Virus record (IMG/VR): IMGVR_UViG_3300029543_000197
Coordinates: 950 to 64,949 of that record
DNA: 64,000 nt
DNA from: a virus
Strand: one strand, 5' to 3'
The first letter of the stretch is position 1. Each line of letters opens with the position of its first letter. The position numbers and the translations under genes are program-made. This document shows, one piece after another, positions 1 to 64,000 of this stretch. The notes under the pieces are model-generated. The model saw only the letters and a program-made list of their open reading frames with translations, had not been told where the DNA came from and did no database searches.

Positions 1-755
1 GGTTTTTTACGTCCTCGTGAGCTTTCTCGATAATTGTACCGGTAATCACCTCTATTCATTGGATTTCTCAAAAGATCAGCTACAGTTTTTGATGTCCATT
101 CACCGCCTCGTTTTGTAGGGATGTTGTGAGAGTTGTTGTAATTCCTTATAGTGATCGTTGACCCGCCATCTAAATACATTTGATACATAGTTCTCACGTA
201 AGGAGCTTCTTTATCGGAATGTACCGGGCATTTATTTTTTTCATCCCAATCCCATCCATACGGAACCCTTGCCCCATTCCACTGAACGTTCTTCGCACGT
301 CCTATCATTACGTCTTTAACACGCTCTGACGTAAGCTTACGCTCCAATTCAGCGAACACTAATATAATTTTAAGGATAGCTTCTCCGATTGCACTAGAGG
401 TATCAAATTGCTCGTTCAGAGATATGAACGTGACGTTGTTGTACTTAAAATCATCGTACATGAGAGAGAAGTCTACAAGGTTACGAGATATACGGTCAAT
501 CTTATAAACGATTACATGAGATACTTGTCCGGCTTTTATCTTGTTCATCATTCGTTCAAATGCCGGACGCTTCGTGTTCTTTCCTGATTTTCCCGCATCT
601 TCAAATATCTCTATTCGCTTTTTGTCGATGTGCAATACGTGTTCGCAGTATGCTTTCAATTCTTTCTTCTGGAATGGGAGGGAGTCCTTGTCCACCTGAT
701 AGCCAGTCGATACACGGACGTATAGTGCTACTATTTTTTCTTGGTTTTCTGTCAT
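1..755 (-). CDS. Large serine recombinase (phage integrase), N-terminal part; C-terminus lies beyond the window start
   Basis: Reverse translation gives MTENQEKIVALYVRVSTGYQ... with the catalytic-serine motif YVRVSTxxQ, then a recombinase-domain-like region. An AAGGAGG RBS sits upstream of the ATG at 755. The frame is open to position 1. Confidence 0.8.
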   Translation of the reverse strand, partial: MTENQEKIVALYVRVSTGYQVDKDSLPFQKKELKAYCEHVLHIDKKRIEIFEDAGKSGKNTKRPAFERMMNKIKAGQVSHVIVYKIDRISRNLVDFSLMYDDFKYNNVTFISLNEQFDTSSAIGEAILKIILVFAELERKLTSERVKDVMIGRAKNVQWNGARVPYGWDWDEKNKCPVHSDKEAPYVRTMYQMYLDGGSTITIRNYNNSHNIPTKRGGEWTSKTVADLLRNPMNRGDYRYNYRESSRGRKK

Positions 756-947
756 AAAAAATCATCCTCCTTAAAAATGGGTATAAAAATACAACCAACA
801 CAGAACAGTTGTTCTGATTGCATTGGCTGTCCGAAGATGATACAATATTCATTGGCAATTAATGGTATCTCTTCGAGGTGCTGGAAGAAACATATTGGCG
901 TATGATTCTTCAACATTCCGCTCCTTTGGCGAGGGGCGGTTTTTGTT

Positions 948-1151
948 TTATTGGCTGTGAGACCTTAAATACATCTCACGGTTAATGTCCATAACTTTGT
1001 TCTGCAAGTCTTCGTCTAATGTTTGGAAGTGTCCAGGAATATGTATGCCATTTCCAATAGTTTCGTGAACCATCTTCGCATAGGCATTCAATTCTTTTTG
1101 CGTATAATGTGCAAGGCTGTTGTCATAGACGTATTTATTCATATAATGCAA
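948..1151 (-). CDS. Hypothetical protein
   Basis: 67-aa ORF in the leftward lysogeny operon. Confidence 0.35.
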   Translation of the reverse strand: MHYMNKYVYDNSLAHYTQKELNAYAKMVHETIGNGIHIPGHFQTLDEDLQNKVMDINREMYLRSHSQ

Positions 1152-1159
1152 CTATCAAA

Positions 1160-1513
1160 TCACTGATTTTTAGGCTTTTTCACGATAGAAATAATTGCAA
1201 GTATTGCACAAATTAAGCACCATGCAGACCATATAGTTAAATCACTATAACTTCCTCCCATAGTAAAACCGCAGAGTGCAGCAAGTCCAAACAGCACGAT
1301 TAATGCAATGTTGCCACCTTTTCCACCGTTTCGTGTAACGATAGATACAATTCCTCCTGCAAGAAGAAGTATAGCAACAATAATTCCAGCCGAACCACCA
1401 ACTTCTCCATTGTCTTGCAACGTGTTCCCAATTCCTACAGCACATGACTGCATACTGACTACTGCAAATAAAATAATTGACAGTATTCCTGATACAAGTT
1501 TCCAAGTTTTCAT
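1160..1513 (-). CDS. Small integral membrane protein
   Basis: 117 aa with several hydrophobic Gly-rich helices; a possible superinfection-exclusion moron. Confidence 0.45.
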   Translation of the reverse strand: MKTWKLVSGILSIILFAVVSMQSCAVGIGNTLQDNGEVGGSAGIIVAILLLAGGIVSIVTRNGGKGGNIALIVLFGLAALCGFTMGGSYSDLTIWSAWCLICAILAIISIVKKPKNQ

Positions 1514-1602
1514 TTCTTTTTTCCTCTCTTTCTCTTTTGATAAGAACCTGTTCTTAAACGCACCGCACGTTTTATATATAATCGCACTAGGCGGTTATAC
1601 CA

Positions 1603-2139
1603 TTATTTCGTTAATTTATTATATTGATTTAGGTTATCTTCATCATCTTGCTTCTTAAGCTCTGCATTTCTATATATCGCATCGCAAATGCCTTGGGATG
1701 TAAGCTCTTTTTCTCTTTTGATTTTTTTCTGCTCTTCCTGTACGTTTTTCAGGTACTGCATTCTATTGATGCGTGAACGCTCTCGCATTTGCATCTGAAT
1801 TGTTTCTTGGAATGGATTCCCGCAATTAGTGCAGTATTTATAGTCTACGCATTCGATGTTTCCGCAGTGGGAACACTTTTTCTTCGGCATATCATATGTC
1901 GGAACATTTGCATTTACCGTTTGATGCACTCCCGTCCCCTTACTTTTCTTGCGTTCCTCTCGTTTACGCTTAACCAATCGTTCAGCCCACGAGGATATAA
2001 CGTATATCAGCCAAACAAGAATTGCTATTATCACTATATAAGTGAATCCGGCAAGCAAAAGCGGAAAGGCTATAGCTGGAATTAAGAAGCATGAAAAACA
2101 CCCCAAGCATCCACATCCTTGGCTTCTTTGATGGCTCAT
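1603..2139 (-). CDS. Membrane-anchored zinc-ribbon protein
   Basis: 178 aa with an N-terminal CxxC...CxxC zinc ribbon, a basic linker and a C-terminal transmembrane helix. Confidence 0.45.
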   Translation of the reverse strand: MSHQRSQGCGCLGCFSCFLIPAIAFPLLLAGFTYIVIIAILVWLIYVISSWAERLVKRKREERKKSKGTGVHQTVNANVPTYDMPKKKCSHCGNIECVDYKYCTNCGNPFQETIQMQMRERSRINRMQYLKNVQEEQKKIKREKELTSQGICDAIYRNAELKKQDDEDNLNQYNKLTK

Positions 2140-2157
2140 GTCTTTAAGTCCTCATTG

Positions 2158-2454
2158 TTAATTGGCATTTATCATTCGCATTGTTTTCATATATGGAAAG
2201 GTTTCTGCCGAAATTTCAAAGTAATAATCATGCATATGGTTCTTCATTTCTATCATTTGCACATCGGATTCACTGAAATCATCACCTAAAATATGTCTTA
2301 TTTCATGCAAAAACACTTCATGCTGTTTTTCGTAGTTTAATGACGCATCTATGAATATCGTGTAAGAATCATCAGAATTATGTCTTACGCATCCCGGAAC
2401 ACCATAGGATTCATCGAGTATTACTACATTTATATAATATCCTTTGTAATACAA
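2158..2454 (-). CDS. ImmA/IrrE-family metallopeptidase (anti-repressor protease)
   Basis: HEIRH (HExxH) motif, about 100 aa, lying just after (3' of) the XRE repressor gene in the same leftward operon, which is the classic ImmR/ImmA arrangement. Confidence 0.65.
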   Translation of the reverse strand: MYYKGYYINVVILDESYGVPGCVRHNSDDSYTIFIDASLNYEKQHEVFLHEIRHILGDDFSESDVQMIEMKNHMHDYYFEISAETFPYMKTMRMINAN

Positions 2455-2826
2455 TCATTCCTCACCTTCCTCTATTTTACGCAGTTCTGCGAGCTTCTTG
2501 GCAAAATCAACCAGTCTCTCTTTATCAACTGTGTTGTATACGTCAAAGAGAATCTTGTCATTGTTGTAGATTTCCTGCGCTGTACGAGCTGTTTCTTCAT
2601 CAATGTAGTAACCTTGATTGGAAGTTTCTTCGACCGGCTCTTCGCCTGTAAAGTATTCAACACCAACTCCAAAGTAATCAGCTATCTTTTGAAGTTTTTC
2701 CCTCTTAGGAGTGTATTTCCCTTGTTTCCAGCTCGTGAGGGTAGCTGTTGTAACACCTGTTTCTTTTGCAACTCTGTATGCAGTCACATTGTTTTTCTTT
2801 AGTAGTTCTTCAAATTTTTCATACAT
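2455..2826 (-). CDS. XRE-family HTH repressor (CI-like)
   Basis: N-terminal HTH (VTAYRVAKETGVTTATLTSWKQGK), divergent from a Cro-like gene, with an ImmA gene downstream. Confidence 0.75.
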   Translation of the reverse strand: MYEKFEELLKKNNVTAYRVAKETGVTTATLTSWKQGKYTPKREKLQKIADYFGVGVEYFTGEEPVEETSNQGYYIDEETARTAQEIYNNDKILFDVYNTVDKERLVDFAKKLAELRKIEEGEE

Positions 2827-2829
2827 AGC

Positions 2830-3015
2830 TTTTCCTTTCTTAAAATAAACTTAGAAAACTATGCTATTATATGTTGACAAGCTTAGAAAACTATGCTAAC
2901 ATACAGACATAGCTTAGATAACTAAGTTAGAACAATATAAGGTTTCTTAGATAACTTAGATGGTACTTTGATTATATAAGAAACCTTAGATAGTGTCAAT
3001 ATCTAAGGAGGTGTA
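2830..3015. promoter_or_regulatory. Immunity switch region with iterated operator half-sites and divergent promoters
   Basis: CTTAGAAAACTATGCTA occurs twice (about 2850 and 2882), plus three further CTTAGATA(A/G) copies. A TTGACA -35 box overlaps one repeat. The region lies between the repressor (-) and the Cro-like gene (+). Confidence 0.55.
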
Positions 3016-3018
3016 ATA

Positions 3019-3207
3019 GTGTACGAAAAATTCCAATCATTATTGGATAAAACGAACAAAACGCCATATCAAGTATCGAAAGATACGGGAATTTCAACTG
3101 CAACACTGTCTAGTTGGAAAAATGGCGTATATGTTCCGAAAGCAGACAAGTTAATGATTCTTGCGAAATATTTCGATGTATCAATTGAGTATTTCCTTGA
3201 AGAGTAG
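3019..3207 (+). CDS. Cro-like XRE HTH regulator
   Basis: GTG start after AAGGAGGTG. The 62-aa HTH protein has an N-terminus (MYEKF...) paralogous to the repressor N-terminus. Confidence 0.7.
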   Translation: MYEKFQSLLDKTNKTPYQVSKDTGISTATLSSWKNGVYVPKADKLMILAKYFDVSIEYFLEE

Positions 3208-3219
3208 AAAGGAAATAGG

Positions 3220-4005
3220 ATGAACGAATTACAAATTTTTAATTCAGAAGAGTTCGGTGATATCCGAACAGTAACTATTGATAACGAACCAATGTTCTGC
3301 TTATCAGATGTATGTAAAGCATTAGGACTCACTCAACCATCAAAAGTGAAAGAGAGACTGAATGAAAAGGGTGTGAGTAGTATTCCTACCCTTACAGCTG
3401 GCGGAGAACAGAAACTTCTCTATATTAATGAGTCTAATCTTTACAAGACTATTTTCCAAAGCAGAAAGGAATCTGCCGAAAGATTTACGGACTGGGTTAC
3501 ATCGGAGGTTCTTCCGGCAATCAGAAAGAATGGAAGTTATCAGCTTGCACCACAGGGCGAAGAGTTACTTGCACTTGCGGTGATTGAAGCGAAAAAGACT
3601 ATAGACTCTCTGAAAGACCAATGCAAGTTTCTTGGTGAACAGGCTGTTGAAAATCAGAAATTGATTTCCGAGCTACAGCCGAAAGCAAATTATGTAGACA
3701 AGATTCTTCAATCAAAGTCACTGGTAACTATCACGCAGATTGCAAAGGACTACGGACTTAGCGGAAGAAAAATGAATCAGATTCTAAAGGAATTAAAGAT
3801 TCAGTATAAAGTCGGTGGACAGTGGGTGCTGTATTCCAAACATCAGAATAATGGATATGTCCATAGCCGGACGATTGACATTACAAGAGCTGACGGCAGA
3901 CCGGATGTGACAATGCAGACTGAATGGACACAGAAAGGCAGACTCTTCTTATATGAAGAATTGAAGAAGCATGGCTATGTTCCGGTGATTGAACAGGTTG
4001 CGTAG
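3220..4005 (+). CDS. Phage antirepressor (Bro-N N-terminal domain, KilA-C/ANT C-terminal domain)
   Basis: MNELQIFNSEEFGDIRTVTIDNEPMFCLSDVCKALG is a Bro-N hallmark; the C-terminus is a KilAC-like DNA-binding region. Confidence 0.75.
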   Translation: MNELQIFNSEEFGDIRTVTIDNEPMFCLSDVCKALGLTQPSKVKERLNEKGVSSIPTLTAGGEQKLLYINESNLYKTIFQSRKESAERFTDWVTSEVLPAIRKNGSYQLAPQGEELLALAVIEAKKTIDSLKDQCKFLGEQAVENQKLISELQPKANYVDKILQSKSLVTITQIAKDYGLSGRKMNQILKELKIQYKVGGQWVLYSKHQNNGYVHSRTIDITRADGRPDVTMQTEWTQKGRLFLYEELKKHGYVPVIEQVA

Positions 4006-4014
4006 GAGAAATAT

Positions 4015-4164
4015 ATGGAAGAAAAAAGGAGATTTATAGAAGACAGGCTGAAAAAAATCGGCATCAATTCTATTGAAGAGTTGAATGTAGCCATAAAAAA
4101 GGAAACATTAGATATTTCGCTTATGGTTTCCGGAACAAAGAAGAAGGAGGATGTTGCGGCATGA
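4015..4164 (+). CDS. Small hypothetical protein (49 aa)
   Basis: ATG preceded by a GTAGGAGAAA RBS; below the ORF-track length cutoff. Confidence 0.35.
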   Translation: MEEKRRFIEDRLKKIGINSIEELNVAIKKETLDISLMVSGTKKKEDVAA

Positions 4165-4343
4165 AAGAATTGGAAGTAGTACAGGTCAGAAAGAGAAAAA
4201 CGGCGGAACAACCGATGGAGCAACCGGTAAAGAAGCCGGATGCCTACGATAAGGTCGTAGAGAAAGCATTTTGGTTTGTAATAGGATTTTCGATCGCACT
4301 GATGGTATGCTGCGTGGCTTTCGGGCAGACATCGTATGCATAA
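4161..4343 (+). CDS. Small membrane protein
   Basis: 60 aa with a C-terminal hydrophobic helix. Confidence 0.3.
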   Translation: MKELEVVQVRKRKTAEQPMEQPVKKPDAYDKVVEKAFWFVIGFSIALMVCCVAFGQTSYA

Positions 4344-4428
4344 GAAAAGTGCCATAGTGAGGCGGCAACCTCTCAGGCACTTAGCTCAAAAACCAATTAA
4401 ATAATATCACAAATAGGAGAAAAAGAAA

Positions 4429-4647
4429 ATGGCAAAGGAAAAAATAACGATTACGCCTGATGAGTTTGTCAAAAAGTCCGCAGATGCGGCGGCGGATATG
4501 ATAACTAATAGCGAGTGTGGCATTGATTCAGCGGCGGGACAAGCTCTTATCGCTGTTTCGCAGGAACTTTTTGCAAGGACGCTCTGCAAATTGTTTGAAA
4601 TGGAGGAAGAAGATGAAACAGCCGAAGAAGTTGACAAGGCAGAATAA
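4429..4647 (+). CDS. Small acidic hypothetical protein
   Basis: 72 aa, preceded by a GGAG RBS. Confidence 0.35.
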   Translation: MAKEKITITPDEFVKKSADAAADMITNSECGIDSAAGQALIAVSQELFARTLCKLFEMEEEDETAEEVDKAE

Positions 4648-4798
4648 GGTCCTGCTGGAAAAGGTGGGTTTAAACCCGGAAGAATGGATGAACCTACTGG
4701 AAGATAATTTGTATCTACACATTGTTCAGAAACATTCGGGCGAGCGTGTAGTCAAGATTATAGATAAGAAGAAAGGGGATATAATCGGTGGAAATTAA
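4613..4798 (+). CDS. Small hypothetical protein
   Basis: ATG at 4613 preceded by GGAGGAAGAAG; overlaps the upstream gene. Confidence 0.3.
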   Translation: MKQPKKLTRQNKVLLEKVGLNPEEWMNLLEDNLYLHIVQKHSGERVVKIIDKKKGDIIGGN

Positions 4799-6812
4799 AA
4801 AGGTTAAGTTGCTGTCCATACATATTCAGAACTTTAAAGGATGCAAGGATCGCAATATTGAATTTGGTGAAAAGACAAGAATATTCGGTGCAAATGCCAC
4901 CGGAAAGACTACGCTATTTGATGCGTTCACATGGTTACTGTTCGGAAAGGATTCGCTGGGAAGTGCTGATTTCGATATCAGACCGCTTGATGCTGATGGA
5001 AAGATGATTGATAACATTGAGATTTCCGTCAAGGCAAGAATGTCCGTAGATGGCGAAGAGTACGAACTGAAAAAGACACAGAAGCAAAAATGGGTGAAGC
5101 GTCGAGGAACGGACACAACAGAGTTCCGGGGAAACGTTAATGAGTTTGAGATTAATGGTTATCCGAAGTCACAGAAGGAGTTTAAAGAGTTTATCGCAAA
5201 CATTATTGATGAAGATGTGTTTACTTTGGTAACGAATCCGTCAGCGTTCAATTCACTGGCATGGAAGAAACAACGTGATATTCTCATGAAATTTGTTGGA
5301 GATTTCACTGATGAACAGATCGCCGGAACATTCGGTGACAGATACGCAACGCTGATTCCTGAATTAAAGATTGCCAGTACAGATGACATTCTCAAGAAGT
5401 ACACCAAAGCAAAGAGCTTACTTAACAAAGACATGGTTGAGATTCCAGCAAGAATTGATGAGGTGTCTAAACAGCTTGTTATTGCAGATGTCGGAGCATT
5501 GGAAGTTGAAAAAGCTGCAAAAGAAGCGGCTTTACAGAAGGTGGAAGATGAGATTTCCGGTGGTAGCGGAAAACTGGAAGAGGTTAATTCCAAGCGTGAA
5601 GAGGTCATGAATCTCAAATTTCATCTGTCAGAAATTCAGAATGCGGAGAATCAGAAGTTGCTTTTGGAATCAACTGATATCCGAAATGACTTATCAAGAA
5701 CGCGGGATACATTGAATGATCTCAAGCGTGATGTATTGAATAAGGAAAGCGAAATCAGGGATGCTCATGTAAAGTATGAAGATCATGAGCGTGAAAAAAA
5801 TCGGCTTTTGGTTGAATGGAAGTCTGAAAAAGCAAAGGCATATCCGGCTCTTACTCCGTTGGAACCGCTTACGGACGGCTCGTTTATCTGTCCTACTTGC
5901 GGACAGGACTTGCCGGAAGAGGTAAAGCAGAAACGTATTGCTGATTACGAAGCTCGCAAGGCTGCATATGAAAGCAAGTACGAAAAAGATAAGGCAGAGT
6001 TTGAAGAAAACCGTGCTAAAAGGATTTCGCAGATTGAAGCTGATGGAAGGTCAGCTGCTAAATCGAGAGACAAATTTAAAACCTTGGAAGAATCTCTTAT
6101 CAAAGAAAAAGATGAGCTGACTACCAAGTTGGCAGATGCACAGAGGGAATACGAGATTGTTAAAAAGGCTGTAGACGGAATGCCAAAGGTTGCTGATGTT
6201 TCAGAAAATGCAGAGTATAAGGCAACTACAGAGAAAATCTCGGCACTTGAAAAAGAGATTGAAGAAATGAGCAAAGATACTTCTTCGATGGAGTTGAAAG
6301 CTAAGAGGGACATTTTAAAAGATGAAATTTCCGAGATTACTGTAAGGATTGCGGCAGCAGATAATACCAAGGTGAAAGAGCGTATTGCTGAACTGGAGGA
6401 AGGGCAGAAGGAAGTTGGACAGAAGATTGCAGAACAGGAACAGATGATTGACCTTGTGGAAGATTTTATTCGGGCGAAAATGAAAATGATTTCTGAAAAG
6501 ATCAACGGAATGTTTAAGGTGGTTTCATTCAAGCTGTTCGACAATCAGATCAACGGGGGGCTGAAAGAAACTTGTGAATGTACTGTAAATGGCGTTCCGC
6601 TTTCAAGCTTGAATAACGGGCATCGGATTGTTGCAGGATTGGATATTATTCAATCATTATCCAGTCTGTACGGTGTCAGTTGCCCTATTTTCGTGGATAA
6701 TGCGGAAAGCATCAACGACTTCAATGTGCCGGAAATGGATTCTCAGATGATTTGTTTGGCAGTAACCGATGATAAGGAATTAAAAGTAGAGAGCGAGGTT
6801 AAATATGATTAA
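4788..6812 (+). CDS. SMC/SbcC/Rad50-like AAA ATPase (phage recombination-associated)
   Basis: N-terminal Walker A (GANATGKTT), a long coiled-coil middle and a C-terminal Walker-B-like IFVDNAE. It sits upstream of a RecT-like gene. Confidence 0.65.
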   Translation: MEIKKVKLLSIHIQNFKGCKDRNIEFGEKTRIFGANATGKTTLFDAFTWLLFGKDSLGSADFDIRPLDADGKMIDNIEISVKARMSVDGEEYELKKTQKQKWVKRRGTDTTEFRGNVNEFEINGYPKSQKEFKEFIANIIDEDVFTLVTNPSAFNSLAWKKQRDILMKFVGDFTDEQIAGTFGDRYATLIPELKIASTDDILKKYTKAKSLLNKDMVEIPARIDEVSKQLVIADVGALEVEKAAKEAALQKVEDEISGGSGKLEEVNSKREEVMNLKFHLSEIQNAENQKLLLESTDIRNDLSRTRDTLNDLKRDVLNKESEIRDAHVKYEDHEREKNRLLVEWKSEKAKAYPALTPLEPLTDGSFICPTCGQDLPEEVKQKRIADYEARKAAYESKYEKDKAEFEENRAKRISQIEADGRSAAKSRDKFKTLEESLIKEKDELTTKLADAQREYEIVKKAVDGMPKVADVSENAEYKATTEKISALEKEIEEMSKDTSSMELKAKRDILKDEISEITVRIAAADNTKVKERIAELEEGQKEVGQKIAEQEQMIDLVEDFIRAKMKMISEKINGMFKVVSFKLFDNQINGGLKETCECTVNGVPLSSLNNGHRIVAGLDIIQSLSSLYGVSCPIFVDNAESINDFNVPEMDSQMICLAVTDDKELKVESEVKYD

Positions 6813-7098
6813 GGCAGAAAGAAACGGGAAAGGAACAGGATCAGTAGAAATCAGCGGTTTCCTGAGCGACACTATGAATGAATTTAAGGGGATTTGTCGT
6901 GGAGTAAGAAAAGTGTTTGTAGATAAGTTCGGAGAGGATGCGGGAGAGAAAGTGTTTAACATTCTTGCAAGCGGAAAGCCTGATGATGAAATCGCAAGCG
7001 AGATAAATGAAGTTCTCAAGGATGTTTTTATGGAAAAAGAAAAGAGAATGGATGCTTCTGATGCGATAGGGGCGTTATTGAGACACGTGTTTGAATGA
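6805..7098 (+). CDS. Hypothetical protein
   Basis: 97-aa ORF, translationally coupled to its neighbours. Confidence 0.4.
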   Translation: MIKAERNGKGTGSVEISGFLSDTMNEFKGICRGVRKVFVDKFGEDAGEKVFNILASGKPDDEIASEINEVLKDVFMEKEKRMDASDAIGALLRHVFE

Positions 7099-7322
7099 AA
7101 GGAGTAGGACTAATGTTATATATCAAAGCCAGATATATGAAAGATGGCGTTCAGCATGGGCGTGAATACACGTTCGGTTCAGATGTGATCGTGAAGCCGG
7201 GAGAAGTAGTTTCTATTGGAACTGCGAAAGCTGTAGTAACTGCGGTTGATGTTCCAGAGACGGAAATTCTTCCTTTCCGGGAGAAGCTGAAAAAGATTGA
7301 TGGGAAAGTGGAGGAAGAGTAA
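7095..7322 (+). CDS. Hypothetical protein
   Basis: 75-aa ORF. Confidence 0.35.
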   Translation: MKGVGLMLYIKARYMKDGVQHGREYTFGSDVIVKPGEVVSIGTAKAVVTAVDVPETEILPFREKLKKIDGKVEEE

Positions 7323-8380
7323 TGGCAGAGAAGAATGAAGTTGCTCAGAAGCAGGAATTTACAACTGGTTTGAGTCAGTGGACAAATACCATAACTGGTC
7401 TTGTCTCAAGGGATTTTGAGCAGAATGGTGTTAAGTATGATGAATATTCTAAGAAGTGTGCTATGAACGCAATGTCTGCAATATTCCAGTTGGTACAGAA
7501 CACCGACAAGGCAGATATGAAAAGCCTCAACACCTCTAATCTTAGAGAAGTTGTGGCACAGTGTGCAAGCCTTAAGCTGAATGCTAGTTCAATGCCAAGA
7601 GAAGTGTATTTTCAGCTTCGCAGTAAGCAGATCAATGGTCAGTGGATTAAGCTTGTCGAAATCGGTATTGAGGGTGACGGGAACGATGCATTATTAAGAA
7701 ATTTCGGCGTGAATGTCGATGCTGTCTATCCATCTTGGTTGGTAAAAGAAGGTGATGATTTTATATATCCAAAGTATAAAGGGTTGGAGATCACACCGCC
7801 TGAATGGAATCCAAAAGGACTTTCTGAAAAAACCGTTCGTGTTGTAACACCGATTAAGTTAAAAGACGGAACTATTGAGTACAGAATAGCTGAAAGAGAA
7901 GCGGTTAAGAATAATTTACTGGCACATATATCTAACAATATGATGAACGAAACATTCGGATTTGTAACCGGAAAGAACTCTAAGGGGAAAGACCGGACGA
8001 GACACGATGCTACAGCGGAAGAGAAAGCGAAAATATCTGCAAAAAAAGAGGAAATCTTGTCAGCCGTTCGTAAATGTGAAACACTGGAAGACATTTTGAA
8101 TAGTGAGGTTGCAAGACCGTTTATTAGTTCGGCATGGCTTAATACACCCGAAGCAATGATTGTTCGAAAGATGCGGAACAATGCTATCAAGAAATTCCCG
8201 AAAGACCTTAACAGTATGGCGTCAAGTTCTCTTTTACAGTTGGATGAAACGTATAAGGTAGCACAGGAAGAGATCAAAGAGAATGAAAATTCACAGGAAT
8301 TTGCAGTTGAAGACGAACCGGATGTAGTAGTTGAATCAGAAGCTGTTGAGGTGGAAACGCCGGAATTCGCAAAGGAGTAA
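7322..8380 (+). CDS. Putative RecT/Redbeta-like single-strand annealing protein
   Basis: 352 aa. It follows an SbcC-like ATPase and precedes SSB. Its profile is RecT-like, with an acidic C-terminal tail (EDEPDVVVESEAVEVETPEF) typical of SSB-interacting annealing proteins. Confidence 0.45.
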   Translation: MAEKNEVAQKQEFTTGLSQWTNTITGLVSRDFEQNGVKYDEYSKKCAMNAMSAIFQLVQNTDKADMKSLNTSNLREVVAQCASLKLNASSMPREVYFQLRSKQINGQWIKLVEIGIEGDGNDALLRNFGVNVDAVYPSWLVKEGDDFIYPKYKGLEITPPEWNPKGLSEKTVRVVTPIKLKDGTIEYRIAEREAVKNNLLAHISNNMMNETFGFVTGKNSKGKDRTRHDATAEEKAKISAKKEEILSAVRKCETLEDILNSEVARPFISSAWLNTPEAMIVRKMRNNAIKKFPKDLNSMASSSLLQLDETYKVAQEEIKENENSQEFAVEDEPDVVVESEAVEVETPEFAKE

Positions 8381-8384
8381 AGAT

Positions 8385-8714
8385 ATGGAATTAAAAGATT
8401 TAAAAACAGGAATGGTTGTTGAAACAAGAGATGGTACAAAATACTTGATCGTCAATCAGGATGGAAAATTATACGGTATTGGAATGAACGGCTATATGTC
8501 GCTTGATGGAGGATATCCACATAAAAGTGATATGACATGGCCGGATGATTCTGACCTTGATATTATGAAAGTTTTCAAGCCAGCATTAAGAAAATTTAGC
8601 ATCATGCTTTCAGATGAACGTAACTGTATTTGGAATCGTGAAAAAGTACGAAAAATGACCGCTTCTGAAATCTGCAAAGAGCTTGGATATGAAGTGGAGA
8701 TTGTAAAAGAATGA
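8385..8714 (+). CDS. Hypothetical protein
   Basis: ATG preceded by an AAAGGAG RBS. Confidence 0.4.
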   Translation: MELKDLKTGMVVETRDGTKYLIVNQDGKLYGIGMNGYMSLDGGYPHKSDMTWPDDSDLDIMKVFKPALRKFSIMLSDERNCIWNREKVRKMTASEICKELGYEVEIVKE

Positions 8715-9100
8715 CAGCTCAAACAAAGTGGTTAAGTGATGCCATTGAGGATATGAAAAATGGCACTTATGACATGACGGTTGATGGAAAATGTAGCCAG
8801 TGTGGTGCGTGCTGTTCGAGATGCCTGCCTTTATCCAGTAAAGAAATCATTACGATTAAGCAGTACATCAAAGCTCACGATATCAAGCCTTACAGACACT
8901 TGTTTCCAGTATCTAAAGAGGTTTACGACCTGGCTTGCCCGTTCATGGACGATTCAAAGCTGAAAGAGAAATGCAGAATCTATCCAGTCAGACCAGAAAT
9001 ATGTCGGCAATTTATTTGTAAAGGCGATAAGAAGCCATTCAGGATGAAAGCCACAAGGTATGAAGTGGTCGATGTTAGGAAGGAATTTTTCGGTGAGTAG
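8711..9100 (+). CDS. YkgJ-family cysteine-cluster protein (putative Fe-S/Zn-binding)
   Basis: CSQCGACCSRC motif (C-x2-C-x2-CC) plus a downstream cysteine, as in the UPF0153/YkgJ family. Confidence 0.55.
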   Translation: MTAQTKWLSDAIEDMKNGTYDMTVDGKCSQCGACCSRCLPLSSKEIITIKQYIKAHDIKPYRHLFPVSKEVYDLACPFMDDSKLKEKCRIYPVRPEICRQFICKGDKKPFRMKATRYEVVDVRKEFFGE

Positions 9101-9115
9101 GGAGGTACATATAAA

Positions 9116-9571
9116 ATGCCAAATTGGTGTGAAGGAAGTTTGAAAGTTCGTGGAACAAAAGAAAATATGACGAGATTTATTCTTGAAGGCTTACGTCCAG
9201 TTGGATTCCTTGGTGAAGAAAAAGCAAAGCTGCAGCTGGATGAATATGGCGATATTAATTTAAATGAAACATGTTGGATTGAAAACACAAGAAGGGGATT
9301 TGTCAAAGGTGTAGAAGTTTATCTTTCTGAATATGAAGATGATGAAACCTTTGTTGAAGTCTTTGATTCCAAGTTTGCATGGGGAATTTCAGCAGATGAA
9401 CTCCTGAAAACATGTGAAAAATATCATGTTGATATGAAAATTCATGGTTTTGAAATGGGGATGGAATTCAATCAGGACATTGAAATTGTTGATGGAAGAA
9501 TTCTGAAAGATGAAGAACTTCACTTCGAAAATTATCAATGGGATTGCATCTGTCCAAATATGGGCGGTTGA
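9116..9571 (+). CDS. Hypothetical protein
   Basis: 151-aa ORF. Confidence 0.4.
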   Translation: MPNWCEGSLKVRGTKENMTRFILEGLRPVGFLGEEKAKLQLDEYGDINLNETCWIENTRRGFVKGVEVYLSEYEDDETFVEVFDSKFAWGISADELLKTCEKYHVDMKIHGFEMGMEFNQDIEIVDGRILKDEELHFENYQWDCICPNMGG

Positions 9572-9591
9572 TATGACATCAGAAAAGAAAG

Positions 9592-10335
9592 GTGTTTTTA
9601 GTGGTAGTAAAAACAATTAACTCCGGTTCAAAAGGAAATGGTTATGCTCTGATTTCAGGGGAAGATGTTCTTCTCCTGGAATGCGGTGTGCCAGCAAAAG
9701 ATATGCTGAAAACGATTGACTATCAGACTTCCAAGGTGAGCGGATGCATGGTAAGTCACGTTCATAAAGACCATGTTGGGTACATCAAGCAGTATATGCA
9801 GTATGGTATCAAGATTTACACATCCGATGAAGTGGAGACGGACATTGAAACAGTCATGGGCGAAAAGACTGTAGGGTTACAGCGTATGAGGCGTTATCAG
9901 ATAGGCTCATTTTCGGTGATACCGTTCCGTGTACCGCATGGAGAGACGGAGTGTGACGGATGGTTGATTGATTCACCTGACGGAAGAATCCTTTTCATTA
10001 CGGATGCTGAGTATTGTCCGTACGATTTCTCAAAAATGGAAATCAACTATGGACTGATTGAGTGCAACTACTCAGAGGACTATATCAGCCGAGAAGAAGA
10101 TGGGGCTAAATTCTCCCATGTGCTTACTGGGCATATGGAATTACAAACGTGTAAAAGGCTCATACAGAGCATAAACAGTAAAAGCCTAAGAAGTATAGGC
10201 TTGATACACTTAAGTGCAGGAAACGGCAATCCGCAGCGGTTCAAAGACGAGATACGAAGTGTGGTTGACTCAGATGTGAATGTTTGGATTGCCGAAAAGC
10301 GTGCAGAGAAAGAGTTTAGGCTTACGCCATTCTAG
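9592..10335 (+). CDS. Metallo-beta-lactamase-fold hydrolase
   Basis: HxHxDH motif (SHVHKDH), in the recombination module. Confidence 0.65.
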   Translation: MFLVVVKTINSGSKGNGYALISGEDVLLLECGVPAKDMLKTIDYQTSKVSGCMVSHVHKDHVGYIKQYMQYGIKIYTSDEVETDIETVMGEKTVGLQRMRRYQIGSFSVIPFRVPHGETECDGWLIDSPDGRILFITDAEYCPYDFSKMEINYGLIECNYSEDYISREEDGAKFSHVLTGHMELQTCKRLIQSINSKSLRSIGLIHLSAGNGNPQRFKDEIRSVVDSDVNVWIAEKRAEKEFRLTPF

Positions 10336-10343
10336 GAGGAGCA

Positions 10344-10508
10344 ATGATTTACAAAATATTATTAATAATTTTTTACGCTATGGGAGCGACTTTTGATTTT
10401 TACATGTATAAAGACACTGAGAATAAAGGATTTTTAATTCCGTTTTTAGGATTCTTGCTCGCAATAATCTTAAGTATCGTAAACATGATTATTTATTTAC
10501 TTAAATAA
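10344..10508 (+). CDS. Small membrane protein (54 aa)
   Basis: Strong AGGAGG RBS and two hydrophobic helices; below the ORF-track cutoff. Confidence 0.35.
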   Translation: MIYKILLIIFYAMGATFDFYMYKDTENKGFLIPFLGFLLAIILSIVNMIIYLLK

Positions 10509-10522
10509 GGAGGACTACATAG

Positions 10523-10948
10523 ATGAATAAAACAGTTTTAATGGGGAGATTGACAGCAGATCCGCAGGTGAGATATTCACAGGGAGACAATGCTACAGCG
10601 GTTGCAAGATATACACTTGCTGTAAACAGAAAATTTAAGAAAGATGGAGAGCCGACAGCGGATTTTATTCCTTGTGTTGTCTTTGGACGGTCGGCTGAAT
10701 TTACAGAGAAGTATTTCCGCAAAGGAATGCAAGTTGCTGTCTCAGGGCGTATTCAGACCGGAAGCTACACAAACAAGGACGGAAACAAGGCGTATACAAC
10801 AGATGTAGTTGTGGAAGAACAGGAGTTTGCAGAAAGCAAAGCAGCCAATCAGCAGAATCAGCAGTCAGCAGGAAGTGGATCAATTCCGGCATCGGACGGG
10901 TTTATGAATATCCCGGATGGAATGGATGAAGAATTACCATTTAGTTAA
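10523..10948 (+). CDS. ssb: Single-stranded DNA-binding protein
   Basis: OB-fold N-terminus, a Gln/Gly-rich linker and the C-terminal acidic tail DEELPFS. Confidence 0.85.
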   Translation: MNKTVLMGRLTADPQVRYSQGDNATAVARYTLAVNRKFKKDGEPTADFIPCVVFGRSAEFTEKYFRKGMQVAVSGRIQTGSYTNKDGNKAYTTDVVVEEQEFAESKAANQQNQQSAGSGSIPASDGFMNIPDGMDEELPFS

Positions 10949-10957
10949 GGAGATGCA

Positions 10958-11164
10958 ATGTCAAGCGGAGTAAGACCGGAGTATTGTTGCCATCCCGATT
11001 GCTTTCAGTGCCCATATCCTGATTGCAAATACAATGGCACTTTAGCCGGTGAGAGAGTGGACGTTAATATGACGGATGGGATAAGCCGTGAAGAATATAT
11101 AAGGAGAAAGAATGAGAAGCGGAATGGCTGGAAAAAAGGACTGTTCGTATCCAAATTGCTATGA
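10958..11164 (+). CDS. Cysteine-rich small protein
   Basis: CCHPDCFQCPYPDCKYNG motif. Confidence 0.4.
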   Translation: MSSGVRPEYCCHPDCFQCPYPDCKYNGTLAGERVDVNMTDGISREEYIRRKNEKRNGWKKGLFVSKLL

Positions 11165-11507
11165 ATGCCAATATGAGGATTGCATTGTTGATAACGTAAA
11201 TGCTCTTCTTAAGAGAAGACGCTGGAATGCGAATCCTGAAGTTTATAGGCAGAAGCAGAGGGATTATAGAAGCAAGGTGGCAGAATCACTTCCTCATTGT
11301 GACGAATGCAATGAATGTACCCTTGTCAAATTAGATAAGGGTACAGGTTTTAAGAGACTGTGCGTCCCAGAAATGCGGTTGATTTTGCAGAAAGTGACGT
11401 GCTGTCCGCAGTGGTGTCCGAAGAAAATACCGGTAAAGGAGCGGGAACATCAGAGATATTTACGAAAAAAAGAACTTAAGGCAGGTGAGAAAACTGATAC
11501 TAATTAG
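11112..11507 (+). CDS. Cysteine-rich protein (paralogous N-terminal motif)
   Basis: CSYPNCYECQYEDC motif paralogous to the upstream ORF, preceded by an AAGGAG RBS. It overlaps the upstream ORF by 53 nt in the +1 frame. Confidence 0.4.
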   Translation: MRSGMAGKKDCSYPNCYECQYEDCIVDNVNALLKRRRWNANPEVYRQKQRDYRSKVAESLPHCDECNECTLVKLDKGTGFKRLCVPEMRLILQKVTCCPQWCPKKIPVKEREHQRYLRKKELKAGEKTDTN

Positions 11508-12141
11508 CGATAAAGGGCAGCAGAAAGGTAAACATACTGCCAAAGAGAATTATTGGCAAAAGCAAGGAATTGAGGTTCTGACTATGCCTCTTCCGTGTGG
11601 TGATTACATTATTGCCAATGAAAAGGTTACGGATGTAATTAACCGGAAGAAAGAACGTGGGATTCCAGTAAAAAAAATGGATTTCCTTGGAACGTACAAT
11701 GTGACTGTTGACACGAAGAAAGATATTCAAGAGCTTGTGGGGGATATCTGCGGTAAACAGCACGCTCGGTTCAGAGATGAGTGTATTTTAGCTCAGAACA
11801 ACGGAATTAAATTGTATGTGCTTACTCAAAATGCTGGGGGTTTAATTGGTGGAACGAAAGATATCTATAACCCAACTATTAAGTCATTGGAAGACTTGCA
11901 TAGCTGGAAGAATCCTAGATTATTCGTGATGAAGCCAACAAAAGAAATTATTGGCTATTACAAAACAAGCGGCAACCCGAAATATAAACGTGTTCAGCGA
12001 TATCCAACAGCAACTAAGGGAGCAACACTTATGAAAGCTTGCATGACGATGCAGAAAAAATATGGAGTAGAATTTGTGTTTTGCCACGATTCAGAACAAG
12101 GATCCATGGTATTAGAATTACTTCAACGGGAGGTGAATTAG
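11485..12141 (+). CDS. Hypothetical protein, possibly a PD-(D/E)xK/ERCC4-like nuclease
   Basis: GDY...EK motif reminiscent of ERCC4/VRR-NUC nucleases; weak. Confidence 0.3.
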   Translation: MRKLILISDKGQQKGKHTAKENYWQKQGIEVLTMPLPCGDYIIANEKVTDVINRKKERGIPVKKMDFLGTYNVTVDTKKDIQELVGDICGKQHARFRDECILAQNNGIKLYVLTQNAGGLIGGTKDIYNPTIKSLEDLHSWKNPRLFVMKPTKEIIGYYKTSGNPKYKRVQRYPTATKGATLMKACMTMQKKYGVEFVFCHDSEQGSMVLELLQREVN

Positions 12142-13041
12142 ATGGCTGAGAAGAGAATGTTTTCCAAGCAGATTATTGATTCGGATGCTTTCTTGGAAAT
12201 GCCATTATCCACACAAGCATTATACTTTCATCTCTCTATGAGAGCGGATGATGATGGATTTCTGAATAATGCAAAAAAGGTAATGAAGATCATCGGTGCA
12301 AATCAGAATGATTACGATCTGCTTGTTGCGAAATCATTTGTCATACAGTTTCCAGACGGGATCTGTGTAATCAAGCATTGGAGAATTAATAATTATTTGA
12401 GGAAAGACAGATACACGGAAACGATTTACCAGGAAGAAAAATCACATCTAACAGTGCAACCGAATGGCAGATATTCCTTTAGAAATGCCGTGGAATCTTC
12501 GGACGTTTTACCGCTTGGTATACCAGTTTGTAACCGGTTGGATACCCAGAATAGAATAGAGAAGAATAGAGAAGAAAAGAATAGTATATATAGTGCAGAA
12601 AAACTGCACGATGAACAATCACTTGATGACTTCTTTGAATCTATTTGGAAGTTATATCCAATCAAAAAAGGGAAAGGGCAGGTATCAACATCAAGGAAGA
12701 AAGCACTTCAAAAAATCGGATACGATCAGATTGGACGTTGTGTTGATCGATTCTTGAAAGATATGAGTGACAGCGGTAGAGATCGTAAATATTGGATGCA
12801 TGGAAGCACGTTCTTCAACAGTGGCTACGTTGATTATTTAGATGAAAACTGGGAGAAAGAAGCGGGAGAAGTGAAGAGTGTAGAAGAATCTGGCGATCGC
12901 TTCTCCTGCCTGGAACCATCTTTCCGTAAGACACTGGAAGGTGCGGGGGCGATTGAAGGGCAGTCACTTAACTACGGACCTATCAGAGATCATCCAGAAT
13001 GGCTACAACAGCTCAAGGAGTGTGGTGTAAGTGATTTATGA
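12142..13041 (+). CDS. Phage replisome organizer / replication initiation protein
   Basis: N-terminus MAEKRMFSKQIIDSDAFLEMPLSTQALYFHL matches the phage replisome-organizer N-terminal domain. The gene contains an internal ori-like repeat block. Confidence 0.7.
   Translation: MAEKRMFSKQIIDSDAFLEMPLSTQALYFHLSMRADDDGFLNNAKKVMKIIGANQNDYDLLVAKSFVIQFPDGICVIKHWRINNYLRKDRYTETIYQEEKSHLTVQPNGRYSFRNAVESSDVLPLGIPVCNRLDTQNRIEKNREEKNSIYSAEKLHDEQSLDDFFESIWKLYPIKKGKGQVSTSRKKALQKIGYDQIGRCVDRFLKDMSDSGRDRKYWMHGSTFFNSGYVDYLDENWEKEAGEVKSVEESGDRFSCLEPSFRKTLEGAGAIEGQSLNYGPIRDHPEWLQQLKECGVSDL
12513..12600. repeat. Putative origin of replication inside the replisome-organizer gene (copy 1 of a duplicated block)
   Basis: Palindromes TGGTATACCA and AACCGGTT followed by AGAATAGAA/GAGAAGAA iterons. 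The 29-nt core GCTTGGTATACCAGTTTGTAACCGGTTGG is identical to 33380-33408. Confidence 0.5.
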
Positions 13042-14851
13042 GTTTAAAGCGGAAGATGCGTATGAGTTCGCAAGACATATCCGTGAGCCGGTAAAGCAAA
13101 AAGGAGATGAGCTGCGGTTTATTCGTTACTGCCCGTATTGTCGTGGTGGAAATGGCGGAAAGAGAGATAAGGATACCTTTTCCATCAACCTGAAGACCGG
13201 TCAGTTCAAGTGCCTGAGATCGAGCTGCGGTGTTACTGGAAACATGATTAGCCTTGCGAGGGACTTTGATTTCAGTCTTGGCGAACAGGTGATGGAGTAT
13301 TACCAGCCAAGAAAACAATACCGGAGATTGAAGACACCGGATAAGCCAATTATCCCAAAGGAACCGGCTATTACTTATCTGGAGAGCAGAAAAATATCTG
13401 ACGAAGTTGCTCGTGAGTATGAGATTACTACTCAGAAAGACCATGACAATATACTCGTATTCCCATTTTATGACGGAGATGGGAAAATGCAGTTCGTGAA
13501 ATACCGGAAGACAGATTTCAACAAAGAAGTGGATAAGAACAAGGAATGGTGTGAATCGAACTGTAAGCCGATTCTATTCGGGATGAAGCAATGCAAGGAC
13601 TTCACAAGGCTTGTGATTACGGAGGGGCAGTTAGATAGCCTTTCCGTAGCGACAGCCGGTATAAAGAATGCCGTGAGCGTTCCGAACGGAGCAAAGGGAT
13701 TTACCTGGATTCCATATTGTTTTGACTGGGTGAACAAATTCCAAGAGATTGTAGTGTTTGGAGATTTTGAAAAAGGGCATATGACATTACTGCCAGAATT
13801 GAAGAGCAGATTTCCCAACAAGATTAAACACGTCCGAGAAGAGGACTACAAAGGCTGTAAAGACGCAAATGAGCTGTTGACGAAGCATGGGTGTGAAGAT
13901 GTTCGACTAGCAGTAGAAAATGCTGAATATGAGCCTGTCAGACGCGTCAAAGAGCTGTCTGACGTGCAGGACGTTGATATATACAGTTTAAAAAAGCTGG
14001 ACTCCACGATCAACGAGTGCAATCGCCTGTTATACGGCGGTATTCCTTTCGGTGGGGTTATCCTTATCACTGGAAAGCCGGGAGAGGGAAAGTCAACACT
14101 TGCAAGTCAGATTGTAGGCAGGGCGATTGAGACCGGACATAAGGTGTTTGCTTATTCCGGTGAGCTTCCAAACTATTTGTTTAAAGCGTGGCTTGATTTT
14201 CAGATAGCCGGTCCGCAGCACATCATCGAAACAACAAACAGATTTGGAGATGTTTCAAGAAAGATTTCCAATCAGAATCAAGAGTTGATTAATGCCTGGT
14301 ATCGAGGAAAAGCGTTTATTTATGACAGTTCGATTGTCGATGGAGATGAGAAAGAGGATCTGTGCAAAACCGTACAGCAAACGGTTCTCCAATACGGAAC
14401 AGATGTTGTTCTGATTGATAATTTAATGACTGCGATTGATTTAGATGCAGAAAAAGGATCTGACAAGTATGAGAAACAGAGTCTTTTTGTGAAAAAACTT
14501 GCGAGGATGGCATTGCAATTCGATGTATTGATTTTGCTTGTAGCTCATAAGAGGAAGAACAATTTTTCCACGAATGAGACAGACGAAATCAGCGGTGCAG
14601 GAGACATATCAAATCTTGCTTCACTGGTGATTGGATACAGCAAGGATAACGAGTTGAGCAATGCGTATCGAAGGCTCACAGTTCCGAAAAACAGATTGTT
14701 TGGGAGAATCAATACAAAGGGATTTCTCGTCATGTATGATGAGCGATCCAAGAGAATTTACGGTGAAAATGATGATTTAACCGTAGAGTATGGATGGGCG
14801 AAGCAAGACGGATTCAGCGAGGCAGATCAACTAAAGATTCCGTTTGAGTAG
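13031..14851 (+). CDS. Bifunctional DNA primase / DnaB-like helicase
   Basis: N-terminal zinc-binding CxxC pairs, a Toprim-like VITEGQLDS region and a C-terminal helicase domain with Walker A GKPGEGKST. Confidence 0.8.
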   Translation: MIYEFKAEDAYEFARHIREPVKQKGDELRFIRYCPYCRGGNGGKRDKDTFSINLKTGQFKCLRSSCGVTGNMISLARDFDFSLGEQVMEYYQPRKQYRRLKTPDKPIIPKEPAITYLESRKISDEVAREYEITTQKDHDNILVFPFYDGDGKMQFVKYRKTDFNKEVDKNKEWCESNCKPILFGMKQCKDFTRLVITEGQLDSLSVATAGIKNAVSVPNGAKGFTWIPYCFDWVNKFQEIVVFGDFEKGHMTLLPELKSRFPNKIKHVREEDYKGCKDANELLTKHGCEDVRLAVENAEYEPVRRVKELSDVQDVDIYSLKKLDSTINECNRLLYGGIPFGGVILITGKPGEGKSTLASQIVGRAIETGHKVFAYSGELPNYLFKAWLDFQIAGPQHIIETTNRFGDVSRKISNQNQELINAWYRGKAFIYDSSIVDGDEKEDLCKTVQQTVLQYGTDVVLIDNLMTAIDLDAEKGSDKYEKQSLFVKKLARMALQFDVLILLVAHKRKNNFSTNETDEISGAGDISNLASLVIGYSKDNELSNAYRRLTVPKNRLFGRINTKGFLVMYDERSKRIYGENDDLTVEYGWAKQDGFSEADQLKIPFE

Positions 14852-14859
14852 GTGAGAAT

Positions 14860-15087
14860 ATGACGGAAGAAGAAAGAAAAGTTTATTACCAAGTGATTAC
14901 GCAAAATTGGCTTGCATTCAATGAATTTCTGAAACATGGAGATTTTTCTGATGATATTGAATGCGAAATGTCAGAGGTAATTCATAAAATCTACGAAACT
15001 AATGGAAAAACAAGTTTTGCGAAGAGCATATGTCTAGCAATCCTTGATGAAATAGAGAGACTTTGCAAAGAGAAACGAGGTAAGTAA
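14860..15087 (+). CDS. Hypothetical protein
   Basis: 75-aa ORF. Confidence 0.4.
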   Translation: MTEEERKVYYQVITQNWLAFNEFLKHGDFSDDIECEMSEVIHKIYETNGKTSFAKSICLAILDEIERLCKEKRGK

Positions 15088-15671
15088 TGAAATACAAAGT
15101 GGGAGATAAGGTAAGAGTCAGAAAAGATTTAGTGGTTGGGAAAAGATATGGTTATTTGGCGGCTGCGGGTAAAATGGTTGAAAAAAGTGGGAAAATCGTA
15201 ACGATTCGCACTGTTTGTGGTAATTTTTATAGAATTTACGGGGACTTGTGTGCGTGGACAGACGAAATGTTTGAGCCAGTAGAAGAGCTGACAGCAGAAG
15301 AAGCAATTAGAATTCAAGCTGAGATGTGCAGTGTTGCAACATGCAATGACTGTGAAATCAACAAGCTTAGAGGTGACTCTCATTGCGGATGTGCTGTATT
15401 TCGCTCGGAGTACCCAGACAAAGTGGTTGAAGTCCTCAAGCAGTGGAAGAAAGACCATGAGAAGAAAGAAGTTGAGGTTGAATTTGCTTGCGTTGTTCGA
15501 GTGATTGAAGATACAGGTGAAGAGAAAAAATGCGTGCATGAAGAAAATGTCACGGAAACGCAGGACGAAACATTCAAAATGAAAATGAAAAGGATTTTGG
15601 AAGAATACTGCAAGGAACATGAAGGAAAATTCTTTGCAGTATACGAAGAAAGATGTCGAGTAAAGGAGTAG
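15087..15671 (+). CDS. Hypothetical protein
   Basis: 194-aa ORF with cysteine pairs. Confidence 0.4.
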   Translation: MKYKVGDKVRVRKDLVVGKRYGYLAAAGKMVEKSGKIVTIRTVCGNFYRIYGDLCAWTDEMFEPVEELTAEEAIRIQAEMCSVATCNDCEINKLRGDSHCGCAVFRSEYPDKVVEVLKQWKKDHEKKEVEVEFACVVRVIEDTGEEKKCVHEENVTETQDETFKMKMKRILEEYCKEHEGKFFAVYEERCRVKE

Positions 15672-15674
15672 GTT

Positions 15675-15914
15675 ATGGATATTGAAGTACACAAGGACTA
15701 TGAGCAGATAGACAAAGAGAATATCGAAGTGTTCAAGAAGACTGGTTTAAAACATTCCAGTGAGAACCGCTTCCGCTGTGTAATCTGCGGAGAACCAGCT
15801 TGTATTAACAACAGTATGAGTAACTGTGGACACAAACTGATATGCAATTGGTGTGCAGCAAGAACATTTCGCAATGCTGCAGAAGCGTTTGAGTGGATGA
15901 ATAAAGGAGATTGA
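15675..15914 (+). CDS. Small zinc-finger-like hypothetical protein
   Basis: CVICGEP...CGHKLICNWC cysteine pattern. Confidence 0.35.
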   Translation: MDIEVHKDYEQIDKENIEVFKKTGLKHSSENRFRCVICGEPACINNSMSNCGHKLICNWCAARTFRNAAEAFEWMNKGD

Positions 15915-15918
15915 AGAT

Positions 15919-16524
15919 ATGACAAATAAAATTTTAGAAGAAAAAGTACGAAAATTAGAAGATGAATTACGTGAAATAAAATCAGAGTTAAAGGGTGAAA
16001 AATTTCGTAGTCTTGAAATTGGAGACACGTTCGAATTAGCTGGACTTACATGGAAAATGCTGGATAGGACAGATAAAGGTATTGTTTGTTTAGCCGAAAG
16101 AATAAAAGATTCTTTTAATTTTGGGACAAACAATGATTGGAAGGAAAGCAGTATTAGAAAATATCTCAATAAAGAATTCTATGAAAAGCTGGTTGATGAA
16201 ATTGGAGAAGATCATGTAGTTGCATTCGAGAGGGTGTTAACCTCATTAGACGGACAGAAGGAATATGGATCATGTGAAGATAAGGTATCGATTATTAGTC
16301 TTGATGAGTACAGAAAATATCGTGAATTAATTCCAAATGAAAAATATTGGTGGTGGACTTTAACTCCTGACAGTACAAAATGCAATAACGATACTTCATG
16401 GGTTCGTATTGTTTCTCCGTCCGGCTATTTCAGCAGTAATTACAGCAACGGCAGCGGCGGTGTTCGCCCATTTTGTATCTTTTCTTCTCCACTCTTTGAA
16501 TCTTGTGAGGAAGATGATGACTAA
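15919..16524 (+). CDS. Hypothetical protein
   Basis: 201 aa with an N-terminal coiled coil. Confidence 0.4.
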   Translation: MTNKILEEKVRKLEDELREIKSELKGEKFRSLEIGDTFELAGLTWKMLDRTDKGIVCLAERIKDSFNFGTNNDWKESSIRKYLNKEFYEKLVDEIGEDHVVAFERVLTSLDGQKEYGSCEDKVSIISLDEYRKYRELIPNEKYWWWTLTPDSTKCNNDTSWVRIVSPSGYFSSNYSNGSGGVRPFCIFSSPLFESCEEDDD

Positions 16525-16610
16525 TGGCGGAACTTGATTAAGAGATAAATTACAGAAAGGAGCAGGAGATTTGCTGGCCAGCATGAAAGGATCCTTTGCT
16601 CCGAGTAAAT

Positions 16611-17168
16611 ATGGAACAAAGAAGGAAGAAAATAAAGTGTGAGATATGGAAAGATATACCTGAGTACAAAGGATTTTATCAGGCATCGAATCTTGGAAAT
16701 ATCCGGTCTTTGGACAGAAAGATATCAAAGATTGGGAATGGAGGTGTAAACGTAACCAGTTTTATGAAAGGACGTGTGCTTGCACAAAGAATACAAAACG
16801 GAGGCTATCCAATTGTTAGTATAAGCGTAAACGCAAAAAGAAAGATATGTACAGTTCACAGATTGGTTGCATCAGCGTTTTTAGACAATCCTGAAAAGTT
16901 TAGGGACGTAAATCATAAGGATGGAAATAAAAGAAATAATTATGTAGAAAATTTGGAATGGACTTCGCATGGGGAAAATATAAAGCATTCCTACAACGTT
17001 CTTAAGCAGGCACGGAATTGCAAGCCAATAAAATGCGTCGATACCGGAGTTGTTTATAGTTCATGCAAAGAAGCAAGTGATTTAACCGGAATTAACGTTG
17101 GTAGTATTAACCATGTAATTACTGGGATTGCGAAAACGGCAGGAGGCATGAGATGGGAAAGAGTATGA
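16611..17168 (+). CDS. HNH homing endonuclease (NUMOD4 plus HNH_3)
   Basis: WKDIPEYKGFYQASNLGNIRS is a NUMOD4 motif; HKDGNKRNNYVENLEWTSHGEN is an HNH motif. Confidence 0.7.
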   Translation: MEQRRKKIKCEIWKDIPEYKGFYQASNLGNIRSLDRKISKIGNGGVNVTSFMKGRVLAQRIQNGGYPIVSISVNAKRKICTVHRLVASAFLDNPEKFRDVNHKDGNKRNNYVENLEWTSHGENIKHSYNVLKQARNCKPIKCVDTGVVYSSCKEASDLTGINVGSINHVITGIAKTAGGMRWERV

Positions 17169-18004
17169 AATGTGAAATCTATAGAGACTCGATGCAAAAT
17201 TTTCGCCGTTATGGAATACCGAAAGCGCAACTGATTATAGCAGATGTGCCATACAATGTTGGAAGCAACTTCTATGGAAGCAATCCAATGTGGTATGTAG
17301 GTGGGGATAACAAAAACGGTGAAAGCAAACTTGCAAAGAAAGCAGCATTCAATTCTGACTTTAATTTCAATTTATATGAATACTTCCACTTCTGCTCGAA
17401 GATGTTGAAGAAAGAGCCAAAGAAAGCCGGTAGACGTGGAAGAAGTTCTGATGCACCGTGCATGATTGTATTTTGCAGTTTTGAGCAGATGAGTACATTG
17501 ATCAATGCAGCTAAGAAACATGGTTTTAATAATTACATACCGCTTGTATTCGTGAAAAATTATAGCCCACAGGTATTGAAAGCAAACATGCGTGTTGTGG
17601 GTGCTACGGAATATGCACTGGTATTATACCGGGATAAGTTGCCGAAATTTAGAAACGGTGCAAAATTTGACGAAAACGGTAAGACGATTCGAGGTACCGG
17701 ACATATGGTGTTTAACTGGTTTAAGTGGGAAAAGGACGGGAAAGAGATACCTAAAATCCATCCAGCACAGAAGCCGGTTAAGGTGTTGGAGCAACTGATC
17801 CAGATATTTACGGATCCGGGGGATGTGGTTATTGATCCTTGCTGCGGTTCCGGTAGCACATTGCGAGCTGCAAGGAATTTAGGTAGAAGTGCTTACGGAT
17901 TTGAAATTGATCGAAATTTTTACAGTAAAGCGAAAAATGAGATGTTGAATGTTGAAGTAGATCCGCAGATGAGCATTACTGATTTTATCGGAGGTACACA
18001 GTGA
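17153..18004 (+). CDS. DNA methyltransferase, N6-adenine/N4-cytosine class (orphan)
   Basis: ADVPYN (DPPY-like motif IV) and DPCCGSGST (motif I); no adjacent restriction enzyme. Confidence 0.75.
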   Translation: MGKSMKCEIYRDSMQNFRRYGIPKAQLIIADVPYNVGSNFYGSNPMWYVGGDNKNGESKLAKKAAFNSDFNFNLYEYFHFCSKMLKKEPKKAGRRGRSSDAPCMIVFCSFEQMSTLINAAKKHGFNNYIPLVFVKNYSPQVLKANMRVVGATEYALVLYRDKLPKFRNGAKFDENGKTIRGTGHMVFNWFKWEKDGKEIPKIHPAQKPVKVLEQLIQIFTDPGDVVIDPCCGSGSTLRAARNLGRSAYGFEIDRNFYSKAKNEMLNVEVDPQMSITDFIGGTQ

Positions 18005-19569
18005 AATTTATAGATTTTTTCGCCGGAATAGGTGGTTTCCGAAAGGGAATGGAACTTGCTGGACATGAGTGTGTTGGTTTTTGTGAATTTGATAAATTTG
18101 CGACTGCAAGCTACATATCCATGCATCTTCTGACAGATGAGCAGAGAAAAGTACTGGAAGAATTACCGCTGAAAAAGCGACAAAAGGAGATTTTGAAAGA
18201 TGAATACAGAAACGGAGAATGGTACGCAAATGACATTAGACGAGTTTGTGCCGATGACATCCCAAAAGCAGACTGTTGGTGCTTCGGATTCCCTTGTCAG
18301 GACATTTCAGTCGCAGGAAAGCAACTTGGATTTCAAGGAAACCGTTCGAGCTTGTTTTTCAGAGTTATGTATCTTGTCGGACAGCTCAAAGAAGAAGATA
18401 AACCCACTCACCTTTTCATTGAGAACGTTAAGAATTTGCTTAGTGTTAATGGAGGATGGGATTTCGCCAGATTGCTCGTTGAAATGGAGCAGGAGGGGTA
18501 CGATGCAGAGTGGCAGGTGTTCAACTCCAAAGATTTCGGAGTGCCACAAAACAGAGAAAGGTGTTTCATTATCGGACATCTTAGAGGGAGAAGTACCGCA
18601 AAAGTATTTCCTGTCGAAAGAGCAGACGGAGAAAATAGTATTTCAATAATTGACCATAAAGATGGATATAGAAGAAACACACAAGTATTTGACCAGAACG
18701 GCATTACAGAAACGCTGGATACTGCACAGGGCGGTGGAAGAGGTCACCATGTAGCGTTACCGTGTTTTATAGATTTATGCAATAGAGGAACAGAAACAAC
18801 TAGTATTGCCAGATGCTTGCAAGCGAGATACTACAAAGGAGCCGGAACGTACAAAGCACAAAATAGCGGTATTGCAATTCCTGTACTTACGCCTGATAGA
18901 GCGGAGAAAAGGCAGAATGGACGGAGATTCAAAGAAGATGGTGAGCCGATGTTTACACTTACTGGACAGGATAGACATGGAGTAGGAATAGAGCCGCTCG
19001 GAGTGCTGCGGAATGTTCGTAGTGATTACGGAAAAGAAATCCGCAAAGATTATGAAGCTGGAAACATCAAAATCTCCAGACATGAATTCCCCGAAAGTGA
19101 AGTTAGAGATGATGGAGTAGTGAACACATTATCAACAGTGCAAAAAGATAACCAACTTGCAGTTAAGGTAGCCGAAGCAACAAAACAGGGTTATTCAGAG
19201 TGCAGAGTAGGTGTAGATAGCGTAAATTTATCTGTTCCGGGGAGCAAAACCAGAAGAGGAAGAGTAGGACATGACCTTGCAAATACGCTTGATACCAGTT
19301 GCAATCAAGGAATTTTTGTACAGGTATCAGATGATTTGATTGTGTATGCTGTCTGGTATGAAAAATATCAGTGTTATATAGCAATTCGAAAATTAACTCC
19401 AAAGGAATGTTTCAGACTGCAAGGATGGACAGATGATTATTTTGAAAAAGCACAGTTTGTAAATTCTGACAGCCAGTTGTATAAGCAAGCCGGGAACGGC
19501 GTAACTGTAAATGTAATTCAGGCAATTGCGGAAGGGATGAAAATAAATGATGCTGAAAGAATTTCTTGA
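18001..19569 (+). CDS. DNA (cytosine-5)-methyltransferase (orphan)
   Basis: FAGIGG (motif I), GFPCQDIS (motif IV), ENV and QNRERCF motifs. Confidence 0.85.
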   Translation: MKFIDFFAGIGGFRKGMELAGHECVGFCEFDKFATASYISMHLLTDEQRKVLEELPLKKRQKEILKDEYRNGEWYANDIRRVCADDIPKADCWCFGFPCQDISVAGKQLGFQGNRSSLFFRVMYLVGQLKEEDKPTHLFIENVKNLLSVNGGWDFARLLVEMEQEGYDAEWQVFNSKDFGVPQNRERCFIIGHLRGRSTAKVFPVERADGENSISIIDHKDGYRRNTQVFDQNGITETLDTAQGGGRGHHVALPCFIDLCNRGTETTSIARCLQARYYKGAGTYKAQNSGIAIPVLTPDRAEKRQNGRRFKEDGEPMFTLTGQDRHGVGIEPLGVLRNVRSDYGKEIRKDYEAGNIKISRHEFPESEVRDDGVVNTLSTVQKDNQLAVKVAEATKQGYSECRVGVDSVNLSVPGSKTRRGRVGHDLANTLDTSCNQGIFVQVSDDLIVYAVWYEKYQCYIAIRKLTPKECFRLQGWTDDYFEKAQFVNSDSQLYKQAGNGVTVNVIQAIAEGMKINDAERIS

Positions 19570-19732
19570 AAATCATTATGGTGGCAAGCACGTAAGAATA
19601 TATGTTGATGACAGGGCGAGAGTCACAGGTACGACAAGTCAAGTCCTCTCGTATGTAAAAAGAGAACAGCTAGAAAAGCCGATAAAACAAATAACACCCG
19701 TAAATGATGAAATGATAGACATAGCAATATAG
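19547..19732 (+). CDS. Hypothetical protein
   Basis: 61-aa ORF. Confidence 0.3.
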   Translation: MMLKEFLENHYGGKHVRIYVDDRARVTGTTSQVLSYVKREQLEKPIKQITPVNDEMIDIAI

Positions 19733-19736
19733 GTAG

Positions 19737-20138
19737 GTGAGAAGAATGGACATTAAATTAAAAGAGATAGACAGAGATTCTCTGAAAGTTGGAGATGTAG
19801 TAGGAGTGGCGAGAGAAGTAAACTACGGATGGAAATCATCATTCCGGCATAGAAGAATTATTCCGGCGAAAATTATAAAAATCACTCCAAAGCGAACCAA
19901 ATTCTTTACGGATAAGTTTGGAGAACATGACAAAAGAGAAGTATTTTATGAGTGTGATAGTGAAGCTGCGAGAGAAACTTTTTTTGCTAAGGCATTTAGA
20001 GATATTCAGGACGGAATATTTGAGTTAACTGAATCGAAAAGAAAAGATCGCATTGAGAAAATCAGTGATGAAGATCTGCCGGAAGTAGCTAGACACATGA
20101 AAGCAATTATGGAGATTATGGAGAAATACAAGGAGTAG
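19737..20138 (+). CDS. Hypothetical protein
   Basis: 133-aa ORF. Confidence 0.4.
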   Translation: MRRMDIKLKEIDRDSLKVGDVVGVAREVNYGWKSSFRHRRIIPAKIIKITPKRTKFFTDKFGEHDKREVFYECDSEAARETFFAKAFRDIQDGIFELTESKRKDRIEKISDEDLPEVARHMKAIMEIMEKYKE

Positions 20139-20294
20139 CAATGTTTGAAGAACTATATAAATTCATATCAAGATTGCATTACGGGATAAAGTTCATGCCG
20201 GAAAAGGATTTTGACGAGCTTTTATCTCGGTGCGACTGGGAGCAAAAGATGTATGCATTGTGCTTTAGATATTGGTAAACGTGGAGGAAAATTC

Positions 20295-20612
20295 ATGAGA
20301 GTAGCACTAATTGATGTAGATGGTCACAACTTTCCAATGAATGAACGAAAAAGTAAAGTAGTTGAAAATGACGGAGTATACAGTTGCCCATTTTGTGGAA
20401 GCAAAAAAATCAATTTGTGTACCCAAGCTGTATTAATAAAAACTGAAGATGCAAATACAGGAAAAGAAGTCGATGAACGTACAAACAAAATCAGAAAGCT
20501 GACCAATCGAGAAAAAGCGATGGAATATGATAATGCAACAACAGATGGTGTGGGATGTTGGCATTATTCATGTAGAAAATGCGGTTGGCAAAGTGACATA
20601 TATACAGAATAG
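20295..20612 (+). CDS. Zinc-ribbon hypothetical protein
   Basis: ATG after GTGGAGGAAA; CPFCGSKK...CRKCGW motifs. Confidence 0.35.
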   Translation: MRVALIDVDGHNFPMNERKSKVVENDGVYSCPFCGSKKINLCTQAVLIKTEDANTGKEVDERTNKIRKLTNREKAMEYDNATTDGVGCWHYSCRKCGWQSDIYTE

Positions 20613-20713
20613 AGGAAGATTGCGCGATAGCGTGTCAACTTCTGACTTGGGGAAAATAATAAATCAGACAGCCGATTATCACTCGGTAGACGGCTTGTCG
20701 AGAAAGGAATGAA

Positions 20714-21166
20714 ATGAAGAAAATACTTGATGCATGTTGTGGAAGTCGGATGTTTTGGTTTGACAGAACGAATCAAGATGTCCTATTTGCAGACAATAGA
20801 GAGCTTGAAACAACATTGAGTGATGGGAGAACACTTCTAGTTAAGCCGGATATAAAAATGGACTTCCGGGAGATGCCGTTTTTGGACAATACATTTAAGA
20901 TTGTGGTGTTTGACCCACCCCATTTAAAACAAGCCGGCAGTGAATCATGGCTTGCTAAGAAATACGGGGTTCTACCGAAAGATTGGAAACCATACTTGAA
21001 AGCCGGATTTGACGAATGTATGAGAGTATTGGAACCGGACGGAATACTGGTTTTTAAGTGGAACGAAGAACAAATAAAGCTGAATGACGTGTTGAAAGAG
21101 TTTGGAAAGAAACCACTTCTCGGAGACCAGAGAGGTAAGACACGTTGGATATTGTTTATGAAATAG
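20714..21166 (+). CDS. Small SAM-dependent methyltransferase-like protein (possible DNA MTase)
   Basis: ILDACCGSRMFW (motif-I-like) and VFDPPH ((D/N)PP(Y/H/F) motif IV). Confidence 0.5.
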   Translation: MKKILDACCGSRMFWFDRTNQDVLFADNRELETTLSDGRTLLVKPDIKMDFREMPFLDNTFKIVVFDPPHLKQAGSESWLAKKYGVLPKDWKPYLKAGFDECMRVLEPDGILVFKWNEEQIKLNDVLKEFGKKPLLGDQRGKTRWILFMK

Positions 21167-21173
21167 GAGAGAT

Positions 21174-21527
21174 ATGAAGAAAATATTATGTTTAATTCTA
21201 ATTTGTGTTTTCTTGGTCGGTTGTTCTGACGAAGTTTCAGACAAGAACTGTGGGCCACAAGAAGAAATCACATATACCTACGAAGATGTGGACGCAACAA
21301 TTATTTACATAGACATGCGGGAATGGTTCGCTATTTGCCCTCGATGGGAGTGGGAAATAGAAGTCGAATACGATGGCATGACCTATGAAGAAAACGATTA
21401 TGCGAGCGGTGGAATGAATGGACCGAGTTTTGCAGATAGTCGAGAGGGTGATTCGATAAGAGTTGAAATAACCAATAAATACATAAATGGTGAATTGGTG
21501 GACAGGTATATATCAGAGATTGAATAA
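21174..21527 (+). CDS. Lipoprotein
   Basis: Signal peptide with lipobox LVGCSD. Confidence 0.55.
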   Translation: MKKILCLILICVFLVGCSDEVSDKNCGPQEEITYTYEDVDATIIYIDMREWFAICPRWEWEIEVEYDGMTYEENDYASGGMNGPSFADSREGDSIRVEITNKYINGELVDRYISEIE

Positions 21528-21544
21528 GGAGAAAGGGACGAATT

Positions 21545-22282
21545 ATGAGTACATTTGAAGAAAGAATAGCGAAAGCAGTAACAGAGAAATTGAATGACGG
21601 AACAGTTGAAGAGCTTGTATCCGATGCTGTAACCAAAGCACTGAAAAGTAGTATCGAAGAACAGTTCAGATGGAATGGTGATGCAAGAAAGGTTATTGAT
21701 GAGAAAGTAAAAGAAGTAATGACACCGGCAATCGAAAGAGTAAGTTTGGATGATTATGTGGTAAAACTTGATACAATTCTCACAGAAATTATCAACAGCA
21801 CGAATTTAGTTGACAACAAGAAAATCTTAGGAAATTTCAAAAACCTTATGACAGAGCCGGATAAAGATGTAATCAGCTTAAAAGACGTATTCGAGAAATA
21901 TAAGGAATATGTCAGCGAGAATGTTGATACATCTGAACTCGAAATTTATACAGATGATAGACCGGCGTATCAGAATGTGACAGCGGAAGTGACTGTGGAT
22001 ATAAGAACTAGCATATTCGGAGGAAGATTTTGTTATTTGGTTTTTAAATGTGAAGAGGATGAGAAACTGACAAAAGAAATCCATTTGTATGAATCAGAAG
22101 GCAATGGATTTGGAATTACAAGATTAAAGAGCGGACTTGATATCAATTCGTTAAGACGCATGGATAAATTTGACATTTTCATGATGCGGTTAGATCGAGC
22201 GTTCTGCAATATCACAGATATTATGGATATGTACGATGATGATATTGAGGTTGAAGCTGAACCAGAAGCATCCTGGAGCTGA
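21545..22282 (+). CDS. Hypothetical protein
   Basis: 245-aa ORF. Confidence 0.45.
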   Translation: MSTFEERIAKAVTEKLNDGTVEELVSDAVTKALKSSIEEQFRWNGDARKVIDEKVKEVMTPAIERVSLDDYVVKLDTILTEIINSTNLVDNKKILGNFKNLMTEPDKDVISLKDVFEKYKEYVSENVDTSELEIYTDDRPAYQNVTAEVTVDIRTSIFGGRFCYLVFKCEEDEKLTKEIHLYESEGNGFGITRLKSGLDINSLRRMDKFDIFMMRLDRAFCNITDIMDMYDDDIEVEAEPEASWS

Positions 22283-22658
22283 TGAAGAAAAGGAGAAATC
22301 ACATGAAAGGGAAGAATACACTGGAAGATAAGCCTTTTCGATATGGTGGAATTTTAAAAGATTACAGCAAAGAAATTCATGAGATAAATGGGCGGGTGGA
22401 AAAGTATGAAACTTAGAAGAATCCGAACAACTTTCTCCTTAACAACCAAGAAGAGAATATATGTATTACAGTTCACACTAAAAGAGCCGTGGTTATTACC
22501 AAAACATGATAAGCACTATGGAAAAGTGGATTGTAATTTGTATGGATGGTTGTTTGTATATTTTGGATGGGTTAATTGATGGAGGAATAATCGTGACGGA
22601 ACAGGAGAGAAAAGAAATCGTTGCGGAAGTTGAGAAATCCGGCAGTTATAACTGTTGA

Positions 22659-22859
22659 TTGAAAAGGAGAACAAAGATGAAGAAGGAATCACTGATTCAT
22701 AAAATCTTGAGGAAACTTGGTTTTATCAAAGACATTGAAGATGATAGGAAATTGAAAATGGGGATGTGCGAAAGAGCAAGAAATGCAAATGTATGCCCGA
22801 AGAATTGCGATATGTGTGCATGGAATACGAAAGGTGGAGTTAGTTATGAGAATCATTAG
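22659..22859 (+). CDS. Small cysteine-containing hypothetical protein
   Basis: 66-aa ORF. Confidence 0.3.
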   Translation: MKRRTKMKKESLIHKILRKLGFIKDIEDDRKLKMGMCERARNANVCPKNCDMCAWNTKGGVSYENH

Positions 22860-23142
22860 TCAGGATGGAGCGATTGACGTCCCTTACGAAAATGCAGATT
22901 TGGAAAGAAAAGGGAAAACAATATCTGTATGGACGCTAGATAACGTATATGGTAGTTTTGCAAGTTATTCCACCGAAGAAAAAGCAATCAAAGCTATGGA
23001 AATGTGCAGAAAGCATTATGCAGCAATGGAATACAACAGACGTATTATTCCAAAGGGAGATACACTTGCAGATATGGAGATTGCGAAGGAATTTCTTGCA
23101 TCTGGTTTTATCTTCCAGTTTCCGGCGGAGGAAGAGGTGTAA
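22846..23142 (+). CDS. Hypothetical protein
   Basis: ATG after AAGGTGGAG. Confidence 0.4.
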   Translation: MRIISQDGAIDVPYENADLERKGKTISVWTLDNVYGSFASYSTEEKAIKAMEMCRKHYAAMEYNRRIIPKGDTLADMEIAKEFLASGFIFQFPAEEEV

Positions 23143-23144
23143 AC

Positions 23145-23528
23145 ATGGGAAAGATTGATGAATATGCATCAGGCAGAAATGACGGTTTGCTGTTGGCATT
23201 GAAAATCGTAGAGGAAGATGGCGTGGATGCTCTGCGGGAAGAAATTAAATTCCGTGGAGCGAAAGGAATTAATACAGCAATGAGCAAAAAAGAGTTGAAT
23301 AAGGCTTGCACCAAAATAAAAGAGATGACTCTTGATACTATGCTGACTCTTTCAGTGGCTACCCTGCATGATGAATTTGATTTTGGTGCGAAAAGATGTC
23401 AACGATTTATAAAAAGGGCAAATCTCAAGGCAGAGTGTATAGTGGATGATCTTGCAACATGGGATGATTTTGTCGAGCAGATCAGAGAGGAACTTGGGAT
23501 TCAGATAACGATAAGGAGCAATGATTGA
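23145..23528 (+). CDS. Hypothetical protein
   Basis: ATG after GGAGGAAGAGG. Confidence 0.4.
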   Translation: MGKIDEYASGRNDGLLLALKIVEEDGVDALREEIKFRGAKGINTAMSKKELNKACTKIKEMTLDTMLTLSVATLHDEFDFGAKRCQRFIKRANLKAECIVDDLATWDDFVEQIREELGIQITIRSND

Positions 23529-23929
23529 TGGACGTTAAAAAGACAAAAGTAGAAAGCCTTGACATAATCGTGACCATGATGGAGGACAAGCCATACTACG
23601 AGATAAAATACAAAGAAATTGGCAGTGATCATTTTTGTATCGGGTACAGTTCATATCGCTTAGATTATGTGTTGGAATGGAAAAAGCAGTATTTTGAGTT
23701 GATTGAAAGTGAAGCAGGAGCGGATTCAGGATGGATCCCATGCAGCGAGAGGCTGCCGGAAATAAGAGAAGATGTCCTTGCTACAGTAAAATACAGTGGG
23801 TTCATGGGAATGTACGGAACATGGATAAAAACAGGACATTTAGAAAACGACAATGATTGGTTTGGTGATTGCATTGGTGGAAAAGTTATTGCCTGGATGC
23901 CGCTTCCGGAACCGTACAGGGAGGGGTGA
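23528..23929 (+). CDS. Hypothetical protein
   Basis: 134-aa ORF. Confidence 0.4.
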   Translation: MDVKKTKVESLDIIVTMMEDKPYYEIKYKEIGSDHFCIGYSSYRLDYVLEWKKQYFELIESEAGADSGWIPCSERLPEIREDVLATVKYSGFMGMYGTWIKTGHLENDNDWFGDCIGGKVIAWMPLPEPYREG

Positions 23930-23934
23930 AGAAG

Positions 23935-24483
23935 ATGAATAGAAAGGAAACTACACTTTTTCTGTCACATATTCTTGAACGTACAAAACTAAACGTCTTT
24001 GGAAAACATTATGCAAAAGAAGTGAGCATTGACCCGTGGACATCCAAGGCGAAACGCGTGGATTATATGCAGTTTTCACCCGGAGATCAAATATCCGTAT
24101 CAGGGATAGAAAAAGGAATATTTACTTGTTACGAAATTAAAAGTTGCAAGGAAGATGTTTATAGTGGGAATGGACTGAATTTCTATGGAGAAAAGAACTA
24201 TATAGTAACTACGATGGAGTGCTACAAAGATTTGTTGCCGGATTTACGAAGTGGAAAATTTGATGAACACTTACGCAAATGCAACCCGGAATCCTCTAAA
24301 TATTGGGGAATTATGGTAGCAGTTCCATGCATGAAAGAGTTGGAGGATGAATTTCAGAATCCAACGGCAATAGATGTAAATGCGAAAAGTTGGGAGCTGA
24401 AAGTGGTAAAACCTTGCAGAATTGGACCAAGGAACAGGTCTATGACAGAATTACTTTTTTGTATGTTAAGGAGTGGAAGATAA
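23935..24483 (+). CDS. Hypothetical protein, possibly a PD-(D/E)xK (MmcB-like) nuclease
   Basis: ATG after GGGAGGGG; FTCYEIKSCKED (E-x-K) motif; weak. Confidence 0.3.
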   Translation: MNRKETTLFLSHILERTKLNVFGKHYAKEVSIDPWTSKAKRVDYMQFSPGDQISVSGIEKGIFTCYEIKSCKEDVYSGNGLNFYGEKNYIVTTMECYKDLLPDLRSGKFDEHLRKCNPESSKYWGIMVAVPCMKELEDEFQNPTAIDVNAKSWELKVVKPCRIGPRNRSMTELLFCMLRSGR

Positions 24484-24767
24484 TGAGACTGATTGATGCT
24501 GATGCGATGGAAGAATTAAAACCATGCCCTAGATGTGGAGCGAAAGCATATCTTTCAAGAGATGTGGCAGACGGATTTTATTTCGGATGGTCGGCTGGCT
24601 GTCCGAGATACTGCCACTACGATGGAATACATGGAACAACAATAGACACAGCCGAGGAAGATTGCTATGCGGTACATGGAGTGAATTCAAAAGAAGAAGC
24701 TATTGAGATATGGAATAAACGCGTTGAGCATCTGAAAGAACTCGATAAGAACTCGATCAATAGATAG
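24483..24767 (+). CDS. Lar-like zinc-ribbon protein (restriction alleviation family candidate)
   Basis: KPCPRCGAK near the N-terminus and EEAIEIWNKR near the C-terminus, resembling the Lar family. Confidence 0.45.
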   Translation: MRLIDADAMEELKPCPRCGAKAYLSRDVADGFYFGWSAGCPRYCHYDGIHGTTIDTAEEDCYAVHGVNSKEEAIEIWNKRVEHLKELDKNSINR

Positions 24768-24825
24768 GTTACGAGAAAATCTTCAAAGAAATGCAAAAGA
24801 ACCAGTTGAGATAAAGGAGAATGAT

Positions 24826-25320
24826 ATGAGTAGAGAAATTTTATTCCGTGGAAAGCGGATTGATAACGGGGAGTGGATTGAGGGATATTATTTTAAAGCC
24901 AATGAAAAACATATGATTCTGAATTTTACAGTGCAAAAAAATGAACTGTATCACAATATGTATGAAATAGAACCGAACACCGTCTGCCAGTACACAGGAC
25001 TTACCGGCAAGAACGGTAAGAAGATTTTTGAAGGCGATATATTCAAATTCAATGATGAAGTGTGGGAAAGTTCATACACAGCCTGCGGAACAGAATATGA
25101 TTCTTGGGAAGTAGATAATTATGGCGTGGTGGGATATGACAATGAAACTGCAAGATATGATTTTTACAAATACAAGTACGGCGAAAATTCAGTAGAAGCA
25201 GATTTGCATGAAAATCATGGTCTTGAATTTGCGGATTTTATACAAGAGTTAAAGGTTGGCGGAAACATTTTCGATAATCCGGAGTTGTTGGAAATGGAGA
25301 ATGGTAAGAATGACAAATGA
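24826..25320 (+). CDS. YopX-family phage protein
   Basis: MSREILFRGKRIDNGEWIEGYYF, a YopX N-terminal signature. Confidence 0.6.
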   Translation: MSREILFRGKRIDNGEWIEGYYFKANEKHMILNFTVQKNELYHNMYEIEPNTVCQYTGLTGKNGKKIFEGDIFKFNDEVWESSYTACGTEYDSWEVDNYGVVGYDNETARYDFYKYKYGENSVEADLHENHGLEFADFIQELKVGGNIFDNPELLEMENGKNDK

Positions 25321-25633
25321 AGAAGCGATTAAGCAGTTAGAGTTTGACAAAGAAATGATTCTTTTTAATCCGAACAACGGAGAGCATCAAACAATCGAGC
25401 AAGTAAAAATTCATAACGAGGACAATTACAATGCATATATTGCTGATTGCAAGGCGATTGAAGCACTTGAAAAGCAGATTCCGAAGAAACCAGTGCTGGA
25501 TGATATACAGCACGTAAGATATACGATGAATTATAAGTGTACTGCTTGTGGAGGAAAATTTACGGGAAGAGGATTTGCAGATTATTGTTATCATTGCGGT
25601 CAGAAATTAGATTGGGGTGGAGAGCATGAGTGA
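25310..25633 (+). CDS. Zinc-ribbon hypothetical protein
   Basis: C-terminal CTACGG...CYHCGQ motifs. Confidence 0.35.
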   Translation: MTNEEAIKQLEFDKEMILFNPNNGEHQTIEQVKIHNEDNYNAYIADCKAIEALEKQIPKKPVLDDIQHVRYTMNYKCTACGGKFTGRGFADYCYHCGQKLDWGGEHE

Positions 25634-25949
25634 AATTAAATTACTTCCGTGTCCGTTCTGCGGTGGAGAAGTAAAGTTTATACATACAGGTTGCAATACT
25701 AAAGCAAGAATTGGATATTTACGCTGCGATATATGCGGTGAAAGTTTCTTTAGAAGAATTAGATCGAATGATACAGAGGACGAATTAGCTGAAAGATGGA
25801 ACACCCGCAAGCCTATGGAGCGGATCGTGGAACAGTTGGAAAGGAAGAAAGTTGAGAACCCTAATGATATGATTTTTTTGGGGAAAAATCTTGCTTTTGA
25901 TGAAGCAATCGAGATAGTCCAGAAAGGGGTGCGGAATGAGGCTAATTGA
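25626..25949 (+). CDS. Lar-family restriction alleviation protein
   Basis: LLPCPFCGGE...CDICGES and AERWNTRKP, matching the Lar consensus (CPFCG ... AxxAWNRR). Confidence 0.55.
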   Translation: MSEIKLLPCPFCGGEVKFIHTGCNTKARIGYLRCDICGESFFRRIRSNDTEDELAERWNTRKPMERIVEQLERKKVENPNDMIFLGKNLAFDEAIEIVQKGVRNEAN

Positions 25950-26196
25950 TGCAGACGCACTGATAGAATTTATTGATCCGGGACATTTACGGCATCCTGA
26001 CGAACTTGCCTTCTCCGAACTGGATGTTGTTAATATGCTGAATCACGCACCAACAGCTTATGATGTGGACAAGGTTGTAGAGCAGTTGGAAAAAGAATTA
26101 CGACTTGCTGAGCTCGTTGTGCAAGAGAAAATCCGTTGCAGTTCGATTCGGCAAAAGGATATGCGAGTGGAATTGCAACTGCGATCGAGATCGTGA
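25936..26196 (+). CDS. Hypothetical protein sharing the MRLIDADA N-terminus with the 24483 gene
   Basis: 86 aa; N-terminal paralogy. Confidence 0.35.
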   Translation: MRLIDADALIEFIDPGHLRHPDELAFSELDVVNMLNHAPTAYDVDKVVEQLEKELRLAELVVQEKIRCSSIRQKDMRVELQLRSRS

Positions 26197-26211
26197 AAGG
26201 CGGTGGAATAA

Positions 26212-26697
26212 ATGAATAGAGAGATTCTTTTTAGAGCGAAGAAAATAGACGATGGCGAATGGGTAGAGGGATATCTGTTTGATGATGGATTGCCAAAACC
26301 GAAACGATTTTTTATTGGCGGGTTTGGTATTTATGAATACGAGGGTGCACCTAATCAATGGGCGATTAACAGACAAGATATCGCAGAAATAGATCTAGAT
26401 ACTATCTGCCAGTATACAGGGTTGAAAACCGCAAGTGGTGTAAGGATATGGGAAAATGATATCATAGCCATAGCCACAGGCGAAAATGGTGAAGAATACC
26501 GAGGTCTAGTGGAATACGAACACAGTGGATTTGTAATTAAATGGGTAAATAGCGATTACCTCAGAACGGATCTGTGGTACTGGGCGAATAGACCAGGTGC
26601 GGATGTTATTGGAAATGCATTTGACACACCGAACTTGCTTAGTAAAGAGTCAGATAGCGTGGTTTTTCATGATTTCATGAAGAGAGGAATGGAGTAG
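26212..26697 (+). CDS. YopX-family phage protein (second paralog)
   Basis: MNREILFRAKKIDDGEWVEGYLF. Confidence 0.6.
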   Translation: MNREILFRAKKIDDGEWVEGYLFDDGLPKPKRFFIGGFGIYEYEGAPNQWAINRQDIAEIDLDTICQYTGLKTASGVRIWENDIIAIATGENGEEYRGLVEYEHSGFVIKWVNSDYLRTDLWYWANRPGADVIGNAFDTPNLLSKESDSVVFHDFMKRGME

Positions 26698-26927
26698 TGG
26701 AGATGCTTGATAAATTTTCTGAAAGACTACACGCATTAAGAAAAGAACGTGGTCTTTCATATAAAGAACTTGCAGAACAGCTAAATTCTCACGCTTCTGA
26801 TGGTGCATTATTCCGGTGGGAGAATGGCTATGTAAAACCGAGACTGGACTATGTTATTCTTCTAGCGGACTTCTATGGAGTGTCACTGGATTACATAGTC
26901 GGAAGAAGCAATAAAAGAAAGGGGTAA
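26697..26927 (+). CDS. XRE-family HTH transcriptional regulator
   Basis: LSYKELAEQLNSHASDGALFRWENGYVKP. Confidence 0.6.
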   Translation: MEMLDKFSERLHALRKERGLSYKELAEQLNSHASDGALFRWENGYVKPRLDYVILLADFYGVSLDYIVGRSNKRKG

Positions 26928-26929
26928 GC

Positions 26930-27400
26930 ATGGCAAAAATATTTAAGATAAGCGGATATTTGGTGGACGTTGAGGGAGATATTGATGCGAGTGAGGTTGT
27001 TGCGGAAATCAGTTTCGGTTTAGATGGGATGATAAACCAGCACATCCATGTAGAAGAAGCAGATATTGGACGTTGGAGTGATGAAAATCCATTGAATTAC
27101 GGCAACTGCGATCTTGCGGAATGCGAGAAGCATTTCAAGAGAAAAGTTCCAGTAGATAACGACAGGAAAGTTGAGATTGGTAAGATCTACAGACATTTCA
27201 AAGGGCATACGGTTAAAGTGATCGCAGTCAGCCAGGATACAGAAGCACCGGGACAATTCTATGTAGTATACGAATGTGAGGACGGAGCAATTTGGTGCAG
27301 ACCTTATGGAATGTTTGTGAGCGAGGTCGATCATGTAAAATATCCGGACGTGCAGCAGAAATACAGATTTGAATTAGTGGAAAAGGAGAGGGGCAGGTAA
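26930..27400 (+). CDS. DUF1653-domain protein
   Basis: YRHFKGHTVKV...VVYECEDGAIWCRP matches the DUF1653 pattern. Confidence 0.45.
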   Translation: MAKIFKISGYLVDVEGDIDASEVVAEISFGLDGMINQHIHVEEADIGRWSDENPLNYGNCDLAECEKHFKRKVPVDNDRKVEIGKIYRHFKGHTVKVIAVSQDTEAPGQFYVVYECEDGAIWCRPYGMFVSEVDHVKYPDVQQKYRFELVEKERGR

Positions 27401-27612
27401 TGACTAAAGACATTTTAGATAAGGCAAAAGAATTGGAAAGAGACATTGAAAGTCTTAGGATTTTAATTAAAGAGAAGGAAAGCGGGGACGGATTGTGCGT
27501 ATCCAGTTCATTCCCTTACAATTACGGGCAGTCGCTCCGATTCCAAAAAGAGTTGTGTGAGTGGCTGCGACAGAAAAAATCAGAGTATGAAAAAGAGTTG
27601 GAGGCGTTATGA
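27400..27612 (+). CDS. Small coiled-coil hypothetical protein
   Basis: 70-aa ORF. Confidence 0.35.
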   Translation: MTKDILDKAKELERDIESLRILIKEKESGDGLCVSSSFPYNYGQSLRFQKELCEWLRQKKSEYEKELEAL

Positions 27613-27613
27613 A

Positions 27614-27793
27614 ATGGCTGAGAAAATGACAAATGCCGACCGCATAAAGAAAGCAACAGACAAGGAATTGGCTGATATGCTGTGCAAAATAACAAGATGC
27701 TGCTCCGATTGTATAGCACAGGAAATGTGCTACGAGGGACATACAGGATATGAAGATTGGCTTGCATCGGAAGAATGGAGTGATTTTTCGTGA
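27614..27793 (+). CDS. Small cysteine-rich hypothetical protein
   Basis: ATG at 27614. Confidence 0.3.
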   Translation: MAEKMTNADRIKKATDKELADMLCKITRCCSDCIAQEMCYEGHTGYEDWLASEEWSDFS

Positions 27794-28018
27794 AACGAAG
27801 TACAGAAGAAAGAAGCTGTCCAGCTGAAATGGATAATAATTTCCAAACGCATTATAAGCGTCTTGAAAAGACAAGGCCGCCAATAGATGCGGTGAGAAGA
27901 TTCAGGACTCCTGCGTATGAGGCTGTAACAACGTATTTAAAGGAAGAACCGGATGAGTGACTGCGTAGACAGGGGATAGACATTAGAACTGGAATAGTGG
28001 AATAAAGTGTACTGAGGC

Positions 28019-28050
28019 AGATGATTGATAAGCGGTCATCTGCTTTTTCG
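28019..28050 (+). terminator. Rho-independent terminator
   Basis: GCAGATGA...TCATCTGC stem followed by TTTTT. Confidence 0.55.
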
Positions 28051-28128
28051 TGAAAACGCTTGACTATCGGGAATCAATGTGATGTAGTATATATAGGTTA
28101 AGGAGTGTTTTAAAATGGAGGTACAAAA

Positions 28129-28368
28129 ATGCGAAATGTGACAGTTTTAATTAAAGATGCTATGATGGATGATGATTATAAGTTAAAGGTTAATTTGCTT
28201 ATCGCCGGACTCATGGGCGAAGAATTGGACGTGGATCAGGAAAAGGATGATAACAGGCGGCATATGCTGAAAGAGATATCGTACTATTGCGATAATGCGA
28301 ATGAATCAGGAGAAAAGAGTGACTACTTAAAGAGGACTTCCGAAAGGATAAAAAGATATTTGGGTTGA
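28129..28368 (+). CDS. Hypothetical protein
   Basis: ATG after GGAGGTACAAAA. Confidence 0.4.
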   Translation: MRNVTVLIKDAMMDDDYKLKVNLLIAGLMGEELDVDQEKDDNRRHMLKEISYYCDNANESGEKSDYLKRTSERIKRYLG

Positions 28369-29019
28369 TTGACGAAGAAGAATGGTAGGTGTCTATTTTT
28401 AATGAAGAATAGGACAAAAAGAGCTTGCATTGACTGTGGTAAAGCTTTCTATGGCGATCTCGATAAATTGTACTGTGACGAATGTGCAAAAAAAAGAAAG
28501 TCTGACGTAATGAGAATCAGGACGTGCAAGATGTGTGGAGCCGAGTTTAGTGGTGGACCAAGGGCGTTTTACTGCCCGAACTGTAGGGTCATAAGGAAAA
28601 GGGATGCCGAAAAGAGACACAGAGAGAAAGGAACTGCAAGACCGATCGGGAGTGTCGCAAAATGTGAATGGTGTGGTGTGGAATATGTAGTAAATTCCGG
28701 TCGTCAAAAATATTGCTCAGATGAATGCCAACGTGAGGCGGTATTGGAATGGCAGAGAGATCATAAGCAGAGGTATAATATAGAATCAGGTCAATATGAT
28801 AAAAAGATAGAGAAACGAAAGAATAGTCTTAAAATCTGTGTATACTGCGGAAAACAGTTTCATTCTGATGTTGCAACAAATCTTTGCAGTGATTATTGCA
28901 GGAGAAAGCAGAAACAAATTCACATGAGGGTTTCAGATGCAAAGCGTGGAGTAAAATCCAATATTGAGCAGTTGATGCAAGAAAGAAATGATTATAGGAA
29001 AAGTATAGCGGAGAATTAA
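28369..29019 (+). CDS. Protein with four tandem zinc-ribbon repeats
   Basis: Four repeats of the form C-x2-C-G-x(8-10)-YC-x2-C. Confidence 0.45.
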   Translation: MTKKNGRCLFLMKNRTKRACIDCGKAFYGDLDKLYCDECAKKRKSDVMRIRTCKMCGAEFSGGPRAFYCPNCRVIRKRDAEKRHREKGTARPIGSVAKCEWCGVEYVVNSGRQKYCSDECQREAVLEWQRDHKQRYNIESGQYDKKIEKRKNSLKICVYCGKQFHSDVATNLCSDYCRRKQKQIHMRVSDAKRGVKSNIEQLMQERNDYRKSIAEN

Positions 29020-29444
29020 AAAGCTCTGTCCAATGTGGCAATTTACTATTGCGTTCCAAAAGTCCGAAGGGTGGCGTTTTTAGGGCGTTTTTAGGGCAAG
29101 AAAATCTCCCGGAAGAGTTTCCGCAAAAAAGATGTCGGTACTTTTTCAGGAGGTCTAAAATCTGGATGCTGAAAAATGAGTCAATTTCAGCGTCCTTTTT
29201 TGATGCGATTTTGCTGTGTGAATAATACTATAATAATGAGCTGTAATATCGCTGTGCGTTTGTATGTGGCTGTATCCGGCACTATTTACAGACGTTTGAT
29301 AATTTGGTTGTCTGCATAAGAAAACGCCTTAAACCGTCAAATACAAGCTTATAGATACAATTACCATACTACAAAAGTAATATAAATTCAATTCCATTTT
29401 TGCTTGATCCGTGATATTATACACTCGTGAAAGGAGGCTGCACC

Positions 29445-29876
29445 ATGGATAAAAAGCAAATCTGCATCAAATTCGCTCGGGAAATCTGCGATATATTGGA
29501 TATATCTGTACCTGCTATTAAATTCGTGTCTGCTGATCGGATGCAGACCAGCACGCAAATAGCGGCATTAACACCGGATGCGATACTAATCCGGGATGAT
29601 ATGACCGTATCGCCTGAGCTGTTCTTTGCGATCTCTCACGAGCTGCGGCATTCTTATCAGATCGCCAACGGTGCAGACCTGAAAGGATACCAAGCAAGCG
29701 ATAAAATTAGCGTCGAACAGTACAATCTGCAATCGCTGGAAGTAGATGCAAATGCATTTTCCGCTCTGGTTATGTCTGACTTCTTTGGAATTGTTCCACG
29801 TTTTCAGAATCTGCCGGAATCAGTCAAGGTCGCAATAAATGACCGCATGAAGCAGATACAAAAAGAATATAGGTAA
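29445..29876 (+). CDS. HExxH metallopeptidase-like protein (ImmA/IrrE-like)
   Basis: AAAGGAGG RBS before the ATG at 29445; SHELRH motif. GC is higher than in the surrounding phage. Confidence 0.45.
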   Translation: MDKKQICIKFAREICDILDISVPAIKFVSADRMQTSTQIAALTPDAILIRDDMTVSPELFFAISHELRHSYQIANGADLKGYQASDKISVEQYNLQSLEVDANAFSALVMSDFFGIVPRFQNLPESVKVAINDRMKQIQKEYR

Positions 29877-29884
29877 ACGCCAAT

Positions 29885-29922
29885 AAGCCAATGCCGGAAA
29901 AGTCGGTGTTGGCTTTATTTTT
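29885..29922. terminator. Bidirectional terminator hairpin
   Basis: AAGCCAATGCCGG...CGGTGTTGGCTT stem flanked by T-runs, between convergent genes. Confidence 0.5.
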
Positions 29923-30292
29923 ACAGGATATTAACCTCTGCCCGGTGCGGAATATGCTGCAACAACTCCGCCGGGCCCGTGATCTGAACATCTGATAGCG
30001 GTATATTCTCGCCATCTCTGACAAGTAAGCAGGTTAGTTGGATTGCTCCAACCTGCTTAACTGATCTTGTCAGTATGTGCTGCAAGTGGGATATGCTGCC
30101 GGATTGAGATGTGGCCGGGGCATCCTCCCAATATACGCAGTCGCATTCTGCATTTTTTATTGACTGGTACAGAATCAACCATTCTTTTTCTGCGATACTG
30201 TCCAGCCTGTCAACCTCTTCAAATGTTCTTTCCCCTTTTAATGCTTCAATAAGCATCTTCTGGGGTGCTTTTTCTATGATTTTCGTCCGCAT
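29921..30292 (-). CDS. Hypothetical protein (last gene of the leftward operon)
   Basis: Met at 30292 is preceded by AGGGAG; the track ORF extends to 30316. GC is about 50 percent. Confidence 0.4.
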   Translation of the reverse strand: MRTKIIEKAPQKMLIEALKGERTFEEVDRLDSIAEKEWLILYQSIKNAECDCVYWEDAPATSQSGSISHLQHILTRSVKQVGAIQLTCLLVRDGENIPLSDVQITGPAELLQHIPHRAEVNIL

Positions 30293-30332
30293 TTTATTCA
30301 CTCCCTTTTTTCGCATTGGAAAAAGCCGGAAA

Positions 30333-30524
30333 TTATCCGGCTAATTCCTTTTTAACCTTTTCAGCCACTCTTTCTATGTCTTCGAGTAGCTGTGCTACTT
30401 CACTGGCAGAATCAAGATCGCTTTTCTGCCAGTTATGCAGGTTTTCTTGTCTGTATCCAGCTGTCAACTGGATTAGCTGACATAACCGGCGTGCTTCTGT
30501 GTCGGTCAACGTAAACTTTTTCAT
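30333..30524 (-). CDS. Small hypothetical protein
   Basis: 63-aa ORF. Confidence 0.35.
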   Translation of the reverse strand: MKKFTLTDTEARRLCQLIQLTAGYRQENLHNWQKSDLDSASEVAQLLEDIERVAEKVKKELAG

Positions 30525-30539
30525 CTTCCCGCCGCCTTT

Positions 30540-30743
30540 CTAGTTTAATGCTTTGTCAATTCCTTCCGCTAAGTGTGGAAATGCTTCTTGCACTTCTTGC
30601 ATCGTGTCCGCTTCATAGTCTCCGATGCACTTATTATCCCTGTAGAGATTGCCACAGTACACGCAATCTAAATCACTAAAACTCCAATCTATTCCGGTTA
30701 CTTCTTCCGGCTTGTGGCTGTACCACATGTCAATATTAATCAT
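30540..30743 (-). CDS. Small zinc-finger-like hypothetical protein
   Basis: CVYCGNLYRDNKC motif. Confidence 0.35.
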   Translation of the reverse strand: MINIDMWYSHKPEEVTGIDWSFSDLDCVYCGNLYRDNKCIGDYEADTMQEVQEAFPHLAEGIDKALN

Positions 30744-30822
30744 GCTCTTTCCCTTTCTAGTCTGCCATCATCAGAGCCGGGAGACTGTCCCGCGGCTGAC
30801 GGTCATTTCTGACCGTTTCGGC

Positions 30823-30984
30823 TTATATGTGCTCAATCCTAAATCTTTCTCTTGTGTCTTTCGGAAGAACAAGGTTAATAAAATCTTCCGCAAGAACTAA
30901 AGTGTCAAACTGTGCCACTTCCCTGTCAAATGGCTTTTCGAATTTGCTCGTGTAGCATGTTTCTACGACTTTCCACTTCATCAT
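30823..30984 (-). CDS. Small hypothetical protein (53 aa)
   Basis: GAGGG RBS; below the track cutoff. Confidence 0.3.
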   Translation of the reverse strand: MMKWKVVETCYTSKFEKPFDREVAQFDTLVLAEDFINLVLPKDTRERFRIEHI

Positions 30985-31073
30985 ATTAAATCCCTCACTT
31001 TCATAGAATTATGATTTTCTTTTTCTGTCCTCTGCATTTCTTAAAATCTCTTTCATATTGTCCGCTGTCCTTT

Positions 31074-31433
31074 CTATGCTGTAATTCTTTCGAATATTTC
31101 AATTGTTAATTCCGCAAGTGCACGCTTTTTGTTTGATGTGTACCCCTTTCTTTTGCTCTTAAGTGCTTTTCTTGCGGTTGCTAAGTTGTTAATTCCCCAA
31201 CTTGCCGCCGCCCTTAATTTCTCCACTTCCTCAGGAACTAACTTAATGGCTTTTAATGTGTACTGGTTGATTCTGTAATCATCTTTATCGCCCGGGTGTA
31301 AGTCCTGAGCTAGTGGGATATAATCATCATGCCCCATGTTTTCGCCTATGTTCCAAACGAAATAATTTGACGGGATTTTTTCAACAACCTCGAATTCGTG
31401 CTGATTGAATATGCTTTTGTCTTTTATTGTCAT
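31074..31433 (-). CDS. Hypothetical protein
   Basis: 119-aa ORF. Confidence 0.4.
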   Translation of the reverse strand: MTIKDKSIFNQHEFEVVEKIPSNYFVWNIGENMGHDDYIPLAQDLHPGDKDDYRINQYTLKAIKLVPEEVEKLRAAASWGINNLATARKALKSKRKGYTSNKKRALAELTIEIFERITA

Positions 31434-31529
31434 TTGCTTTTACCTTTGCCATATGTTACTATATGACTACCTTTCTTTTTTGATTGGTGCCGCCGTAGTC
31501 TTGTAGGATGTCCGGCGGCTTTTACTTTT

Positions 31530-31709
31530 TCACTCTTCCTCGTCCTCTACTTCATACTCTTTGTAGAGGGCAATCCATTCTGCGGGCGTCAACATATCCT
31601 CTCGGTCTTTCATCTTAAGCAGGTACGACAAGACGTACGCTGCTGAATATGGGATCATCGTCAATAGAGCTACCAAAATGATCATTATCTTTTTTATTGT
31701 CTTTTTCAT
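31530..31709 (-). CDS. Small secreted or membrane protein (59 aa), first gene of the leftward operon
   Basis: N-terminal MKKTIKKIMIILVALLTMIPYSAA (signal/TM-like) and an acidic C-terminus. Confidence 0.35.
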   Translation of the reverse strand: MKKTIKKIMIILVALLTMIPYSAAYVLSYLLKMKDREDMLTPAEWIALYKEYEVEDEEE

Positions 31710-31869
31710 TTTTGTTCCCTCCGTTTTTCTTTCTTTTTTTCTGCGACTGCCTCAGGTTTTTCAATTAATCAGATCGCTTGCTTATGTCCTCATTGTATTG
31801 AGTGGTTCAGGGCGTCCGGTTGTTTGTCCTGTGTGGCTGTTGCTGTATCTCGTTTACAGTTATTATAAT

Positions 31870-32000
31870 ACATGAAATATCATGTAATTGCAATATTATA
31901 AATACACTAAATATCATGTATTTGATAATTCAGTATTTGTGCATTTTACACTAAATAACATGTAATTGACTTTACAATAAAAACCATGTATAATTTTATT
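31870..32000. promoter_or_regulatory. Second genetic-switch operator array
   Basis: Four direct copies of about AAATA(T/A)CATGTA(A/T)TTG at about 31874, 31909, 31953 and 31980. The last overlaps a TATAAT -10 for the 32019 gene. An inverted copy lies at 32286-32299. Confidence 0.55.
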
Positions 32001-32018
32001 GAAAATAGGAGGTAGAAA

Positions 32019-32246
32019 ATGATTACTTATAAAATAGATGTATTAGAATCATTAAAAGAAGCCGGATATAATACGACTAGATTAAGAAAAGAAAAGCTTT
32101 TAAATGAAAGCGCTATACAATATCTAAGAAGTGGCAAGCCCGTTGGAGCTAAAGCATTAAATAATATTTGCATGTTGTTGGATATGCAGCCGGGAAATAT
32201 TATAAAATATGTAGAAGACGACAACACGATAAAAGATGTAAAATAA
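32019..32246 (+). CDS. Small HTH DNA-binding regulator (Cro/CI-like)
   Basis: AGGAGG RBS; HTH region LLNESAIQYLRSGKPVGAKALNNICMLL; flanked by operator repeats. Confidence 0.55.
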   Translation: MITYKIDVLESLKEAGYNTTRLRKEKLLNESAIQYLRSGKPVGAKALNNICMLLDMQPGNIIKYVEDDNTIKDVK

Positions 32247-32281
32247 AATAATATTTACATTATAAATAATGTATTTTAATA

Positions 32282-32340
32282 TTGACAATTACATGATATA
32301 TAATGTATAATAATGCTTGTAAGGAACAAATCTTACAAGT
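32282..32340 (+). promoter_or_regulatory. Promoter/operator plus perfect 8-bp hairpin downstream of the HTH gene
   Basis: TTGACA...TATAAT with an embedded inverted operator copy (CAATTACATGATAT), then CTTGTAAGgaacaaatCTTACAAG. Confidence 0.4.
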
Positions 32341-32379
32341 TACCGAGGCAAGCGGAGAAAGGAGAAAAACGTGGAAGAT

Positions 32380-32526
32380 ATGAGCGTATTCAAAAGTTAT
32401 TTAAGAAGACTTCTACAGGATTTAAAAGACTTGAAAGAAGCACTGAAAAACAAAGAATATGATAAGGCTGAAAAGATGGTTGATCGCCTTATTGATGATA
32501 CTCAAAGCGGTATCGAAGACAACTAA
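32380..32526 (+). CDS. Small hypothetical protein (48 aa)
   Basis: AAAGGAGAAAAAC RBS; an alternative GTG start lies at 32371. Confidence 0.3.
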   Translation: MSVFKSYLRRLLQDLKDLKEALKNKEYDKAEKMVDRLIDDTQSGIEDN

Positions 32527-32646
32527 AAAAGAGCCGTAACAAACGACTCAGGAACACAAGAGAGGGCGGAACTTGCCACCGCTCTCAAGTAATTAGATTA
32601 TAGCGGATTGGATAAAATAAATCAATTACAAGAAAGGAAAATAGAT

Positions 32647-32835
32647 ATGAAAAAATATGAATTTACCGGAACGAACGAGCTTACAAGAAAAGCTTTTGAA
32701 GTATACAGCGATAGTTCTTTTACATTCTGGAAAGATGGCGACAACTTTTATTATTCAGACAATCCGAACAGCGAAAAAGTAGAGCTTGGATCACTGGAAG
32801 ATGTAAACGAATTTCTTGAACGGTTTGCAGAGTAG
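32647..32835 (+). CDS. Small hypothetical protein
   Basis: ATG at 32647; the track ORF runs from 32608. Confidence 0.35.
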   Translation: MKKYEFTGTNELTRKAFEVYSDSSFTFWKDGDNFYYSDNPNSEKVELGSLEDVNEFLERFAE

Positions 32836-32849
32836 AGGAGGACGACAGG

Positions 32850-33140
32850 GTGAAGATAAAAGGAATTGGAACCATAGCAAAAAACAAGGCTATGGAGATA
32901 TTGACCGCAGAGGGCAGAAAAGCCGTTAGAAGCGGAGATATAACCACGGAAGAGCTGGCAGAAATGTACAAGTTGCAAAAGGTCAAAGAGGCTTGTGCAA
33001 TCGGTACTTGTACCGACAACTTCAACAATTCTTATAAGTGGGTGCCGGATGAACTAAAAGAAAATCTAACACCGGACCAGCTCGGACGGCTCACAGAATC
33101 GTTTTACGAATGTTATAGAGCTGGAAAAAATGATGTGTAA
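32850..33140 (+). CDS. Hypothetical protein
   Basis: AGGAGG RBS; 96 aa. Confidence 0.4.
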   Translation: MKIKGIGTIAKNKAMEILTAEGRKAVRSGDITTEELAEMYKLQKVKEACAIGTCTDNFNNSYKWVPDELKENLTPDQLGRLTESFYECYRAGKNDV

Positions 33141-33143
33141 ACG

Positions 33144-33174
33144 AATAAGAGCGGGGTTTTGCCCCGCTCTTATT
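33144..33174 (+). terminator. Rho-independent terminator (perfect 13-bp stem)
   Basis: AATAAGAGCGGGGttttgCCCCGCTCTTATT. Confidence 0.6.
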
Positions 33175-33379
33175 CTCACGTTAAAATATTCAATCCGTGT
33201 GACACCGACATCATTTTGAATGCCATTATTTCAATCCTTGCCCGGCGGAATTGCTGCCGGAACCGCATCGGAAAGCGTCCATTCCGTGCGACAGCATTAT
33301 AATATCATAGCTAATCTGATTAGTCAAGATATGCAGCTCTTTGGGGCTGTCTTTTTTGCACTTCCAGAGAGTGAAATAT

Positions 33380-33485
33380 GCTTGGTATACCAGTTTGTAA
33401 CCGGTTGGTCTACCACTTGGAAACCCAGAGAAGAATAGAAAAGAGAAGAGAAGAATAGAAAAGAATATATATTATATCTTGTGCA
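33380..33485. repeat. Second copy of the ori-like repeat block (intergenic)
   Basis: The 29-nt core is identical to 12513-12541, followed by related AGAAGAATAGAAAAGAGAAGAG iterons. A hairpin TTGTGCATttcgcaagctgATGCACAA plus a T-run follows at 33476-33513. Confidence 0.5.
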
Positions 33486-33711
33486 TTTCGCAAGCTGATG
33501 CACAACTTTTTTGATTGGGGTTGACACGTGCGGAATATTAGATTAATATATTAACCAGACAAAGTGAATAGGCGGTATATAGCCAGATTATAATAATATA
33601 TACATTTCTTGGTAGTCCTTAGAGACCGTGACCCGTAAAGCAGATATACGTTACTGCATACGGCGATCGGTCTTTTTTATTTATATTTTTACAGTTTGGA
33701 GGTGAACGGAA

Positions 33712-34317
33712 ATGAAAGATAATACAGACATTACGTCTACTGGGATAGAGATATATAGACATGACATTAATTATTACGCCGATGAATATATCAAAAATGA
33801 ATTAGAGTTAGATCATGTAGATCAGGAGAGTAAAAAAATCGTAAAAGATAGCTTTGTAGATATGCTTTTTTATATTTCAGACCGTATATCTAAGCCAGAT
33901 AATGCAGACATAAAAGCATTAGATAATATATTTAGTGTGTATGTAAGACTATGCAGTAAATATTCAGTTAATCCAACATTGGAAGCATTTAGCTTTTTAG
34001 TGAATATAGACAGAACAACGTTTAATACTTGGCTTAATGGGAGATATCGGACAGCTGAACACTCCGACACGGTCAAAAAATGGTTGAATATTTGCAAAGG
34101 TTTTTTGGTCGACAATTTGGGAAATTCCAAGGGGACAGATGCGAACAAAATATTCATTGCAAAAGCTGCTTACGGAATGGCGGAGACAAAAGCAGTAGAG
34201 CATGAACAGATTACTGGAGCGAAAAAGAGTATTGAACAAATCGCTGCCGACATCGGAGCAGATCCCAAAGCACTTCCAGGTGATGCGGATACAGATGATC
34301 CGGTTGACTTATTTTAA
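33712..34317 (+). CDS. Hypothetical protein, candidate terminase small subunit
   Basis: 201 aa. It lies downstream of the ori/pac-like structured region and has a helical, basic middle; the TerS assignment is speculative. Confidence 0.3.
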   Translation: MKDNTDITSTGIEIYRHDINYYADEYIKNELELDHVDQESKKIVKDSFVDMLFYISDRISKPDNADIKALDNIFSVYVRLCSKYSVNPTLEAFSFLVNIDRTTFNTWLNGRYRTAEHSDTVKKWLNICKGFLVDNLGNSKGTDANKIFIAKAAYGMAETKAVEHEQITGAKKSIEQIAADIGADPKALPGDADTDDPVDLF

Positions 34318-34584
34318 CAAGCGTGTAGCACATAATGCTAAACTAAAATTAAATAACAATATATTGTGTTTGTTCAAAATAGCATACAAAATATAGTACA
34401 TAATCTATACTGAAAATGGTTATTTATCGTATAGATACATATGTTCGGGTTGCTGATGCACCGCTTGCATTTTAGCATTGCTTGTTGCTGGAGGTCCCCC
34501 CGGCAGGGGTTGTAGTGGATGGTACACCCGGCACAGCCTCACCCCGAAAAATAACGACCAAAAACAAAAAGGCTCTTTTGGAGG

Positions 34585-34818
34585 ATGGATATGTTAGTTA
34601 AAATCACGATGATATTAGTCGTCATCAGCATTGCACTTACGATAATCTCAAAAATGTATTTAAGGACGCTAAATGTTGCAGATCGGTTGAGGATTGTCTT
34701 GAAAAACGAATACAAAAAGGGAGAGGAAATACTCTTTGCCCTGCTCGGATGTGCCTACATGGTTACGTTCGCGATGGTAGTTGTAACAATTATCAGTTTA
34801 ATTATTAAGTGTCTGTAG
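34585..34818 (+). CDS. Small membrane protein (2 TM)
   Basis: Hydrophobic N- and C-terminal helices. Confidence 0.4.
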   Translation: MDMLVKITMILVVISIALTIISKMYLRTLNVADRLRIVLKNEYKKGEEILFALLGCAYMVTFAMVVVTIISLIIKCL

Positions 34819-34841
34819 GATACGTTTTGAAAGGATAACGA

Positions 34842-35162
34842 ATGACAACAGTAAATATTCTTGGAACTGAATACAAGGTTTATCGGGAGCCGTTTAAGGA
34901 CAAAGATGTTGATGGTTACTGTGATTATACGTCAAAAGAAATTAAAATCAGGGATGATAACGTCAATGAGGTTGGTGATTTCGATGGGTTGATGAGAAAG
35001 CAGTTGCGACACGAAATCATTCACGCTTTCCTCGCTGAAAGTGGTTTGCAAGCCAATTATGAGCATTACAGACAATTTGGACATGACGAAACTATTGTTG
35101 ACTGGTTCGCTATTCAGTTCCCGAAGATGATTAAAGCGTTTGAGAGCGTGAATGCGATTTGA
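34842..35162 (+). CDS. HExxH metallopeptidase-like protein
   Basis: LRHEIIHAFL motif. Confidence 0.4.
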   Translation: MTTVNILGTEYKVYREPFKDKDVDGYCDYTSKEIKIRDDNVNEVGDFDGLMRKQLRHEIIHAFLAESGLQANYEHYRQFGHDETIVDWFAIQFPKMIKAFESVNAI

Positions 35163-35172
35163 TGAGGTGAAT

Positions 35173-35370
35173 ATGGATAATACGATTTATGGGGATGTTA
35201 AGTTCATCATTCCAACGTATGTAGTCGAAACAAAAAAAGGTGAGTATCACGTTAGTGGCACTATGTGTTCGATAGATACGGAACTGGGCATCATCTGTTT
35301 TTATGATAATGGATCTGTGCAAGCTATGTTTCGGATAGAAGATGTAAAAGCTTTTTGGAGGATTACCTAG
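35173..35370 (+). CDS. Small hypothetical protein
   Basis: ATG after GAGGTG. Confidence 0.3.
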   Translation: MDNTIYGDVKFIIPTYVVETKKGEYHVSGTMCSIDTELGIICFYDNGSVQAMFRIEDVKAFWRIT

Positions 35371-35663
35371 TGAGCGAGAAGGATGAAAGCAAGTATGCAT
35401 ATGGCGGTGTGCCACCTACAGGAGAATTTTACGTGCAAGGAAGTCTGATTCAGGATGACCTGATTCATGATATTTCCAAAGAACTGGTTGCTGATGCCGA
35501 CATAAAAGTTGGTGAAGGGAAAATTGCCAATGAGTTCGAGGTTTCTTTTAGCTTTGAAGCGGAAACTTTGAAAAAGACATTTGCTTGGAAAGTATTGTTC
35601 GGTTCAAACAACTGGAGAAAATATCATGGTTTCAGAATGAGGAGGAAGAAGAAATGTGGGTAA
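35370..35663 (+). CDS. Hypothetical protein
   Basis: GTG start overlapping the upstream stop (TAGTG). Confidence 0.35.
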   Translation: MSEKDESKYAYGGVPPTGEFYVQGSLIQDDLIHDISKELVADADIKVGEGKIANEFEVSFSFEAETLKKTFAWKVLFGSNNWRKYHGFRMRRKKKCG

Positions 35664-35800
35664 TATTTCTTCTGTCCGTGCTTGCATTTAGCATAATCGC
35701 AATCGCAGTTGCATGGATAGGAAATAAGGTTTATCTCAGCATGAAAAGAGATGAAGCAAGGATAAAGAAGGAAATTGAAAAGGAGAACAAGGAAGAATGA
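35654..35800 (+). CDS. Small single-TM protein (48 aa) coupled to the SPFH gene
   Basis: AGGAGGAAGAAG RBS; MWVIFLLSVLAFSIIAIAVAWIG transmembrane helix plus a charged tail; overlaps the SPFH start. Confidence 0.45.
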   Translation: MWVIFLLSVLAFSIIAIAVAWIGNKVYLSMKRDEARIKKEIEKENKEE

Positions 35801-36657
35801 AAAAGGGCGTACTTATTGGAATTATTGCGGCAGTAGCAATTACAGGTGGAATTTTCACAGTCAGATCTTGCAAATTTATTGACACAGGAAAAGTTGGAAT
35901 TGTATACAACTACAAAGACGGAGTTCAGAAAGAAACACTTTCTCCTGGACTGAATTTCGTATCCCCGTTTAAAAAAGTAAAACAGTTTTCCACAAGTAAT
36001 GAGATTCTCGTAATGTCAAAGGATAAGCGTGAGGGTAGTAAGGGTGATGACTCTTTTAAGGTTGCCACATCTGATGACGCAAGTATCTCTGTGAGTTTTC
36101 AGATGTCATACAGATACAATCCGGATACCGTAGTTGATACATACAAAAGGTTTCGCGGAATGGATGGAGATGACATTGTAGAAAGTCGTGTAAAAACTGT
36201 CCTGAAATCAAAAATTTCCGAAGTGACAACTGATTATTCTATGATGGATATCTATTCCGGCAATAGATCGCAGCTTAACACTGAAATTACAGAATATCTG
36301 AACAAAGAATTTAGCAAGAGCTATGGAATTGAAGTCCTTGATGCGTCAATTATTGATGTACACCCAGACAAGAAACTTAAGGCATCTATTGATAGCAGGG
36401 TAACTGCATTACAGGAAAAACAGCAGGCAGAGGCTGAACAGCAGAAAATCAAGGTTCAGAAAGAGACTGAAAAATTACAGGCGGAGGCTGATGCAGAAAT
36501 TGAGATTACGAAAGCAAAGGCAGAGGCAGAGTCGAACAAAATTGTCAGTGAATCAATCACTGATGAGCTTATCAGAATGAAAGAAGCCGAAGCCAGAAAC
36601 AAATTCGGATGGGTTACTGTTCAGGGAGCGGATACGGTAGTAACCGATAACAAATAG
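35797..36657 (+). CDS. SPFH/Band-7 (stomatin/prohibitin/HflK-C-like) membrane protein
   Basis: N-terminal transmembrane helix, SPFH core and a C-terminal coiled coil (QQAEAEQQKIKVQKETEKLQAEADAEIEITKAKAEAES). Confidence 0.65.
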   Translation: MKKGVLIGIIAAVAITGGIFTVRSCKFIDTGKVGIVYNYKDGVQKETLSPGLNFVSPFKKVKQFSTSNEILVMSKDKREGSKGDDSFKVATSDDASISVSFQMSYRYNPDTVVDTYKRFRGMDGDDIVESRVKTVLKSKISEVTTDYSMMDIYSGNRSQLNTEITEYLNKEFSKSYGIEVLDASIIDVHPDKKLKASIDSRVTALQEKQQAEAEQQKIKVQKETEKLQAEADAEIEITKAKAEAESNKIVSESITDELIRMKEAEARNKFGWVTVQGADTVVTDNK

Positions 36658-36806
36658 TCAGTAAAGACTTTAAAATCTCCAACTACTGCTTGAGGAACAA
36701 AAGAGCGGCGTGTAGGTTGGCGGTAAGACGATACGATACTTAAATAACCGCATAGTGCAACGCACAGCACGATAAATATTGCTGCTAACTGTCAGATGGC
36801 GGTTGC

Positions 36807-36890
36807 TGGTGGATATGCAAGTGGTTAAAGCAGGCTGACTGTAAATCAGATGTCCGTGTGACTTCGTGGGTTCAAATCCTACTCCACCAA
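36807..36890 (+). tRNA. tRNA-Tyr (anticodon GTA), long variable arm
   Basis: Manual fold: a 7/7-bp acceptor stem, GACTGTAAATC anticodon loop and a GGGTTCAAATCC T-arm. Confidence 0.6.
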
Positions 36891-36992
36891 TTCCAGTGAG
36901 TGGCGACACTGGGACCTCCTTTTTATATGTATGAGTGACTGGTTTCTTTGCGGTGCGGAGAGTAATTGAATGGCGATTCACCCAGTCAGTAT

Positions 36993-37075
36993 GCCGTATT
37001 CCCATAATGGTATTGGAGATGCTTGCTAAGCATTCAGTCGGAAACGACTTGGAGGTTCGACTCCTCCATACGGCG
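36993..37075 (+). tRNA. tRNA-Ser (anticodon GCT), long variable arm
   Basis: Perfect 7-bp acceptor (GCCGTAT/ATACGGC), 3-bp D stem, loop TTGCTAA, variable-arm hairpin AGTCGgaaaCGACT and T-arm GGAGGttcgactCCTCC. Confidence 0.65.
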
Positions 37076-37076
37076 T

Positions 37077-37148
37077 TGCGGATTAGTGGAACGGTTACCA
37101 CGCAAGGCTCATAACCTTGAAAAGTCGGTTCAATTCCGACATTCGCCA
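37077..37148 (+). tRNA. tRNA-Met (anticodon CAT; elongator Met or lysidine-Ile2 type)
   Basis: Anticodon stem CAAGG/CCTTG with loop CTCATAA, D-stem GTGG/CCAC and T-arm GTCGGttcaattCCGAC. The 1-72 pair is mismatched. Confidence 0.5.
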
Positions 37149-37230
37149 TTTCTGAGTTTTGCTGTTCTCAGAATGCTTTATGTCATGACATGACGCTCCT
37201 TGTACTATCGCATTTTAAAAACAGCAATAT

Positions 37231-37304
37231 GCTATCATGGCTCAATCGGATAGAGCGGTTGACTATGGATCAACAGATTCCCGGTTCGACTCCGGGCGGT
37301 AGCT
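37231..37304 (+). tRNA. tRNA with atypical anticodon ATG (A34); His-codon reader or pseudo-tRNA
   Basis: Canonical cloverleaf: D stem GCTC/GAGC, anticodon stem GTTGA/TCAAC, loop CTATGGA, T-arm CCCGGttcgactCCGGG. The acceptor has one A-C mismatch. Confidence 0.45.
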
Positions 37305-37361
37305 CTCTCCGGGGAGTGGAATTTCCTGGAGACCTTTTTCTTTCATAGTGATTTTCCAGTG

Positions 37362-37433
37362 TACTGTATAGTTTAAGCGGCAGAATGATTAGCGAATGGC
37401 TAATAGGTTTCGGTTCGATTCCGAATGCAGTAA
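37362..37433 (+). tRNA. tRNA-like gene with a non-canonical anticodon loop (CGAATGG); possible pseudo-tRNA
   Basis: Good acceptor (TACTGTA/TGCAGTA) and T-arm (TTCGGttcgattCCGAA), but the D-arm is irregular and position 33 is G. Confidence 0.3.
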
Positions 37434-37439
37434 TTTTAT

Positions 37440-37510
37440 CGGGTAATAGCTCAACGGTAGAGCAACGGACTTTGACTCCGTATGTTGGGGTTCGATTCCC
37501 CATTACCTTG
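37440..37510 (+). tRNA. tRNA-Gln (anticodon TTG)
   Basis: D stem GCTC/GAGC, anticodon stem ACGGA/TCCGT, loop CTTTGAC, T-arm TGGGGttcgattCCCCA. Confidence 0.6.
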
Positions 37511-37511
37511 T

Positions 37512-37583
37512 AGGTCGATAGTTTAATTGGCAAAACAGCGGTCTCCAAAACCGCAATTATAGGTTCGATCCCTATTCGGTCTG
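37512..37583 (+). tRNA. tRNA-Trp (anticodon CCA)
   Basis: Acceptor AGGTCGA/TCGGTCT (two G-U pairs), D stem GTTT/AAAC, anticodon stem GCGGT/ACCGC, loop CTCCAAA, T-arm ATAGGttcgatcCCTAT. Confidence 0.6.
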
Positions 37584-38249
37584 TTCAAACATGATTAACT
37601 CGGTGAAGATGGATTTTTCAGTCCAGCCGAGATGCAATGGTAATGAGATAGGTTTATTCGGGATACTGGATAAACTGATTCTTTCCGGCGTGAGTGATTG
37701 TGCTGGTGGAGACGGAAACCGTCAACAACGCCTTGCAGTGTATCATCATAGAGAAATTAAAAGCAGAATCCTTGTGGTCGGCGTAGAATAGACGCTTGCG
37801 GTGCAAGAATAATCCATTCAGTTTGTGGTGTGAGAGACTACGAATGGCGGTGGAAAATCTCACTAAGCCGATTTGCCTTGAATCCGAGAAATCGGAGTAT
37901 AACACAAGAAATTCGTTAAAGTAGCGGTATGGCATTGTTTGAAGAAGATATAAAATCTCCAACGTAGAGATGTTAAGCAAAACATAATCTGAAAGAACCG
38001 TGAAATTTACTGGTACCAATCCAGTGTGTGCTTTGACAGTGGTAGGAAGCCTAGAGTCGCTCTCGAAAGCTCAGACCTATCATCACACTGGCAGAATATG
38101 GCTTCTACCTTGATGAATAAGGGGAAACCCTAATCATGTTTGAAGATGTGAAAGCCGGATTTTTAGCTGCGGAGTTATCCGGAAAAGTGGATTTTTACTA
38201 ATTCGTTATGCAACAATAGAACCGTAGCAGCGACAGGTGATTACTGGTC

Positions 38250-38332
38250 TGTCGGCTAATGACATGTAGCTCCAATGGCAGAGCGTCCGGCCGTTAACCG
38301 GATGGTTGCGGGTTCAAGTCCCGCCATGTCAG
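38250..38332 (+). tRNA. tRNA-Asn (anticodon GTT)
   Basis: Perfect acceptor TGACATG/CATGTCA, D stem GCTC/GAGC, anticodon stem TCCGG/CCGGA, loop CCGTTAA, T-arm GCGGGttcaagtCCCGC, followed by a T7 run. Confidence 0.55.
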
Positions 38333-38360
38333 TTTTTTTAATTGAAAGGAGAAATGAACG

Positions 38361-38873
38361 ATGACATTTAAAGAAGCATTAAAAGCAATGAAACGTGGAG
38401 CAAAGGTGAGACTTCCTGGTTGGTTAGCTTATTATTGGTACTGGGATGAGGAAAAAGAGACGGTTATGACGCATAGTAAGCCGTTGCTCACTGGAGGCGA
38501 AGAAAATGAAACTGATATTAACGACGAGAGAGTTGGGAGAGTTTTTGATGATATGCTAAGAGAGGACTGGATGATTGCAAACGAAGAAAATTGTCCGATA
38601 GTCTGTGACAAAGCAGTATTTTCATTTGGTGACGCTATCACATATCTGAAAAAAGGGCGTAAAGTGGCACGTAGAGGTTGGAATGGTAAGAAGCAGTACA
38701 TTCAACTTGCTACTGGTATTTCTTATAAGACAGCAGATGGAGAAATTGTAAACTGCGAACATGATGCTATCGGAAACATGGCTATTTCATTTGTCGGAAC
38801 ATCAGGAGTGCAGATGGGATGGCTCGCAAGTCAGGCAGATATGCTTGCAGAAGACTGGATGTTTGCGGAGTAG
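38361..38873 (+). CDS. Tandem DUF2829-domain protein (Tad2-like; candidate anti-Thoeris sponge)
   Basis: The N-terminus MTFKEALKAMKRGAKVRLPGW and an internal FGDAITYLKKGRKVARRGWNGKKQYIQL both fit the DUF2829 signature (EAL..LK.GKKV.R.GW). Two copies sit in one 170-aa protein. Confidence 0.55.
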   Translation: MTFKEALKAMKRGAKVRLPGWLAYYWYWDEEKETVMTHSKPLLTGGEENETDINDERVGRVFDDMLREDWMIANEENCPIVCDKAVFSFGDAITYLKKGRKVARRGWNGKKQYIQLATGISYKTADGEIVNCEHDAIGNMAISFVGTSGVQMGWLASQADMLAEDWMFAE

Positions 38874-38977
38874 CAAAAATAATAACTAAAGTACCTAATC
38901 CGTTAAAAGCTTATGTTGAGAAAACAGGACAGAAAGTAACTGGATTCCTAGAATTTCATTCAGTATGCGGATGTGGA

Positions 38978-39178
38978 ATGGATGAATTTATCCCGAAATT
39001 TGAAGTAACACAACTTGGAGTGATACCATTTTCTCTTTTCTCGAATGTAACTGTTGGCAATATTACATTCAGTGCTTATTGTGGTGATGGTTCTTTCATT
39101 GGCAGAGAACCGATAACAGCGGAGGCGATTTATGAATTTAGCAAAAATCTTCGATTTAGTGAGATGCAGTCGAAATAA
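38978..39178 (+). CDS. Small hypothetical protein
   Basis: First ATG of the track ORF 38819..39178 lying beyond the upstream gene; uncertain. Confidence 0.25.
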   Translation: MDEFIPKFEVTQLGVIPFSLFSNVTVGNITFSAYCGDGSFIGREPITAEAIYEFSKNLRFSEMQSK

Positions 39179-39665
39179 TATCTCATGCAATGCTAATACA
39201 TTAACACTTGATAATGCTAGGAATAAATATCCGGATTGCCAATATGCAGTAGTCAATGCATTGAACGGAATACCGGTATGGATATGCAAAACAATCGAGG
39301 GTGCAAAGGAAACTGTTGAAGAATGGCAACCGTATTATCATATACCACTTTCGATTGTTGACTTATGGAAGAACGAGGAGAATGCGATGAAGATATGTGA
39401 TGTTGTAAGGCTGTGCAAGACTTATGGAGAGAATACAACTTTAGCAGAATTGCAAAAAGAAATGCAGGGAAATAAAATCCATAAATGTCCAAAGTGTAGT
39501 GGGACTGGAAAAATCACAAAGAAGCGCAATAAAGCTCAGTACTGGGAATGTTGCGATGATTACGAGTATTACGATGTAGAATGCGACCTTTGCAATGGAC
39601 AAGGATATACGGAACATGTGTATAAACCTAAAATGATTCAAGATGGATGGGAACAGGAGGATTAA
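39132..39665 (+). CDS. Zinc-finger-containing hypothetical protein
   Basis: CPKCSGTGK...CDLCNGQG motifs. Confidence 0.4.
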   Translation: MNLAKIFDLVRCSRNNISCNANTLTLDNARNKYPDCQYAVVNALNGIPVWICKTIEGAKETVEEWQPYYHIPLSIVDLWKNEENAMKICDVVRLCKTYGENTTLAELQKEMQGNKIHKCPKCSGTGKITKKRNKAQYWECCDDYEYYDVECDLCNGQGYTEHVYKPKMIQDGWEQED

Positions 39666-39667
39666 TT

Positions 39668-39994
39668 ATGATGAAAGCAATGTTAAGTCAGCCAATGGCC
39701 GGAAAGACGGATGCAGAAATTGTAGCAACAAGAGAGAAAACAATTAAGGTTCTTGAAGAAAAAGGATATGAGGTTGTGAATACTCTTTTCACAGATGAGT
39801 GGTACAGCAACGAATCCATGAAAGAACGTGGCGTAGTACAGATTCCACTATGTTTCCTTGCTAAGTCCTTAGAGAATATGTCTCTGTGCCATGCAGCGTA
39901 CTTCTGTAAAGGCTGGGAGAATGCAAGAGGATGTAAGATTGAACATGCTGCTGCTGTTGCTTACGGGCTGGATATTATTTATGAGGAGGATTAA
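39668..39994 (+). CDS. DUF4406-like protein (nucleoside 2-deoxyribosyltransferase-like fold)
   Basis: ATG after AGGAGGATTAATT; MKAMLSQPMAGKTDAEI N-terminus typical of DUF4406. Confidence 0.4.
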   Translation: MMKAMLSQPMAGKTDAEIVATREKTIKVLEEKGYEVVNTLFTDEWYSNESMKERGVVQIPLCFLAKSLENMSLCHAAYFCKGWENARGCKIEHAAAVAYGLDIIYEED

Positions 39995-39996
39995 TC

Positions 39997-40266
39997 ATGA
40001 TTATTACAGGAATGAATCACTTTCAGAGTGTAGCAAAGAAGAAACTTGTTGAATGGTATCGGAAGAACAGACCAGAAACACCGATTGACTTAAGCAATGT
40101 TTTTGTGGTATGGAGTTGTAAGACTTTGCAGAACTACAAATGCCTTGCTTCAACTGATATCAGCGGTGATGGTATCTATGCTGAGTACATATACAACGGG
40201 GACAAACAGGAGCTGTATGAAGATGTGTATGGAAAGATTGAGAACACCTGTCATACAGAGGAATAA
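39997..40266 (+). CDS. Hypothetical protein
   Basis: AGGAGGATTAATC RBS. Confidence 0.4.
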   Translation: MIITGMNHFQSVAKKKLVEWYRKNRPETPIDLSNVFVVWSCKTLQNYKCLASTDISGDGIYAEYIYNGDKQELYEDVYGKIENTCHTEE

Positions 40267-40267
40267 C

Positions 40268-40432
40268 ATGATCGTTAATGGTTGGTATTACTGCCCGGCT
40301 GGTCATAAGACTGGTCAGAGGGTAGAAAAGAATTCCAATATTGAGAATGCACCGATATGGTGTAAACACTGTAAGAAAGCGTATTATCCAGTGATTAAGG
40401 ATGGGAAGATTCATGGGAAAGAAGAAACTTAA
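40268..40432 (+). CDS. Cysteine-rich KTR-type small protein (54 aa)
   Basis: CPAGHKTGQR...CKHCKK resembles the Cys_rich_KTR family (C-P-x-C...KT.R...C-x2-C). Confidence 0.45.
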   Translation: MIVNGWYYCPAGHKTGQRVEKNSNIENAPIWCKHCKKAYYPVIKDGKIHGKEET

Positions 40433-40592
40433 AAGGAAAATTGCCAATCTTGAAGATGACATGAGTTCTTTATTGATTGAAAATGAAAAACTTAGAAATA
40501 TTATTTCTGGGATGCAATCATATGTGAAGTCTTACTGGGGAGCTGAAATTAAAATCATTGATCAGAATGGAATTGTTGAAATTAAAGAATAA
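40401..40592 (+). CDS. Small coiled-coil hypothetical protein
   Basis: 63-aa ORF. Confidence 0.3.
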   Translation: MGRFMGKKKLKRKIANLEDDMSSLLIENEKLRNIISGMQSYVKSYWGAEIKIIDQNGIVEIKE

Positions 40593-40615
40593 TTAGTGCC
40601 AGAGTCTAAGAGCCA

Positions 40616-40657
40616 GAGCCGATATTTGTGAGAAATTGCAGATATTGGCTCTTTTTT
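40616..40657 (+). terminator. Rho-independent terminator upstream of terL
   Basis: GAGCCGATATTTG...CAGATATTGGCTC stem followed by TTTTTT. Confidence 0.55.
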
Positions 40658-40672
40658 GATTTAGGGAGAAAC

Positions 40673-43384
40673 ATGGAGTTTAGAGAGTATAAGAGATTAG
40701 CAAACGCATTGAAAATGCAGGATACAAATAAATATAGTACATGGGATAATATTATGCAGTTGTGCCTGAATATGTATGAGGATAATCATGACTATCTGCA
40801 ATACTGCCTGAAACTCTCAAAGGCGGTTAAGTTATCGGCTCAGAGATTACTGATAAAGAATCAGGATGTGCGGTTTGAAACCTTGTACTGGCAAGCTTTA
40901 AAGTTTGAGGCACCTCATTTGTTTGACAGCTATCTACTTTATCTTGAGCGAAAACGATTAGAACAGGATCGCTTCTACTCCCCGAAAAGGAAACAACTGA
41001 ATAAGCATGGATTGATTCAGGCAATGCAGGATCTTGAGGATGACAAACTTGACATCCTTTCAATTTCCATGCCACCGGGAACGCAGAAGTGTCAACCTTT
41101 ATATTCAAAGATATTGACGCCAAATGGATTTATACAAATGGGGGACGTCAAAGTAGGTACAAAGGTAATTTCTGGAACAGGAAAAGTAGCAACCGTACTT
41201 AGTATCTCACCAAGAAAGAAGCGAAAGATGTATGAGGTGACCTTCGATGATGGTTCCAAGACGAGATGTTCGGATAATCACTTATGGACGGTACAAACAA
41301 GAGATGATCGCAGACGAAAGAATAAAGATGGTAGCGAAAAATACAGGACAGTAGAGCTGTCTGAAATGCTTAAAAATTACAAGTTGGAGAATGGAAAGAG
41401 AAAAAATTATTCAATAGATTATGTTCCTAAGATCGATTGTTTTGAGAAAAAAGAATTTTCCCTGCACCCGTATGTTGTCGGTGCACTTATCGGAGATGGC
41501 GGATTAACTGGTGGTAGTGTTTTGCTAAGCTCTGTAGACAAAGAATTGTTGGATAGATTTGACAGTTTTTTACCTGATGGATATAGCTTGAAATATAAAG
41601 AGAGATGTACATATTTTGTTAGTGGACATGAAGGCGATAATGCAAAAGTTGGAAGCTTAGTCAGAAAAGAACTTGATAGGCTCGGATTATTCGGAAAGAA
41701 GAGTATAGATAAATTCATACCGAAAGATTATCTATATGGAAGTTATGAGCAGAGATTGTGGCTTTTGAGAGGTCTTATGGATACAGACGGATCTGCTTCA
41801 AAATATTATTGTACATACGCTACAATTTCAGAACATCTTGCAAATGATGTATGCGAACTTGTTCATTCTCTTGGAGGTTATGCAAGTAAAAACAAACGTA
41901 AAGCCGGATATAAGAAAAATGGTAAGTATAAACAATGCAATGATTATTTTGAGATTATCATACAATTTACCTCTGGCATGGATAGTATATTTTCTCTGAC
42001 AAGAAAAGCTGAAAAATATACTCCAAAAAGAAAAGTTATGAAGAGATTCATATCAGAGATAGAATACATCGGTGAAGAAGAGTGCCAATGCATTTACATT
42101 GATGATGAAAGTCATTTATATATTACAGATGATTATATCATTACGCATAACACCACTCTTGAAAAGTTTTTCTGTTCATGGATAATCGGAAGACACCCGG
42201 ATGATTTCAGTTTGTTTTTCTCACACAGTGGAGATATTACCAGAATGTTCTATGACGGGGTTATGGATATTACAACGAACTCAGATGAATATTGCTGGCA
42301 AGAGATTTTCCCAGACGTGAAATTTCATAGCACAAATGCCAAGAGAGAAACCATAAATTTCAATAAATACAAACCGTTCTCAAATATCCAGTGTACATCT
42401 GTTGGAAGTAAGAATGCCGGTAAAGTCCGTGCAAATAGATATCTGTATTGTGATGATTTGATTGGTGGTATCGAAGAAGCATTGAATAAAAATATTCTGG
42501 ACAAGCTTTGGAGAATCTACGGTACTGACGCCAAACAGAGAAAAATGGATGGCTGCAAAGAAATCCATATTGCTACGAGATGGTCCGTGCATGATGTCAT
42601 TGGGCGACTAATTGATATTTACGATGGAAATGACAGGGCAAGATTTATTGCCATACCGGACATAGACCCTATCACTGGGGAGTCGAATTTCGATTACAAG
42701 TACAATGGTTTCAGCGTTGAGTTTTTCCATGACCAGGAACTCACAATGGATGAGATCACCTACAAGTGTCTGTATAAGAATGAACCTATCGAACGTGAAG
42801 GACTCCTGTATACAGATGAAGAATTGCGGAGATTCATTACGTTGCCGGTTACTGAGCCTGACGCTGTATGGGGCATCTGCGATACGAAAAATAAAGGTAC
42901 TGACTATTTGTTTTTGCCTTGTATGTTGCAGTACGGAAACGACTTTTATCTTACAGACTGTGTTTGTGATGATAATTCCAATTACGGAATCCAGTATGAG
43001 CGGACATCGGATTTGATAGTTAATACTAAAATGCAACAGTGTCAGTTCGAGTCAAACAATGGTGGGGACCGTGTAGCACTTGAAGTAAGTAAGCTTGTTG
43101 AGCAAAAAGGCGGTGCCTGCAACATAACCACAAAGTACACGGAATCTAATAAGGAAACAAAGATTATTGTCAATGCAGATTGGGTAAAGAAGCACGTCCT
43201 CTTTAGGGATCGTGAACATTATAAACCGAAAGATGATTACGGAAGAATGATGGGATTTCTGTTGAGTTATTCAGTGCGTGGGAAGAATCCACACGATGAT
43301 GTGCCGGACGGATTGGCGAGTTTTGCATTATTTGTTACAACTGGTTTCGTTAGGGCGGCACAAATTATACAAAGTCCAATTTAA
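40673..43384 (+). CDS. terL: Terminase large subunit, interrupted by an in-frame intein
   Basis: ATG after TAGGGAGAAAC. The N-terminal ATPase region (...SMPPGTQK) is followed by a 354-aa insertion beginning with Cys. After the insertion the terminase sequence resumes (...TTLEKFFCSW...) through to a C-terminal nuclease-like domain. Confidence 0.8.
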   Translation: MEFREYKRLANALKMQDTNKYSTWDNIMQLCLNMYEDNHDYLQYCLKLSKAVKLSAQRLLIKNQDVRFETLYWQALKFEAPHLFDSYLLYLERKRLEQDRFYSPKRKQLNKHGLIQAMQDLEDDKLDILSISMPPGTQKCQPLYSKILTPNGFIQMGDVKVGTKVISGTGKVATVLSISPRKKRKMYEVTFDDGSKTRCSDNHLWTVQTRDDRRRKNKDGSEKYRTVELSEMLKNYKLENGKRKNYSIDYVPKIDCFEKKEFSLHPYVVGALIGDGGLTGGSVLLSSVDKELLDRFDSFLPDGYSLKYKERCTYFVSGHEGDNAKVGSLVRKELDRLGLFGKKSIDKFIPKDYLYGSYEQRLWLLRGLMDTDGSASKYYCTYATISEHLANDVCELVHSLGGYASKNKRKAGYKKNGKYKQCNDYFEIIIQFTSGMDSIFSLTRKAEKYTPKRKVMKRFISEIEYIGEEECQCIYIDDESHLYITDDYIITHNTTLEKFFCSWIIGRHPDDFSLFFSHSGDITRMFYDGVMDITTNSDEYCWQEIFPDVKFHSTNAKRETINFNKYKPFSNIQCTSVGSKNAGKVRANRYLYCDDLIGGIEEALNKNILDKLWRIYGTDAKQRKMDGCKEIHIATRWSVHDVIGRLIDIYDGNDRARFIAIPDIDPITGESNFDYKYNGFSVEFFHDQELTMDEITYKCLYKNEPIEREGLLYTDEELRRFITLPVTEPDAVWGICDTKNKGTDYLFLPCMLQYGNDFYLTDCVCDDNSNYGIQYERTSDLIVNTKMQQCQFESNNGGDRVALEVSKLVEQKGGACNITTKYTESNKETKIIVNADWVKKHVLFRDREHYKPKDDYGRMMGFLLSYSVRGKNPHDDVPDGLASFALFVTTGFVRAAQIIQSPI
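41090..42151 (+). other. Intein (354 aa) with LAGLIDADG homing-endonuclease domain inside TerL
   Basis: Starts with C (CQPLY...) and ends with HN, followed by T as the +1 residue. Two LAGLIDADG-type motifs: LHPYVVGALIGDGGL and RLWLLRGLMDTDGSA. The insertion is in the terminase P-loop region. Confidence 0.75.
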
Positions 43385-43398
43385 GGAGGATACAGAGA

Positions 43399-43833
43399 AT
43401 GGAAATTACGAGAAGAGATATCGCAAATTATAAGTTACTTGGAATCCTTCTTGAAAAGGATAAGAAAAAGCTTGAACGGTACATAGAAAAGCGTCCATCT
43501 TATTATTCAGGAAAGGTTTATGGGTCAAATCCGCAGTTCCCGTATGAAACAAGAGGATTTACTATTACTGGGTGTGCGGAGTATGAGCGGCAGCAGATGA
43601 AGAAATGGGAAGAAGATTGCCGAATAATTGAAGAGCAGATCCAATCAGACATTCGGTATCTGAATGAGCTGGAACTTGCGATTGACAATGTGATAGCAAA
43701 TTGCAAAGACGTCGAGGACAAGGCGATTCTTGAGTACACAAAGGACGGGTTGTGTCAACAGGAGATTGCAGAAATAATGTGTATGGAGCGTTCTACTGTA
43801 TCAAAGAGGTTGTCAAAATATGTTTCCCGATAA
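43399..43833 (+). CDS. ArpU-like / sigma-70 region-4-like phage late transcriptional regulator
   Basis: 144 aa with a C-terminal HTH (LCQQEIAEIMCMERSTVSKRLSK) resembling sigma region 4 / ArpU-family regulators. Confidence 0.4.
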   Translation: MEITRRDIANYKLLGILLEKDKKKLERYIEKRPSYYSGKVYGSNPQFPYETRGFTITGCAEYERQQMKKWEEDCRIIEEQIQSDIRYLNELELAIDNVIANCKDVEDKAILEYTKDGLCQQEIAEIMCMERSTVSKRLSKYVSR

Positions 43834-43973
43834 GGTTTCACACAATTCACAATTAAGAGTGCTATACTTATAATCGAAGAAATTGTAATTCGTTCATTTT
43901 TTCAAGGATTGAGTCTTGCGTGGCGTCATCACGTGAGGCTCTTTCTTTTTTACACAAAGGTAGGTGAGATTCG

Positions 43974-45566
43974 GTGTCCGAGGACAATAAAGCATATGTA
44001 TATCCTGAATTAACTGGCAGACGCCGGATTTATACGGATGTGGAAAAGATTACAAAAGAAAATATCTTTCAGGTGTTGGAAGAAGCGATGCTTGTCCACA
44101 TGGAAAATGCAAACAATATGGTTACCTTGATGCGGTACGAAAAAGGTATTCAGCCACTTGTGAGAAAGAAAACGATCCGTAAGGACGTTGATATTAGAGT
44201 ACAAGATAATCTCGCAAACCAAATTACCGAGTTTAAGCTCGGATATGTTTGGGGGCAGCCAATCACCTATGTGCAACGTGGAAATAAGGATTTGAGCAAA
44301 TCTACAGATAAACAGAATGATTCACAGGATGATGCGATTTCCATGTTGAATGAGCTGAATGATTCAGAATATGCTTTTTCAAAAGATCAGGAGCTTGGCA
44401 GATTTGTTGAAATTAACGGAATTGGTTATCAGTTCGTTGATATCAAAAAGGTTTATGATGGTTTAGCTCCATTTGATCTTGCAACGCTAAATCCCTTGTT
44501 TACGTTCTGCATCTACAGAAATTCAGCGTTACAAGAAAAGATTGCTGGTGTTACTTTCCGCAGGACGAAGGACGGAACGGTGTACTATACAGTGTTCACG
44601 CCGGATACTCGCTATGAGATTAAAGATATGCGAGAAATTATAAATGGAAATAAGCCTGAAAATCCGTGGTCATTTATGGGGAGAAGCGGAGAGGCAAATC
44701 CGTTCGGCAAGATCCCGATTGTGGAGTTTAACCGGGCAACGGACAGAATGGGATGCTTTGAACGGCAGATTTCTGATATGAACGCACTGAACGTAGAGGT
44801 GTCTGATTTCGCCAACAGCGTAGCACAGACAACTCAGGAAGTATTTTTTGGTACAGGATTCGACTTGCCGAAAGATAGTGATGGTAAAACTCAGTCTCCT
44901 ATTGGAGGGCAATGGATTATCGCACCGCAGAGTGGGAATGGTGGAACGCCAATGTTAAAGGCTGTTTCAAGCACATTTGATTATCAGGGCGTGCAAGAAA
45001 ATATCGTAAGCAAGCGTAACATGATTTTACAAAAGGCTTACGTCCCAATTCAGACAGATCCCGGTGGCGGCTCTACTGGATCTGCAATGAATATGTCTTC
45101 TGGTTGGAGTGCTGCTGAAAACAGTGCTTGCAAGGAAGAACAGATTTTACGCCGAGGAAAAGCGGAGATTGTAGAACTTGAACTGATTGCAATTCAAAAA
45201 ACAAACAGTATCCCATATGACAGTCCGCTTCGGGAATTAAAGTTTTCTGATGTTAAGCCAAAATTCATCAGGAACAAGACTTATGATCTTGCTACAAAGG
45301 TTAATTCAATGGTTGCAATGATTAATTCCGGAGTGCATGGACGTGTCGCTATGGAGCAGGTTGATTTATTCCCAGATGTGGCACAGGCATGGGCTGACAG
45401 TCGAAAAACGATTGAACAGTATCAGGAATCGCTTATAAAGAAAGATACTCAGCAGCAACCACAGAAAAGGGAGATGGCTGACCTGTCCGATCAAACGGGC
45501 AATTCACCGATTTTAGACGGAATGAGTACCAATGATGGCGGTGGTGACGATGTTCAAGAATCTTAG
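43974..45566 (+). CDS. Portal protein
   Basis: 530 aa following terL; SPP1 gp6-like size and position. Confidence 0.7.
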   Translation: MSEDNKAYVYPELTGRRRIYTDVEKITKENIFQVLEEAMLVHMENANNMVTLMRYEKGIQPLVRKKTIRKDVDIRVQDNLANQITEFKLGYVWGQPITYVQRGNKDLSKSTDKQNDSQDDAISMLNELNDSEYAFSKDQELGRFVEINGIGYQFVDIKKVYDGLAPFDLATLNPLFTFCIYRNSALQEKIAGVTFRRTKDGTVYYTVFTPDTRYEIKDMREIINGNKPENPWSFMGRSGEANPFGKIPIVEFNRATDRMGCFERQISDMNALNVEVSDFANSVAQTTQEVFFGTGFDLPKDSDGKTQSPIGGQWIIAPQSGNGGTPMLKAVSSTFDYQGVQENIVSKRNMILQKAYVPIQTDPGGGSTGSAMNMSSGWSAAENSACKEEQILRRGKAEIVELELIAIQKTNSIPYDSPLRELKFSDVKPKFIRNKTYDLATKVNSMVAMINSGVHGRVAMEQVDLFPDVAQAWADSRKTIEQYQESLIKKDTQQQPQKREMADLSDQTGNSPILDGMSTNDGGGDDVQES

Positions 45567-46185
45567 ATTTGATGAATTAAACGCTCTTGTCCAAAATAAA
45601 CGAAGTATGCCTTTTGAACAGTATTTCGGAGAAATGAATCTTACGGAAGATGACAAGGCCGAAAGAATCAAGATTGCACAAGAGCTTGAAGATAATTTCA
45701 TTGTAACTATGACCTTATTATTTACAATGACTCAGGCAGGGAAAATCCATTACGAGATTGTTCGTAAGCAAATTGAAGATTCTTATTTGGAAACTTTACG
45801 GAAATATACGGACGTTGACAAATATCTTTCTACCTATATCAAAGGTTTTTCCTATGATGTTATTGATAGCACTAGGAAACACAAGGATCAGCCTTATTAC
45901 TACTCATTAGACAGGGCAAAATATATGGCTGAAAATGAAGTCAATACAGCTACCAATCATACAAGATATATGGAGGCCGTTAATTCCGGGCGAACCATGA
46001 AACGATGGGAGTCGATTATGGATGAGGTGACAAGGGGGGATCATCGAGATATTAATGGCAAATATATCCCGATAGGACAGGCTTTTCATGTTGGGGATTC
46101 ATGGATGTTATTCCCAAAAGACATGTCGATGAATCCTAGTCTGAATCAAGTGGTAAATTGCAGATGCACAGTTATTTATTTTTAG
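45550..46185 (+). CDS. Head morphogenesis protein (Mu F / SPP1 gp7-like minor capsid protein)
   Basis: ATG after GGTGGTGA; TRGDHRDINGKYIPIGQAF resembles the Mu-F domain core. Confidence 0.6.
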   Translation: MFKNLRFDELNALVQNKRSMPFEQYFGEMNLTEDDKAERIKIAQELEDNFIVTMTLLFTMTQAGKIHYEIVRKQIEDSYLETLRKYTDVDKYLSTYIKGFSYDVIDSTRKHKDQPYYYSLDRAKYMAENEVNTATNHTRYMEAVNSGRTMKRWESIMDEVTRGDHRDINGKYIPIGQAFHVGDSWMLFPKDMSMNPSLNQVVNCRCTVIYF

Positions 46186-46320
46186 AAATTACAGTCACAA
46201 AAATGTGGCTGTTTTTTTATATGGCACAGAGAAGTGCCTTAACAAACGCGAAAGTCAGAGAAGACTATAATCGCGAAATGTAACTGATGAGAGAGAACTC
46301 TAAACGCGAAAGAAAGGAAC

Positions 46321-46854
46321 ATGATAATTATGGAAGACAACAAAAACCTTGAAGGACAGGGGCAGCAGAATCAGGAGCCAAATGCTACTACAGATGAAAA
46401 AGAGCCTACCGTAGAAGAGCTGATGGCACAGCTTGCTCAGGAAAGAGCCAATAGTGCGAAATTACAGAATGACTACAACAAGGCATCCTCGGAGGCTGCC
46501 AACTACAGAAAGCAGTTAAAAGCTAAACAGACGGCAGAAGAGCAGGAAGAAGAAGCCAAAAGAGAAGCAGAAGAAGAACATAAGAAGTACGTCAAAGGTC
46601 TGGAAGATACCATCAAAATGACAAATGCTACAAATCGCTATCTTGCACTTGGAATGTCAGGAGACATGGCTAAGGATACTGCACAGGCAGAGCTTGACGG
46701 TGATATGGTTAAAGTTACTGAGAACATGAGTAAATTCAAGGATGCTTCAATTAAAGAGGCTGAGACAGAATGGCTCAAGAGTAGACCGCCAGTAAATGCC
46801 GGACAAGGTGAAGATGAAGAGACTGATTTATTCCTGAAAGGATTCAACGGTTAA
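46321..46854 (+). CDS. Scaffolding protein
   Basis: Acidic, Gln/Glu/Lys-rich coiled coil (EEQEEEAKREAEEEHKK) immediately upstream of the major capsid gene. Confidence 0.6.
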   Translation: MIIMEDNKNLEGQGQQNQEPNATTDEKEPTVEELMAQLAQERANSAKLQNDYNKASSEAANYRKQLKAKQTAEEQEEEAKREAEEEHKKYVKGLEDTIKMTNATNRYLALGMSGDMAKDTAQAELDGDMVKVTENMSKFKDASIKEAETEWLKSRPPVNAGQGEDEETDLFLKGFNG

Positions 46855-46924
46855 TCTTCCTATATATACCGGGCACATAAAGATGTGTTCGCTGATTTCA
46901 AAAAGTTAGAAAAGGAGAATAGAA

Positions 46925-47758
46925 ATGGCTGTTAATTACGCTGAGAAGTATTCACAGATTGTGGATGAAAGATTCAAAATTGGTGCACTTACATCTGCGC
47001 TTGTAAACTACGCATATGACTGGGTTGGAGTTTCCACGGTAAAGGTATTTTCTGTACCGACTGCAACAATGGGAGATTACAAAACAGAGGGTGCTAATAG
47101 ATACGGAACACCGGCAGAGCTTGAGAATGAAGTTCAGGAGATGGTTCTTTCCAAAGACAGAGCCTTCACATTCACAATCGACAAGAAGAGTGAAGATGAC
47201 ACAATGGGAACAATGGCTGCGGCTGCTGCGCTGAGACGTCAGATTGACGAGGTTATTATTCCTGAGATTGATACATACCGTATCGCAAAACTGGTTGCAG
47301 GAGCAGACGTATCACACGTTGTTAAAGACGTTGCTGTGACAAAAGCTAACGCATATGAGAAATTCCTTGCTGTGCAGGAGATTCTTGACAATGCTAAAGT
47401 GCCGACAGGCGGAAGAGTTTGTATCGTAACTCCGGGTTACTACAATATGCTGAAACTTGACGAAGCATTTACAAAGAAAGGCGATATGGCTACAAAACTT
47501 GCTATCACGGGACTTGTAGGTGAAGTTGATGGAGTTCTTATTATCAAAGCTCCTGCATCTTACTTCCCTGAGAAAACAAACTTTGTAATCACTAACCCAG
47601 TGGTTATGCCATCACCAATTAAACTTGCTGAGTACAAGATTCATGAGGATGCACCGGGAATTTCTGGTAGCCTCGTAGAAGGACGTGTTCGCTACGATGC
47701 TTTTGTTCTGAATCAGAAGAAAGATGCTATCGGTGTTTGCCAGAACCCAGCAGACTAA
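46925..47758 (+). CDS. Major capsid protein
   Basis: 277 aa after the scaffold, with an AAAAGGAGAATAGAA RBS. Confidence 0.65.
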   Translation: MAVNYAEKYSQIVDERFKIGALTSALVNYAYDWVGVSTVKVFSVPTATMGDYKTEGANRYGTPAELENEVQEMVLSKDRAFTFTIDKKSEDDTMGTMAAAAALRRQIDEVIIPEIDTYRIAKLVAGADVSHVVKDVAVTKANAYEKFLAVQEILDNAKVPTGGRVCIVTPGYYNMLKLDEAFTKKGDMATKLAITGLVGEVDGVLIIKAPASYFPEKTNFVITNPVVMPSPIKLAEYKIHEDAPGISGSLVEGRVRYDAFVLNQKKDAIGVCQNPAD

Positions 47759-47771
47759 GGAGTAAGAGATA

Positions 47772-47948
47772 ATGATTATCACATTTGAAAAAAATGGAGT
47801 TAAGATGAGCGTGGGGTCTGAAATTCAGGCCTCCGCATTTGCGTTAAGTGGATGGAAACGGGTGGTTCAGAAAGCCACTGATTCCGAGACAAAAAGAAGT
47901 GGAACGGCAGATGAGAAACAGAGGGCAGGACGACCACCAAAGAAATAG
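47772..47948 (+). CDS. Small hypothetical protein (58 aa)
   Basis: Strong CTAAGGAGTAAGAGATA RBS; below the track cutoff. Confidence 0.4.
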   Translation: MIITFEKNGVKMSVGSEIQASAFALSGWKRVVQKATDSETKRSGTADEKQRAGRPPKK

Positions 47949-47956
47949 GTGATTGC

Positions 47957-48286
47957 ATGGACAGCTTAGTATATGAAATAAGTGAAGAATTGATCGAGGA
48001 ATTGTGCATATCGGAAAGTGCTGATTTGTTGGCTCTTAATTCCAAGATCAAAAATGCCTATCGAGAGGTAAAGAGGATAAGAAGTTATCCCGATGAATAT
48101 AGCGATGAGATGATAGAAAAGGATATGGAGCGGTATTACTCCAATATTCGCAATCTTGCACTGTACGACTATAATCAGATTGGTGCTGAGGGGGAAAGTT
48201 CTCATAATGATAACACTGGAACTAGGACATGGGTTCAGCGAAGCACGTACCTTGAAGGAGTTGTTGCTATATGCACAGTGGTTTGA
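47957..48286 (+). CDS. Head-tail connector (gp6-like DNA-packaging / head-tail joining protein)
   Basis: Position and size (109 aa) after the major capsid gene. Confidence 0.5.
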   Translation: MDSLVYEISEELIEELCISESADLLALNSKIKNAYREVKRIRSYPDEYSDEMIEKDMERYYSNIRNLALYDYNQIGAEGESSHNDNTGTRTWVQRSTYLEGVVAICTVV

Positions 48287-48399
48287 GAAAGGTATAGGTG
48301 ATCCGATTATCTCCCGGCAACAGGGTTAAGTTGCAGAAGATTGTGCGTGACCAATACGGTGACTGCCGGAAAGGTCGCAGGGACATATACGCATTTTAG

Positions 48400-48795
48400 G
48401 TGGAGGGTAGCGTATTGAGAAACTTGAAAAGAAATACACAGAAATTATGGTATGCAAATTACGTCAAAGACGTACATATTTTGGATGAAAATGGTGACGA
48501 TACAGGAGATTGCGACAGTGGTTACAGTTCTCCTGTATCTTTTTATGCTTCATTGTCAGCAAGCCGTGGAACTGCGTATGCAGATGTGTTTGGAACGAAC
48601 CTTGACTATACAAGAACGTTGTCCACAGTAGAAAATCTTCCGATTACAGAGGAGTCTCTTATTTGGAAAAACAAACCGACTGTGAATGCGGATGGCACTA
48701 TTGACGATAAAACGGCGGACTACACTGTTGCTGGCATTGCAGACGGCTTGAGTGGTGTCGTCGTCGCACTGAAAGTGAGGAAAAAGAATGCCTAA
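48400..48795 (+). CDS. Head closure / head-tail adaptor protein
   Basis: GTG start; 131 aa in the head-tail joining block. Confidence 0.45.
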   Translation: MEGSVLRNLKRNTQKLWYANYVKDVHILDENGDDTGDCDSGYSSPVSFYASLSASRGTAYADVFGTNLDYTRTLSTVENLPITEESLIWKNKPTVNADGTIDDKTADYTVAGIADGLSGVVVALKVRKKNA

Positions 48796-49294
48796 GTACA
48801 CAGTGGGACTGTCAGCGAAAGATTTCAGAGAGCTTGGTCGAAAAGTTCGGCTATACAACAACCGGATACAGGAGAAATGTGAAGAGTTCGCTTACAGGCT
48901 TGCGGAAGAAGGCATAGCGATTGCTCGTATAAAAATATCAGGTAAGGATGCTATTTACACGGGAGAGCTTTTAAACAGCCTGAAACTTGAGCAGGGAGAT
49001 ATCATCTACAATGGTGCTACATATGTTATTTATACTGATTGCCCGTGGGCTGCATATGTTGAGTTTGGAACAGGAGTGATGGGAGAGAAAACACCTCACC
49101 CTAACAAGTCCATTGCAGGATGGAAGTATGACGTGAATAATCATGGCGAAGCCGGCTGGTACTACTTTAAAGACGGAGAATGGCACTGGACAAACGGTAT
49201 GATTTCCCGTCCATTCATGTATGAGACTGGACAGCAGTTAAGGAATATGGGTGTGATAAGCAGTATTGCAAAGGAGGTGTTTGGAAGTGATTGA
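48788..49294 (+). CDS. HK97 gp10-like head-tail joining protein
   Basis: 168 aa; position in the block. Confidence 0.45.
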   Translation: MPKYTVGLSAKDFRELGRKVRLYNNRIQEKCEEFAYRLAEEGIAIARIKISGKDAIYTGELLNSLKLEQGDIIYNGATYVIYTDCPWAAYVEFGTGVMGEKTPHPNKSIAGWKYDVNNHGEAGWYYFKDGEWHWTNGMISRPFMYETGQQLRNMGVISSIAKEVFGSD

Positions 49295-49688
49295 CGCATC
49301 TAATAGGGTTCTGACCAACATAAAAACATATGTGGCAGAAACCTGTAAAAATGTATCCAATTATTCCAGCAAGTCACCACCATCATTTCCGGCAGTATCA
49401 GTCGTGCAAATTGACAACACGGATGCTTGCATGGATCTTGATAATTCAGAGAATGCTGTAAAATCGGTGATGGAAATTCAGTGCTATTCCAATAAGAACA
49501 TTACCGAATCAAAAAATATCATAAATCAATGTTGCGATGCTATGAGAAAAATGGGGTATGCTCGGTCATACGGTCCAAAACCCGTTGAAAATGCATCAGA
49601 CACAAACATTTATCGTACTGTGGCGAGATTTAACAGACTTGTTGCATCGGTGGATGAAATAAAGAAATTTGAAACTAAGGGAGCGTAA
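49287..49688 (+). CDS. Tail completion / tail terminator protein
   Basis: GTG start 9 nt after AAGGAGGTG; position before the major tail gene. Confidence 0.4.
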   Translation: MIDASNRVLTNIKTYVAETCKNVSNYSSKSPPSFPAVSVVQIDNTDACMDLDNSENAVKSVMEIQCYSNKNITESKNIINQCCDAMRKMGYARSYGPKPVENASDTNIYRTVARFNRLVASVDEIKKFETKGA

Positions 49689-49774
49689 AACTCCCTATTT
49701 TAATGTGTATTTTACCGGATGTCGCTAGGAGACATTCGCTGACCGCAATAGTTAGCGGTAGAAAGGAAGAAGAA

Positions 49775-50212
49775 ATGGCAAACGCAGAAGTAAAAGCATT
49801 GAGTACGATTAATACAGTCCTGAAATGTGGTGACACTGGTGCAACGGTTGCAAAGCTGTGTCCTATTAAGAACTACCCTGATCTTGGTGGAGATCCTGAG
49901 AAAATTACAGTAACCGATTTGGACGATGAGGATGAAGCGTCTATTCCAGGAGTTCGCAGTGCAGACGATATGCAGTTCACAGCGAACTACACGAAAGAAA
50001 CACATAAGGCAGTTCTCGCAAAAGCTGGTAAGAAGCAGGTGTTTGAGCTGGATTTCGGTGCTGATGGTAAAGATGGTCAGTTCTCTTGGACAGGAGTTCT
50101 GAGCGTAAAGGTCAACAGCGGTGATGTAAACGCTGCACGTGAAATGACCATTACGATTGTAAGAGACTCTGCGATCGAATCAGAAGCGGCAGCCACAGCA
50201 TTCGCATCTTAA
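49775..50212 (+). CDS. Major tail protein
   Basis: ATG after GAAAGGAAGAAGAA; about 145 aa; followed by a strong terminator. Confidence 0.55.
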   Translation: MANAEVKALSTINTVLKCGDTGATVAKLCPIKNYPDLGGDPEKITVTDLDDEDEASIPGVRSADDMQFTANYTKETHKAVLAKAGKKQVFELDFGADGKDGQFSWTGVLSVKVNSGDVNAAREMTITIVRDSAIESEAAATAFAS

Positions 50213-50244
50213 TATGCTGATACTGTTTAACATTGGAATTTGCT

Positions 50245-50276
50245 AGAGCCGCCTGGTGGAGGCTCTTATTTTTTAT
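50245..50276 (+). terminator. Rho-independent terminator after the major tail gene
   Basis: AGAGCCgcctggtggaGGCTCT followed by TATTTTTTAT. Confidence 0.55.
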
Positions 50277-50532
50277 CCAGTGTGTCGTAAAGCCCCCTGC
50301 TTTAGCTATGGGGATATAAGACTGAATAAAGGACTGCAAATGCAGTCAGCATAGTAAACGTAAAACAATAGAACATATGAACTGCACCGCAGGGCATACG
50401 GGAACAGTATAATCTAGCTTGTGGACACTGTGTAAGACATTGAGATACCGAATGGTATCAGCCAATGCAGTAGTGGTTGAAGCAAGAATTCCCATGCTTT
50501 ATCTGTGGGGAGTGTCAATAGGAGAGTTAAAA

Positions 50533-50898
50533 ATGGTAAAGGTAACGATCAACAGAAAAGAATACAGAGTAAAAGAAATGCAGTTTGGAGAATACGCAAA
50601 GATGGAAGAACAGGGATTCTCAATCATTGATGCGTTCCGTAAGAAACAGCTCTTACTTATCGCAATGGGATTTACTTGTGTGGCGGCAGACTGCGATCGT
50701 GAGGAGGCTGAGAGACTGATTACTCAGCACGTACTTGGCGGTGGAAACATTGTTGATATCACAAATGCTTTTGCGGAGGCAGTGTCAGAATCTGATTTTT
50801 TCCAAAAAATGCTCGGAATGACTCAGGACGAGCAGGAGACTCCGAAGAAAGCTACGAAGTCAAAGAAAGTAGCAGACGAGGAAACAGAGGAAGATTAA
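50533..50898 (+). CDS. Tail assembly chaperone (gpG-like)
   Basis: ATG after AGGAGAGTTAAAA; acidic C-terminus; sits before the tape measure gene. Confidence 0.55.
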   Translation: MVKVTINRKEYRVKEMQFGEYAKMEEQGFSIIDAFRKKQLLLIAMGFTCVAADCDREEAERLITQHVLGGGNIVDITNAFAEAVSESDFFQKMLGMTQDEQETPKKATKSKKVADEETEED

Positions 50899-50987
50899 TT
50901 AAAGCGGAAAGCTATACGCAGTTCATTTATGAGTATTGGCTGCCAATAGCAGCTAGATGTGGAATTGGCTACTCGGAATTTTGGAAT

Positions 50988-51281
50988 ATGACTCCGAGAG
51001 CGTTGAACATCTACAAGGAACAGCAGGAAGATCGTGAGCGTGAAGTGGCTGTAATGCAGGATATATCTGCATGGATGAATGGACTCTATGTACTGAAAGC
51101 GATTGGATGTGTCTTGTCTAAAAAAGCATCATACCCTGAAAAGCATATGATTGTTGGAAATGAATATTCGGAGGAGCTGACAGAGGAAGAACTGGAAGAG
51201 ATCATTGACCAAAATACGCAAATAGCAGCAGCTAATTTCGCAGCATGGGCGAATAGGACAAACAATACGGACTCGAGGTGA
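50988..51281 (+). CDS. Tail assembly chaperone -1 frame extension (gpGT-like)
   Basis: The -1 frame stays open from at least 50823 through the chaperone stop to 51281, ending at the tape measure start. Confidence 0.4.
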   Translation: MTPRALNIYKEQQEDREREVAVMQDISAWMNGLYVLKAIGCVLSKKASYPEKHMIVGNEYSEELTEEELEEIIDQNTQIAAANFAAWANRTNNTDSR

Positions 51282-54200
51282 GAGCAGTGGAAAATGAAAT
51301 TGACAGACTTGAAATAGTCGTTGAGACAGAGGCGAGTCGTGCCACTCGAGCATTAGGAGCCTTATATAAAAAACTTGAAAAAGTAGCAAATTCACTTGAA
51401 AAGGTCATGATTATGGCTCAAGGTGGATTTTCTTTCAAAAACGTTGATTTTGATAAACTGCTTTCCGGTGATGCCATGAAAGCGTCCGCCAAAAAACTTG
51501 GCAGGGATTTAGCAAATGATCTCATAAGGAATTTCAATCTAAATCTTGCGGGTGCAGACGTTCAGAATCAGGTAAAATCCCTTACGAAAAAAATCGCCAA
51601 GGGGCTTGCGGCAAATTCCGGCAATCCTTACAAAGGCTTTGCGGAAGATATTGAAGAGTTGGGAAATCTTACTGCGAAGAACGGTTCTATCGCAAAAGAG
51701 ACGGCTGACGAATATAGAAGGCTCTATGAGTGGATTAATAAGTCAGGGAAGATTAAGTTGAACCCTGAAACTGCGAAATCCATTGGAGATAGCTATAAGG
51801 AGCGTTCTCCGATATTAAAACAGAAAATGTCAACAGGCAGCGGAACGCCTATGGATGAGTATTACTCAGCACTGCAAAGCCAGTTTCCAAGTATCTTGAA
51901 AGAAACTGGAAGTGTTGAGGATCAGTTTGCTCAGCTTGACAATGCCATGAAGCATTTTTATGACACTTCCAAAGGCTATGAAAAACCAAAGGGATTTGAA
52001 GATTCCGCTTATGACAGTGTAATTGAGGGCGTAAATAATCTCGCAACCGGCATTAAAGCTGCAAAAGAAGAGTCCAGCCAGCTTTCAAAATCTGTTAAGG
52101 GAGTTGAAGATACTGGAAAGTCTCTTGCTGAGTTGTTCGGTGCTCAGATGGATTTGTCTGGACTTGAGAGGGCGAATGAGATTGCAAATAGTCTCAAACG
52201 CAGCACTGGAAGAACTGCCGAGCAGAAAGCTACTAGAAGCGACTTGAAGTATCCGGCAGCATCGCTTGATAATCTCAATAAGAAATTCAAGGATTCTATG
52301 GTGACAACGGATTTTTCATCTATGGGAGCGATTGAGCTTCAGGGTGAAATTTCAAAATATGAACGTGCGTATACCCGTGTCAAGCAAGCAGTAAGCGATA
52401 TGGTTACCCTGGAGGGTACAGACACACTAGGTGGAAAAGACTGGTACAAAAAAATTATGCAAATGAATCAGTATGAAAATGCCATCTATGCAGCGACTGA
52501 GGCTCTTGGAAAGTTAAATGCTGAAAGTAAAAAAGATTTTACTATTACACGTGAGACATCAACACCGGCTACTGCACCGACCGAGCAAAAAGGACATCCC
52601 GTTTCCGCAGAATCTGTTGGATATAACCCAGAGGCAGTGAAAGCGGTCTTCGGTGAAGAAGCTGCGCAGTATAGAAGTTTCGGCGATGCAGTTAAAGGAC
52701 TTGGAGTTAATGCATCGGAAGCAGGTAGAACACTGAATGACTTAGGCTCTTCAATGAATACCCGCACAGTAAATACATTCAATGAGCAAATAAAGCGATT
52801 AAAGGAAACCCTTGGAGAATTAGCGTCTAAGGGATTTGCAGAATACGACCCGGAATATGATGCTGTTGCAAGAGAGTTAGCAGAGGTTACAGCCGCAAAG
52901 AAGCAGTACGATAAAGAAATGCGTGATGTTGCGAAATCTGAGTTATCTATTGACACGAAGACTGCACAAGAGGGAATTAATACACTTGAGTACAAAATAA
53001 AACAGTTGAAGCAAAATCTTTCAGACCTTGGAACTCAAGGATATGGACAGGGAGATTCAGAGTACGATAGAGTCGCTCTTGAACTGGAAAGGGTTACAGC
53101 CGCAAAGAAGCAGTATGATAGGCAGATGCGGACGCGTGTAAAGGCTGAAATGGGAGCTGAAGAAGCTAAACGTGCTGCTGCTGCGATGAGCCGAGCCACG
53201 AAGATTGCAAACGGGTTCAAAAGAGCTGTCGGTAATATTAAGGGTGCCGGAAAATGGATTAATTCCGTGAAAAAATCTTTCGACAAGATGGCGAAGACGA
53301 TTGCAAATGCAAAGACGGTTGCGAGTAAGGCTATACATCCGATAAAAACACTAAAAGAATTAATGGGGTCAACGAATACCAAGCAATCACGGCGAGGAAT
53401 GTCGATTGGAAGAATGATTGGTTCATCCATCATGTTTTCAACCATTTTTGGATTAATAAGCAAGATAAAACAGGCAATCAAAGAAGGGTCAGATAACTTA
53501 ACTCAGTATAGTTCCGAGTATAACAAGAGTATTTCTGGCATGGTTAGCTCACTTCTTTACATGAAGAATGCATGGGCTGTCGCTTTTGCCCCGATTATTA
53601 ATGTGGTAGGTCCATATATATCTACATTCATTGACATGATTGCAAGTGCTTTGAATGCAGTTGGCCAGTTTATGGCAGCACTCACAGGGAAAGGCTATGT
53701 CGTACAAGCCAAAAAGGCGTGGAAAGACTATGCATCTGGATTGGATGCAACCAAGAAATCAGCTAACAGTGCTGAAAAAGCTCTTAAGGATTTACAGAAC
53801 TATACATTGGGAATTGATGAGCTGAACGTTGTCCAGCCGAATGATAATAGTGGTTCGTCCGGAAGTAGCGGTTCAGGCGGCAGTTCGAGCGGACCATCTC
53901 CGTCTGAAATGTTTGAAACGATTGAAGTTTCCAGTTCGATGAATAAATTGGCTGATATGTTTAAGGATGCTATAGCAAAGTCTGACTTCACTGAAATCGG
54001 AGCGATCATTGGGGATAAACTAAGTTCCGCCTTGGAGGGTATCCCGTGGGAATCTGTTTATCATAAGGCCGATAATTTTGGAAAAGACTTGGCGACATTC
54101 CTTAACGGATTGATTTCACCGAGGCTTTTTTATGATTTGGGAGGAACCGTTGCTAATTCTATAAATACAGCTTTTCATGCCGCCAATGCATTCAATATAA

Positions 54201-56158
54201 ATTTTGACTGGTCTAATTTGGGTGCATCTTTGGCAAGTAGCATAACTGGTTTTTTTGAAAATTGGGATGCGGGACTTACGGCAGAGACTTTCAGTAATTT
54301 TGTAAAAGGCATACTTGAGTCAATGACAAGCTTTATCAACACATTAGATGATGATGAGACCTTTGAAACTATAGGGCAAAAGCTTGTGGATTTTATTTGC
54401 GGAATTGATTGGGCGGGACTCACATGGGATCTTGCTCAATTTTTTCTGGCATTATCCGATGCGTTGCTTGACTTGCCAAATGATTTTGCAAGAGGTTTCG
54501 GACAGGAAATAATCAAAAAGATGTTTGGAGAAGAGGTTGAGCTTCCAGAAATTTCATTTCCACCTACATCAGCCATAGGTATTGCAACAACGTTTAAGAA
54601 CATTAGGGAAGAAGCAACAGATACGGCGATAGAAGTTGGAGCTAGATTTCAGAGTGGATGGGGAGTGGCTCAGCAGGCGTGGTCTGATGGAGATGGATTC
54701 TTTTCCGGAATTTGGCAGGGAATTCAATATGTTTTTGAGCCGGTAAGTGAGTGGTTCTCGAAGAAATTCTCTGCCGCAAAGACGCTTGCGGAAGCTCCTT
54801 TTAAATTTATTGGAACTTGGTTTTCTGAGCGTATATCCGATATCCGCAACAGTGTAAAACCTATAGCGGATTGGTTTAGTAAAACATTCCAAAAAGCCTA
54901 TAGTGGCATCACCAAAATTTTTGATAATATCGGTGGATACTTTGAAAAAGTTGCGGGGTGGATTAGTAAGCCGATTAAGGGAGCGTTGGATGCGGTTCGG
55001 AAAGCTGTGAACTGGATTTACAAAAAACTTGGAGGTGACAGCGACCTGATTCCAGCATTTGCAACAGGAACCAACGGGGTTGCTCATGATACATTGGGTG
55101 TTGTAAATGACCAATCAGGTAGCACGTATCGTGAGCTGGTTCAATTCCCGAACGGAAAGACAATTATTCCTACGGGACGCAATGTGGTACTGCCTATGCC
55201 AAAGGGAACAAAAGTTCTTCCAGCTGGAAAGACAGCAGCTCTTATGCAGATGCAGAGTATGCCACACTTCAAGAGTGGTATTGGAGATCTTATAGGTAGT
55301 GCGTGGGAGTCATTCAAAAGCTTTACCGGAAATGTATTTGATTATGCAACGCATCCTAAAAAGTTGGTTCAGTTGGCTATCGACAAGTTTACTGACTTCA
55401 CGGGGGCGTTAGAACCCGGACTTACTATTGCAAAGACATCCATTAATAAGTTGTTTGATTCAGTGGTTTCCAAAGTCAAGGATCTGTTCAGTGGAACAAG
55501 CATGGATTATTCGCCATCCGGTGGAGTTGAGCAGTGGAGAGAACTTGCAAAAAAGGCATTGCAGATGACAAAGCAGTTTTCAGAGGACAATCTGAATGCA
55601 TTGCTGAAACAGATGCAACATGAGTCAGGTGGAAATCCTTATGCAATTAATAACTGGGATTCCAATGCAAAGAAAGGAACTCCGTCAAAGGGTCTGATGC
55701 AGGTGATTGATTCAACCTTTAAAGCGAATGCGTTAGAGGGATACAACTCCAATATTTATGACCCGTTATCCAATATGCTTGCATCTATCCGTTATACAGT
55801 ATCAAGGTATGGAAGTCTGTATAGCGGTTGGACTGCAAGAGGATACAAAGGATATAAGACTGGTGGAATGCCGCTCAATGGTGAGATTTATGTGGCAAAT
55901 GAAAATGGATTCGGCTCTGAGTATATCGGAAACATTGGAAATCGCCATGTGGTAGCAAATAATAGCCAAATCGTTGAGTCTGTAAGTTCCGGTGTGGAGC
56001 GTGCAAATGATGAGACGAATGCTTTATTGAGAGAGGTTATTGAATATCAGAAAGCAATACTCAGGAAAAACGTGAGTGTAAATATGGATAGTAAGAGAGT
56101 TGATAAGCAGATTTCAAAAGCACGCAATAATGCGGGCTTTTCTTTTTCGCCAACTTAG
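51278..56158 (+). CDS. Tail tape measure protein with C-terminal lytic transglycosylase (SLT) domain
   Basis: 1626 aa, helical and repeat-rich. The C-terminal domain has QMQHESGGNPYAINNWD...GLMQV (the E-S and GLMQ motifs of SLT/lysozyme-like enzymes). Confidence 0.8.
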   Translation: MRAVENEIDRLEIVVETEASRATRALGALYKKLEKVANSLEKVMIMAQGGFSFKNVDFDKLLSGDAMKASAKKLGRDLANDLIRNFNLNLAGADVQNQVKSLTKKIAKGLAANSGNPYKGFAEDIEELGNLTAKNGSIAKETADEYRRLYEWINKSGKIKLNPETAKSIGDSYKERSPILKQKMSTGSGTPMDEYYSALQSQFPSILKETGSVEDQFAQLDNAMKHFYDTSKGYEKPKGFEDSAYDSVIEGVNNLATGIKAAKEESSQLSKSVKGVEDTGKSLAELFGAQMDLSGLERANEIANSLKRSTGRTAEQKATRSDLKYPAASLDNLNKKFKDSMVTTDFSSMGAIELQGEISKYERAYTRVKQAVSDMVTLEGTDTLGGKDWYKKIMQMNQYENAIYAATEALGKLNAESKKDFTITRETSTPATAPTEQKGHPVSAESVGYNPEAVKAVFGEEAAQYRSFGDAVKGLGVNASEAGRTLNDLGSSMNTRTVNTFNEQIKRLKETLGELASKGFAEYDPEYDAVARELAEVTAAKKQYDKEMRDVAKSELSIDTKTAQEGINTLEYKIKQLKQNLSDLGTQGYGQGDSEYDRVALELERVTAAKKQYDRQMRTRVKAEMGAEEAKRAAAAMSRATKIANGFKRAVGNIKGAGKWINSVKKSFDKMAKTIANAKTVASKAIHPIKTLKELMGSTNTKQSRRGMSIGRMIGSSIMFSTIFGLISKIKQAIKEGSDNLTQYSSEYNKSISGMVSSLLYMKNAWAVAFAPIINVVGPYISTFIDMIASALNAVGQFMAALTGKGYVVQAKKAWKDYASGLDATKKSANSAEKALKDLQNYTLGIDELNVVQPNDNSGSSGSSGSGGSSSGPSPSEMFETIEVSSSMNKLADMFKDAIAKSDFTEIGAIIGDKLSSALEGIPWESVYHKADNFGKDLATFLNGLISPRLFYDLGGTVANSINTAFHAANAFNINFDWSNLGASLASSITGFFENWDAGLTAETFSNFVKGILESMTSFINTLDDDETFETIGQKLVDFICGIDWAGLTWDLAQFFLALSDALLDLPNDFARGFGQEIIKKMFGEEVELPEISFPPTSAIGIATTFKNIREEATDTAIEVGARFQSGWGVAQQAWSDGDGFFSGIWQGIQYVFEPVSEWFSKKFSAAKTLAEAPFKFIGTWFSERISDIRNSVKPIADWFSKTFQKAYSGITKIFDNIGGYFEKVAGWISKPIKGALDAVRKAVNWIYKKLGGDSDLIPAFATGTNGVAHDTLGVVNDQSGSTYRELVQFPNGKTIIPTGRNVVLPMPKGTKVLPAGKTAALMQMQSMPHFKSGIGDLIGSAWESFKSFTGNVFDYATHPKKLVQLAIDKFTDFTGALEPGLTIAKTSINKLFDSVVSKVKDLFSGTSMDYSPSGGVEQWRELAKKALQMTKQFSEDNLNALLKQMQHESGGNPYAINNWDSNAKKGTPSKGLMQVIDSTFKANALEGYNSNIYDPLSNMLASIRYTVSRYGSLYSGWTARGYKGYKTGGMPLNGEIYVANENGFGSEYIGNIGNRHVVANNSQIVESVSSGVERANDETNALLREVIEYQKAILRKNVSVNMDSKRVDKQISKARNNAGFSFSPT
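52772..53150 (+). repeat. Internal tandem repeat (about 58 aa, two copies) within the tape measure protein
   Basis: ...GFAEYDPEYDAVARELAEVTAAKKQYDKEMR... and ...GYGQGDSEYDRVALELERVTAAKKQYDRQMR... Confidence 0.55.
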
Positions 56159-56170
56159 GAGGTGTAGGAG

Positions 56171-56563
56171 ATGGCAGCAAGGCATATATCTAATTTCATA
56201 CGGATAAATGGAAAGCCGTTTCCAACACCGAAACGGTATCCCAATATGGTAGTTACCACAGCGGTAAATGCTGCTCGAAATGCTAATAATAAGGTTGTTG
56301 GTCAGAAAATTGGAAGAGATAACTACAAGATCAACAACCTTGAATGGCCGTACTTGGATGCGAAAACATGGTCCGATATGCTAAAAGAATTTGATAAAAA
56401 TTATTTTTTCACTGTTCAGTTTTGGGACATGGTAAACAATAACTGGCGAACACTGACTATGTATCCGGGGGACAGGACGGCAGACGTTTTCAAGATCGAT
56501 TCTGAGGGGAGAGTTCTGTCTTACATAAATTGCAAGGTCAACATTATTGATGCGGGGTGGTAA
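56171..56563 (+). CDS. Small tail protein (distal-tail position)
   Basis: 130 aa immediately after the tape measure gene. Confidence 0.35.
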   Translation: MAARHISNFIRINGKPFPTPKRYPNMVVTTAVNAARNANNKVVGQKIGRDNYKINNLEWPYLDAKTWSDMLKEFDKNYFFTVQFWDMVNNNWRTLTMYPGDRTADVFKIDSEGRVLSYINCKVNIIDAGW

Positions 56564-56566
56564 TGA

Positions 56567-58810
56567 ATGTATCAGACTTCACAAGAATATAAAGACTTAA
56601 TGAAGCGTCCTGTTAGAAATCAATCTTTTATGAAAGTCCAGTTAGGATTGATTAATCAGGATGCTCAACAGTCTGCGGAGCTGCAGGATCAGGAGAAGTA
56701 TAACGGTTTTTCTGATCCAACATCCCTATACAGTCAGCATACCGTGAAAAGATATGCGACCTATGAAAAAAATATGTTTCGAGCTGATGGTGGAATGTAC
56801 TTTCTTCCGAGAAGTGAAAATGATTATTCAAAAGATGGAATTACATCGAAGAATCTCTTTGCTGGAACATTTAGTGTGAAATTTGTGTTCGGATGTGGGA
56901 AGTCAGACATTAAAGGTCTGACAATTCGGTTTGGAGAAAATTATCCAACTAAATTTACAATCATGACCGATAGTGGTGAAGTGAACCAGTATAATAACGC
57001 AAATGCGACATTTGAGACGGACAGCGTATTTGAGAATACGGAATCCATCGAATTGTCGATCATAGAGATGCGTTTCCCAAATAACCGAGTGAGAATTGAT
57101 TATATTCAGTTCGGACTCGGACTTGAATATGACAACGAATGGATTAAAGAGGCGAGTAGTACAACAAGTTTGTCTGCTATTAATGATGATCTTCCTCAAT
57201 CAGAATTTTCAATAACCCTTAATAATGATAATCAGATCTTCAACGTGGACAATCCGGCATCTGAAATCAACTTCTTAGAAAGTGGTCAGAAAATCAATGT
57301 CTTGATGGGGTATAAATTGGACTCAGGGAGTGTTGAGTGGATGCAGATGCATTCTTTATATGTCCATGAATGGAGTGCTGATGACGAACAAGCAACCATT
57401 AAGGCTGTAGATGTATTGCAGTTCATGAGTGATGAGTATCACAAAGGTGAATATTATACGGACGGAATTTCATTGTATGATTTAGCTGAACAAGTGTTTG
57501 CTGATGCTGGGATAACGCCTGACGAATACGACATAGACACGTATTTGAAGAAAGTAAAAGTACACAATCCACTTCCAAACGTAACGCACAAGGAGGCATT
57601 ACAGATCATTGCAAATGCCGGACGTTGCGTACTGGATTATGACAGATATGGACGAATCAGAATCCATTCATTATTCATCCCTGAATGTGAAACAAGTTCC
57701 AATGGAACAACTTACTATTCCGATGTGAGCAGTGTCGATGTTCAGAATGAAAAAGATGTTTTTGCAACATATGAAAAAAATGGATGGAAAGCGGATGGAA
57801 AATCCTTGTTTCTAAAAAGAGTTGGTGTTTTAAACTCTGGATACGTGAGTGCGGCAATCAGTAAGGATGACGGAACCTTTACGCAAAATCCAGTTATTAC
57901 ACGGACGCTTGAGGCAAAATATAAATCCTATGGACTTTTTATTGAGTTTGGAAATATTCTTCCGAAAAAGTTTATTATACGGACGTACGCTGACAATGTA
58001 TTGAATGACACACTGGTGATTAGTTCCGGCATCGTTCAGGAATTTGAGATTCAATACGATTTCAAAGAGTATGACAAAATGGAAATCGAATTTACTGAAA
58101 TGCCATCGAATAGCAGAGTCCATGTAAATTATATCTCCATCGGATCCGAAACGGCGTATAAGATTGAGTATGATGATTTGTATTCTACTCCTATAGGTAC
58201 GCAGCTTGATAAAGTAAAAAATATAAAGGTTGCAAGATATCTTTACTCAAAAGGCAATACGTTGGATGAGCTTGTTTCTGAAACATTTACCTATGACGGA
58301 AATAGCTCTATTTATTATGTTTCTGAGCCGAGTTACGGCTACGTTGCAAGTATTCAGAACGGGAAAAGCGGTCAGTCAGCGTCTATCGTGTCATCAGGTG
58401 CTTATTATGTGGAAATTGCCCTGTCAGGTGTTTCTGTTGGGGCAGAGGTGAGCATATCGGTTAGGGGGTATAAATATAACATTTCGACAGCCTATACCGT
58501 TCAATCGGTAAATAACCGTGGTAATGATAAGGAATGGAACAACCCGTTAATTTCCGACCTGGAACATAGTAGAGAGCTTGCTGAATGGGTTGGAGATTAT
58601 TATTCGTCCGGCATAGAATATGAACTTGATTATCGTGGGGAGCCAGCGATAGATTGTGGAGACACGATCCGGCAGGAAAATAAATATGATTCCTCTCTGC
58701 AAGCTGTGGTTGAAGAGTCTCAGATTTCATATGATGCCGGAGCTTTGAGTGGTGGACTCAGAACAAGGAGAAAAGGAAATGTGGAAAGAGCCAAAAACAG
58801 ATTGGTCTGA
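56567..58810 (+). CDS. Tail-associated lysin / baseplate hub (prophage tail endopeptidase-like)
   Basis: 747 aa following the tape measure and distal-tail genes. Confidence 0.5.
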   Translation: MYQTSQEYKDLMKRPVRNQSFMKVQLGLINQDAQQSAELQDQEKYNGFSDPTSLYSQHTVKRYATYEKNMFRADGGMYFLPRSENDYSKDGITSKNLFAGTFSVKFVFGCGKSDIKGLTIRFGENYPTKFTIMTDSGEVNQYNNANATFETDSVFENTESIELSIIEMRFPNNRVRIDYIQFGLGLEYDNEWIKEASSTTSLSAINDDLPQSEFSITLNNDNQIFNVDNPASEINFLESGQKINVLMGYKLDSGSVEWMQMHSLYVHEWSADDEQATIKAVDVLQFMSDEYHKGEYYTDGISLYDLAEQVFADAGITPDEYDIDTYLKKVKVHNPLPNVTHKEALQIIANAGRCVLDYDRYGRIRIHSLFIPECETSSNGTTYYSDVSSVDVQNEKDVFATYEKNGWKADGKSLFLKRVGVLNSGYVSAAISKDDGTFTQNPVITRTLEAKYKSYGLFIEFGNILPKKFIIRTYADNVLNDTLVISSGIVQEFEIQYDFKEYDKMEIEFTEMPSNSRVHVNYISIGSETAYKIEYDDLYSTPIGTQLDKVKNIKVARYLYSKGNTLDELVSETFTYDGNSSIYYVSEPSYGYVASIQNGKSGQSASIVSSGAYYVEIALSGVSVGAEVSISVRGYKYNISTAYTVQSVNNRGNDKEWNNPLISDLEHSRELAEWVGDYYSSGIEYELDYRGEPAIDCGDTIRQENKYDSSLQAVVEESQISYDAGALSGGLRTRRKGNVERAKNRLV

Positions 58811-59189
58811 AAGCGACTACTTCAATTACGAAGATTACAACCGAATCAAAAACAATATAGCGTACCTACAGGGAGTTGCACTAACGCTATATGCTGATAT
58901 TTCGATGAAAGAAATGGGGAGCGATAAAGCAAGTTATGCAGACTTTCCGTATGCGGACGAATTTAATTCCCTAGAGGATAATTTAGAATCGCTAATGAAT
59001 GATACGTTTGCTTTTGCTGATACGGATAAAAAAATGTGGATAGACAACGGCAGAACACCGTCCTACGAAGACTTGAACAGACTGGAAAGCTCCTGCCTTG
59101 CTTTTTACAATGGCTATACCACACAAAAGCTGACGCAGCAGAGGTTATCTATTGTGCTGGGGCGAGTTCAGTCAGCGATAAAATGTTAG
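58779..59189 (+). CDS. Tail/baseplate hypothetical protein
   Basis: ATG after AAGGAGAAAAGGAA. Confidence 0.4.
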   Translation: MWKEPKTDWSESDYFNYEDYNRIKNNIAYLQGVALTLYADISMKEMGSDKASYADFPYADEFNSLEDNLESLMNDTFAFADTDKKMWIDNGRTPSYEDLNRLESSCLAFYNGYTTQKLTQQRLSIVLGRVQSAIKC

Positions 59190-59201
59190 GAGGGTTAGGA
59201 G

Positions 59202-59840
59202 ATGCAATATACACCATTATCTTTAGACTTTAAAGATGAGATATTATCAAGCGTAAATACGCAAAGAAAATATCGTCAGACTATCAATACTGACGGGACA
59301 ATTTCTTTGGAAGATTTGACTGCGTATGCTCAAAAAGGAACAGTCTATGGAGCAAAAGAGATAATAGAAGAAAGAAAGGCATTGAATGATATCCATGCGA
59401 ATAAGATTGTATCCTTGAGTGAAGTGAGCCTTGTCACGGAAGAGGGATATTTTGTTGATGCAAAAGCTGTAAAGGAATTGTATGACATGATTACCCCTGT
59501 CAGCTACGCACAGTCAATGTTTCATATCCAGCCATTTTATAACGTATCTGCGTTTTCGGCTTACAAAATCGGCAGGGAGGTACATTTCAATGTATCTCTC
59601 AATGCTAAAAGCGGAACTACATTAATTGCTAACAACTTGTATGGCATCAATTCGGAGGCTATTCCAGCAGAGCTTAGACCCACTGTAGCAACGCACATCC
59701 AGTGCGTAGGATGTTCGCAGAGTTGGGGGAACGGAGTCGCTGCAATGTCATATGTTGATACTACGGGTGTTATTTATTTCTCCACGCCGGCAGTGAGAGA
59801 TTTCTATAAATTCCACGGTGTATGGATTGCGAGATCATAG
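59202..59840 (+). CDS. Tail fiber/baseplate hypothetical protein
   Basis: TAGGAGGGTTAGGAG RBS. Confidence 0.4.
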   Translation: MQYTPLSLDFKDEILSSVNTQRKYRQTINTDGTISLEDLTAYAQKGTVYGAKEIIEERKALNDIHANKIVSLSEVSLVTEEGYFVDAKAVKELYDMITPVSYAQSMFHIQPFYNVSAFSAYKIGREVHFNVSLNAKSGTTLIANNLYGINSEAIPAELRPTVATHIQCVGCSQSWGNGVAAMSYVDTTGVIYFSTPAVRDFYKFHGVWIARS

Positions 59841-59853
59841 TGAGGAGGCACAC

Positions 59854-60525
59854 ATGAATATCTTATTTTTGGACAAAATGAATCTTGTTAATGGCTTCGC
59901 GTCTGTGATTGCAAGTAATCTGATACAGATTACAGGGTGTGAACAGAATCTTTCCGGCTTTTATCTTCTTAATGATGCTGGAAACGTTTACGGAAAATAC
60001 GAAGATTTCACAACATTGTATCGGGTGTTTGATGATGGGTACATTCTTTCCAATGATGGGAGCGTGTATGAGGAGCCTGAACCAGTTCCAATTATGCCGG
60101 AAACGCTTGAAGAAGTGATAGAATCGAAAGTAATTGAAATGAATGATACGCAGCAGGCATTAATTGCACAAGGGGTTGATGTTGTTCTATCCGATGGAAG
60201 TACCGAACATTTTACGTTGACAGAACACGACCAGACAAGCCTCGTTGGACTGCAAGCACAGGTTATGGCAAGAGAAGAAAATATTCCGTGGCACACGTCT
60301 GATGAGGACAAACATTGCAAGTTCTATAGCAATGAGGACATGGCTAGGATTACATCGAAAGCAATGGGATATGTTACATGGCATGTTACTTATTTTCGTG
60401 ACCTGAGAATTTATATTCGATCACTGAAAAACAAAGAAGAGGTTGAACGAGTTGTCTATGGAATGGATATCCCGGTCAATTATCAGTCTGAGCCGCTGAA
60501 AGCAATGCTGGCTCAAAAATCATGA
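59854..60525 (+). CDS. Hypothetical tail-region protein
   Basis: ATG after GTGAGGAGGCACAC. Confidence 0.4.
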   Translation: MNILFLDKMNLVNGFASVIASNLIQITGCEQNLSGFYLLNDAGNVYGKYEDFTTLYRVFDDGYILSNDGSVYEEPEPVPIMPETLEEVIESKVIEMNDTQQALIAQGVDVVLSDGSTEHFTLTEHDQTSLVGLQAQVMAREENIPWHTSDEDKHCKFYSNEDMARITSKAMGYVTWHVTYFRDLRIYIRSLKNKEEVERVVYGMDIPVNYQSEPLKAMLAQKS

Positions 60526-60932
60526 GGAGAATAAGACCGCTGATTTTATTTGGGATTGGCGGCCTTATTTATATGCTACTTGAGGTTGTTGCACGAGGAC
60601 GAACCCACTGGACAATGTTTATTGTTGGTGGCGTAGCGTTCTTTTTGATTGGGTGCATCAATGAAAAATATCGCAGCATGGCACTTGCGAAACAGATGGT
60701 TATAGGGTCGGCAGTGATTACATTATTGGAGTTTGTGTGCGGTTGCATCGTAAATCTATTGCTTGGCTGGAATGTATGGGATTACAGCAATATGCCATTC
60801 AATCTGCTGGGGCAAATCTGTCTTCCGTTTTCGATTTTGTGGTTTCTTTTGTCTGCCATTGCAGTTGTTCTTGACGATTGGATTCGACATCTGCTGTGGG
60901 GAGAAGAAATGCCAAGATATAAATTATTTTAA
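60522..60932 (+). CDS. Multi-pass membrane protein (4 TM)
   Basis: 136 aa with four hydrophobic helices. Confidence 0.45.
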   Translation: MRRIRPLILFGIGGLIYMLLEVVARGRTHWTMFIVGGVAFFLIGCINEKYRSMALAKQMVIGSAVITLLEFVCGCIVNLLLGWNVWDYSNMPFNLLGQICLPFSILWFLLSAIAVVLDDWIRHLLWGEEMPRYKLF

Positions 60933-60975
60933 AAATATTTGTAGATGAGAGAAAGACAATGGGGTATACAAAAGC

Positions 60976-62091
60976 ATGAAAATCAAAGTAGTAAATCAGC
61001 GGCTCTATCTTGAGCCGCCTGAGACAGCAGAGGGGACGAGGGAGTATCTGAAAGCGGAGTTCAGCTTCTCAGAGGAATGGGATGGAACCGTAAAGACTGC
61101 TTTCTTCCGGGGAGCGGATTGGGAAAATCATCCGAAACTTCTGAAAGATGATACCTGTATCGTACCAGCAGAAGCTCTTGCCGTACCGGGACGGGTCGGG
61201 GTATCCGTATCCGGGACACTGGGCGAGGCGATCATCACGACCGACATCAAGAGCTTTACGGTTCCGGCTACGCTCTCGGGTGGTACTCCATCCGATCCTG
61301 AGCCGACAGTATGGCAGCAGATTCTTGACAAGGTGGACGAGACGAAACAGATCGCCCAGTCAGTCCGGGAGGATGCAGAGGCTGGAAAGTTTGCGGCTAC
61401 CGCTGAGATGGTGGAGCGGGCAGTCAGCACATACATGACTGGATTGTCGCCGGAGATGCACCGGAACATCTTTCGGGGGGAATGCCTGGGAGAATCAATT
61501 ACGGCAGAACAGCTGGCTACAATCCGAGATGGAAGCTTCAAGGATTTGTATGTTGGTGATTACTGGGAAAAGGATGGGGTGAAATATCGGATAGCAGACA
61601 TCAATTATTGGAAAAATGTAGGTTATCCGGAACAAGTACAAAAACCCCATATATTAATAGTCCCGGACACCACGTTAGGGAGCGGACAAATGAATGCGAA
61701 CAACAGTACAGCGGGCGGCTACAGGAACTCGGCGATGAAAACTGCACGGTTAAACCAAATAGCAGACTCACTGCCGGACACATTTAAAAATATACTGATA
61801 TCACATAGGATGTTTTCCGATGGAACTTGGATAACAACATCTATTGATCTCATGAACGAAGTAATGGTGCATGGGACTTATATTTGTGCTGACAACAATA
61901 ATAAGCAGACATCTGATACACAGCAATTATCATTGTTCCGGCTTGCCCCTGAATTGAAGGCGATTGGCGTCTATTGGTTGCGGAATGTGGCAAGTGAACG
62001 AATGTATACTCTAGTCTCGCAATACGGCGATGCTAGCAGTGATATGGCTACAAGCACTTACGGGATTCGCCCGGTGTTTGCAATCGGATGA
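60976..62091 (+). CDS. Putative receptor-binding protein / tail fiber with an internal high-GC segment
   Basis: 371 aa, last structural gene before lysis. A segment of about 61130-61560 is roughly 58 percent GC against roughly 38-40 percent in the flanks. Confidence 0.4.
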   Translation: MKIKVVNQRLYLEPPETAEGTREYLKAEFSFSEEWDGTVKTAFFRGADWENHPKLLKDDTCIVPAEALAVPGRVGVSVSGTLGEAIITTDIKSFTVPATLSGGTPSDPEPTVWQQILDKVDETKQIAQSVREDAEAGKFAATAEMVERAVSTYMTGLSPEMHRNIFRGECLGESITAEQLATIRDGSFKDLYVGDYWEKDGVKYRIADINYWKNVGYPEQVQKPHILIVPDTTLGSGQMNANNSTAGGYRNSAMKTARLNQIADSLPDTFKNILISHRMFSDGTWITTSIDLMNEVMVHGTYICADNNNKQTSDTQQLSLFRLAPELKAIGVYWLRNVASERMYTLVSQYGDASSDMATSTYGIRPVFAIG

Positions 62092-62124
62092 TTTTATTTT
62101 TAAATGTAAAAGGAGGTGAGAAAG

Positions 62125-62436
62125 ATGGATGACGTAATTACAAGGGCAGAGCATGAAGAGTTCAAGAAGAGGATCGAGGACGAAAATCATCGTCAGAACA
62201 AGCGGATTGAAGTATTGGAAAAGATTACGCAGCAGATTAATTCGCTTACAGTGTCAGTCGAAAAGCTCGCACAGAGTATAGAACTTATGGTAAGCGAGCA
62301 GAAGCAGCAAGGGAAACGCTTGGAAACATTAGAAAGTCGAGATGGAGATATGTGGAGAACAGCTGTAAAATACGTTCTTACAACTGCCCTCGGTCTTGTT
62401 CTTGGTGCAGCGGCAATGAAATTTGGATTGAAATAA
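62125..62436 (+). CDS. xhlA: XhlA-family hemolysin-like lysis accessory protein
   Basis: N-terminal coiled coil (EEFKKRIEDENHRQNKRIEVLEK...) and a C-terminal transmembrane helix (LTTALGLVLGAAAMKFGL). Confidence 0.6.
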   Translation: MDDVITRAEHEEFKKRIEDENHRQNKRIEVLEKITQQINSLTVSVEKLAQSIELMVSEQKQQGKRLETLESRDGDMWRTAVKYVLTTALGLVLGAAAMKFGLK

Positions 62437-62448
62437 AGGAGACTAACT

Positions 62449-62772
62449 ATGAACATTGAAATATTAATGCAGTATATGAGTTACATATTGGCAGGAATCG
62501 GAGTGCTGGCATTTCTTGTCAGCGTGATCGTGCAGGTAATCAAAGAGATGCCGGGTCTAAAAAGGGTACAGACCAATGCAGTCGCACTGGCTACATCACT
62601 GATCCTGACACCAGTAGCAGTAATCGTCTTGTGTACCTATTATCAGATAGTAATTGAGTGGTATTACATTTTCGCATCATTCATTGCCGCATTTATTGTC
62701 TACTTAGTAAGCACTGGCGGTTGGGAACGCGTGACAGAAATGTGGAATCGGAATACATATAAGAAAAAATAG
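62449..62772 (+). CDS. Holin
   Basis: 107 aa with hydrophobic helices and a basic C-terminus (NRNTYKKK), immediately upstream of the endolysin. Confidence 0.6.
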   Translation: MNIEILMQYMSYILAGIGVLAFLVSVIVQVIKEMPGLKRVQTNAVALATSLILTPVAVIVLCTYYQIVIEWYYIFASFIAAFIVYLVSTGGWERVTEMWNRNTYKKK

Positions 62773-62802
62773 AATTGCACCAGTGCAAGAAAGGAGAATA
62801 TC

Positions 62803-62979
62803 ATGACAGAACAGACGGTAAAAGAAATTATTAAGAGTTTTGCCTACGGACTTTCAGTAAAGGAAATCTCAGACAATGAGGACACATCACTGGAAACTAT
62901 GGAGAAATTTGCAGAGGAACACGCTGCGGAGATCGAGCAGAAGAAAGCAGAACTGAAAGAAGGTGGCTGGTATGAGTAA
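62803..62979 (+). CDS. Small hypothetical protein (58 aa)
   Basis: AAAGGAGAATATC RBS; acidic; lies between the holin and the lysin. Confidence 0.35.
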
Positions 62980-64000
62980 ACTTATTATTGATGTGAGCTA
63001 TCATAACGGAGTAATCAACTGGGAGAAGGTTAAGGCATCTGCTTGTGCCGGAGCTATCCTTAGATGTGGTTATGGCGATGATATCGCATCACAGGACGAT
63101 AAGCAGTGGAAGAGAAATGCAAATGAATGTACCAGACTGGGGATTCCGTTTGGTGTTTATATTTATTCGTATGCAAAGACAACTGCACAGGCAGAGTCAG
63201 AGGCAAGACATGTGCTGAGACTGGTGAAAGGATATAAACTGTCGTATCCGGTATTTTATGACCTGGAAGAATCAGGAACGCAGACAGGTGCGGCTGACCG
63301 TATGAAAAAGTTTGCTGCACTGATTGAAGCTGCAGGATATAAGTGCGGAGTGTATTGCAACAAGTCATGGTGGGACAACTACTTAAGTTCACTGGGGGCA
63401 AGATATCCGCTGTGGATCGCACGCTATAATAGTGTGCTTGGAATGAAAGCCGATATGTGGCAGTACAGTTCCGATGGAAGTGTTCCGGGCATTAGTGGAC
63501 GGGTAGATGTTAATTATTGCTATCGAGATTTTCCGGCAGAAATCACAGGGATCAGCAAGCCGTCACAGCCTGCATCCAGTCCCAGTGCAGTCGTGCCGAT
63601 TGGAACAACATTGCAGCTTGTGGTAGATACGCTGTCAGGCAAGTATGGTAATGGCGATACACGCAAGGCAAAGCTTGGCAGTCGTTACTCCGAGGTGCAG
63701 ACATTTATCAATCATATCGCATCCGCATCAGTCTCCACGCTTGCTGCAGAGACAAAGGCGGGAAAATATGGCAATGGTGATACCCGTAAGACGGTACTCG
63801 GAAAACGGTATGCAGAAGTGCAGAAAGTAATCAACGGAAGTGGATCAGGAACATCTGCTGTATACTATACGGTAGAATCCGGTGATACCCTGTCAAAGAT
63901 TGCAGCAAAATACGGCACAACCTATCAGAAGATTGCAGCGTTGAACGGCATCAAAAATCCGAATAAAATTTATGCCGGTCAGAAACTCAGGGTGAAATAA
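62963..64000 (+). CDS. Endolysin: GH25 muramidase plus two CW_7 (Cpl-7-like) repeats plus LysM
   Basis: [11 protein letters not shown]-terminal GH25 signature; two repeats [19 protein letters not shown]; C-terminal Lys[30 protein letters not shown]. The stop codon is the last three bases of the window. Confidence 0.8.

Follow-up and report, generated by a model that had tools for sequence, protein, structure and literature searches.

Between the early region and the packaging genes of the 64,000-nt stretch of phage DNA analysed here (the window), a run of small genes is read against the direction of the lytic genes, which raises the question of whether this block is a foreign island nested in the phage or part of the phage's own regulatory repertoire. 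The initial annotation proposed the former, on the grounds of a GC shift and a divergent genetic switch. Here we report that the 29.9-33.2 kb unit is a regular, swappable feature of a large gut-phage family and not a foreign island. We think, on balance, that it is self-contained and represses itself, and that it serves to express phage accessory genes, a cargo with a probable part in counter-defence or host takeover.

The regulator, its operators and three promoters

The existence of a second self-contained switch, a small HTH protein with operators of its own, distinct from the 2.4-3.2 kb repressor region, is borne out: the divergent 75-aa HTH gene is real (Table 1), and TACA-N10-TGTA occurs nowhere else in the window. 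The four direct 16-bp repeats and inverted copy described in the initial annotation are real as regards three direct copies and the inverted one (at most one mismatch), but the fourth direct copy (31979-94) departs from the 16-mer at 6 positions, and the repeats are better described as 18-bp dyads of the form TACA-N10-TGTA. This pattern, which was defined post hoc from the same data, is present exactly six times in 64 kb, all within 31869-32307, against 0.88 occurrences expected by chance, and zero shuffles reached six. The three best promoter matches, P_L, P_HTH and P_R2, have the dyads in or beside them, and P_L and P_R2 mirror each other as the arms of a 67-nt inverted repeat. The position of O4 within the P_HTH spacer implies autorepression.

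Table 1. Features of the module and its left neighbour, in window coordinates
Feature	Position	Strand	Description
HExxH ORF, 143 aa	29445-29876	+	convergent with leftward operon; AAGGAGG ribosome-binding site
Bidirectional intrinsic terminator	29885-29915		13-bp stem, 6 GC pairs, T run; module's left boundary
orf123	29921-30292	-	last cargo gene
orf63	30333-30524	-	cargo; Shine-Dalgarno (SD) site
orf67	30540-30743	-	cargo with Cys motif; first gene 3' of ribozyme
Type II hammerhead ribozyme	30756-30823	-	complete; between orf53 and orf67
orf53	30823-30984	-	cargo; ORF with SD site
orf119	31074-31433	-	most widespread cargo gene; function unassigned
GC-rich hairpin	31489-31519		between orf59 and orf119; fold z-score -5.6
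orf59	31530-31709	-	first cargo gene; small, N-terminal hydrophobic helix; SD GGAGGG
Leader (5' UTR), roughly 125 nt	31729-31862	-	leftward transcript
P_L	31865-31893	-	leftward operon promoter, TTGCAA-17-TATTAT; promoter scan 9/12
Putative operator O_L	31869-31886		TACATGAAATATCATGTA; fills P_L spacer
Putative operator O2	31903-31920		9 bp 5' of P_L -35 element
Putative operator O3	31947-31964		just 5' of P_HTH -35 element
P_HTH	31966-31994	+	regulator gene promoter, TTGACT-17-TATAAT; promoter scan 11/12
Putative operator O4	31973-31990		TACAATAAAAACCATGTA; fills P_HTH spacer
HTH75 regulator, 75 aa	32019-32246	+	Pfam HTH_26, 31.3 bits (cut-off 22)
Putative operator O6	32256-32273		8 bp 5' of P_R2 -35 element
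P_R2	32282-32311	+	rightward-arm consensus promoter, TTGACA-18-TATAAT; promoter scan 12/12
Putative operator O_R	32290-32307		within P_R2 spacer
Conserved stem-loop	32315-32340	+	5' end of P_R2 transcript, CTTGTAAG...CTTACAAG; by fold
Rightward arm	32371-33140	+	three small genes; called lengths 48, 62 and 96 aa
Strong hairpin	33143-33175	+	probable rightward-arm terminator, -28.4 kcal/mol, z-score -7.5; module's right boundary

Regulator and operator vary together among relatives, in which HTH75 may be replaced by another HTH or by a ribbon-helix-helix (RHH) protein. In 26 of 26 loci the motif in the P_R2 spacer changes with the type of regulator, being ATTACATGATATAT with HTH75, TTAGGCACAAATA with the RHH protein and ACGATAATAGAC with a 73-aa HTH protein, and each type's motif is also found 3-4 times 5' of that regulator's own gene. 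IMG/VR holds at least 509 relatives of HTH75; in distant ones (38-68% identity) the gene is flanked by two outward-facing promoters with palindromic operators, and in a set of 66 viral loci the surroundings of the HTH gene, 9% of the sequence, contain 59% of the ACA-N10-TGT dyads.

The leftward operon and its ribozyme

The proposal that the switch governs an operon of uncharacterised small proteins is supported, and all six leftward ORFs (orf59, orf119, orf53, orf67, orf63 and orf123) have a Shine-Dalgarno site. A bias of substitutions towards the third codon position favours coding for orf119 (18/15/48 by codon position), orf67 and orf63 (8/10/31), and orf53 is called as a gene in every relative with the same cargo. 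Relatives carry a 55-aa variant of orf59 with 69% identity, a homologue of orf67 (55% identity) lies within the different cargo set of relative L001, and homologues of orf123 form 26 clusters, mostly of 123 aa. The orf119 protein family comprises 718 clusters; one homologue is gp36 of Streptococcus phage MS1, which we take to be virulent, where it occupies second place in an operon that diverges from the packaging genes, and another adjoins SSB, ParA and ParB in a mobile element of another kind. AlphaFold2 models of orf119 (mean pLDDT 84) and orf123 (mean pLDDT 92) had no match among PDB structures. By eye, the C-terminal half of orf119 is HTH-like.

The leader, the ribozyme and the rightward arm were all overlooked in the initial annotation. 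The leader is nearly identical across loci with different cargo and different regulators; it had no match in Rfam and its fold z-score is modest (-1.9). Between orf59 and orf119, the hairpin is followed by a T run on the plus strand and so could terminate antisense transcription; in relatives the stems of this element differ yet stay complementary, and a conserved ACCAATCAAAA follows.

The hammerhead matches Rfam RF02276 over its full length (55.6 bits, cut-off 37), with an intact GAAA / GUC / CUGAUGA core, a predicted cut at C30798|A30797 and a pseudoknot of loop I AGUCU with AGACU located 3' of stem II. Its 5' end overlaps the orf53 stop codon, and the orf67 Shine-Dalgarno sequence AAAGGGAAAG lies immediately 3' of it. 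The ribozyme is conserved: 96.7% of cells are paired, with 9 compensatory pairs, against 30-46% in slide controls. Hammerheads are present in 38 of the 80 viral loci of the HTH75 regulator family, where they precede many unrelated genes; all 46 covariance-model matches lie upstream of the HTH gene and on the other strand. Each of 29 distinct hammerhead sequences sits immediately 3' of a stop codon and immediately 5' of a Shine-Dalgarno site and ATG, with at least 15 different genes downstream, and a hammerhead 92% identical to that of the window occurs in Dulem virus 39 between unrelated flanking proteins. To our knowledge, neither the tie of hammerheads to a particular regulator family and strand nor this fixed stop/ribozyme/SD/ATG junction has been described. 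RiboJ, an engineered insulator, reportedly has a self-cleaving ribozyme 5' of the ribosome-binding site that strips variable upstream RNA and gives context-independent expression; the predicted ribozyme here is likewise placed directly 5' of a ribosome-binding site, and a natural insulator role would be suggested by its position and modularity only.

At the left side, the bidirectional terminator of the initial annotation is real. The only match of the HExxH ORF beyond it is a weak one to DUF6782 (19.6 bits, under the cut-off of 27), and the ORF is absent or replaced in some relatives; it is the module's left neighbour and is not counted here among the genes assigned to the switch.

Composition, exchange among relatives and cargo searches

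The leftward operon is less GC-rich than the 48-50% first given for it: per-gene values are 38.3-45.5% and the overall value is 42.3%, at the 78th percentile for stretches of its size, the window having 40.4%. The whole noted region has 39.5% GC (27th percentile). The sole mildly high stretch is 29427-30800 (45.1%, 97.5th percentile), and the real outlier is AT-rich, namely the regulator cassette at 31728-32311 (28.3%, 0.2 percentile). Between 30 and 32 kb both GC skew and AT skew are inverted, fitting a strand switch.

As had been suspected, the cargo is accessory and variable rather than core, and it is exchanged independently of the regulator. An identical HTH75 protein adjoins three different cargo sets. 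Two relatives, one of them L001, have in common with the window only 31729-32383 (about 96% identity); in another the flanks are 97% identical and the cargo is different, the breakpoint of the swap lying at the left terminator; three more have the same cargo with 31728-32297 replaced. The slot is at the same position in all relatives examined, and none lacks it. These sequence comparisons show a mosaic in which cargo, regulator cassette and right arm have each been exchanged separately, not one inserted element.

Searches of the window's cargo proteins against known anti-defence, defence and toxin families and solved folds gave no match, and any functional label is therefore drawn from context alone. 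The suggestion of a defence module found no backing in PADLOC, which gave no credible match for the window proteins and one marginal match (orf63 to Avs2, E 0.0059, 12.1 bits). Nearly all of 114 cargo representatives from relatives are without a family match; a defence search of these returned regulator-type names (RmrA, HTH_VI, capH, control protein), marginal matches to mad1 and ZorC (E 3e-4 to 7e-4, one member each) and no convincing defence effector. Besides resolvase/recombinase and HTH domains, those recognisable among them are DarA_C (two), a RadC-like JAB and LPD29 with a J-domain. The surrounding phage family has Tad2, Tad4, Gad2 and Acb2/Tad1 genes.

Proposed mechanism and competing readings

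Our best reading is of a burst-then-shut-off platform that would work like Aca-controlled operons. HTH75, presumably as a dimer, would occupy the six dyads, a pair at each of three host-type (sigma-70-like) promoters with one operator in the -35/-10 spacer and one just 5' of the -35 element, and would thereby control the leftward six-gene operon (P_L), the regulator itself (P_HTH) and three small rightward genes (P_R2). On DNA entering a cell without HTH75 all three promoters would be expected to fire, to be shut off as the level of HTH75 rose; in a lysogen the protein would hold their activity to a low set point. The transcript from P_L would carry the conserved leader at its 5' end and be cut by the hammerhead between orf53 and orf67, leaving an upstream RNA with the stem III hairpin at its end and a downstream RNA that has a 5'-OH end and opens with the stem I hairpin, the orf67 ribosome-binding site following immediately. 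The cargo would consist of exchangeable small proteins, with a probable role in counter-defence or host takeover as infection begins. Against this reading, the conserved leader is left without a role in the proposed mechanism, and regulator and cargo are transcribed divergently, where canonical acr-aca operons have both in one transcription unit. Orientation against the lytic genes with an own promoter and terminator, the classic layout of a prophage-expressed moron, also fits that alternative.

Aca proteins repress both the anti-defence operon that encodes them and neighbouring ones, and the HTH protein is replaceable by one of the RHH type (PMC13551039). The likeness drawn here to operons controlled by Aca1-14 (acr-aca) is one of arrangement and consists in a very small, RHH-replaceable HTH regulator, dyad operators inside or overlapping promoter elements, a conserved 5' UTR and, as we infer here, autorepression together with repression of adjacent operons of tiny, fast-evolving genes (PMC13551039; PMC12282945). 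In Aca operons the regulator is the cargo operon's last gene, whereas HTH75 is divergently transcribed, and its unit differs further in having six operators in three pairs, a ribozyme inside the operon and no known acr or anti-defence gene. Clustered hammerheads have been found flanking prophage genes, among them ardA, which acts in anti-restriction (Perreault et al. 2011, PMC3088659). The present ribozyme resembles these in being of type II, in its loop I/3'-flank pseudoknot, in its location between small genes of one transcript and in the inconstancy of the flanked genes, but differs in the tie to one regulator family and strand (46 of 46 matches) and in the fixed junction before many different genes.

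A different explanation, which we consider rather unlikely, is that the leftward operon is expressed in the lysogen as a moron or a P22 immI-type secondary immunity region, for superinfection exclusion or lysogenic conversion, with the exchangeable regulator setting immunity specificity. In P22, immI (mnt / arc-ant) lies apart from the main immunity region and is an autonomous second unit of repressor and operator, with divergent promoters and small dimeric repressors. The window's unit is similarly autonomous, with divergent promoters and a small putative repressor that is an RHH protein in some relatives, and regulator and operator alleles are exchanged as in heteroimmune phages. In relative L020 a further, similarly designed RHH unit precedes a Bro-N/ANT antirepressor, and Faecalibacterium phage Aster has an HTH75 homologue in its integrase-proximal switch region. 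The orientation of the operon, its host-type promoters and own terminators, and the small membrane-type protein orf59 would also suit lysogenic expression, and the module may have an exclusion or immunity role. However, operators within promoter spacers predict steady-state repression, that is, in the lysogen; unlike immI, the module has an HTH_26 protein as regulator, uncharacterised mini-proteins as cargo and no antirepressor, the phage's ANT gene lying at 3220-4005; the orf119 homologue of MS1 stands in a leading operon of a presumably virulent phage; and no cargo protein, in the window or among the 114 from relatives, has a convincing defence-family match.

Least credible by far is the nested foreign island of the initial annotation, whether it is taken for a satellite's or parasitic element's regulatory core or for a toxin-antitoxin-like module, and this reading is already contradicted by the present evidence. 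A local composition change, in the AT-rich cassette, and discrete boundaries at terminators speak for it, but the GC content of the operon is ordinary, the slot is in the same place in every relative sampled and its pieces recombine independently; integrase, primase, other replication genes, packaging genes and att-like flanking repeats are all absent, as are a toxin domain and a co-directional gene pair. The platform reading also has to be set against a temporal (middle-gene) switch, in which HTH75 would time the genes 3' of P_R2 and the leftward operon would be incidental. The location of the module between the replication block and the block leading to the packaging genes fits such a switch, as does the perfect consensus of P_R2 towards the downstream genes; we nevertheless hold it to be improbable, given that the P_R2 unit, with its three small and variable genes, probably stops at the 33143-33175 hairpin, that operators are absent further downstream in the window and that right-arm genes differ between relatives. 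Codon-position bias is seen for the 62/75-aa and 96-aa genes of this arm, and the stem-loop at the start of its transcript is kept with every regulator type.

Regulator, operators and promoters

We find that the block at 29.9-33.2 kb of the window, hereafter the slot, is best supported as a negative-feedback unit built around a small repressor. Its leftward arm is the six-gene operon described in the initial annotation, with ORFs of 59, 119, 53, 67, 63 and 123 aa (orf59 to orf123), each preceded by a ribosome-binding site. An excess of third-codon-position substitutions among relatives in orf119, orf67 and orf63, together with the protein families to which orf119 (718 clusters) and orf123 (26 clusters) belong, indicates that these cargo ORFs are real genes. 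The divergent 75-aa regulator gene (HTH75) was also correctly called, with residues 12-67 matching the Pfam family HTH_26 (Cro/C1-type HTH) at 31.3 bits against a gathering threshold of 22; its 'polyubiquitin' matches were discarded as repeat-summing artefacts. The strong bidirectional terminator on the left side is present, and the convergent HExxH gene exists as a 143-aa plus-strand ORF, with only a sub-threshold match, to DUF6782. A second small HExxH protein, without a family match, lies to the right of the block.

The repeats between the divergent genes had been described as 16-mers, and four copies with at most one mismatch do occur within 430 bp and nowhere else, but the fourth of the direct copies listed in the initial annotation fits this description poorly. 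When more of the surrounding sequence is taken in, the repeats become 18-bp dyads of the form TACA-N10-TGTA. This dyad occurs exactly six times in the window where ∼0.9 would be expected by chance, a comparison that uses a pattern chosen after the data were seen. The six dyads coincide with the three best promoter matches of the region, and at each promoter one dyad fills the -35/-10 spacer while a second lies just upstream of the -35. A 67-nt inverted repeat around the HTH gene has P_L, the promoter of the leftward operon, and P_R2, the promoter of the rightward arm, as its arms. Judged from the sequence, this layout is the anatomy of a repressor that would shut off its own gene and both neighbouring operons. 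Since the rightward arm probably ends at a strong hairpin, the unit runs from terminator to terminator, and the claim of a separate, self-contained second switch is borne out.

Coordinates of features in the window
Feature	Position	Strand	Details
HTH_3 repressor	2455-2826	-	Left end of the gene order
Bro-N/ANT antirepressor	3220-4005		The phage's ANT gene, outside 29.9-33.2 kb
CxxC-rich protein	28369-29019	+	216 aa, rich in zinc-ribbon repeats; PHROG matches are HNH-endonuclease families
Bidirectional terminator	29885-29915		Left boundary
Type II hammerhead	30756-30823	-	Operon strand; Rfam RF02276, 55.6 bits (cut-off 37), covering all 66 model positions (1-66)
Recurring hairpin	31489-31519		Intergenic
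Leader	31729-31862	-	∼125 nt between P_L and the first gene
TACA-N10-TGTA dyads	31869, 31903, 31947, 31973, 32256, 32290		Putative operators
P_L		-	TTGCAA-17-TATTAT, leftward
P_HTH			TTGACT-17-TATAAT, regulator gene
HTH75	32019-32246	+	75 aa
P_R2			TTGACA-18-TATAAT; lies downstream of the HTH gene and points towards three further small genes
Promoter-like site	32259-32288	-	TTGTCA-18-TATAAT, 11/12
Rightward-arm hairpin	33143-33175		Probable end of the rightward arm
Second HExxH protein	34842-35162	+	106 aa, motif HEIIH
tRNA array	36807-38332		Seven tRNA genes
ROOL RNA	37575-38151	+	Full length; Rfam RF03087, 387 bits
Tad2-like protein	38361-38873	+	170 aa; anti-Thoeris domain, E 6e-26
918-aa ORF	40628-43384	+	LAGLIDADG homing-endonuclease domains

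A leftward promoter-like site, antisense to the HTH gene, stands back to back with P_R2. The AT-rich palindromic operators may have produced it incidentally, and for the dyad O6 a better explanation is that it pairs, as the upstream member, with O_R, the other dyad at P_R2. As no equivalent of this site was seen in the type C cassette, and given this better reading of O6, we treat it as unproven.

Regulator and operator change together among relatives. At the same position these carry a 69-79-aa ribbon-helix-helix (RHH)-like protein, a 73-aa HTH protein or a 69-aa HTH protein in tandem; HTH75 pairs with the repeat ATTACATGATATAT, the RHH protein with TTAGGCACAAATA and the 73-aa HTH protein with ACGATAATAGAC. 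The repeat that matches the regulator lies in the spacer of an otherwise conserved P_R2 in all 26 of 26 loci, and three or four further copies precede the regulator gene. Inverted repeats of 30-39 nt also flank more distant relatives of HTH75 (38-68% identity) in three other phage records; in each arm a -35-type hexamer, TTGACA or TTGATT, faces outward and is accompanied by a palindromic operator, for example TACACT-N6-AGTGTA. Across 66 IMG/VR loci 59% of ACA-N10-TGT dyads fall within the 9% of sequence around the HTH gene. Such swappable regulator/operator sets would offer ready-made orthogonal repressor-promoter pairs.

A mosaic slot in a temperate gut phage

The window represents a large temperate phage, one of the low-GC Gram-positive type. 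To the left of the block the order is HTH_3 repressor, Bro-N/ANT, RecT, DnaB-type helicase, two DNA methylases, YopX and DUF1653, and to the right SPFH protein, a tRNA array that includes a ROOL RNA, a Tad2-like protein, the probable large terminase with a putative LAGLIDADG intein, portal and capsid. The terminase is taken to be the 918-aa ORF from its position just upstream of the portal gene; no terminase domain was detected in this ORF, and its LAGLIDADG domains would mean an intein. No close relative was found among catalogued phages, the nearest being a Clostridium innocuum phage and uncultured contigs from human faeces (41% identity in the portal protein), and the same proteins are present on many metagenomic contigs from human gut samples. 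A search of genome contigs with orf119 and the portal protein gave no match to a host, which is likely to be a gut Bacillota species. To the left of the slot, the phage encodes a protein rich in CxxC zinc-ribbon repeats.

The view of the block as a nested, GC-shifted island does not hold. Per-gene and percentile values rule out the GC shift: the six genes have 38-45.5% GC, the operon (42.3%) sits at the 78th percentile of equal-sized windows and the whole region has 39.5%, the true composition outlier being the AT-rich regulator cassette (28.3% GC, 0.2 percentile). The island was over-read, as every sampled relative has the slot, none of them lacking it, and its content is made of mosaic pieces. 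Within the block we found no integrase, replication, packaging or packaging-hijack gene and no flanking att-type repeat, and its position is syntenic in all relatives, which also argues against a parasitic element or satellite.

The exchange of pieces is evident in both directions, with an identical HTH75 adjoining three unrelated leftward cargo sets and the cargo of the window adjoining four different regulators. In pairwise comparisons the breakpoints are sharp. In two related loci (L001 and L004) the sequence in common with the window is confined to 31729-32383 (∼96% identity); another (L006) is 97% identical in both flanks and has different cargo between terminator and leader; and in three more (L011, L013 and L015) cargo and flanks are kept and 31728-32297 is replaced. 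The leader itself is almost invariant across cargo and regulator types (13 variants) and matched no Rfam family. As its 5′ hairpin stays constant across regulator types, we ruled out that it acts as an operator mimic. In three loci (L017, L019 and L020) the leader is present without a cargo gene after it and runs antisense into another HTH gene. An intergenic hairpin at the left of the leader recurs in the leaders of L001, L029 and L030 with stems that differ between loci and keep their complementarity (GCCGCCG, GCCGATCGG, GCCGTTG or GCCGG), with an A run before and a conserved ACCAATCAAAA after; its opposite strand has the form of an intrinsic terminator, and the hairpin may block antisense read-through into the regulator cassette.

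A type II hammerhead between cargo genes

The initial annotation missed the most distinctive component of the module, a type II hammerhead ribozyme whose 5′ end overlaps the orf53 stop codon and which is followed within ∼10 nt by the orf67 ribosome-binding site. The order is AGCC-GAAA-C..stem III..G-UC/A..stem I..CUGAUGA-UGGC, with an intact catalytic core (CUGAUGA, GAAA and the cleavage triplet GUC), an open stem II and the pseudoknot between loop I and the 3′ flank described for this type; cleavage is predicted between C30798 and A30797 (slash). Among nine hammerheads from five phage lineages, 96.7% of cells keep pairing, compared with 30-46% in slide controls, and nine pairs, two of them in the pseudoknot, have changed on both sides. 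Cleavage would leave the upstream RNA with a 3′ stem III hairpin and the downstream RNA with a 5′-OH and a stem I hairpin, as general RNA biology would have it.

A covariance model built from these nine sequences was run on 80 IMG/VR loci chosen only for an HTH75-like gene, and gave 46 matches in 38 of them, every one (46/46) upstream of the HTH75-like gene and on the opposite strand. The 29 distinct hammerheads start at a stop codon and end just before a Shine-Dalgarno (SD) sequence and ATG, and at least 15 different genes follow them. The hammerhead of Dulem virus 39, from lemur gut, is 92% identical to that of the window and is flanked by unrelated proteins. This tie of a hammerhead to one regulator family and a fixed junction has, to our knowledge, not been described before. 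A 2011 study described clusters of hammerheads on either side of prophage genes that vary, among them the anti-restriction gene ardA, and showed cleavage in vitro (PMC3088659). For bacterial hammerheads in prophages we propose a role in insulating and separating exchangeable cistrons within a tightly regulated operon.

In relatives there is a second, diverged hammerhead copy, and an additional gene of 83 aa lies between the two ribozymes. The junction of the window consists of the 5′ part of the first copy and the 3′ flank of the second, and looks like what recombination between the two would leave. Besides the hammerhead in its leftward operon, Dulem virus 39 (L042) carries a type II hammerhead at 5104-5168 (+), downstream of the HTH gene in the rightward arm. 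Several hammerheads on six viral contigs (L054, L063, L076, L077, L092 and L093) have CCGAUGA in place of CUGAUGA, a change of core U4, with stems and next-gene junction kept; these may be slow or inactive variants.

Cargo proteins and the role of the unit

Comparison of the six cargo proteins with Pfam, PHROGs, NCBIfam, PADLOC and PDB sequences gave no usable match, the marginal ones being a PHROG of unknown function (orf119), TM-type Pfam entries (orf59) and Avs2 (orf63; E 0.0059, 12.1 bits), the last the single PADLOC match among the window proteins. Confident models of orf119 (pLDDT 84) and orf123 (pLDDT 92) had no significant PDB neighbour. Genomic context offers hints to function: in Streptococcus phage MS1 a homologue of orf119 (36% identity, E 1e-20) stands second in an operon that diverges from the terminase and portal genes, and a 68%-identical one lies on metagenomic contigs (L021-L026) in a non-phage mobile element beside SSB, ParA, ParB_N, Uma2, DUF4258 and an AAA-ATPase-like gene; no orf119 homologue was found in the plasmid collection, and none of orf67 among catalogued phages. 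A role for orf119 as partner repressor in a bistable switch was also considered and rejected, since one and the same orf119 protein is found with four different regulator/operator sets.

More broadly, the divergent operons of 80 loci contain 277 ORFs in 150 clusters. Among 114 cargo representatives scanned, the only recognisable domains other than resolvase/recombinase and HTH families were DarA_C (two), RadC-like JAB and LPD29 with a J-domain, all from distant relatives; these reportedly belong to the 'polyvalent protein' and anti-restriction repertoire described by Iyer et al. in 2017. PADLOC gave regulator-type names and marginal matches to mad1 and ZorC (E 3e-4 to 7e-4, one member each), none of which is a convincing defence effector. 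With no convincing match among either the window proteins or these representatives, the suggestion of a defence module finds no support, and a toxin-antitoxin-like module is contradicted by an HTH gene that is monocistronic and divergent and by the lack of any toxin family match.

If the unit is indeed a negative-feedback device, it would fire as DNA enters a cell without repressor and would then clamp itself, so that small accessory proteins are made in a pulse, their message being split by the ribozyme into two RNAs. In this it would work like the Aca-controlled anti-defence operons, among which neighbouring operons are repressed, RHH proteins replace the HTH regulator and 5′ UTR motifs are conserved (PMC13551039; PMC12282945). 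The likeness extends to a small HTH or RHH regulator with repeated putative dyads in its own promoter (O3 and O4 at P_HTH) that co-vary with it, and to the same predicted sites at the promoters of neighbouring operons (O_L and O2 at P_L, O6 and O_R at P_R2). In contrast to canonical Aca genes, which follow a known acr or anti-defence gene within the same operon, the regulator of the window is divergent and none of its cargo proteins matches a known anti-defence family; for these reasons, and as homology was seen only to the generic HTH_26, Aca membership is not established.

The main rival is a moron expressed in the lysogen or a secondary immunity unit like immI of P22. The orientation of the leftward operon, its membrane-type first gene and the allele swapping of regulator and operator all suit this explanation, as do the unit's own promoter and terminator and a content that differs within 97%-identical backgrounds, and in one relative (L020) such a unit precedes an antirepressor. 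Against it, operators in promoter spacers predict steady-state repression, the orf119 homologue of MS1 is in a phage that we take to be virulent, and the operon lacks the distinct base composition of a moron. Unlike in P22, where an antirepressor is under the local repressor, there is no Bro-N/ANT gene in 29.9-33.2 kb of the window, and L020 is the only relative with one. At 4600-7600 of L020 there is one more regulatory unit, the third built in this way: the gene of a 64-aa RHH protein and ATAGGGCACATA repeats specific to it come first, then a promoter and the Bro-N/ANT gene. This is an immI-like arrangement inserted beside the slot.

We therefore retain the negative-feedback unit as the best-supported reading, and regard the module as a prophage hammerhead combined with an accessory operon that is Aca-like and autoregulated. 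In gut phages this module is common and can be recognised by simple sequence rules: a small regulator of the HTH or RHH type, operators paired at promoter spacers, and a hammerhead before the ribosome-binding site. These rules mark hundreds of gut-phage loci, which hold fast-turning-over mini-proteins under host-type promoters and are places to seek new counter-defence or host-takeover proteins; we know of very few such proteins from Clostridia-type phages. A bolder and rather doubtful extension is that regulator cassette, leader and hammerhead-SD junction form a natural plug-and-play platform for mini-gene cassettes. The ribozyme would then act as an RNA insulator, by analogy with the engineered part RiboJ, cutting off upstream RNA so that each acquired gene is translated from a standard 5′ end, and its DNA would be the conserved junction at which cassettes come and go by recombination, for which the recombinant-looking junction of the window offers support. 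If true, the roughly 500 or more loci of this platform would be an integron-like reservoir of early-acting, probably counter-defence, proteins.

Elsewhere in this phage family known counter-defence genes are abundant (Tad2, Tad4, Gad2, Acb2/Tad1 and Lar), with genes of the Tad4, Gad2, Acb2/Tad1-hairpin and Lar types in the early region of relatives. The Tad2-like gene of the window lies just downstream of the ROOL RNA, a prophage-associated RNA that forms large homo-oligomeric RNA-only complexes (PMC12286853), and this arrangement, with ROOL inside a tRNA array, recurs in five relatives (L001, L003, L004, L013 and L015).

Follow-up and report, generated by a model that had tools for sequence, protein, structure and literature searches.

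A probable second origin-like cassette at the head of the late operon of a temperate-like phage, with the architecture of SPP1 oriL and oriR

Introduction

The closest described parallel to the arrangement considered here is found in Bacillus phage SPP1, whose second origin, oriR, has been known since the 1990s. oriL occupies nucleotides 373-441 of gene 38 (about residues 125-147), and oriR, at 4878-4948, has a terminator on one side and a promoter on the other; its orientation is that of oriL, which it matches at 83% over 71 nt. The SPP1 replisome organizer, G38P, binds both the in-gene oriL and the intergenic oriR (PMC6316719, PMC5737612), and the role given to oriR inside the cell is a model rather than a demonstrated fact (PMC6316719, PMC3485210). 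In the literature that could be searched we found no conserved second intergenic origin described outside SPP1, and oriR looked like the curiosity of a single phage.

Origins placed within the initiator gene are familiar from Firmicutes phages that encode DnaD-like or Phage_rep_org_N organizers, such as Tuc2009 and TP901-1 of the Lactococcus P335 group and the Lactobacillus phage A2, and to our knowledge phages of the Tuc2009, TP901-1 and A2 type have been described with one origin. Two separated clusters of initiator repeats on one replicon are known from satellite phage P4, with its ori and crr, and from the gamma, alpha and beta origins of R6K; in these replicons the remote repeat cluster acts in cis via the initiator. 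The P4 initiator is the primase-helicase itself, and crr has no unwinding element of its own.

Results

Two copies of one repeat block. The window, that is, the whole 64,000-nt stretch of viral DNA that was analysed, contains the 29-mer GCTTGGTATACCAGTTTGTAACCGGTTGG twice, on the + strand in each case (12513-12541 and 33380-33408, 20.9 kb apart). With up to 3 mismatches allowed no further match was found in the window, and two matches did not arise in any of 100 dinucleotide shuffles. The first-pass annotation had reported this identical core and a related purine-rich continuation, and both observations are borne out: each copy runs into a purine run and a TATATA stretch, and the architecture is held in common over 80-99 nt (12513-12592 for copy 1, 33380-33478 for copy 2). 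The working unit of both copies is a tandem TTGGTAnACC box of 11-12 nt, present three times in copy 1 and four times in copy 2, the additional 12-nt box being TTGGTCTACCAC. Boxes, purine tract, AT-rich low-stability stretch and inverted repeat follow one another in the same order and orientation at both sites (Table 1). Each copy has at least three direct repeats at about one helical turn with a low-stability AT-rich element adjoining, the arrangement of an iteron origin, and because the boxes are one helical turn apart the organizer is predicted to bind them on one face of the DNA.

The core does contain the palindromes TGGTATACCA and AACCGGTT, to which attention had been drawn earlier. We rejected them as the functional unit because AACCGGTT, simply the junction of two boxes, is not kept in relatives, where the conserved unit is the direct repeat TTGGTAnACC at 11-12-nt spacing. 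The exact 29-nt identity is peculiar to this genome; relatives show one mismatch or another box set, and the 27-mer was not found among the species-representative genomes. GC skew in the window tracks the coding strand and gives no origin signal.

Table 1. Positions of the two origin-like copies and of the features around them in the 64,000-nt window
Feature	Position	Strand	Basis or remark
Replisome-organizer (DnaD-like) gene, 299 aa	12142..13041	+	PHROG 5708/8489 'DnaD-like helicase loader', E 1e-70
Copy 1 boxes TTGGTATACCAG, TTTGTAACCGG, TTGGATACCCAG	12515..12549	+	3 in tandem, 11-12-nt spacing; read from sequence
Copy 1 purine tract (12550-12584) and AT-rich TATATATA (12585-12592)	12550..12592	+	Encodes linker NRIEKNREEKNSIY
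Copy 1 inverted repeat GTGCAG-AAAAA-CTGCAC, abutting the AT-rich stretch	12593..12609	+	DNA fold, z -4.0
Primase-helicase fusion	13031..14851	+	PHROG 239 'DNA primase/helicase', E 6e-86; Pfam AAA_25, DnaB_C
Perfect 14-bp hairpin, 3' of the stop of ORF 32850-33140	33143..33175	.	Sequence; scored terminator-like on minus strand
Intrinsic terminator GCAGCTC-TTTG-GGGCTGT and T-run, immediately 5' of copy 2	33333..33359	+	
Copy 2 boxes TTGGTATACCAG, TTTGTAACCGG, TTGGTCTACCAC, TTGGAAACCCAG	33382..33428	+	4 in tandem
Copy 2 purine tract (33429-33463) and AT-rich AATATATATTATAT (33464-33478)	33429..33478	+	Putative unwinding element
Copy 2 inverted repeat TTGTGCAT-N11-ATGCACAA, then CTTTTTTG	33479..33512	+	DNA fold
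Late-operon promoter-like site TTGACA-17-TAATAT	33521..33549	+	10/12 positions
Long leader hairpin GACCG...CGGTC and T-run, just 5' of the ribosome-binding site	33624..33678	+	RNA fold -30.4 kcal/mol, z -2.4
201-aa gene, first after the late promoter, possible small terminase	33712..34317	+	PHROG 606 TerS, E 3.7e-5

Copy 1 and the organizer gene. Copy 1 lies in the interdomain linker of the organizer gene, at about residue 124 (gene nt 372-451), and is a typical member of the in-gene origins of Firmicutes phages. Its box family is found within the organizer genes of many relatives, dozens of which have boxes and a purine-rich run at the equivalent position of the gene. The least stable 30-step window of copy 1 begins at 12562 and ranks in the top 0.23% of the 64,000 nt. 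The organizer protein has no Pfam match, and its homologs in GenBank phages are 'replisome organizer / DnaD-like' proteins of Streptococcus, Lactococcus and Lactobacillus phages. In contigs L017-L026 organizer residues 1-149, which span the N-domain and the origin, are about 91% identical to those of the window, and the C-terminal part has been replaced. The primase-helicase fusion is presumed to be the enzyme loaded at the origins. The recombination genes of the window encode an SbcC-like protein, RecT, SSB and an ERCC4-type nuclease, and a repressor and Ant are features of a temperate-like phage; the bacterium that carries it is probably [Ruminococcus] lactaris or another of the related Lachnospiraceae.

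Copy 2 and its intergenic slot. Copy 2 falls within a gap that runs from the stop codon at 33140 to the ATG at 33712. The gap was rightly described in the first-pass annotation as non-coding and rich in hairpins, and measures 571 nt rather than the 530 bp given there. Besides copy 2 it contains a promoter-like site, a leader hairpin and a pair of terminator hairpins; the more distant of the two terminator hairpins, with its 14 perfect base pairs, is the 'perfect terminator' that had been placed upstream of the copy, and a GGCTGTCTTTTT terminator stands 5' of the cassette in all relatives, whether or not the upstream genes differ. The copy 2 purine tract is the most purine-rich 40-mer of the window (37/40), and since copy 2 is non-coding this tract is retained as DNA. 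The least stable 30-step window of copy 2 begins at 33450, in the top 0.07% of the 64,000 nt. The inverted repeat that follows, possibly an insulator of terminator-like form or else a site for a regulator, is centred about 64 nt 5' of the predicted late transcription start, and type B relatives have related GTGCA repeats at the equivalent position. Copy 2 as a whole is about 90 nt upstream of the predicted late promoter, whose TTGACA site is kept at the equivalent position in relatives. The leader hairpin looks like an antitermination-controlled terminator, and a similar type of leader is present in relatives. Rfam gave no family across the copy 2 region.

The gene downstream. The 201-aa gene, 332 nt from copy 2, is the first gene after the late promoter in the direction of TerL transcription. 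The proposal that it could encode a small terminase fares unevenly. It agrees with the PHROG 606 match and with the names, DNA-packaging or small terminase, of the top Foldseek matches in BFVD (E 4e-5 to 0.04, TM 0.4-0.57; model pLDDT 62); against it, the protein has no match in Pfam, PDB sequences or PDB folds, and the match to PHROG 606 is confined to the window protein, its homologs having none. TerL is not adjacent, beginning 6.3 kb downstream at 40628, and in relatives 5-9 kb of accessory genes and tRNAs lie between the homolog of the 201-aa gene and TerL. The small-terminase assignment is a weak one.

Conservation and covariation. Conservation of copy 2 in related phages was a check set beforehand: all 21 contigs of the related set, defined by TerS-like identity of at least 77% and sufficient flank, keep an origin cassette in the slot, 260-370 nt 5' of the 201-aa gene homolog. 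The copy 2 boxes themselves are conserved 311-328 nt 5' of the gene in L090-L097 and L111. The cassette is retained where the upstream genes differ, and also in phages with a diverged first late gene.

What changes among these phages is the type of box, and the box type tracks the type of organizer. In nine contigs the in-gene origin and the slot cassette are both of type A. For types other than A, covariation within the same contig is seen in one contig, L411, whose organizer belongs to a different family (Pfam Phage_rep_org_N, E 4e-37), is followed by a DnaB helicase and has an N-domain unrelated to that of the window organizer; in L411, GTAACGTTAC boxes occur within the gene (1161-1230) as well as in the slot (17615-17690), and the neighbouring ERCC4 gene (81%) and the TerS-like gene (78%) of this contig are still homologous to those of the window. 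Ahead of TerS-like genes that are 77-79% identical stand cassettes of any of the types A, B and C (with TTGGTATACC boxes, GTAACGTTAC boxes or boxes of type C), so that box type does not go with TerS similarity and matches instead the in-gene origin of the resident organizer. The type C pairing of gene and slot is found across different contigs only; a scan for type C cassettes common to gene and slot gave single matches per contig and no same-contig pair. Contigs L415 and L418 carry two different cassettes in tandem.

Loose iteron patterns, TAACGTTACN{1,6}TAACG and TAACGTTACNNTAACGTTAC, were also scanned, and the TAACGTTACNNTAACGTTAC box type is widespread among the matches listed, within genes and in non-coding DNA. 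In 75 organizer loci a second copy was looked for up to 10 kb from the organizer and not found; there the partner copy is more distant or absent. Neither the copy 2 region nor the replication module yielded a close relative when GenBank phage DNA was searched. The 201-aa gene has a homolog in a single GenBank phage, MT835477, in which neither an organizer homolog nor a cassette was found. Phages further removed, in which the first late gene is homologous, have no recognisable cassette of types A-C (examples are MT835477 and most of the contigs of about 75 kb), and the second copy is therefore not obligatory.

Discussion

What is the second copy? We think it probable that copy 2 corresponds to oriR of SPP1 and forms a second, complete origin-like cassette, which the phage's own organizer would recognise through its N-terminal DNA-binding domain. 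A second origin or initiator-binding site was one of three possibilities raised in the first-pass annotation, and it draws its support from the conservation of the cassette in the same slot and from the change of box type with organizer type. The same annotation held that an origin inside the initiator gene is common and a second copy elsewhere is not; SPP1 already has exactly such a layout, and 'unusual' needs to be qualified to that extent.

The likeness to SPP1 extends to several features. In both phages the in-gene origin lies in the linker between the N- and C-domains of the organizer (nt 373-441 in SPP1, nt 372-451 here), and the second copy is intergenic, in the same orientation, bracketed by terminator and promoter, and beside late or packaging genes; in the window the two blocks are 12515-12592, in the organizer gene, and 33382-33478. 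Each origin is made up of direct repeats together with an AT-rich unwinding element, the latter putative here, and both phages encode a helicase, an SSB, an annealing protein and nucleases. The proteins and the DNA sites, on the other hand, differ. The window organizer has no detectable homology to G38P (BLASTP E 0.34), which has the Pfam domain Phg_2220_C whereas the window organizer has no Pfam match, and the parallel with SPP1 is therefore architectural. The box sequences are unrelated. The window helicase is a primase-helicase fusion and a separate loader was not seen, unlike in SPP1; in SPP1 the portal and gene 7 region precedes oriR, whereas copy 2 comes before the first late gene; and SPP1 is lytic, whereas the window phage is temperate-like. 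Finally, the SPP1 organizer binds both of its origins, whereas for the pair in the window such binding is predicted. Compared with the Firmicutes phages with in-gene origins, what is extra is the conserved second intergenic copy. P4 and R6K resemble the window in having two separated clusters of the same repeats, which the initiator is predicted to bind here; copy 2, unlike P4 crr, has the full set of origin parts, at a distance of 20.9 kb.

How might such a pair work? The organizer would bind the three or four tandem TTGGTAnACC boxes at copy 1 and copy 2 alike, the duplex would open at the purine tract and AT-rich stretch, and the organizer C-domain would then recruit the primase-helicase. 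Terminators on both sides would shield copy 2 from transcription, and it could serve as a second site of initiation. When occupied by organizer it could also stop forks arriving from copy 1. In the model developed for SPP1 such a block would switch circle-to-circle replication to recombination-driven concatemer synthesis, just before the packaging genes, and RecT, SSB, the SbcC-like protein and the ERCC4-type nuclease would serve that switch here.

Does copy 2 need to fire at all? It might be a control site that the organizer binds and at which nothing is initiated, acting by looping or handcuffing with copy 1 in the manner of P4 ori and crr or of plasmid iterons, by titrating the initiator, or by coupling the organizer to the late promoter some 90 nt away. 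The boxes are the best conserved part of the cassette, which always stands directly 5' of the late promoter and 3' of a terminator, and the two clusters are in direct orientation, as are the iteron clusters used by looping systems such as P4 crr and R6K. One would think, however, that for binding the boxes alone would suffice, yet the non-coding copy, in types A and B, also keeps its purine tract, its AT-rich low-stability stretch and its inverted repeat. We consider a binding-only site unlikely, and note that it overlaps the fork-barrier part of the second-origin explanation, so that the two are not fully exclusive.

The position of copy 2 just 5' of a possibly TerS-like gene brings to mind a pac site, bound by a small terminase encoded downstream, with the resemblance to copy 1 being secondary; SPP1-type pac sites are located in or beside terS, with repeats and A-tracts. 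This is highly improbable: the boxes agree in type with the in-gene origin of the resident organizer rather than with the TerS-like protein, a promoter and a leader terminator intervene between the cassette and the 201-aa gene, and the identity of the 201-aa protein as TerS is weak.

It is harder still to credit that copy 2 is a neutral scar of recombination, a functionless leftover of an organizer gene. Copy 1 does mark a breakpoint of recombination in that gene, where N-domain and origin are swapped against the C-domain, and the tandem cassettes of L415 and L418 do resemble recombination debris. But copy 2 has no flanking organizer coding sequence, and the cassette is intact in 21 of 21 close relatives, in one fixed slot, with all four parts and matched to the resident organizer; such persistence and covariation are not what one expects of a neutral fragment of 100 nt. 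The scar, another of the possibilities first put forward, is disfavoured because the cassette is conserved and co-varies with organizer type, which contradicts it.

In the remaining suggestion, copy 2 would serve as cis element for an island of satellite or PICI-like type (29-36 kb) that borrows the phage initiator. This is barely credible and finds no support. Foreign-looking as 29-33 kb is on account of its low coding density, genes on both strands and hammerhead ribozyme, genes for an integrase, for replication, for a primase or for redirecting capsid size are absent from the island by PHROG, the ORFs of 28.4-35.7 kb being an HNH endonuclease, a PHROG 1233 protein (unknown function) and otherwise of no family. 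The order accessory genes, cassette, 201-aa gene, SPFH, tRNAs, TerL, portal recurs in about 10 phage contigs of full size (50-66 kb), and the cassette heads the phage's own late operon.

Returning to copy 2 as a second origin-like cassette, one may ask what such a cassette is for at the head of a late operon. It is tempting to suppose that it is a portable licensing module, coupling replication to late transcription and packaging through organizer bound at copy 2 or through opening of the DNA there; we offer this as a speculation, and a rather improbable one. If it were true, the slot would swap cassettes at each exchange of the replication module, and the tandem cassettes of L415 and L418 would be intermediates of such exchanges. 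Alternatively, the tandem cassettes may be natural decoys that titrate the initiator of a competitor phage.

With the window and its relatives the two-origin design appears to extend from SPP1 to prophages of human-gut Lachnospiraceae, which form a large lineage and whose organizer is unrelated. The new part is the comparative evidence, drawn from related genomes, which suggests that selection acts on second origins and that the initiator reads them. The natural variants, with cassettes of types A, B and C and in tandem, could be used to test the passage from early to late replication. For annotation, the signature of box, purine tract and AT-rich stretch may help to locate origins, and to predict the specificity of initiators, in uncultured phages.

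Results

The 29-mer GCTTGGTATACCAGTTTGTAACCGGTTGG occurs as two exact copies in the window, both on the + strand, at 12513-12541 and 33380-33408, as the first-pass annotation had reported. There is no third site in the window at up to 3 mismatches, and two matches were obtained in 0 of 100 dinucleotide-preserving shuffles. The copies had also been said to run on into related purine-rich sequence, and a repeat finder independently paired 12548-12588 with 33427-33467. By pairwise alignment the copies share a block of 80 nt (copy 1) or 99 nt (copy 2) with dissimilar flanks, and the length difference is one additional 12-nt unit in copy 2. Read against relatives, the unit is a tandem box, TTGGTAnACC, at a spacing of 11-12 nt. 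The palindrome AACCGGTT pointed out earlier is present, but it is only the junction of boxes 2 and 3 and is not retained in relatives. Nearest-neighbour stability minima at 12562 and 33450 lie in the top 0.23% and 0.07%, respectively, of all 30-step windows, and no 40-mer of the 64 kb is richer in purines than the copy 2 purine tract.

In the replisome organizer, copy 1 falls at about residues 124-150, between the N- and C-domains. Copy 2 is in a gap preceding the 201-aa, weakly TerS-like gene; the gap does contain hairpins, as had been described, and is 571 rather than 530 nt long. From the order of the gap elements, the cassette is bracketed by terminators at the head of the late operon.

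Features of the window (L-numbers, loci from related contigs)
Feature	Position	Strand	Remarks
Repressor	2455-2826	-
Anti-repressor	3220-4005
SbcC-like protein	4788-6812
RecT	7322-8380
SSB	10523-10948
ERCC4 nuclease	11485-12141
Organizer	12142-13041
Copy 1 boxes (3)	12515-12549		TTGGTATACCAG, TTTGTAACCGG, TTGGATACCCAG
Copy 1 purine tract	12550-12584
Copy 1 AT-rich stretch	12585-12592
Copy 1 inverted repeat	12593-12609		GTGCA core
Primase-helicase	13031-14851
Methyltransferases	17153-19569
Accessory stretch	about 20-33 kb
Type II hammerhead ribozyme	30756-30823	-	RF02276, 55.6 bits (gathering score 37); in accessory stretch, low coding density, GC and AT skew invert
24-nt direct repeat AATACAnnAAATATCATGTAATTG, three copies	31867-31968	+	Spacing 34 and 44 nt; ORF 32019-32246 begins just downstream; resemble operator sites
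Perfect hairpin (bidirectional)	33143-33175		First element of gap
Promoter-like site TTGACT-17-TATTAT with TG	33327 to 33299	-	Good; faces first hairpin
Intrinsic terminator	33333-33359		Second element of gap, before cassette
Copy 2 boxes (4)	33382-33428		TTGGTATACCAG, TTTGTAACCGG, TTGGTCTACCAC, TTGGAAACCCAG; cassette and inverted repeat with T-run are third element of gap, between terminator and promoter-like site
Copy 2 purine tract	33429-33463
Copy 2 AT-rich stretch	33464-33478
Copy 2 inverted repeat	33479-33505		GTGCA core, then T-run
Promoter-like site TTGACA-17-TAATAT	33521-33549		Near-consensus, after cassette
Long hairpin and T-run of late leader	33624-33678		Then ribosome-binding site
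201-aa gene	33712-34317
SPFH/Band 7 protein	35797-36657	+	Accessory gene between first late gene and TerL
Eight tRNAs and ROOL RNA	36807-38332		Tyr, Ser, Met, His, Ile, Gln, Trp, Asn; between first late gene and TerL
ROOL RNA	37575-38151	+	Full-length, RF03087 (Rfam), 387 bits; inside tRNA array
Tad2-like (Thoeris anti-defence) protein	38361-38873	+	PF11195 (Pfam), E 6e-26; between first late gene and TerL
TerL with intein	40628-43384	+	918 aa
SPP1-type portal	43974-45566

The gap holds further features. The near-consensus promoter and the leader after it take up 33521-33711 (+ strand), and the arrangement recurs before the 201-aa gene in L090, L098, L101, L103 and L114. The leader is conserved, about 150 nt long, and ends in a multi-level long hairpin and U-run just before the ribosome-binding site. 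The likeness to the lambda PR'-tR' arrangement suggests antitermination control; the leader matched no Rfam family, and RNAalifold gave no usable covariation. The roughly 155 nt between the two terminator hairpins (33176-33332) have no conserved ORF and no Rfam match, and might specify a small RNA. Immediately after the T-run of the terminator preceding the cassette comes a short motif (33351-33372; e.g. TTTTTTGCACTTCCAGAGAG, TTTTTTGTGTCTTCCAGCG, TTTTTCTGTGCCTGAATTC), which is found at the same place in L001-L009, L090-L111 and L103-L109. In the Bacillus phage SPP1 (L170), TTTTTTTCGTGCTTCTGAGA stands at about 4755-4775, after the gene 7 terminator and upstream of oriR, which may be coincidence.

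The gene map is that of a temperate-type siphovirus. The TerL intein has Hint and LAGLIDADG homing-endonuclease parts (about residues 155-465), and several relatives (L104-L106, L109, L415) have an intein-free TerL in which residues 1-154 and 464-918 are contiguous.

Is the 201-aa gene a small terminase, as had been proposed? The protein matches PHROG 606 (E 3.7e-5), but its homologs do not, and it has no match among Pfam or PDB sequences. Its AlphaFold model is of moderate quality (pLDDT 62, core 70-86) and matches no PDB fold, while most of its top BFVD matches carry the name small terminase or DNA-packaging protein (E 4e-5 to 0.04). TerL invariably follows 5-9 kb downstream of the gene. In public sources the protein is labelled hypothetical; a copy with 94% identity is listed under [Ruminococcus] lactaris, and matches in MAGs are to Dorea and Blautia. 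It is possible, on this weak evidence, that the gene encodes TerS.

No close relative was found among GenBank phages; IMG/VR has many. Copy 1 is unchanged or almost unchanged where the contig has the same organizer (L010-L012, L015), and its box set varies where the organizer is 84-88% identical (L013, L014, L016) and in L017-L026, where the organizer N-domain is 91% identical and the C-domain replaced. In L090-L097 and L111 the 201-aa gene is preceded by the copy 2 cassette at a distance of 311-328 nt; in L091-L093 the cassette is kept, with one box missing, despite different upstream genes. The six contigs retrieved by the exact core (L001-L004, L007, L009) have the same cassette and layout before a diverged first late gene, and four of them also carry a swapped-C-domain organizer locus (L020, L023, L024, L026). 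Both copies are present in nine contigs. The first-pass annotation had asked whether copy 2 is conserved: in a census of 80 loci, a cassette lies 260-370 nt upstream in every one of the 21 that have sufficient flank and a TerS-like identity of 77% or more. The two copies are not generally identical over the exact 29 nt; what they have in common within a genome is the box family. Cassettes of types A, B or C are often absent from more distant phages.

The in-gene origin also marks a domain-swap breakpoint in organizer genes (the window; L017-L026; L410/L422). In L017-L026, residues 1-149 are retained (91% identical) and the C-terminus is unrelated; in L410 the C-terminus (84%) and primase-helicase (80%) are retained, but the N-part differs and the boxes are type C.

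The box type in the slot, the intergenic place of copy 2, varies among phages with 77-79% identity between their 201-aa proteins: type A has TTGGTATACC boxes (the window, L104, L123), type B has GTAACGTTAC boxes and a purine tract (L103, L105, L108, L109), and type C has TAACGTTA boxes and a pyrimidine-rich CTCTATATCTTAT run (L101, L116, L141). All three types are also found within organizer genes elsewhere. An upstream walk in one contig, 3300029334_000240 (L411), took in both sites. Here an ERCC4 gene 81% identical to that of the window is followed by a different organizer (Pfam Phage_rep_org_N, E 4e-37), whose N-domain is unrelated to the window's and whose C-domain alone aligns (25% identity, E 2e-5), and then by a DnaB helicase. 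The organizer gene holds GTAACGTTACGGTAACGCATGATAACGCAATAGATATAGAAG, and the slot, 16.4 kb downstream before a 78%-identical TerS-like gene, holds GTAACGTTACAATAACGTTACGTAACGCAATAGAATAAGAAAG, so that in this replication-module exchange both sites take the same new box type. The scan yielded no type C gene and slot pair on the same contig.

Two genomes have tandem slot cassettes upstream of the TerS-like gene, type A (TTGGTATACC) then type C (TAACGTTA and pyrimidine-rich run): L415 (9520-9745 in the Dorea sp. MAG CAKRAH010000001.1) and L418 (IMG/VR 2806310968_000003). Viral contigs very commonly have the layout of GTAACGTTAC boxes, purine tract and AT-rich stretch, both inside genes (e.g. L264, L301, L333) and in non-coding DNA (e.g. 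L272, L298, L318); phages of about 75 kb with this layout also encode a homolog (53% identical) of the 201-aa protein, more than 10 kb away from it.

Discussion

What is copy 2? Because both sites switch box type together, the sequence comparison argues that the slot cassette would be read by the organizer, not the terminase, and would be under selection. Among the options raised at first pass, a second origin or initiator-binding site is the one we prefer, given the fixed slot and a box type that tracks the initiator; copy 2 is probably a second origin bound by the organizer and analogous to oriR. It may instead be a bound barrier or control site that does not fire, but the purine tract, unwinding-type stretch and inverted repeat are all retained in non-coding DNA, which favors a complete origin. 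A pac site is disfavored, as box type is independent of TerS similarity. A recombination scar fits poorly with the fixed position, completeness and covariation of the cassette, and gene content and synteny speak against a satellite element.

The parallel to a second origin is SPP1, which has oriL within gene 38 and an intergenic oriR flanked by transcription signals, each combining direct repeats with an AT-rich element for unwinding; gp38 binds the two about equally strongly, oriL directs unidirectional theta replication in vitro, and in the proposed model gp38 bound at oriR would halt the fork and set off the change to concatemer synthesis by the phage recombination proteins (PMC6316719, PMC3485210, PMC5737612). 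In the SPP1 record, nt 373-441 of gene 38 are 83% identical over 71 nt, on the same strand, to 4878-4948, a site flanked by the gene 7 terminator and gene 8. The in-gene origin is thus at the same linker position as in the window, and the second copy is in the same kind of intergenic setting, although the window organizer and gp38 have no detectable homology and differ in Pfam content. What corresponds is the design, not the protein family.

The two-origin design itself is already known from SPP1. What is new is comparative: in a large uncultured lineage of gut phages, whose organizers are unrelated, a probable second origin of the SPP1 kind is kept in a fixed slot, and the specificity of that slot tracks the initiator.
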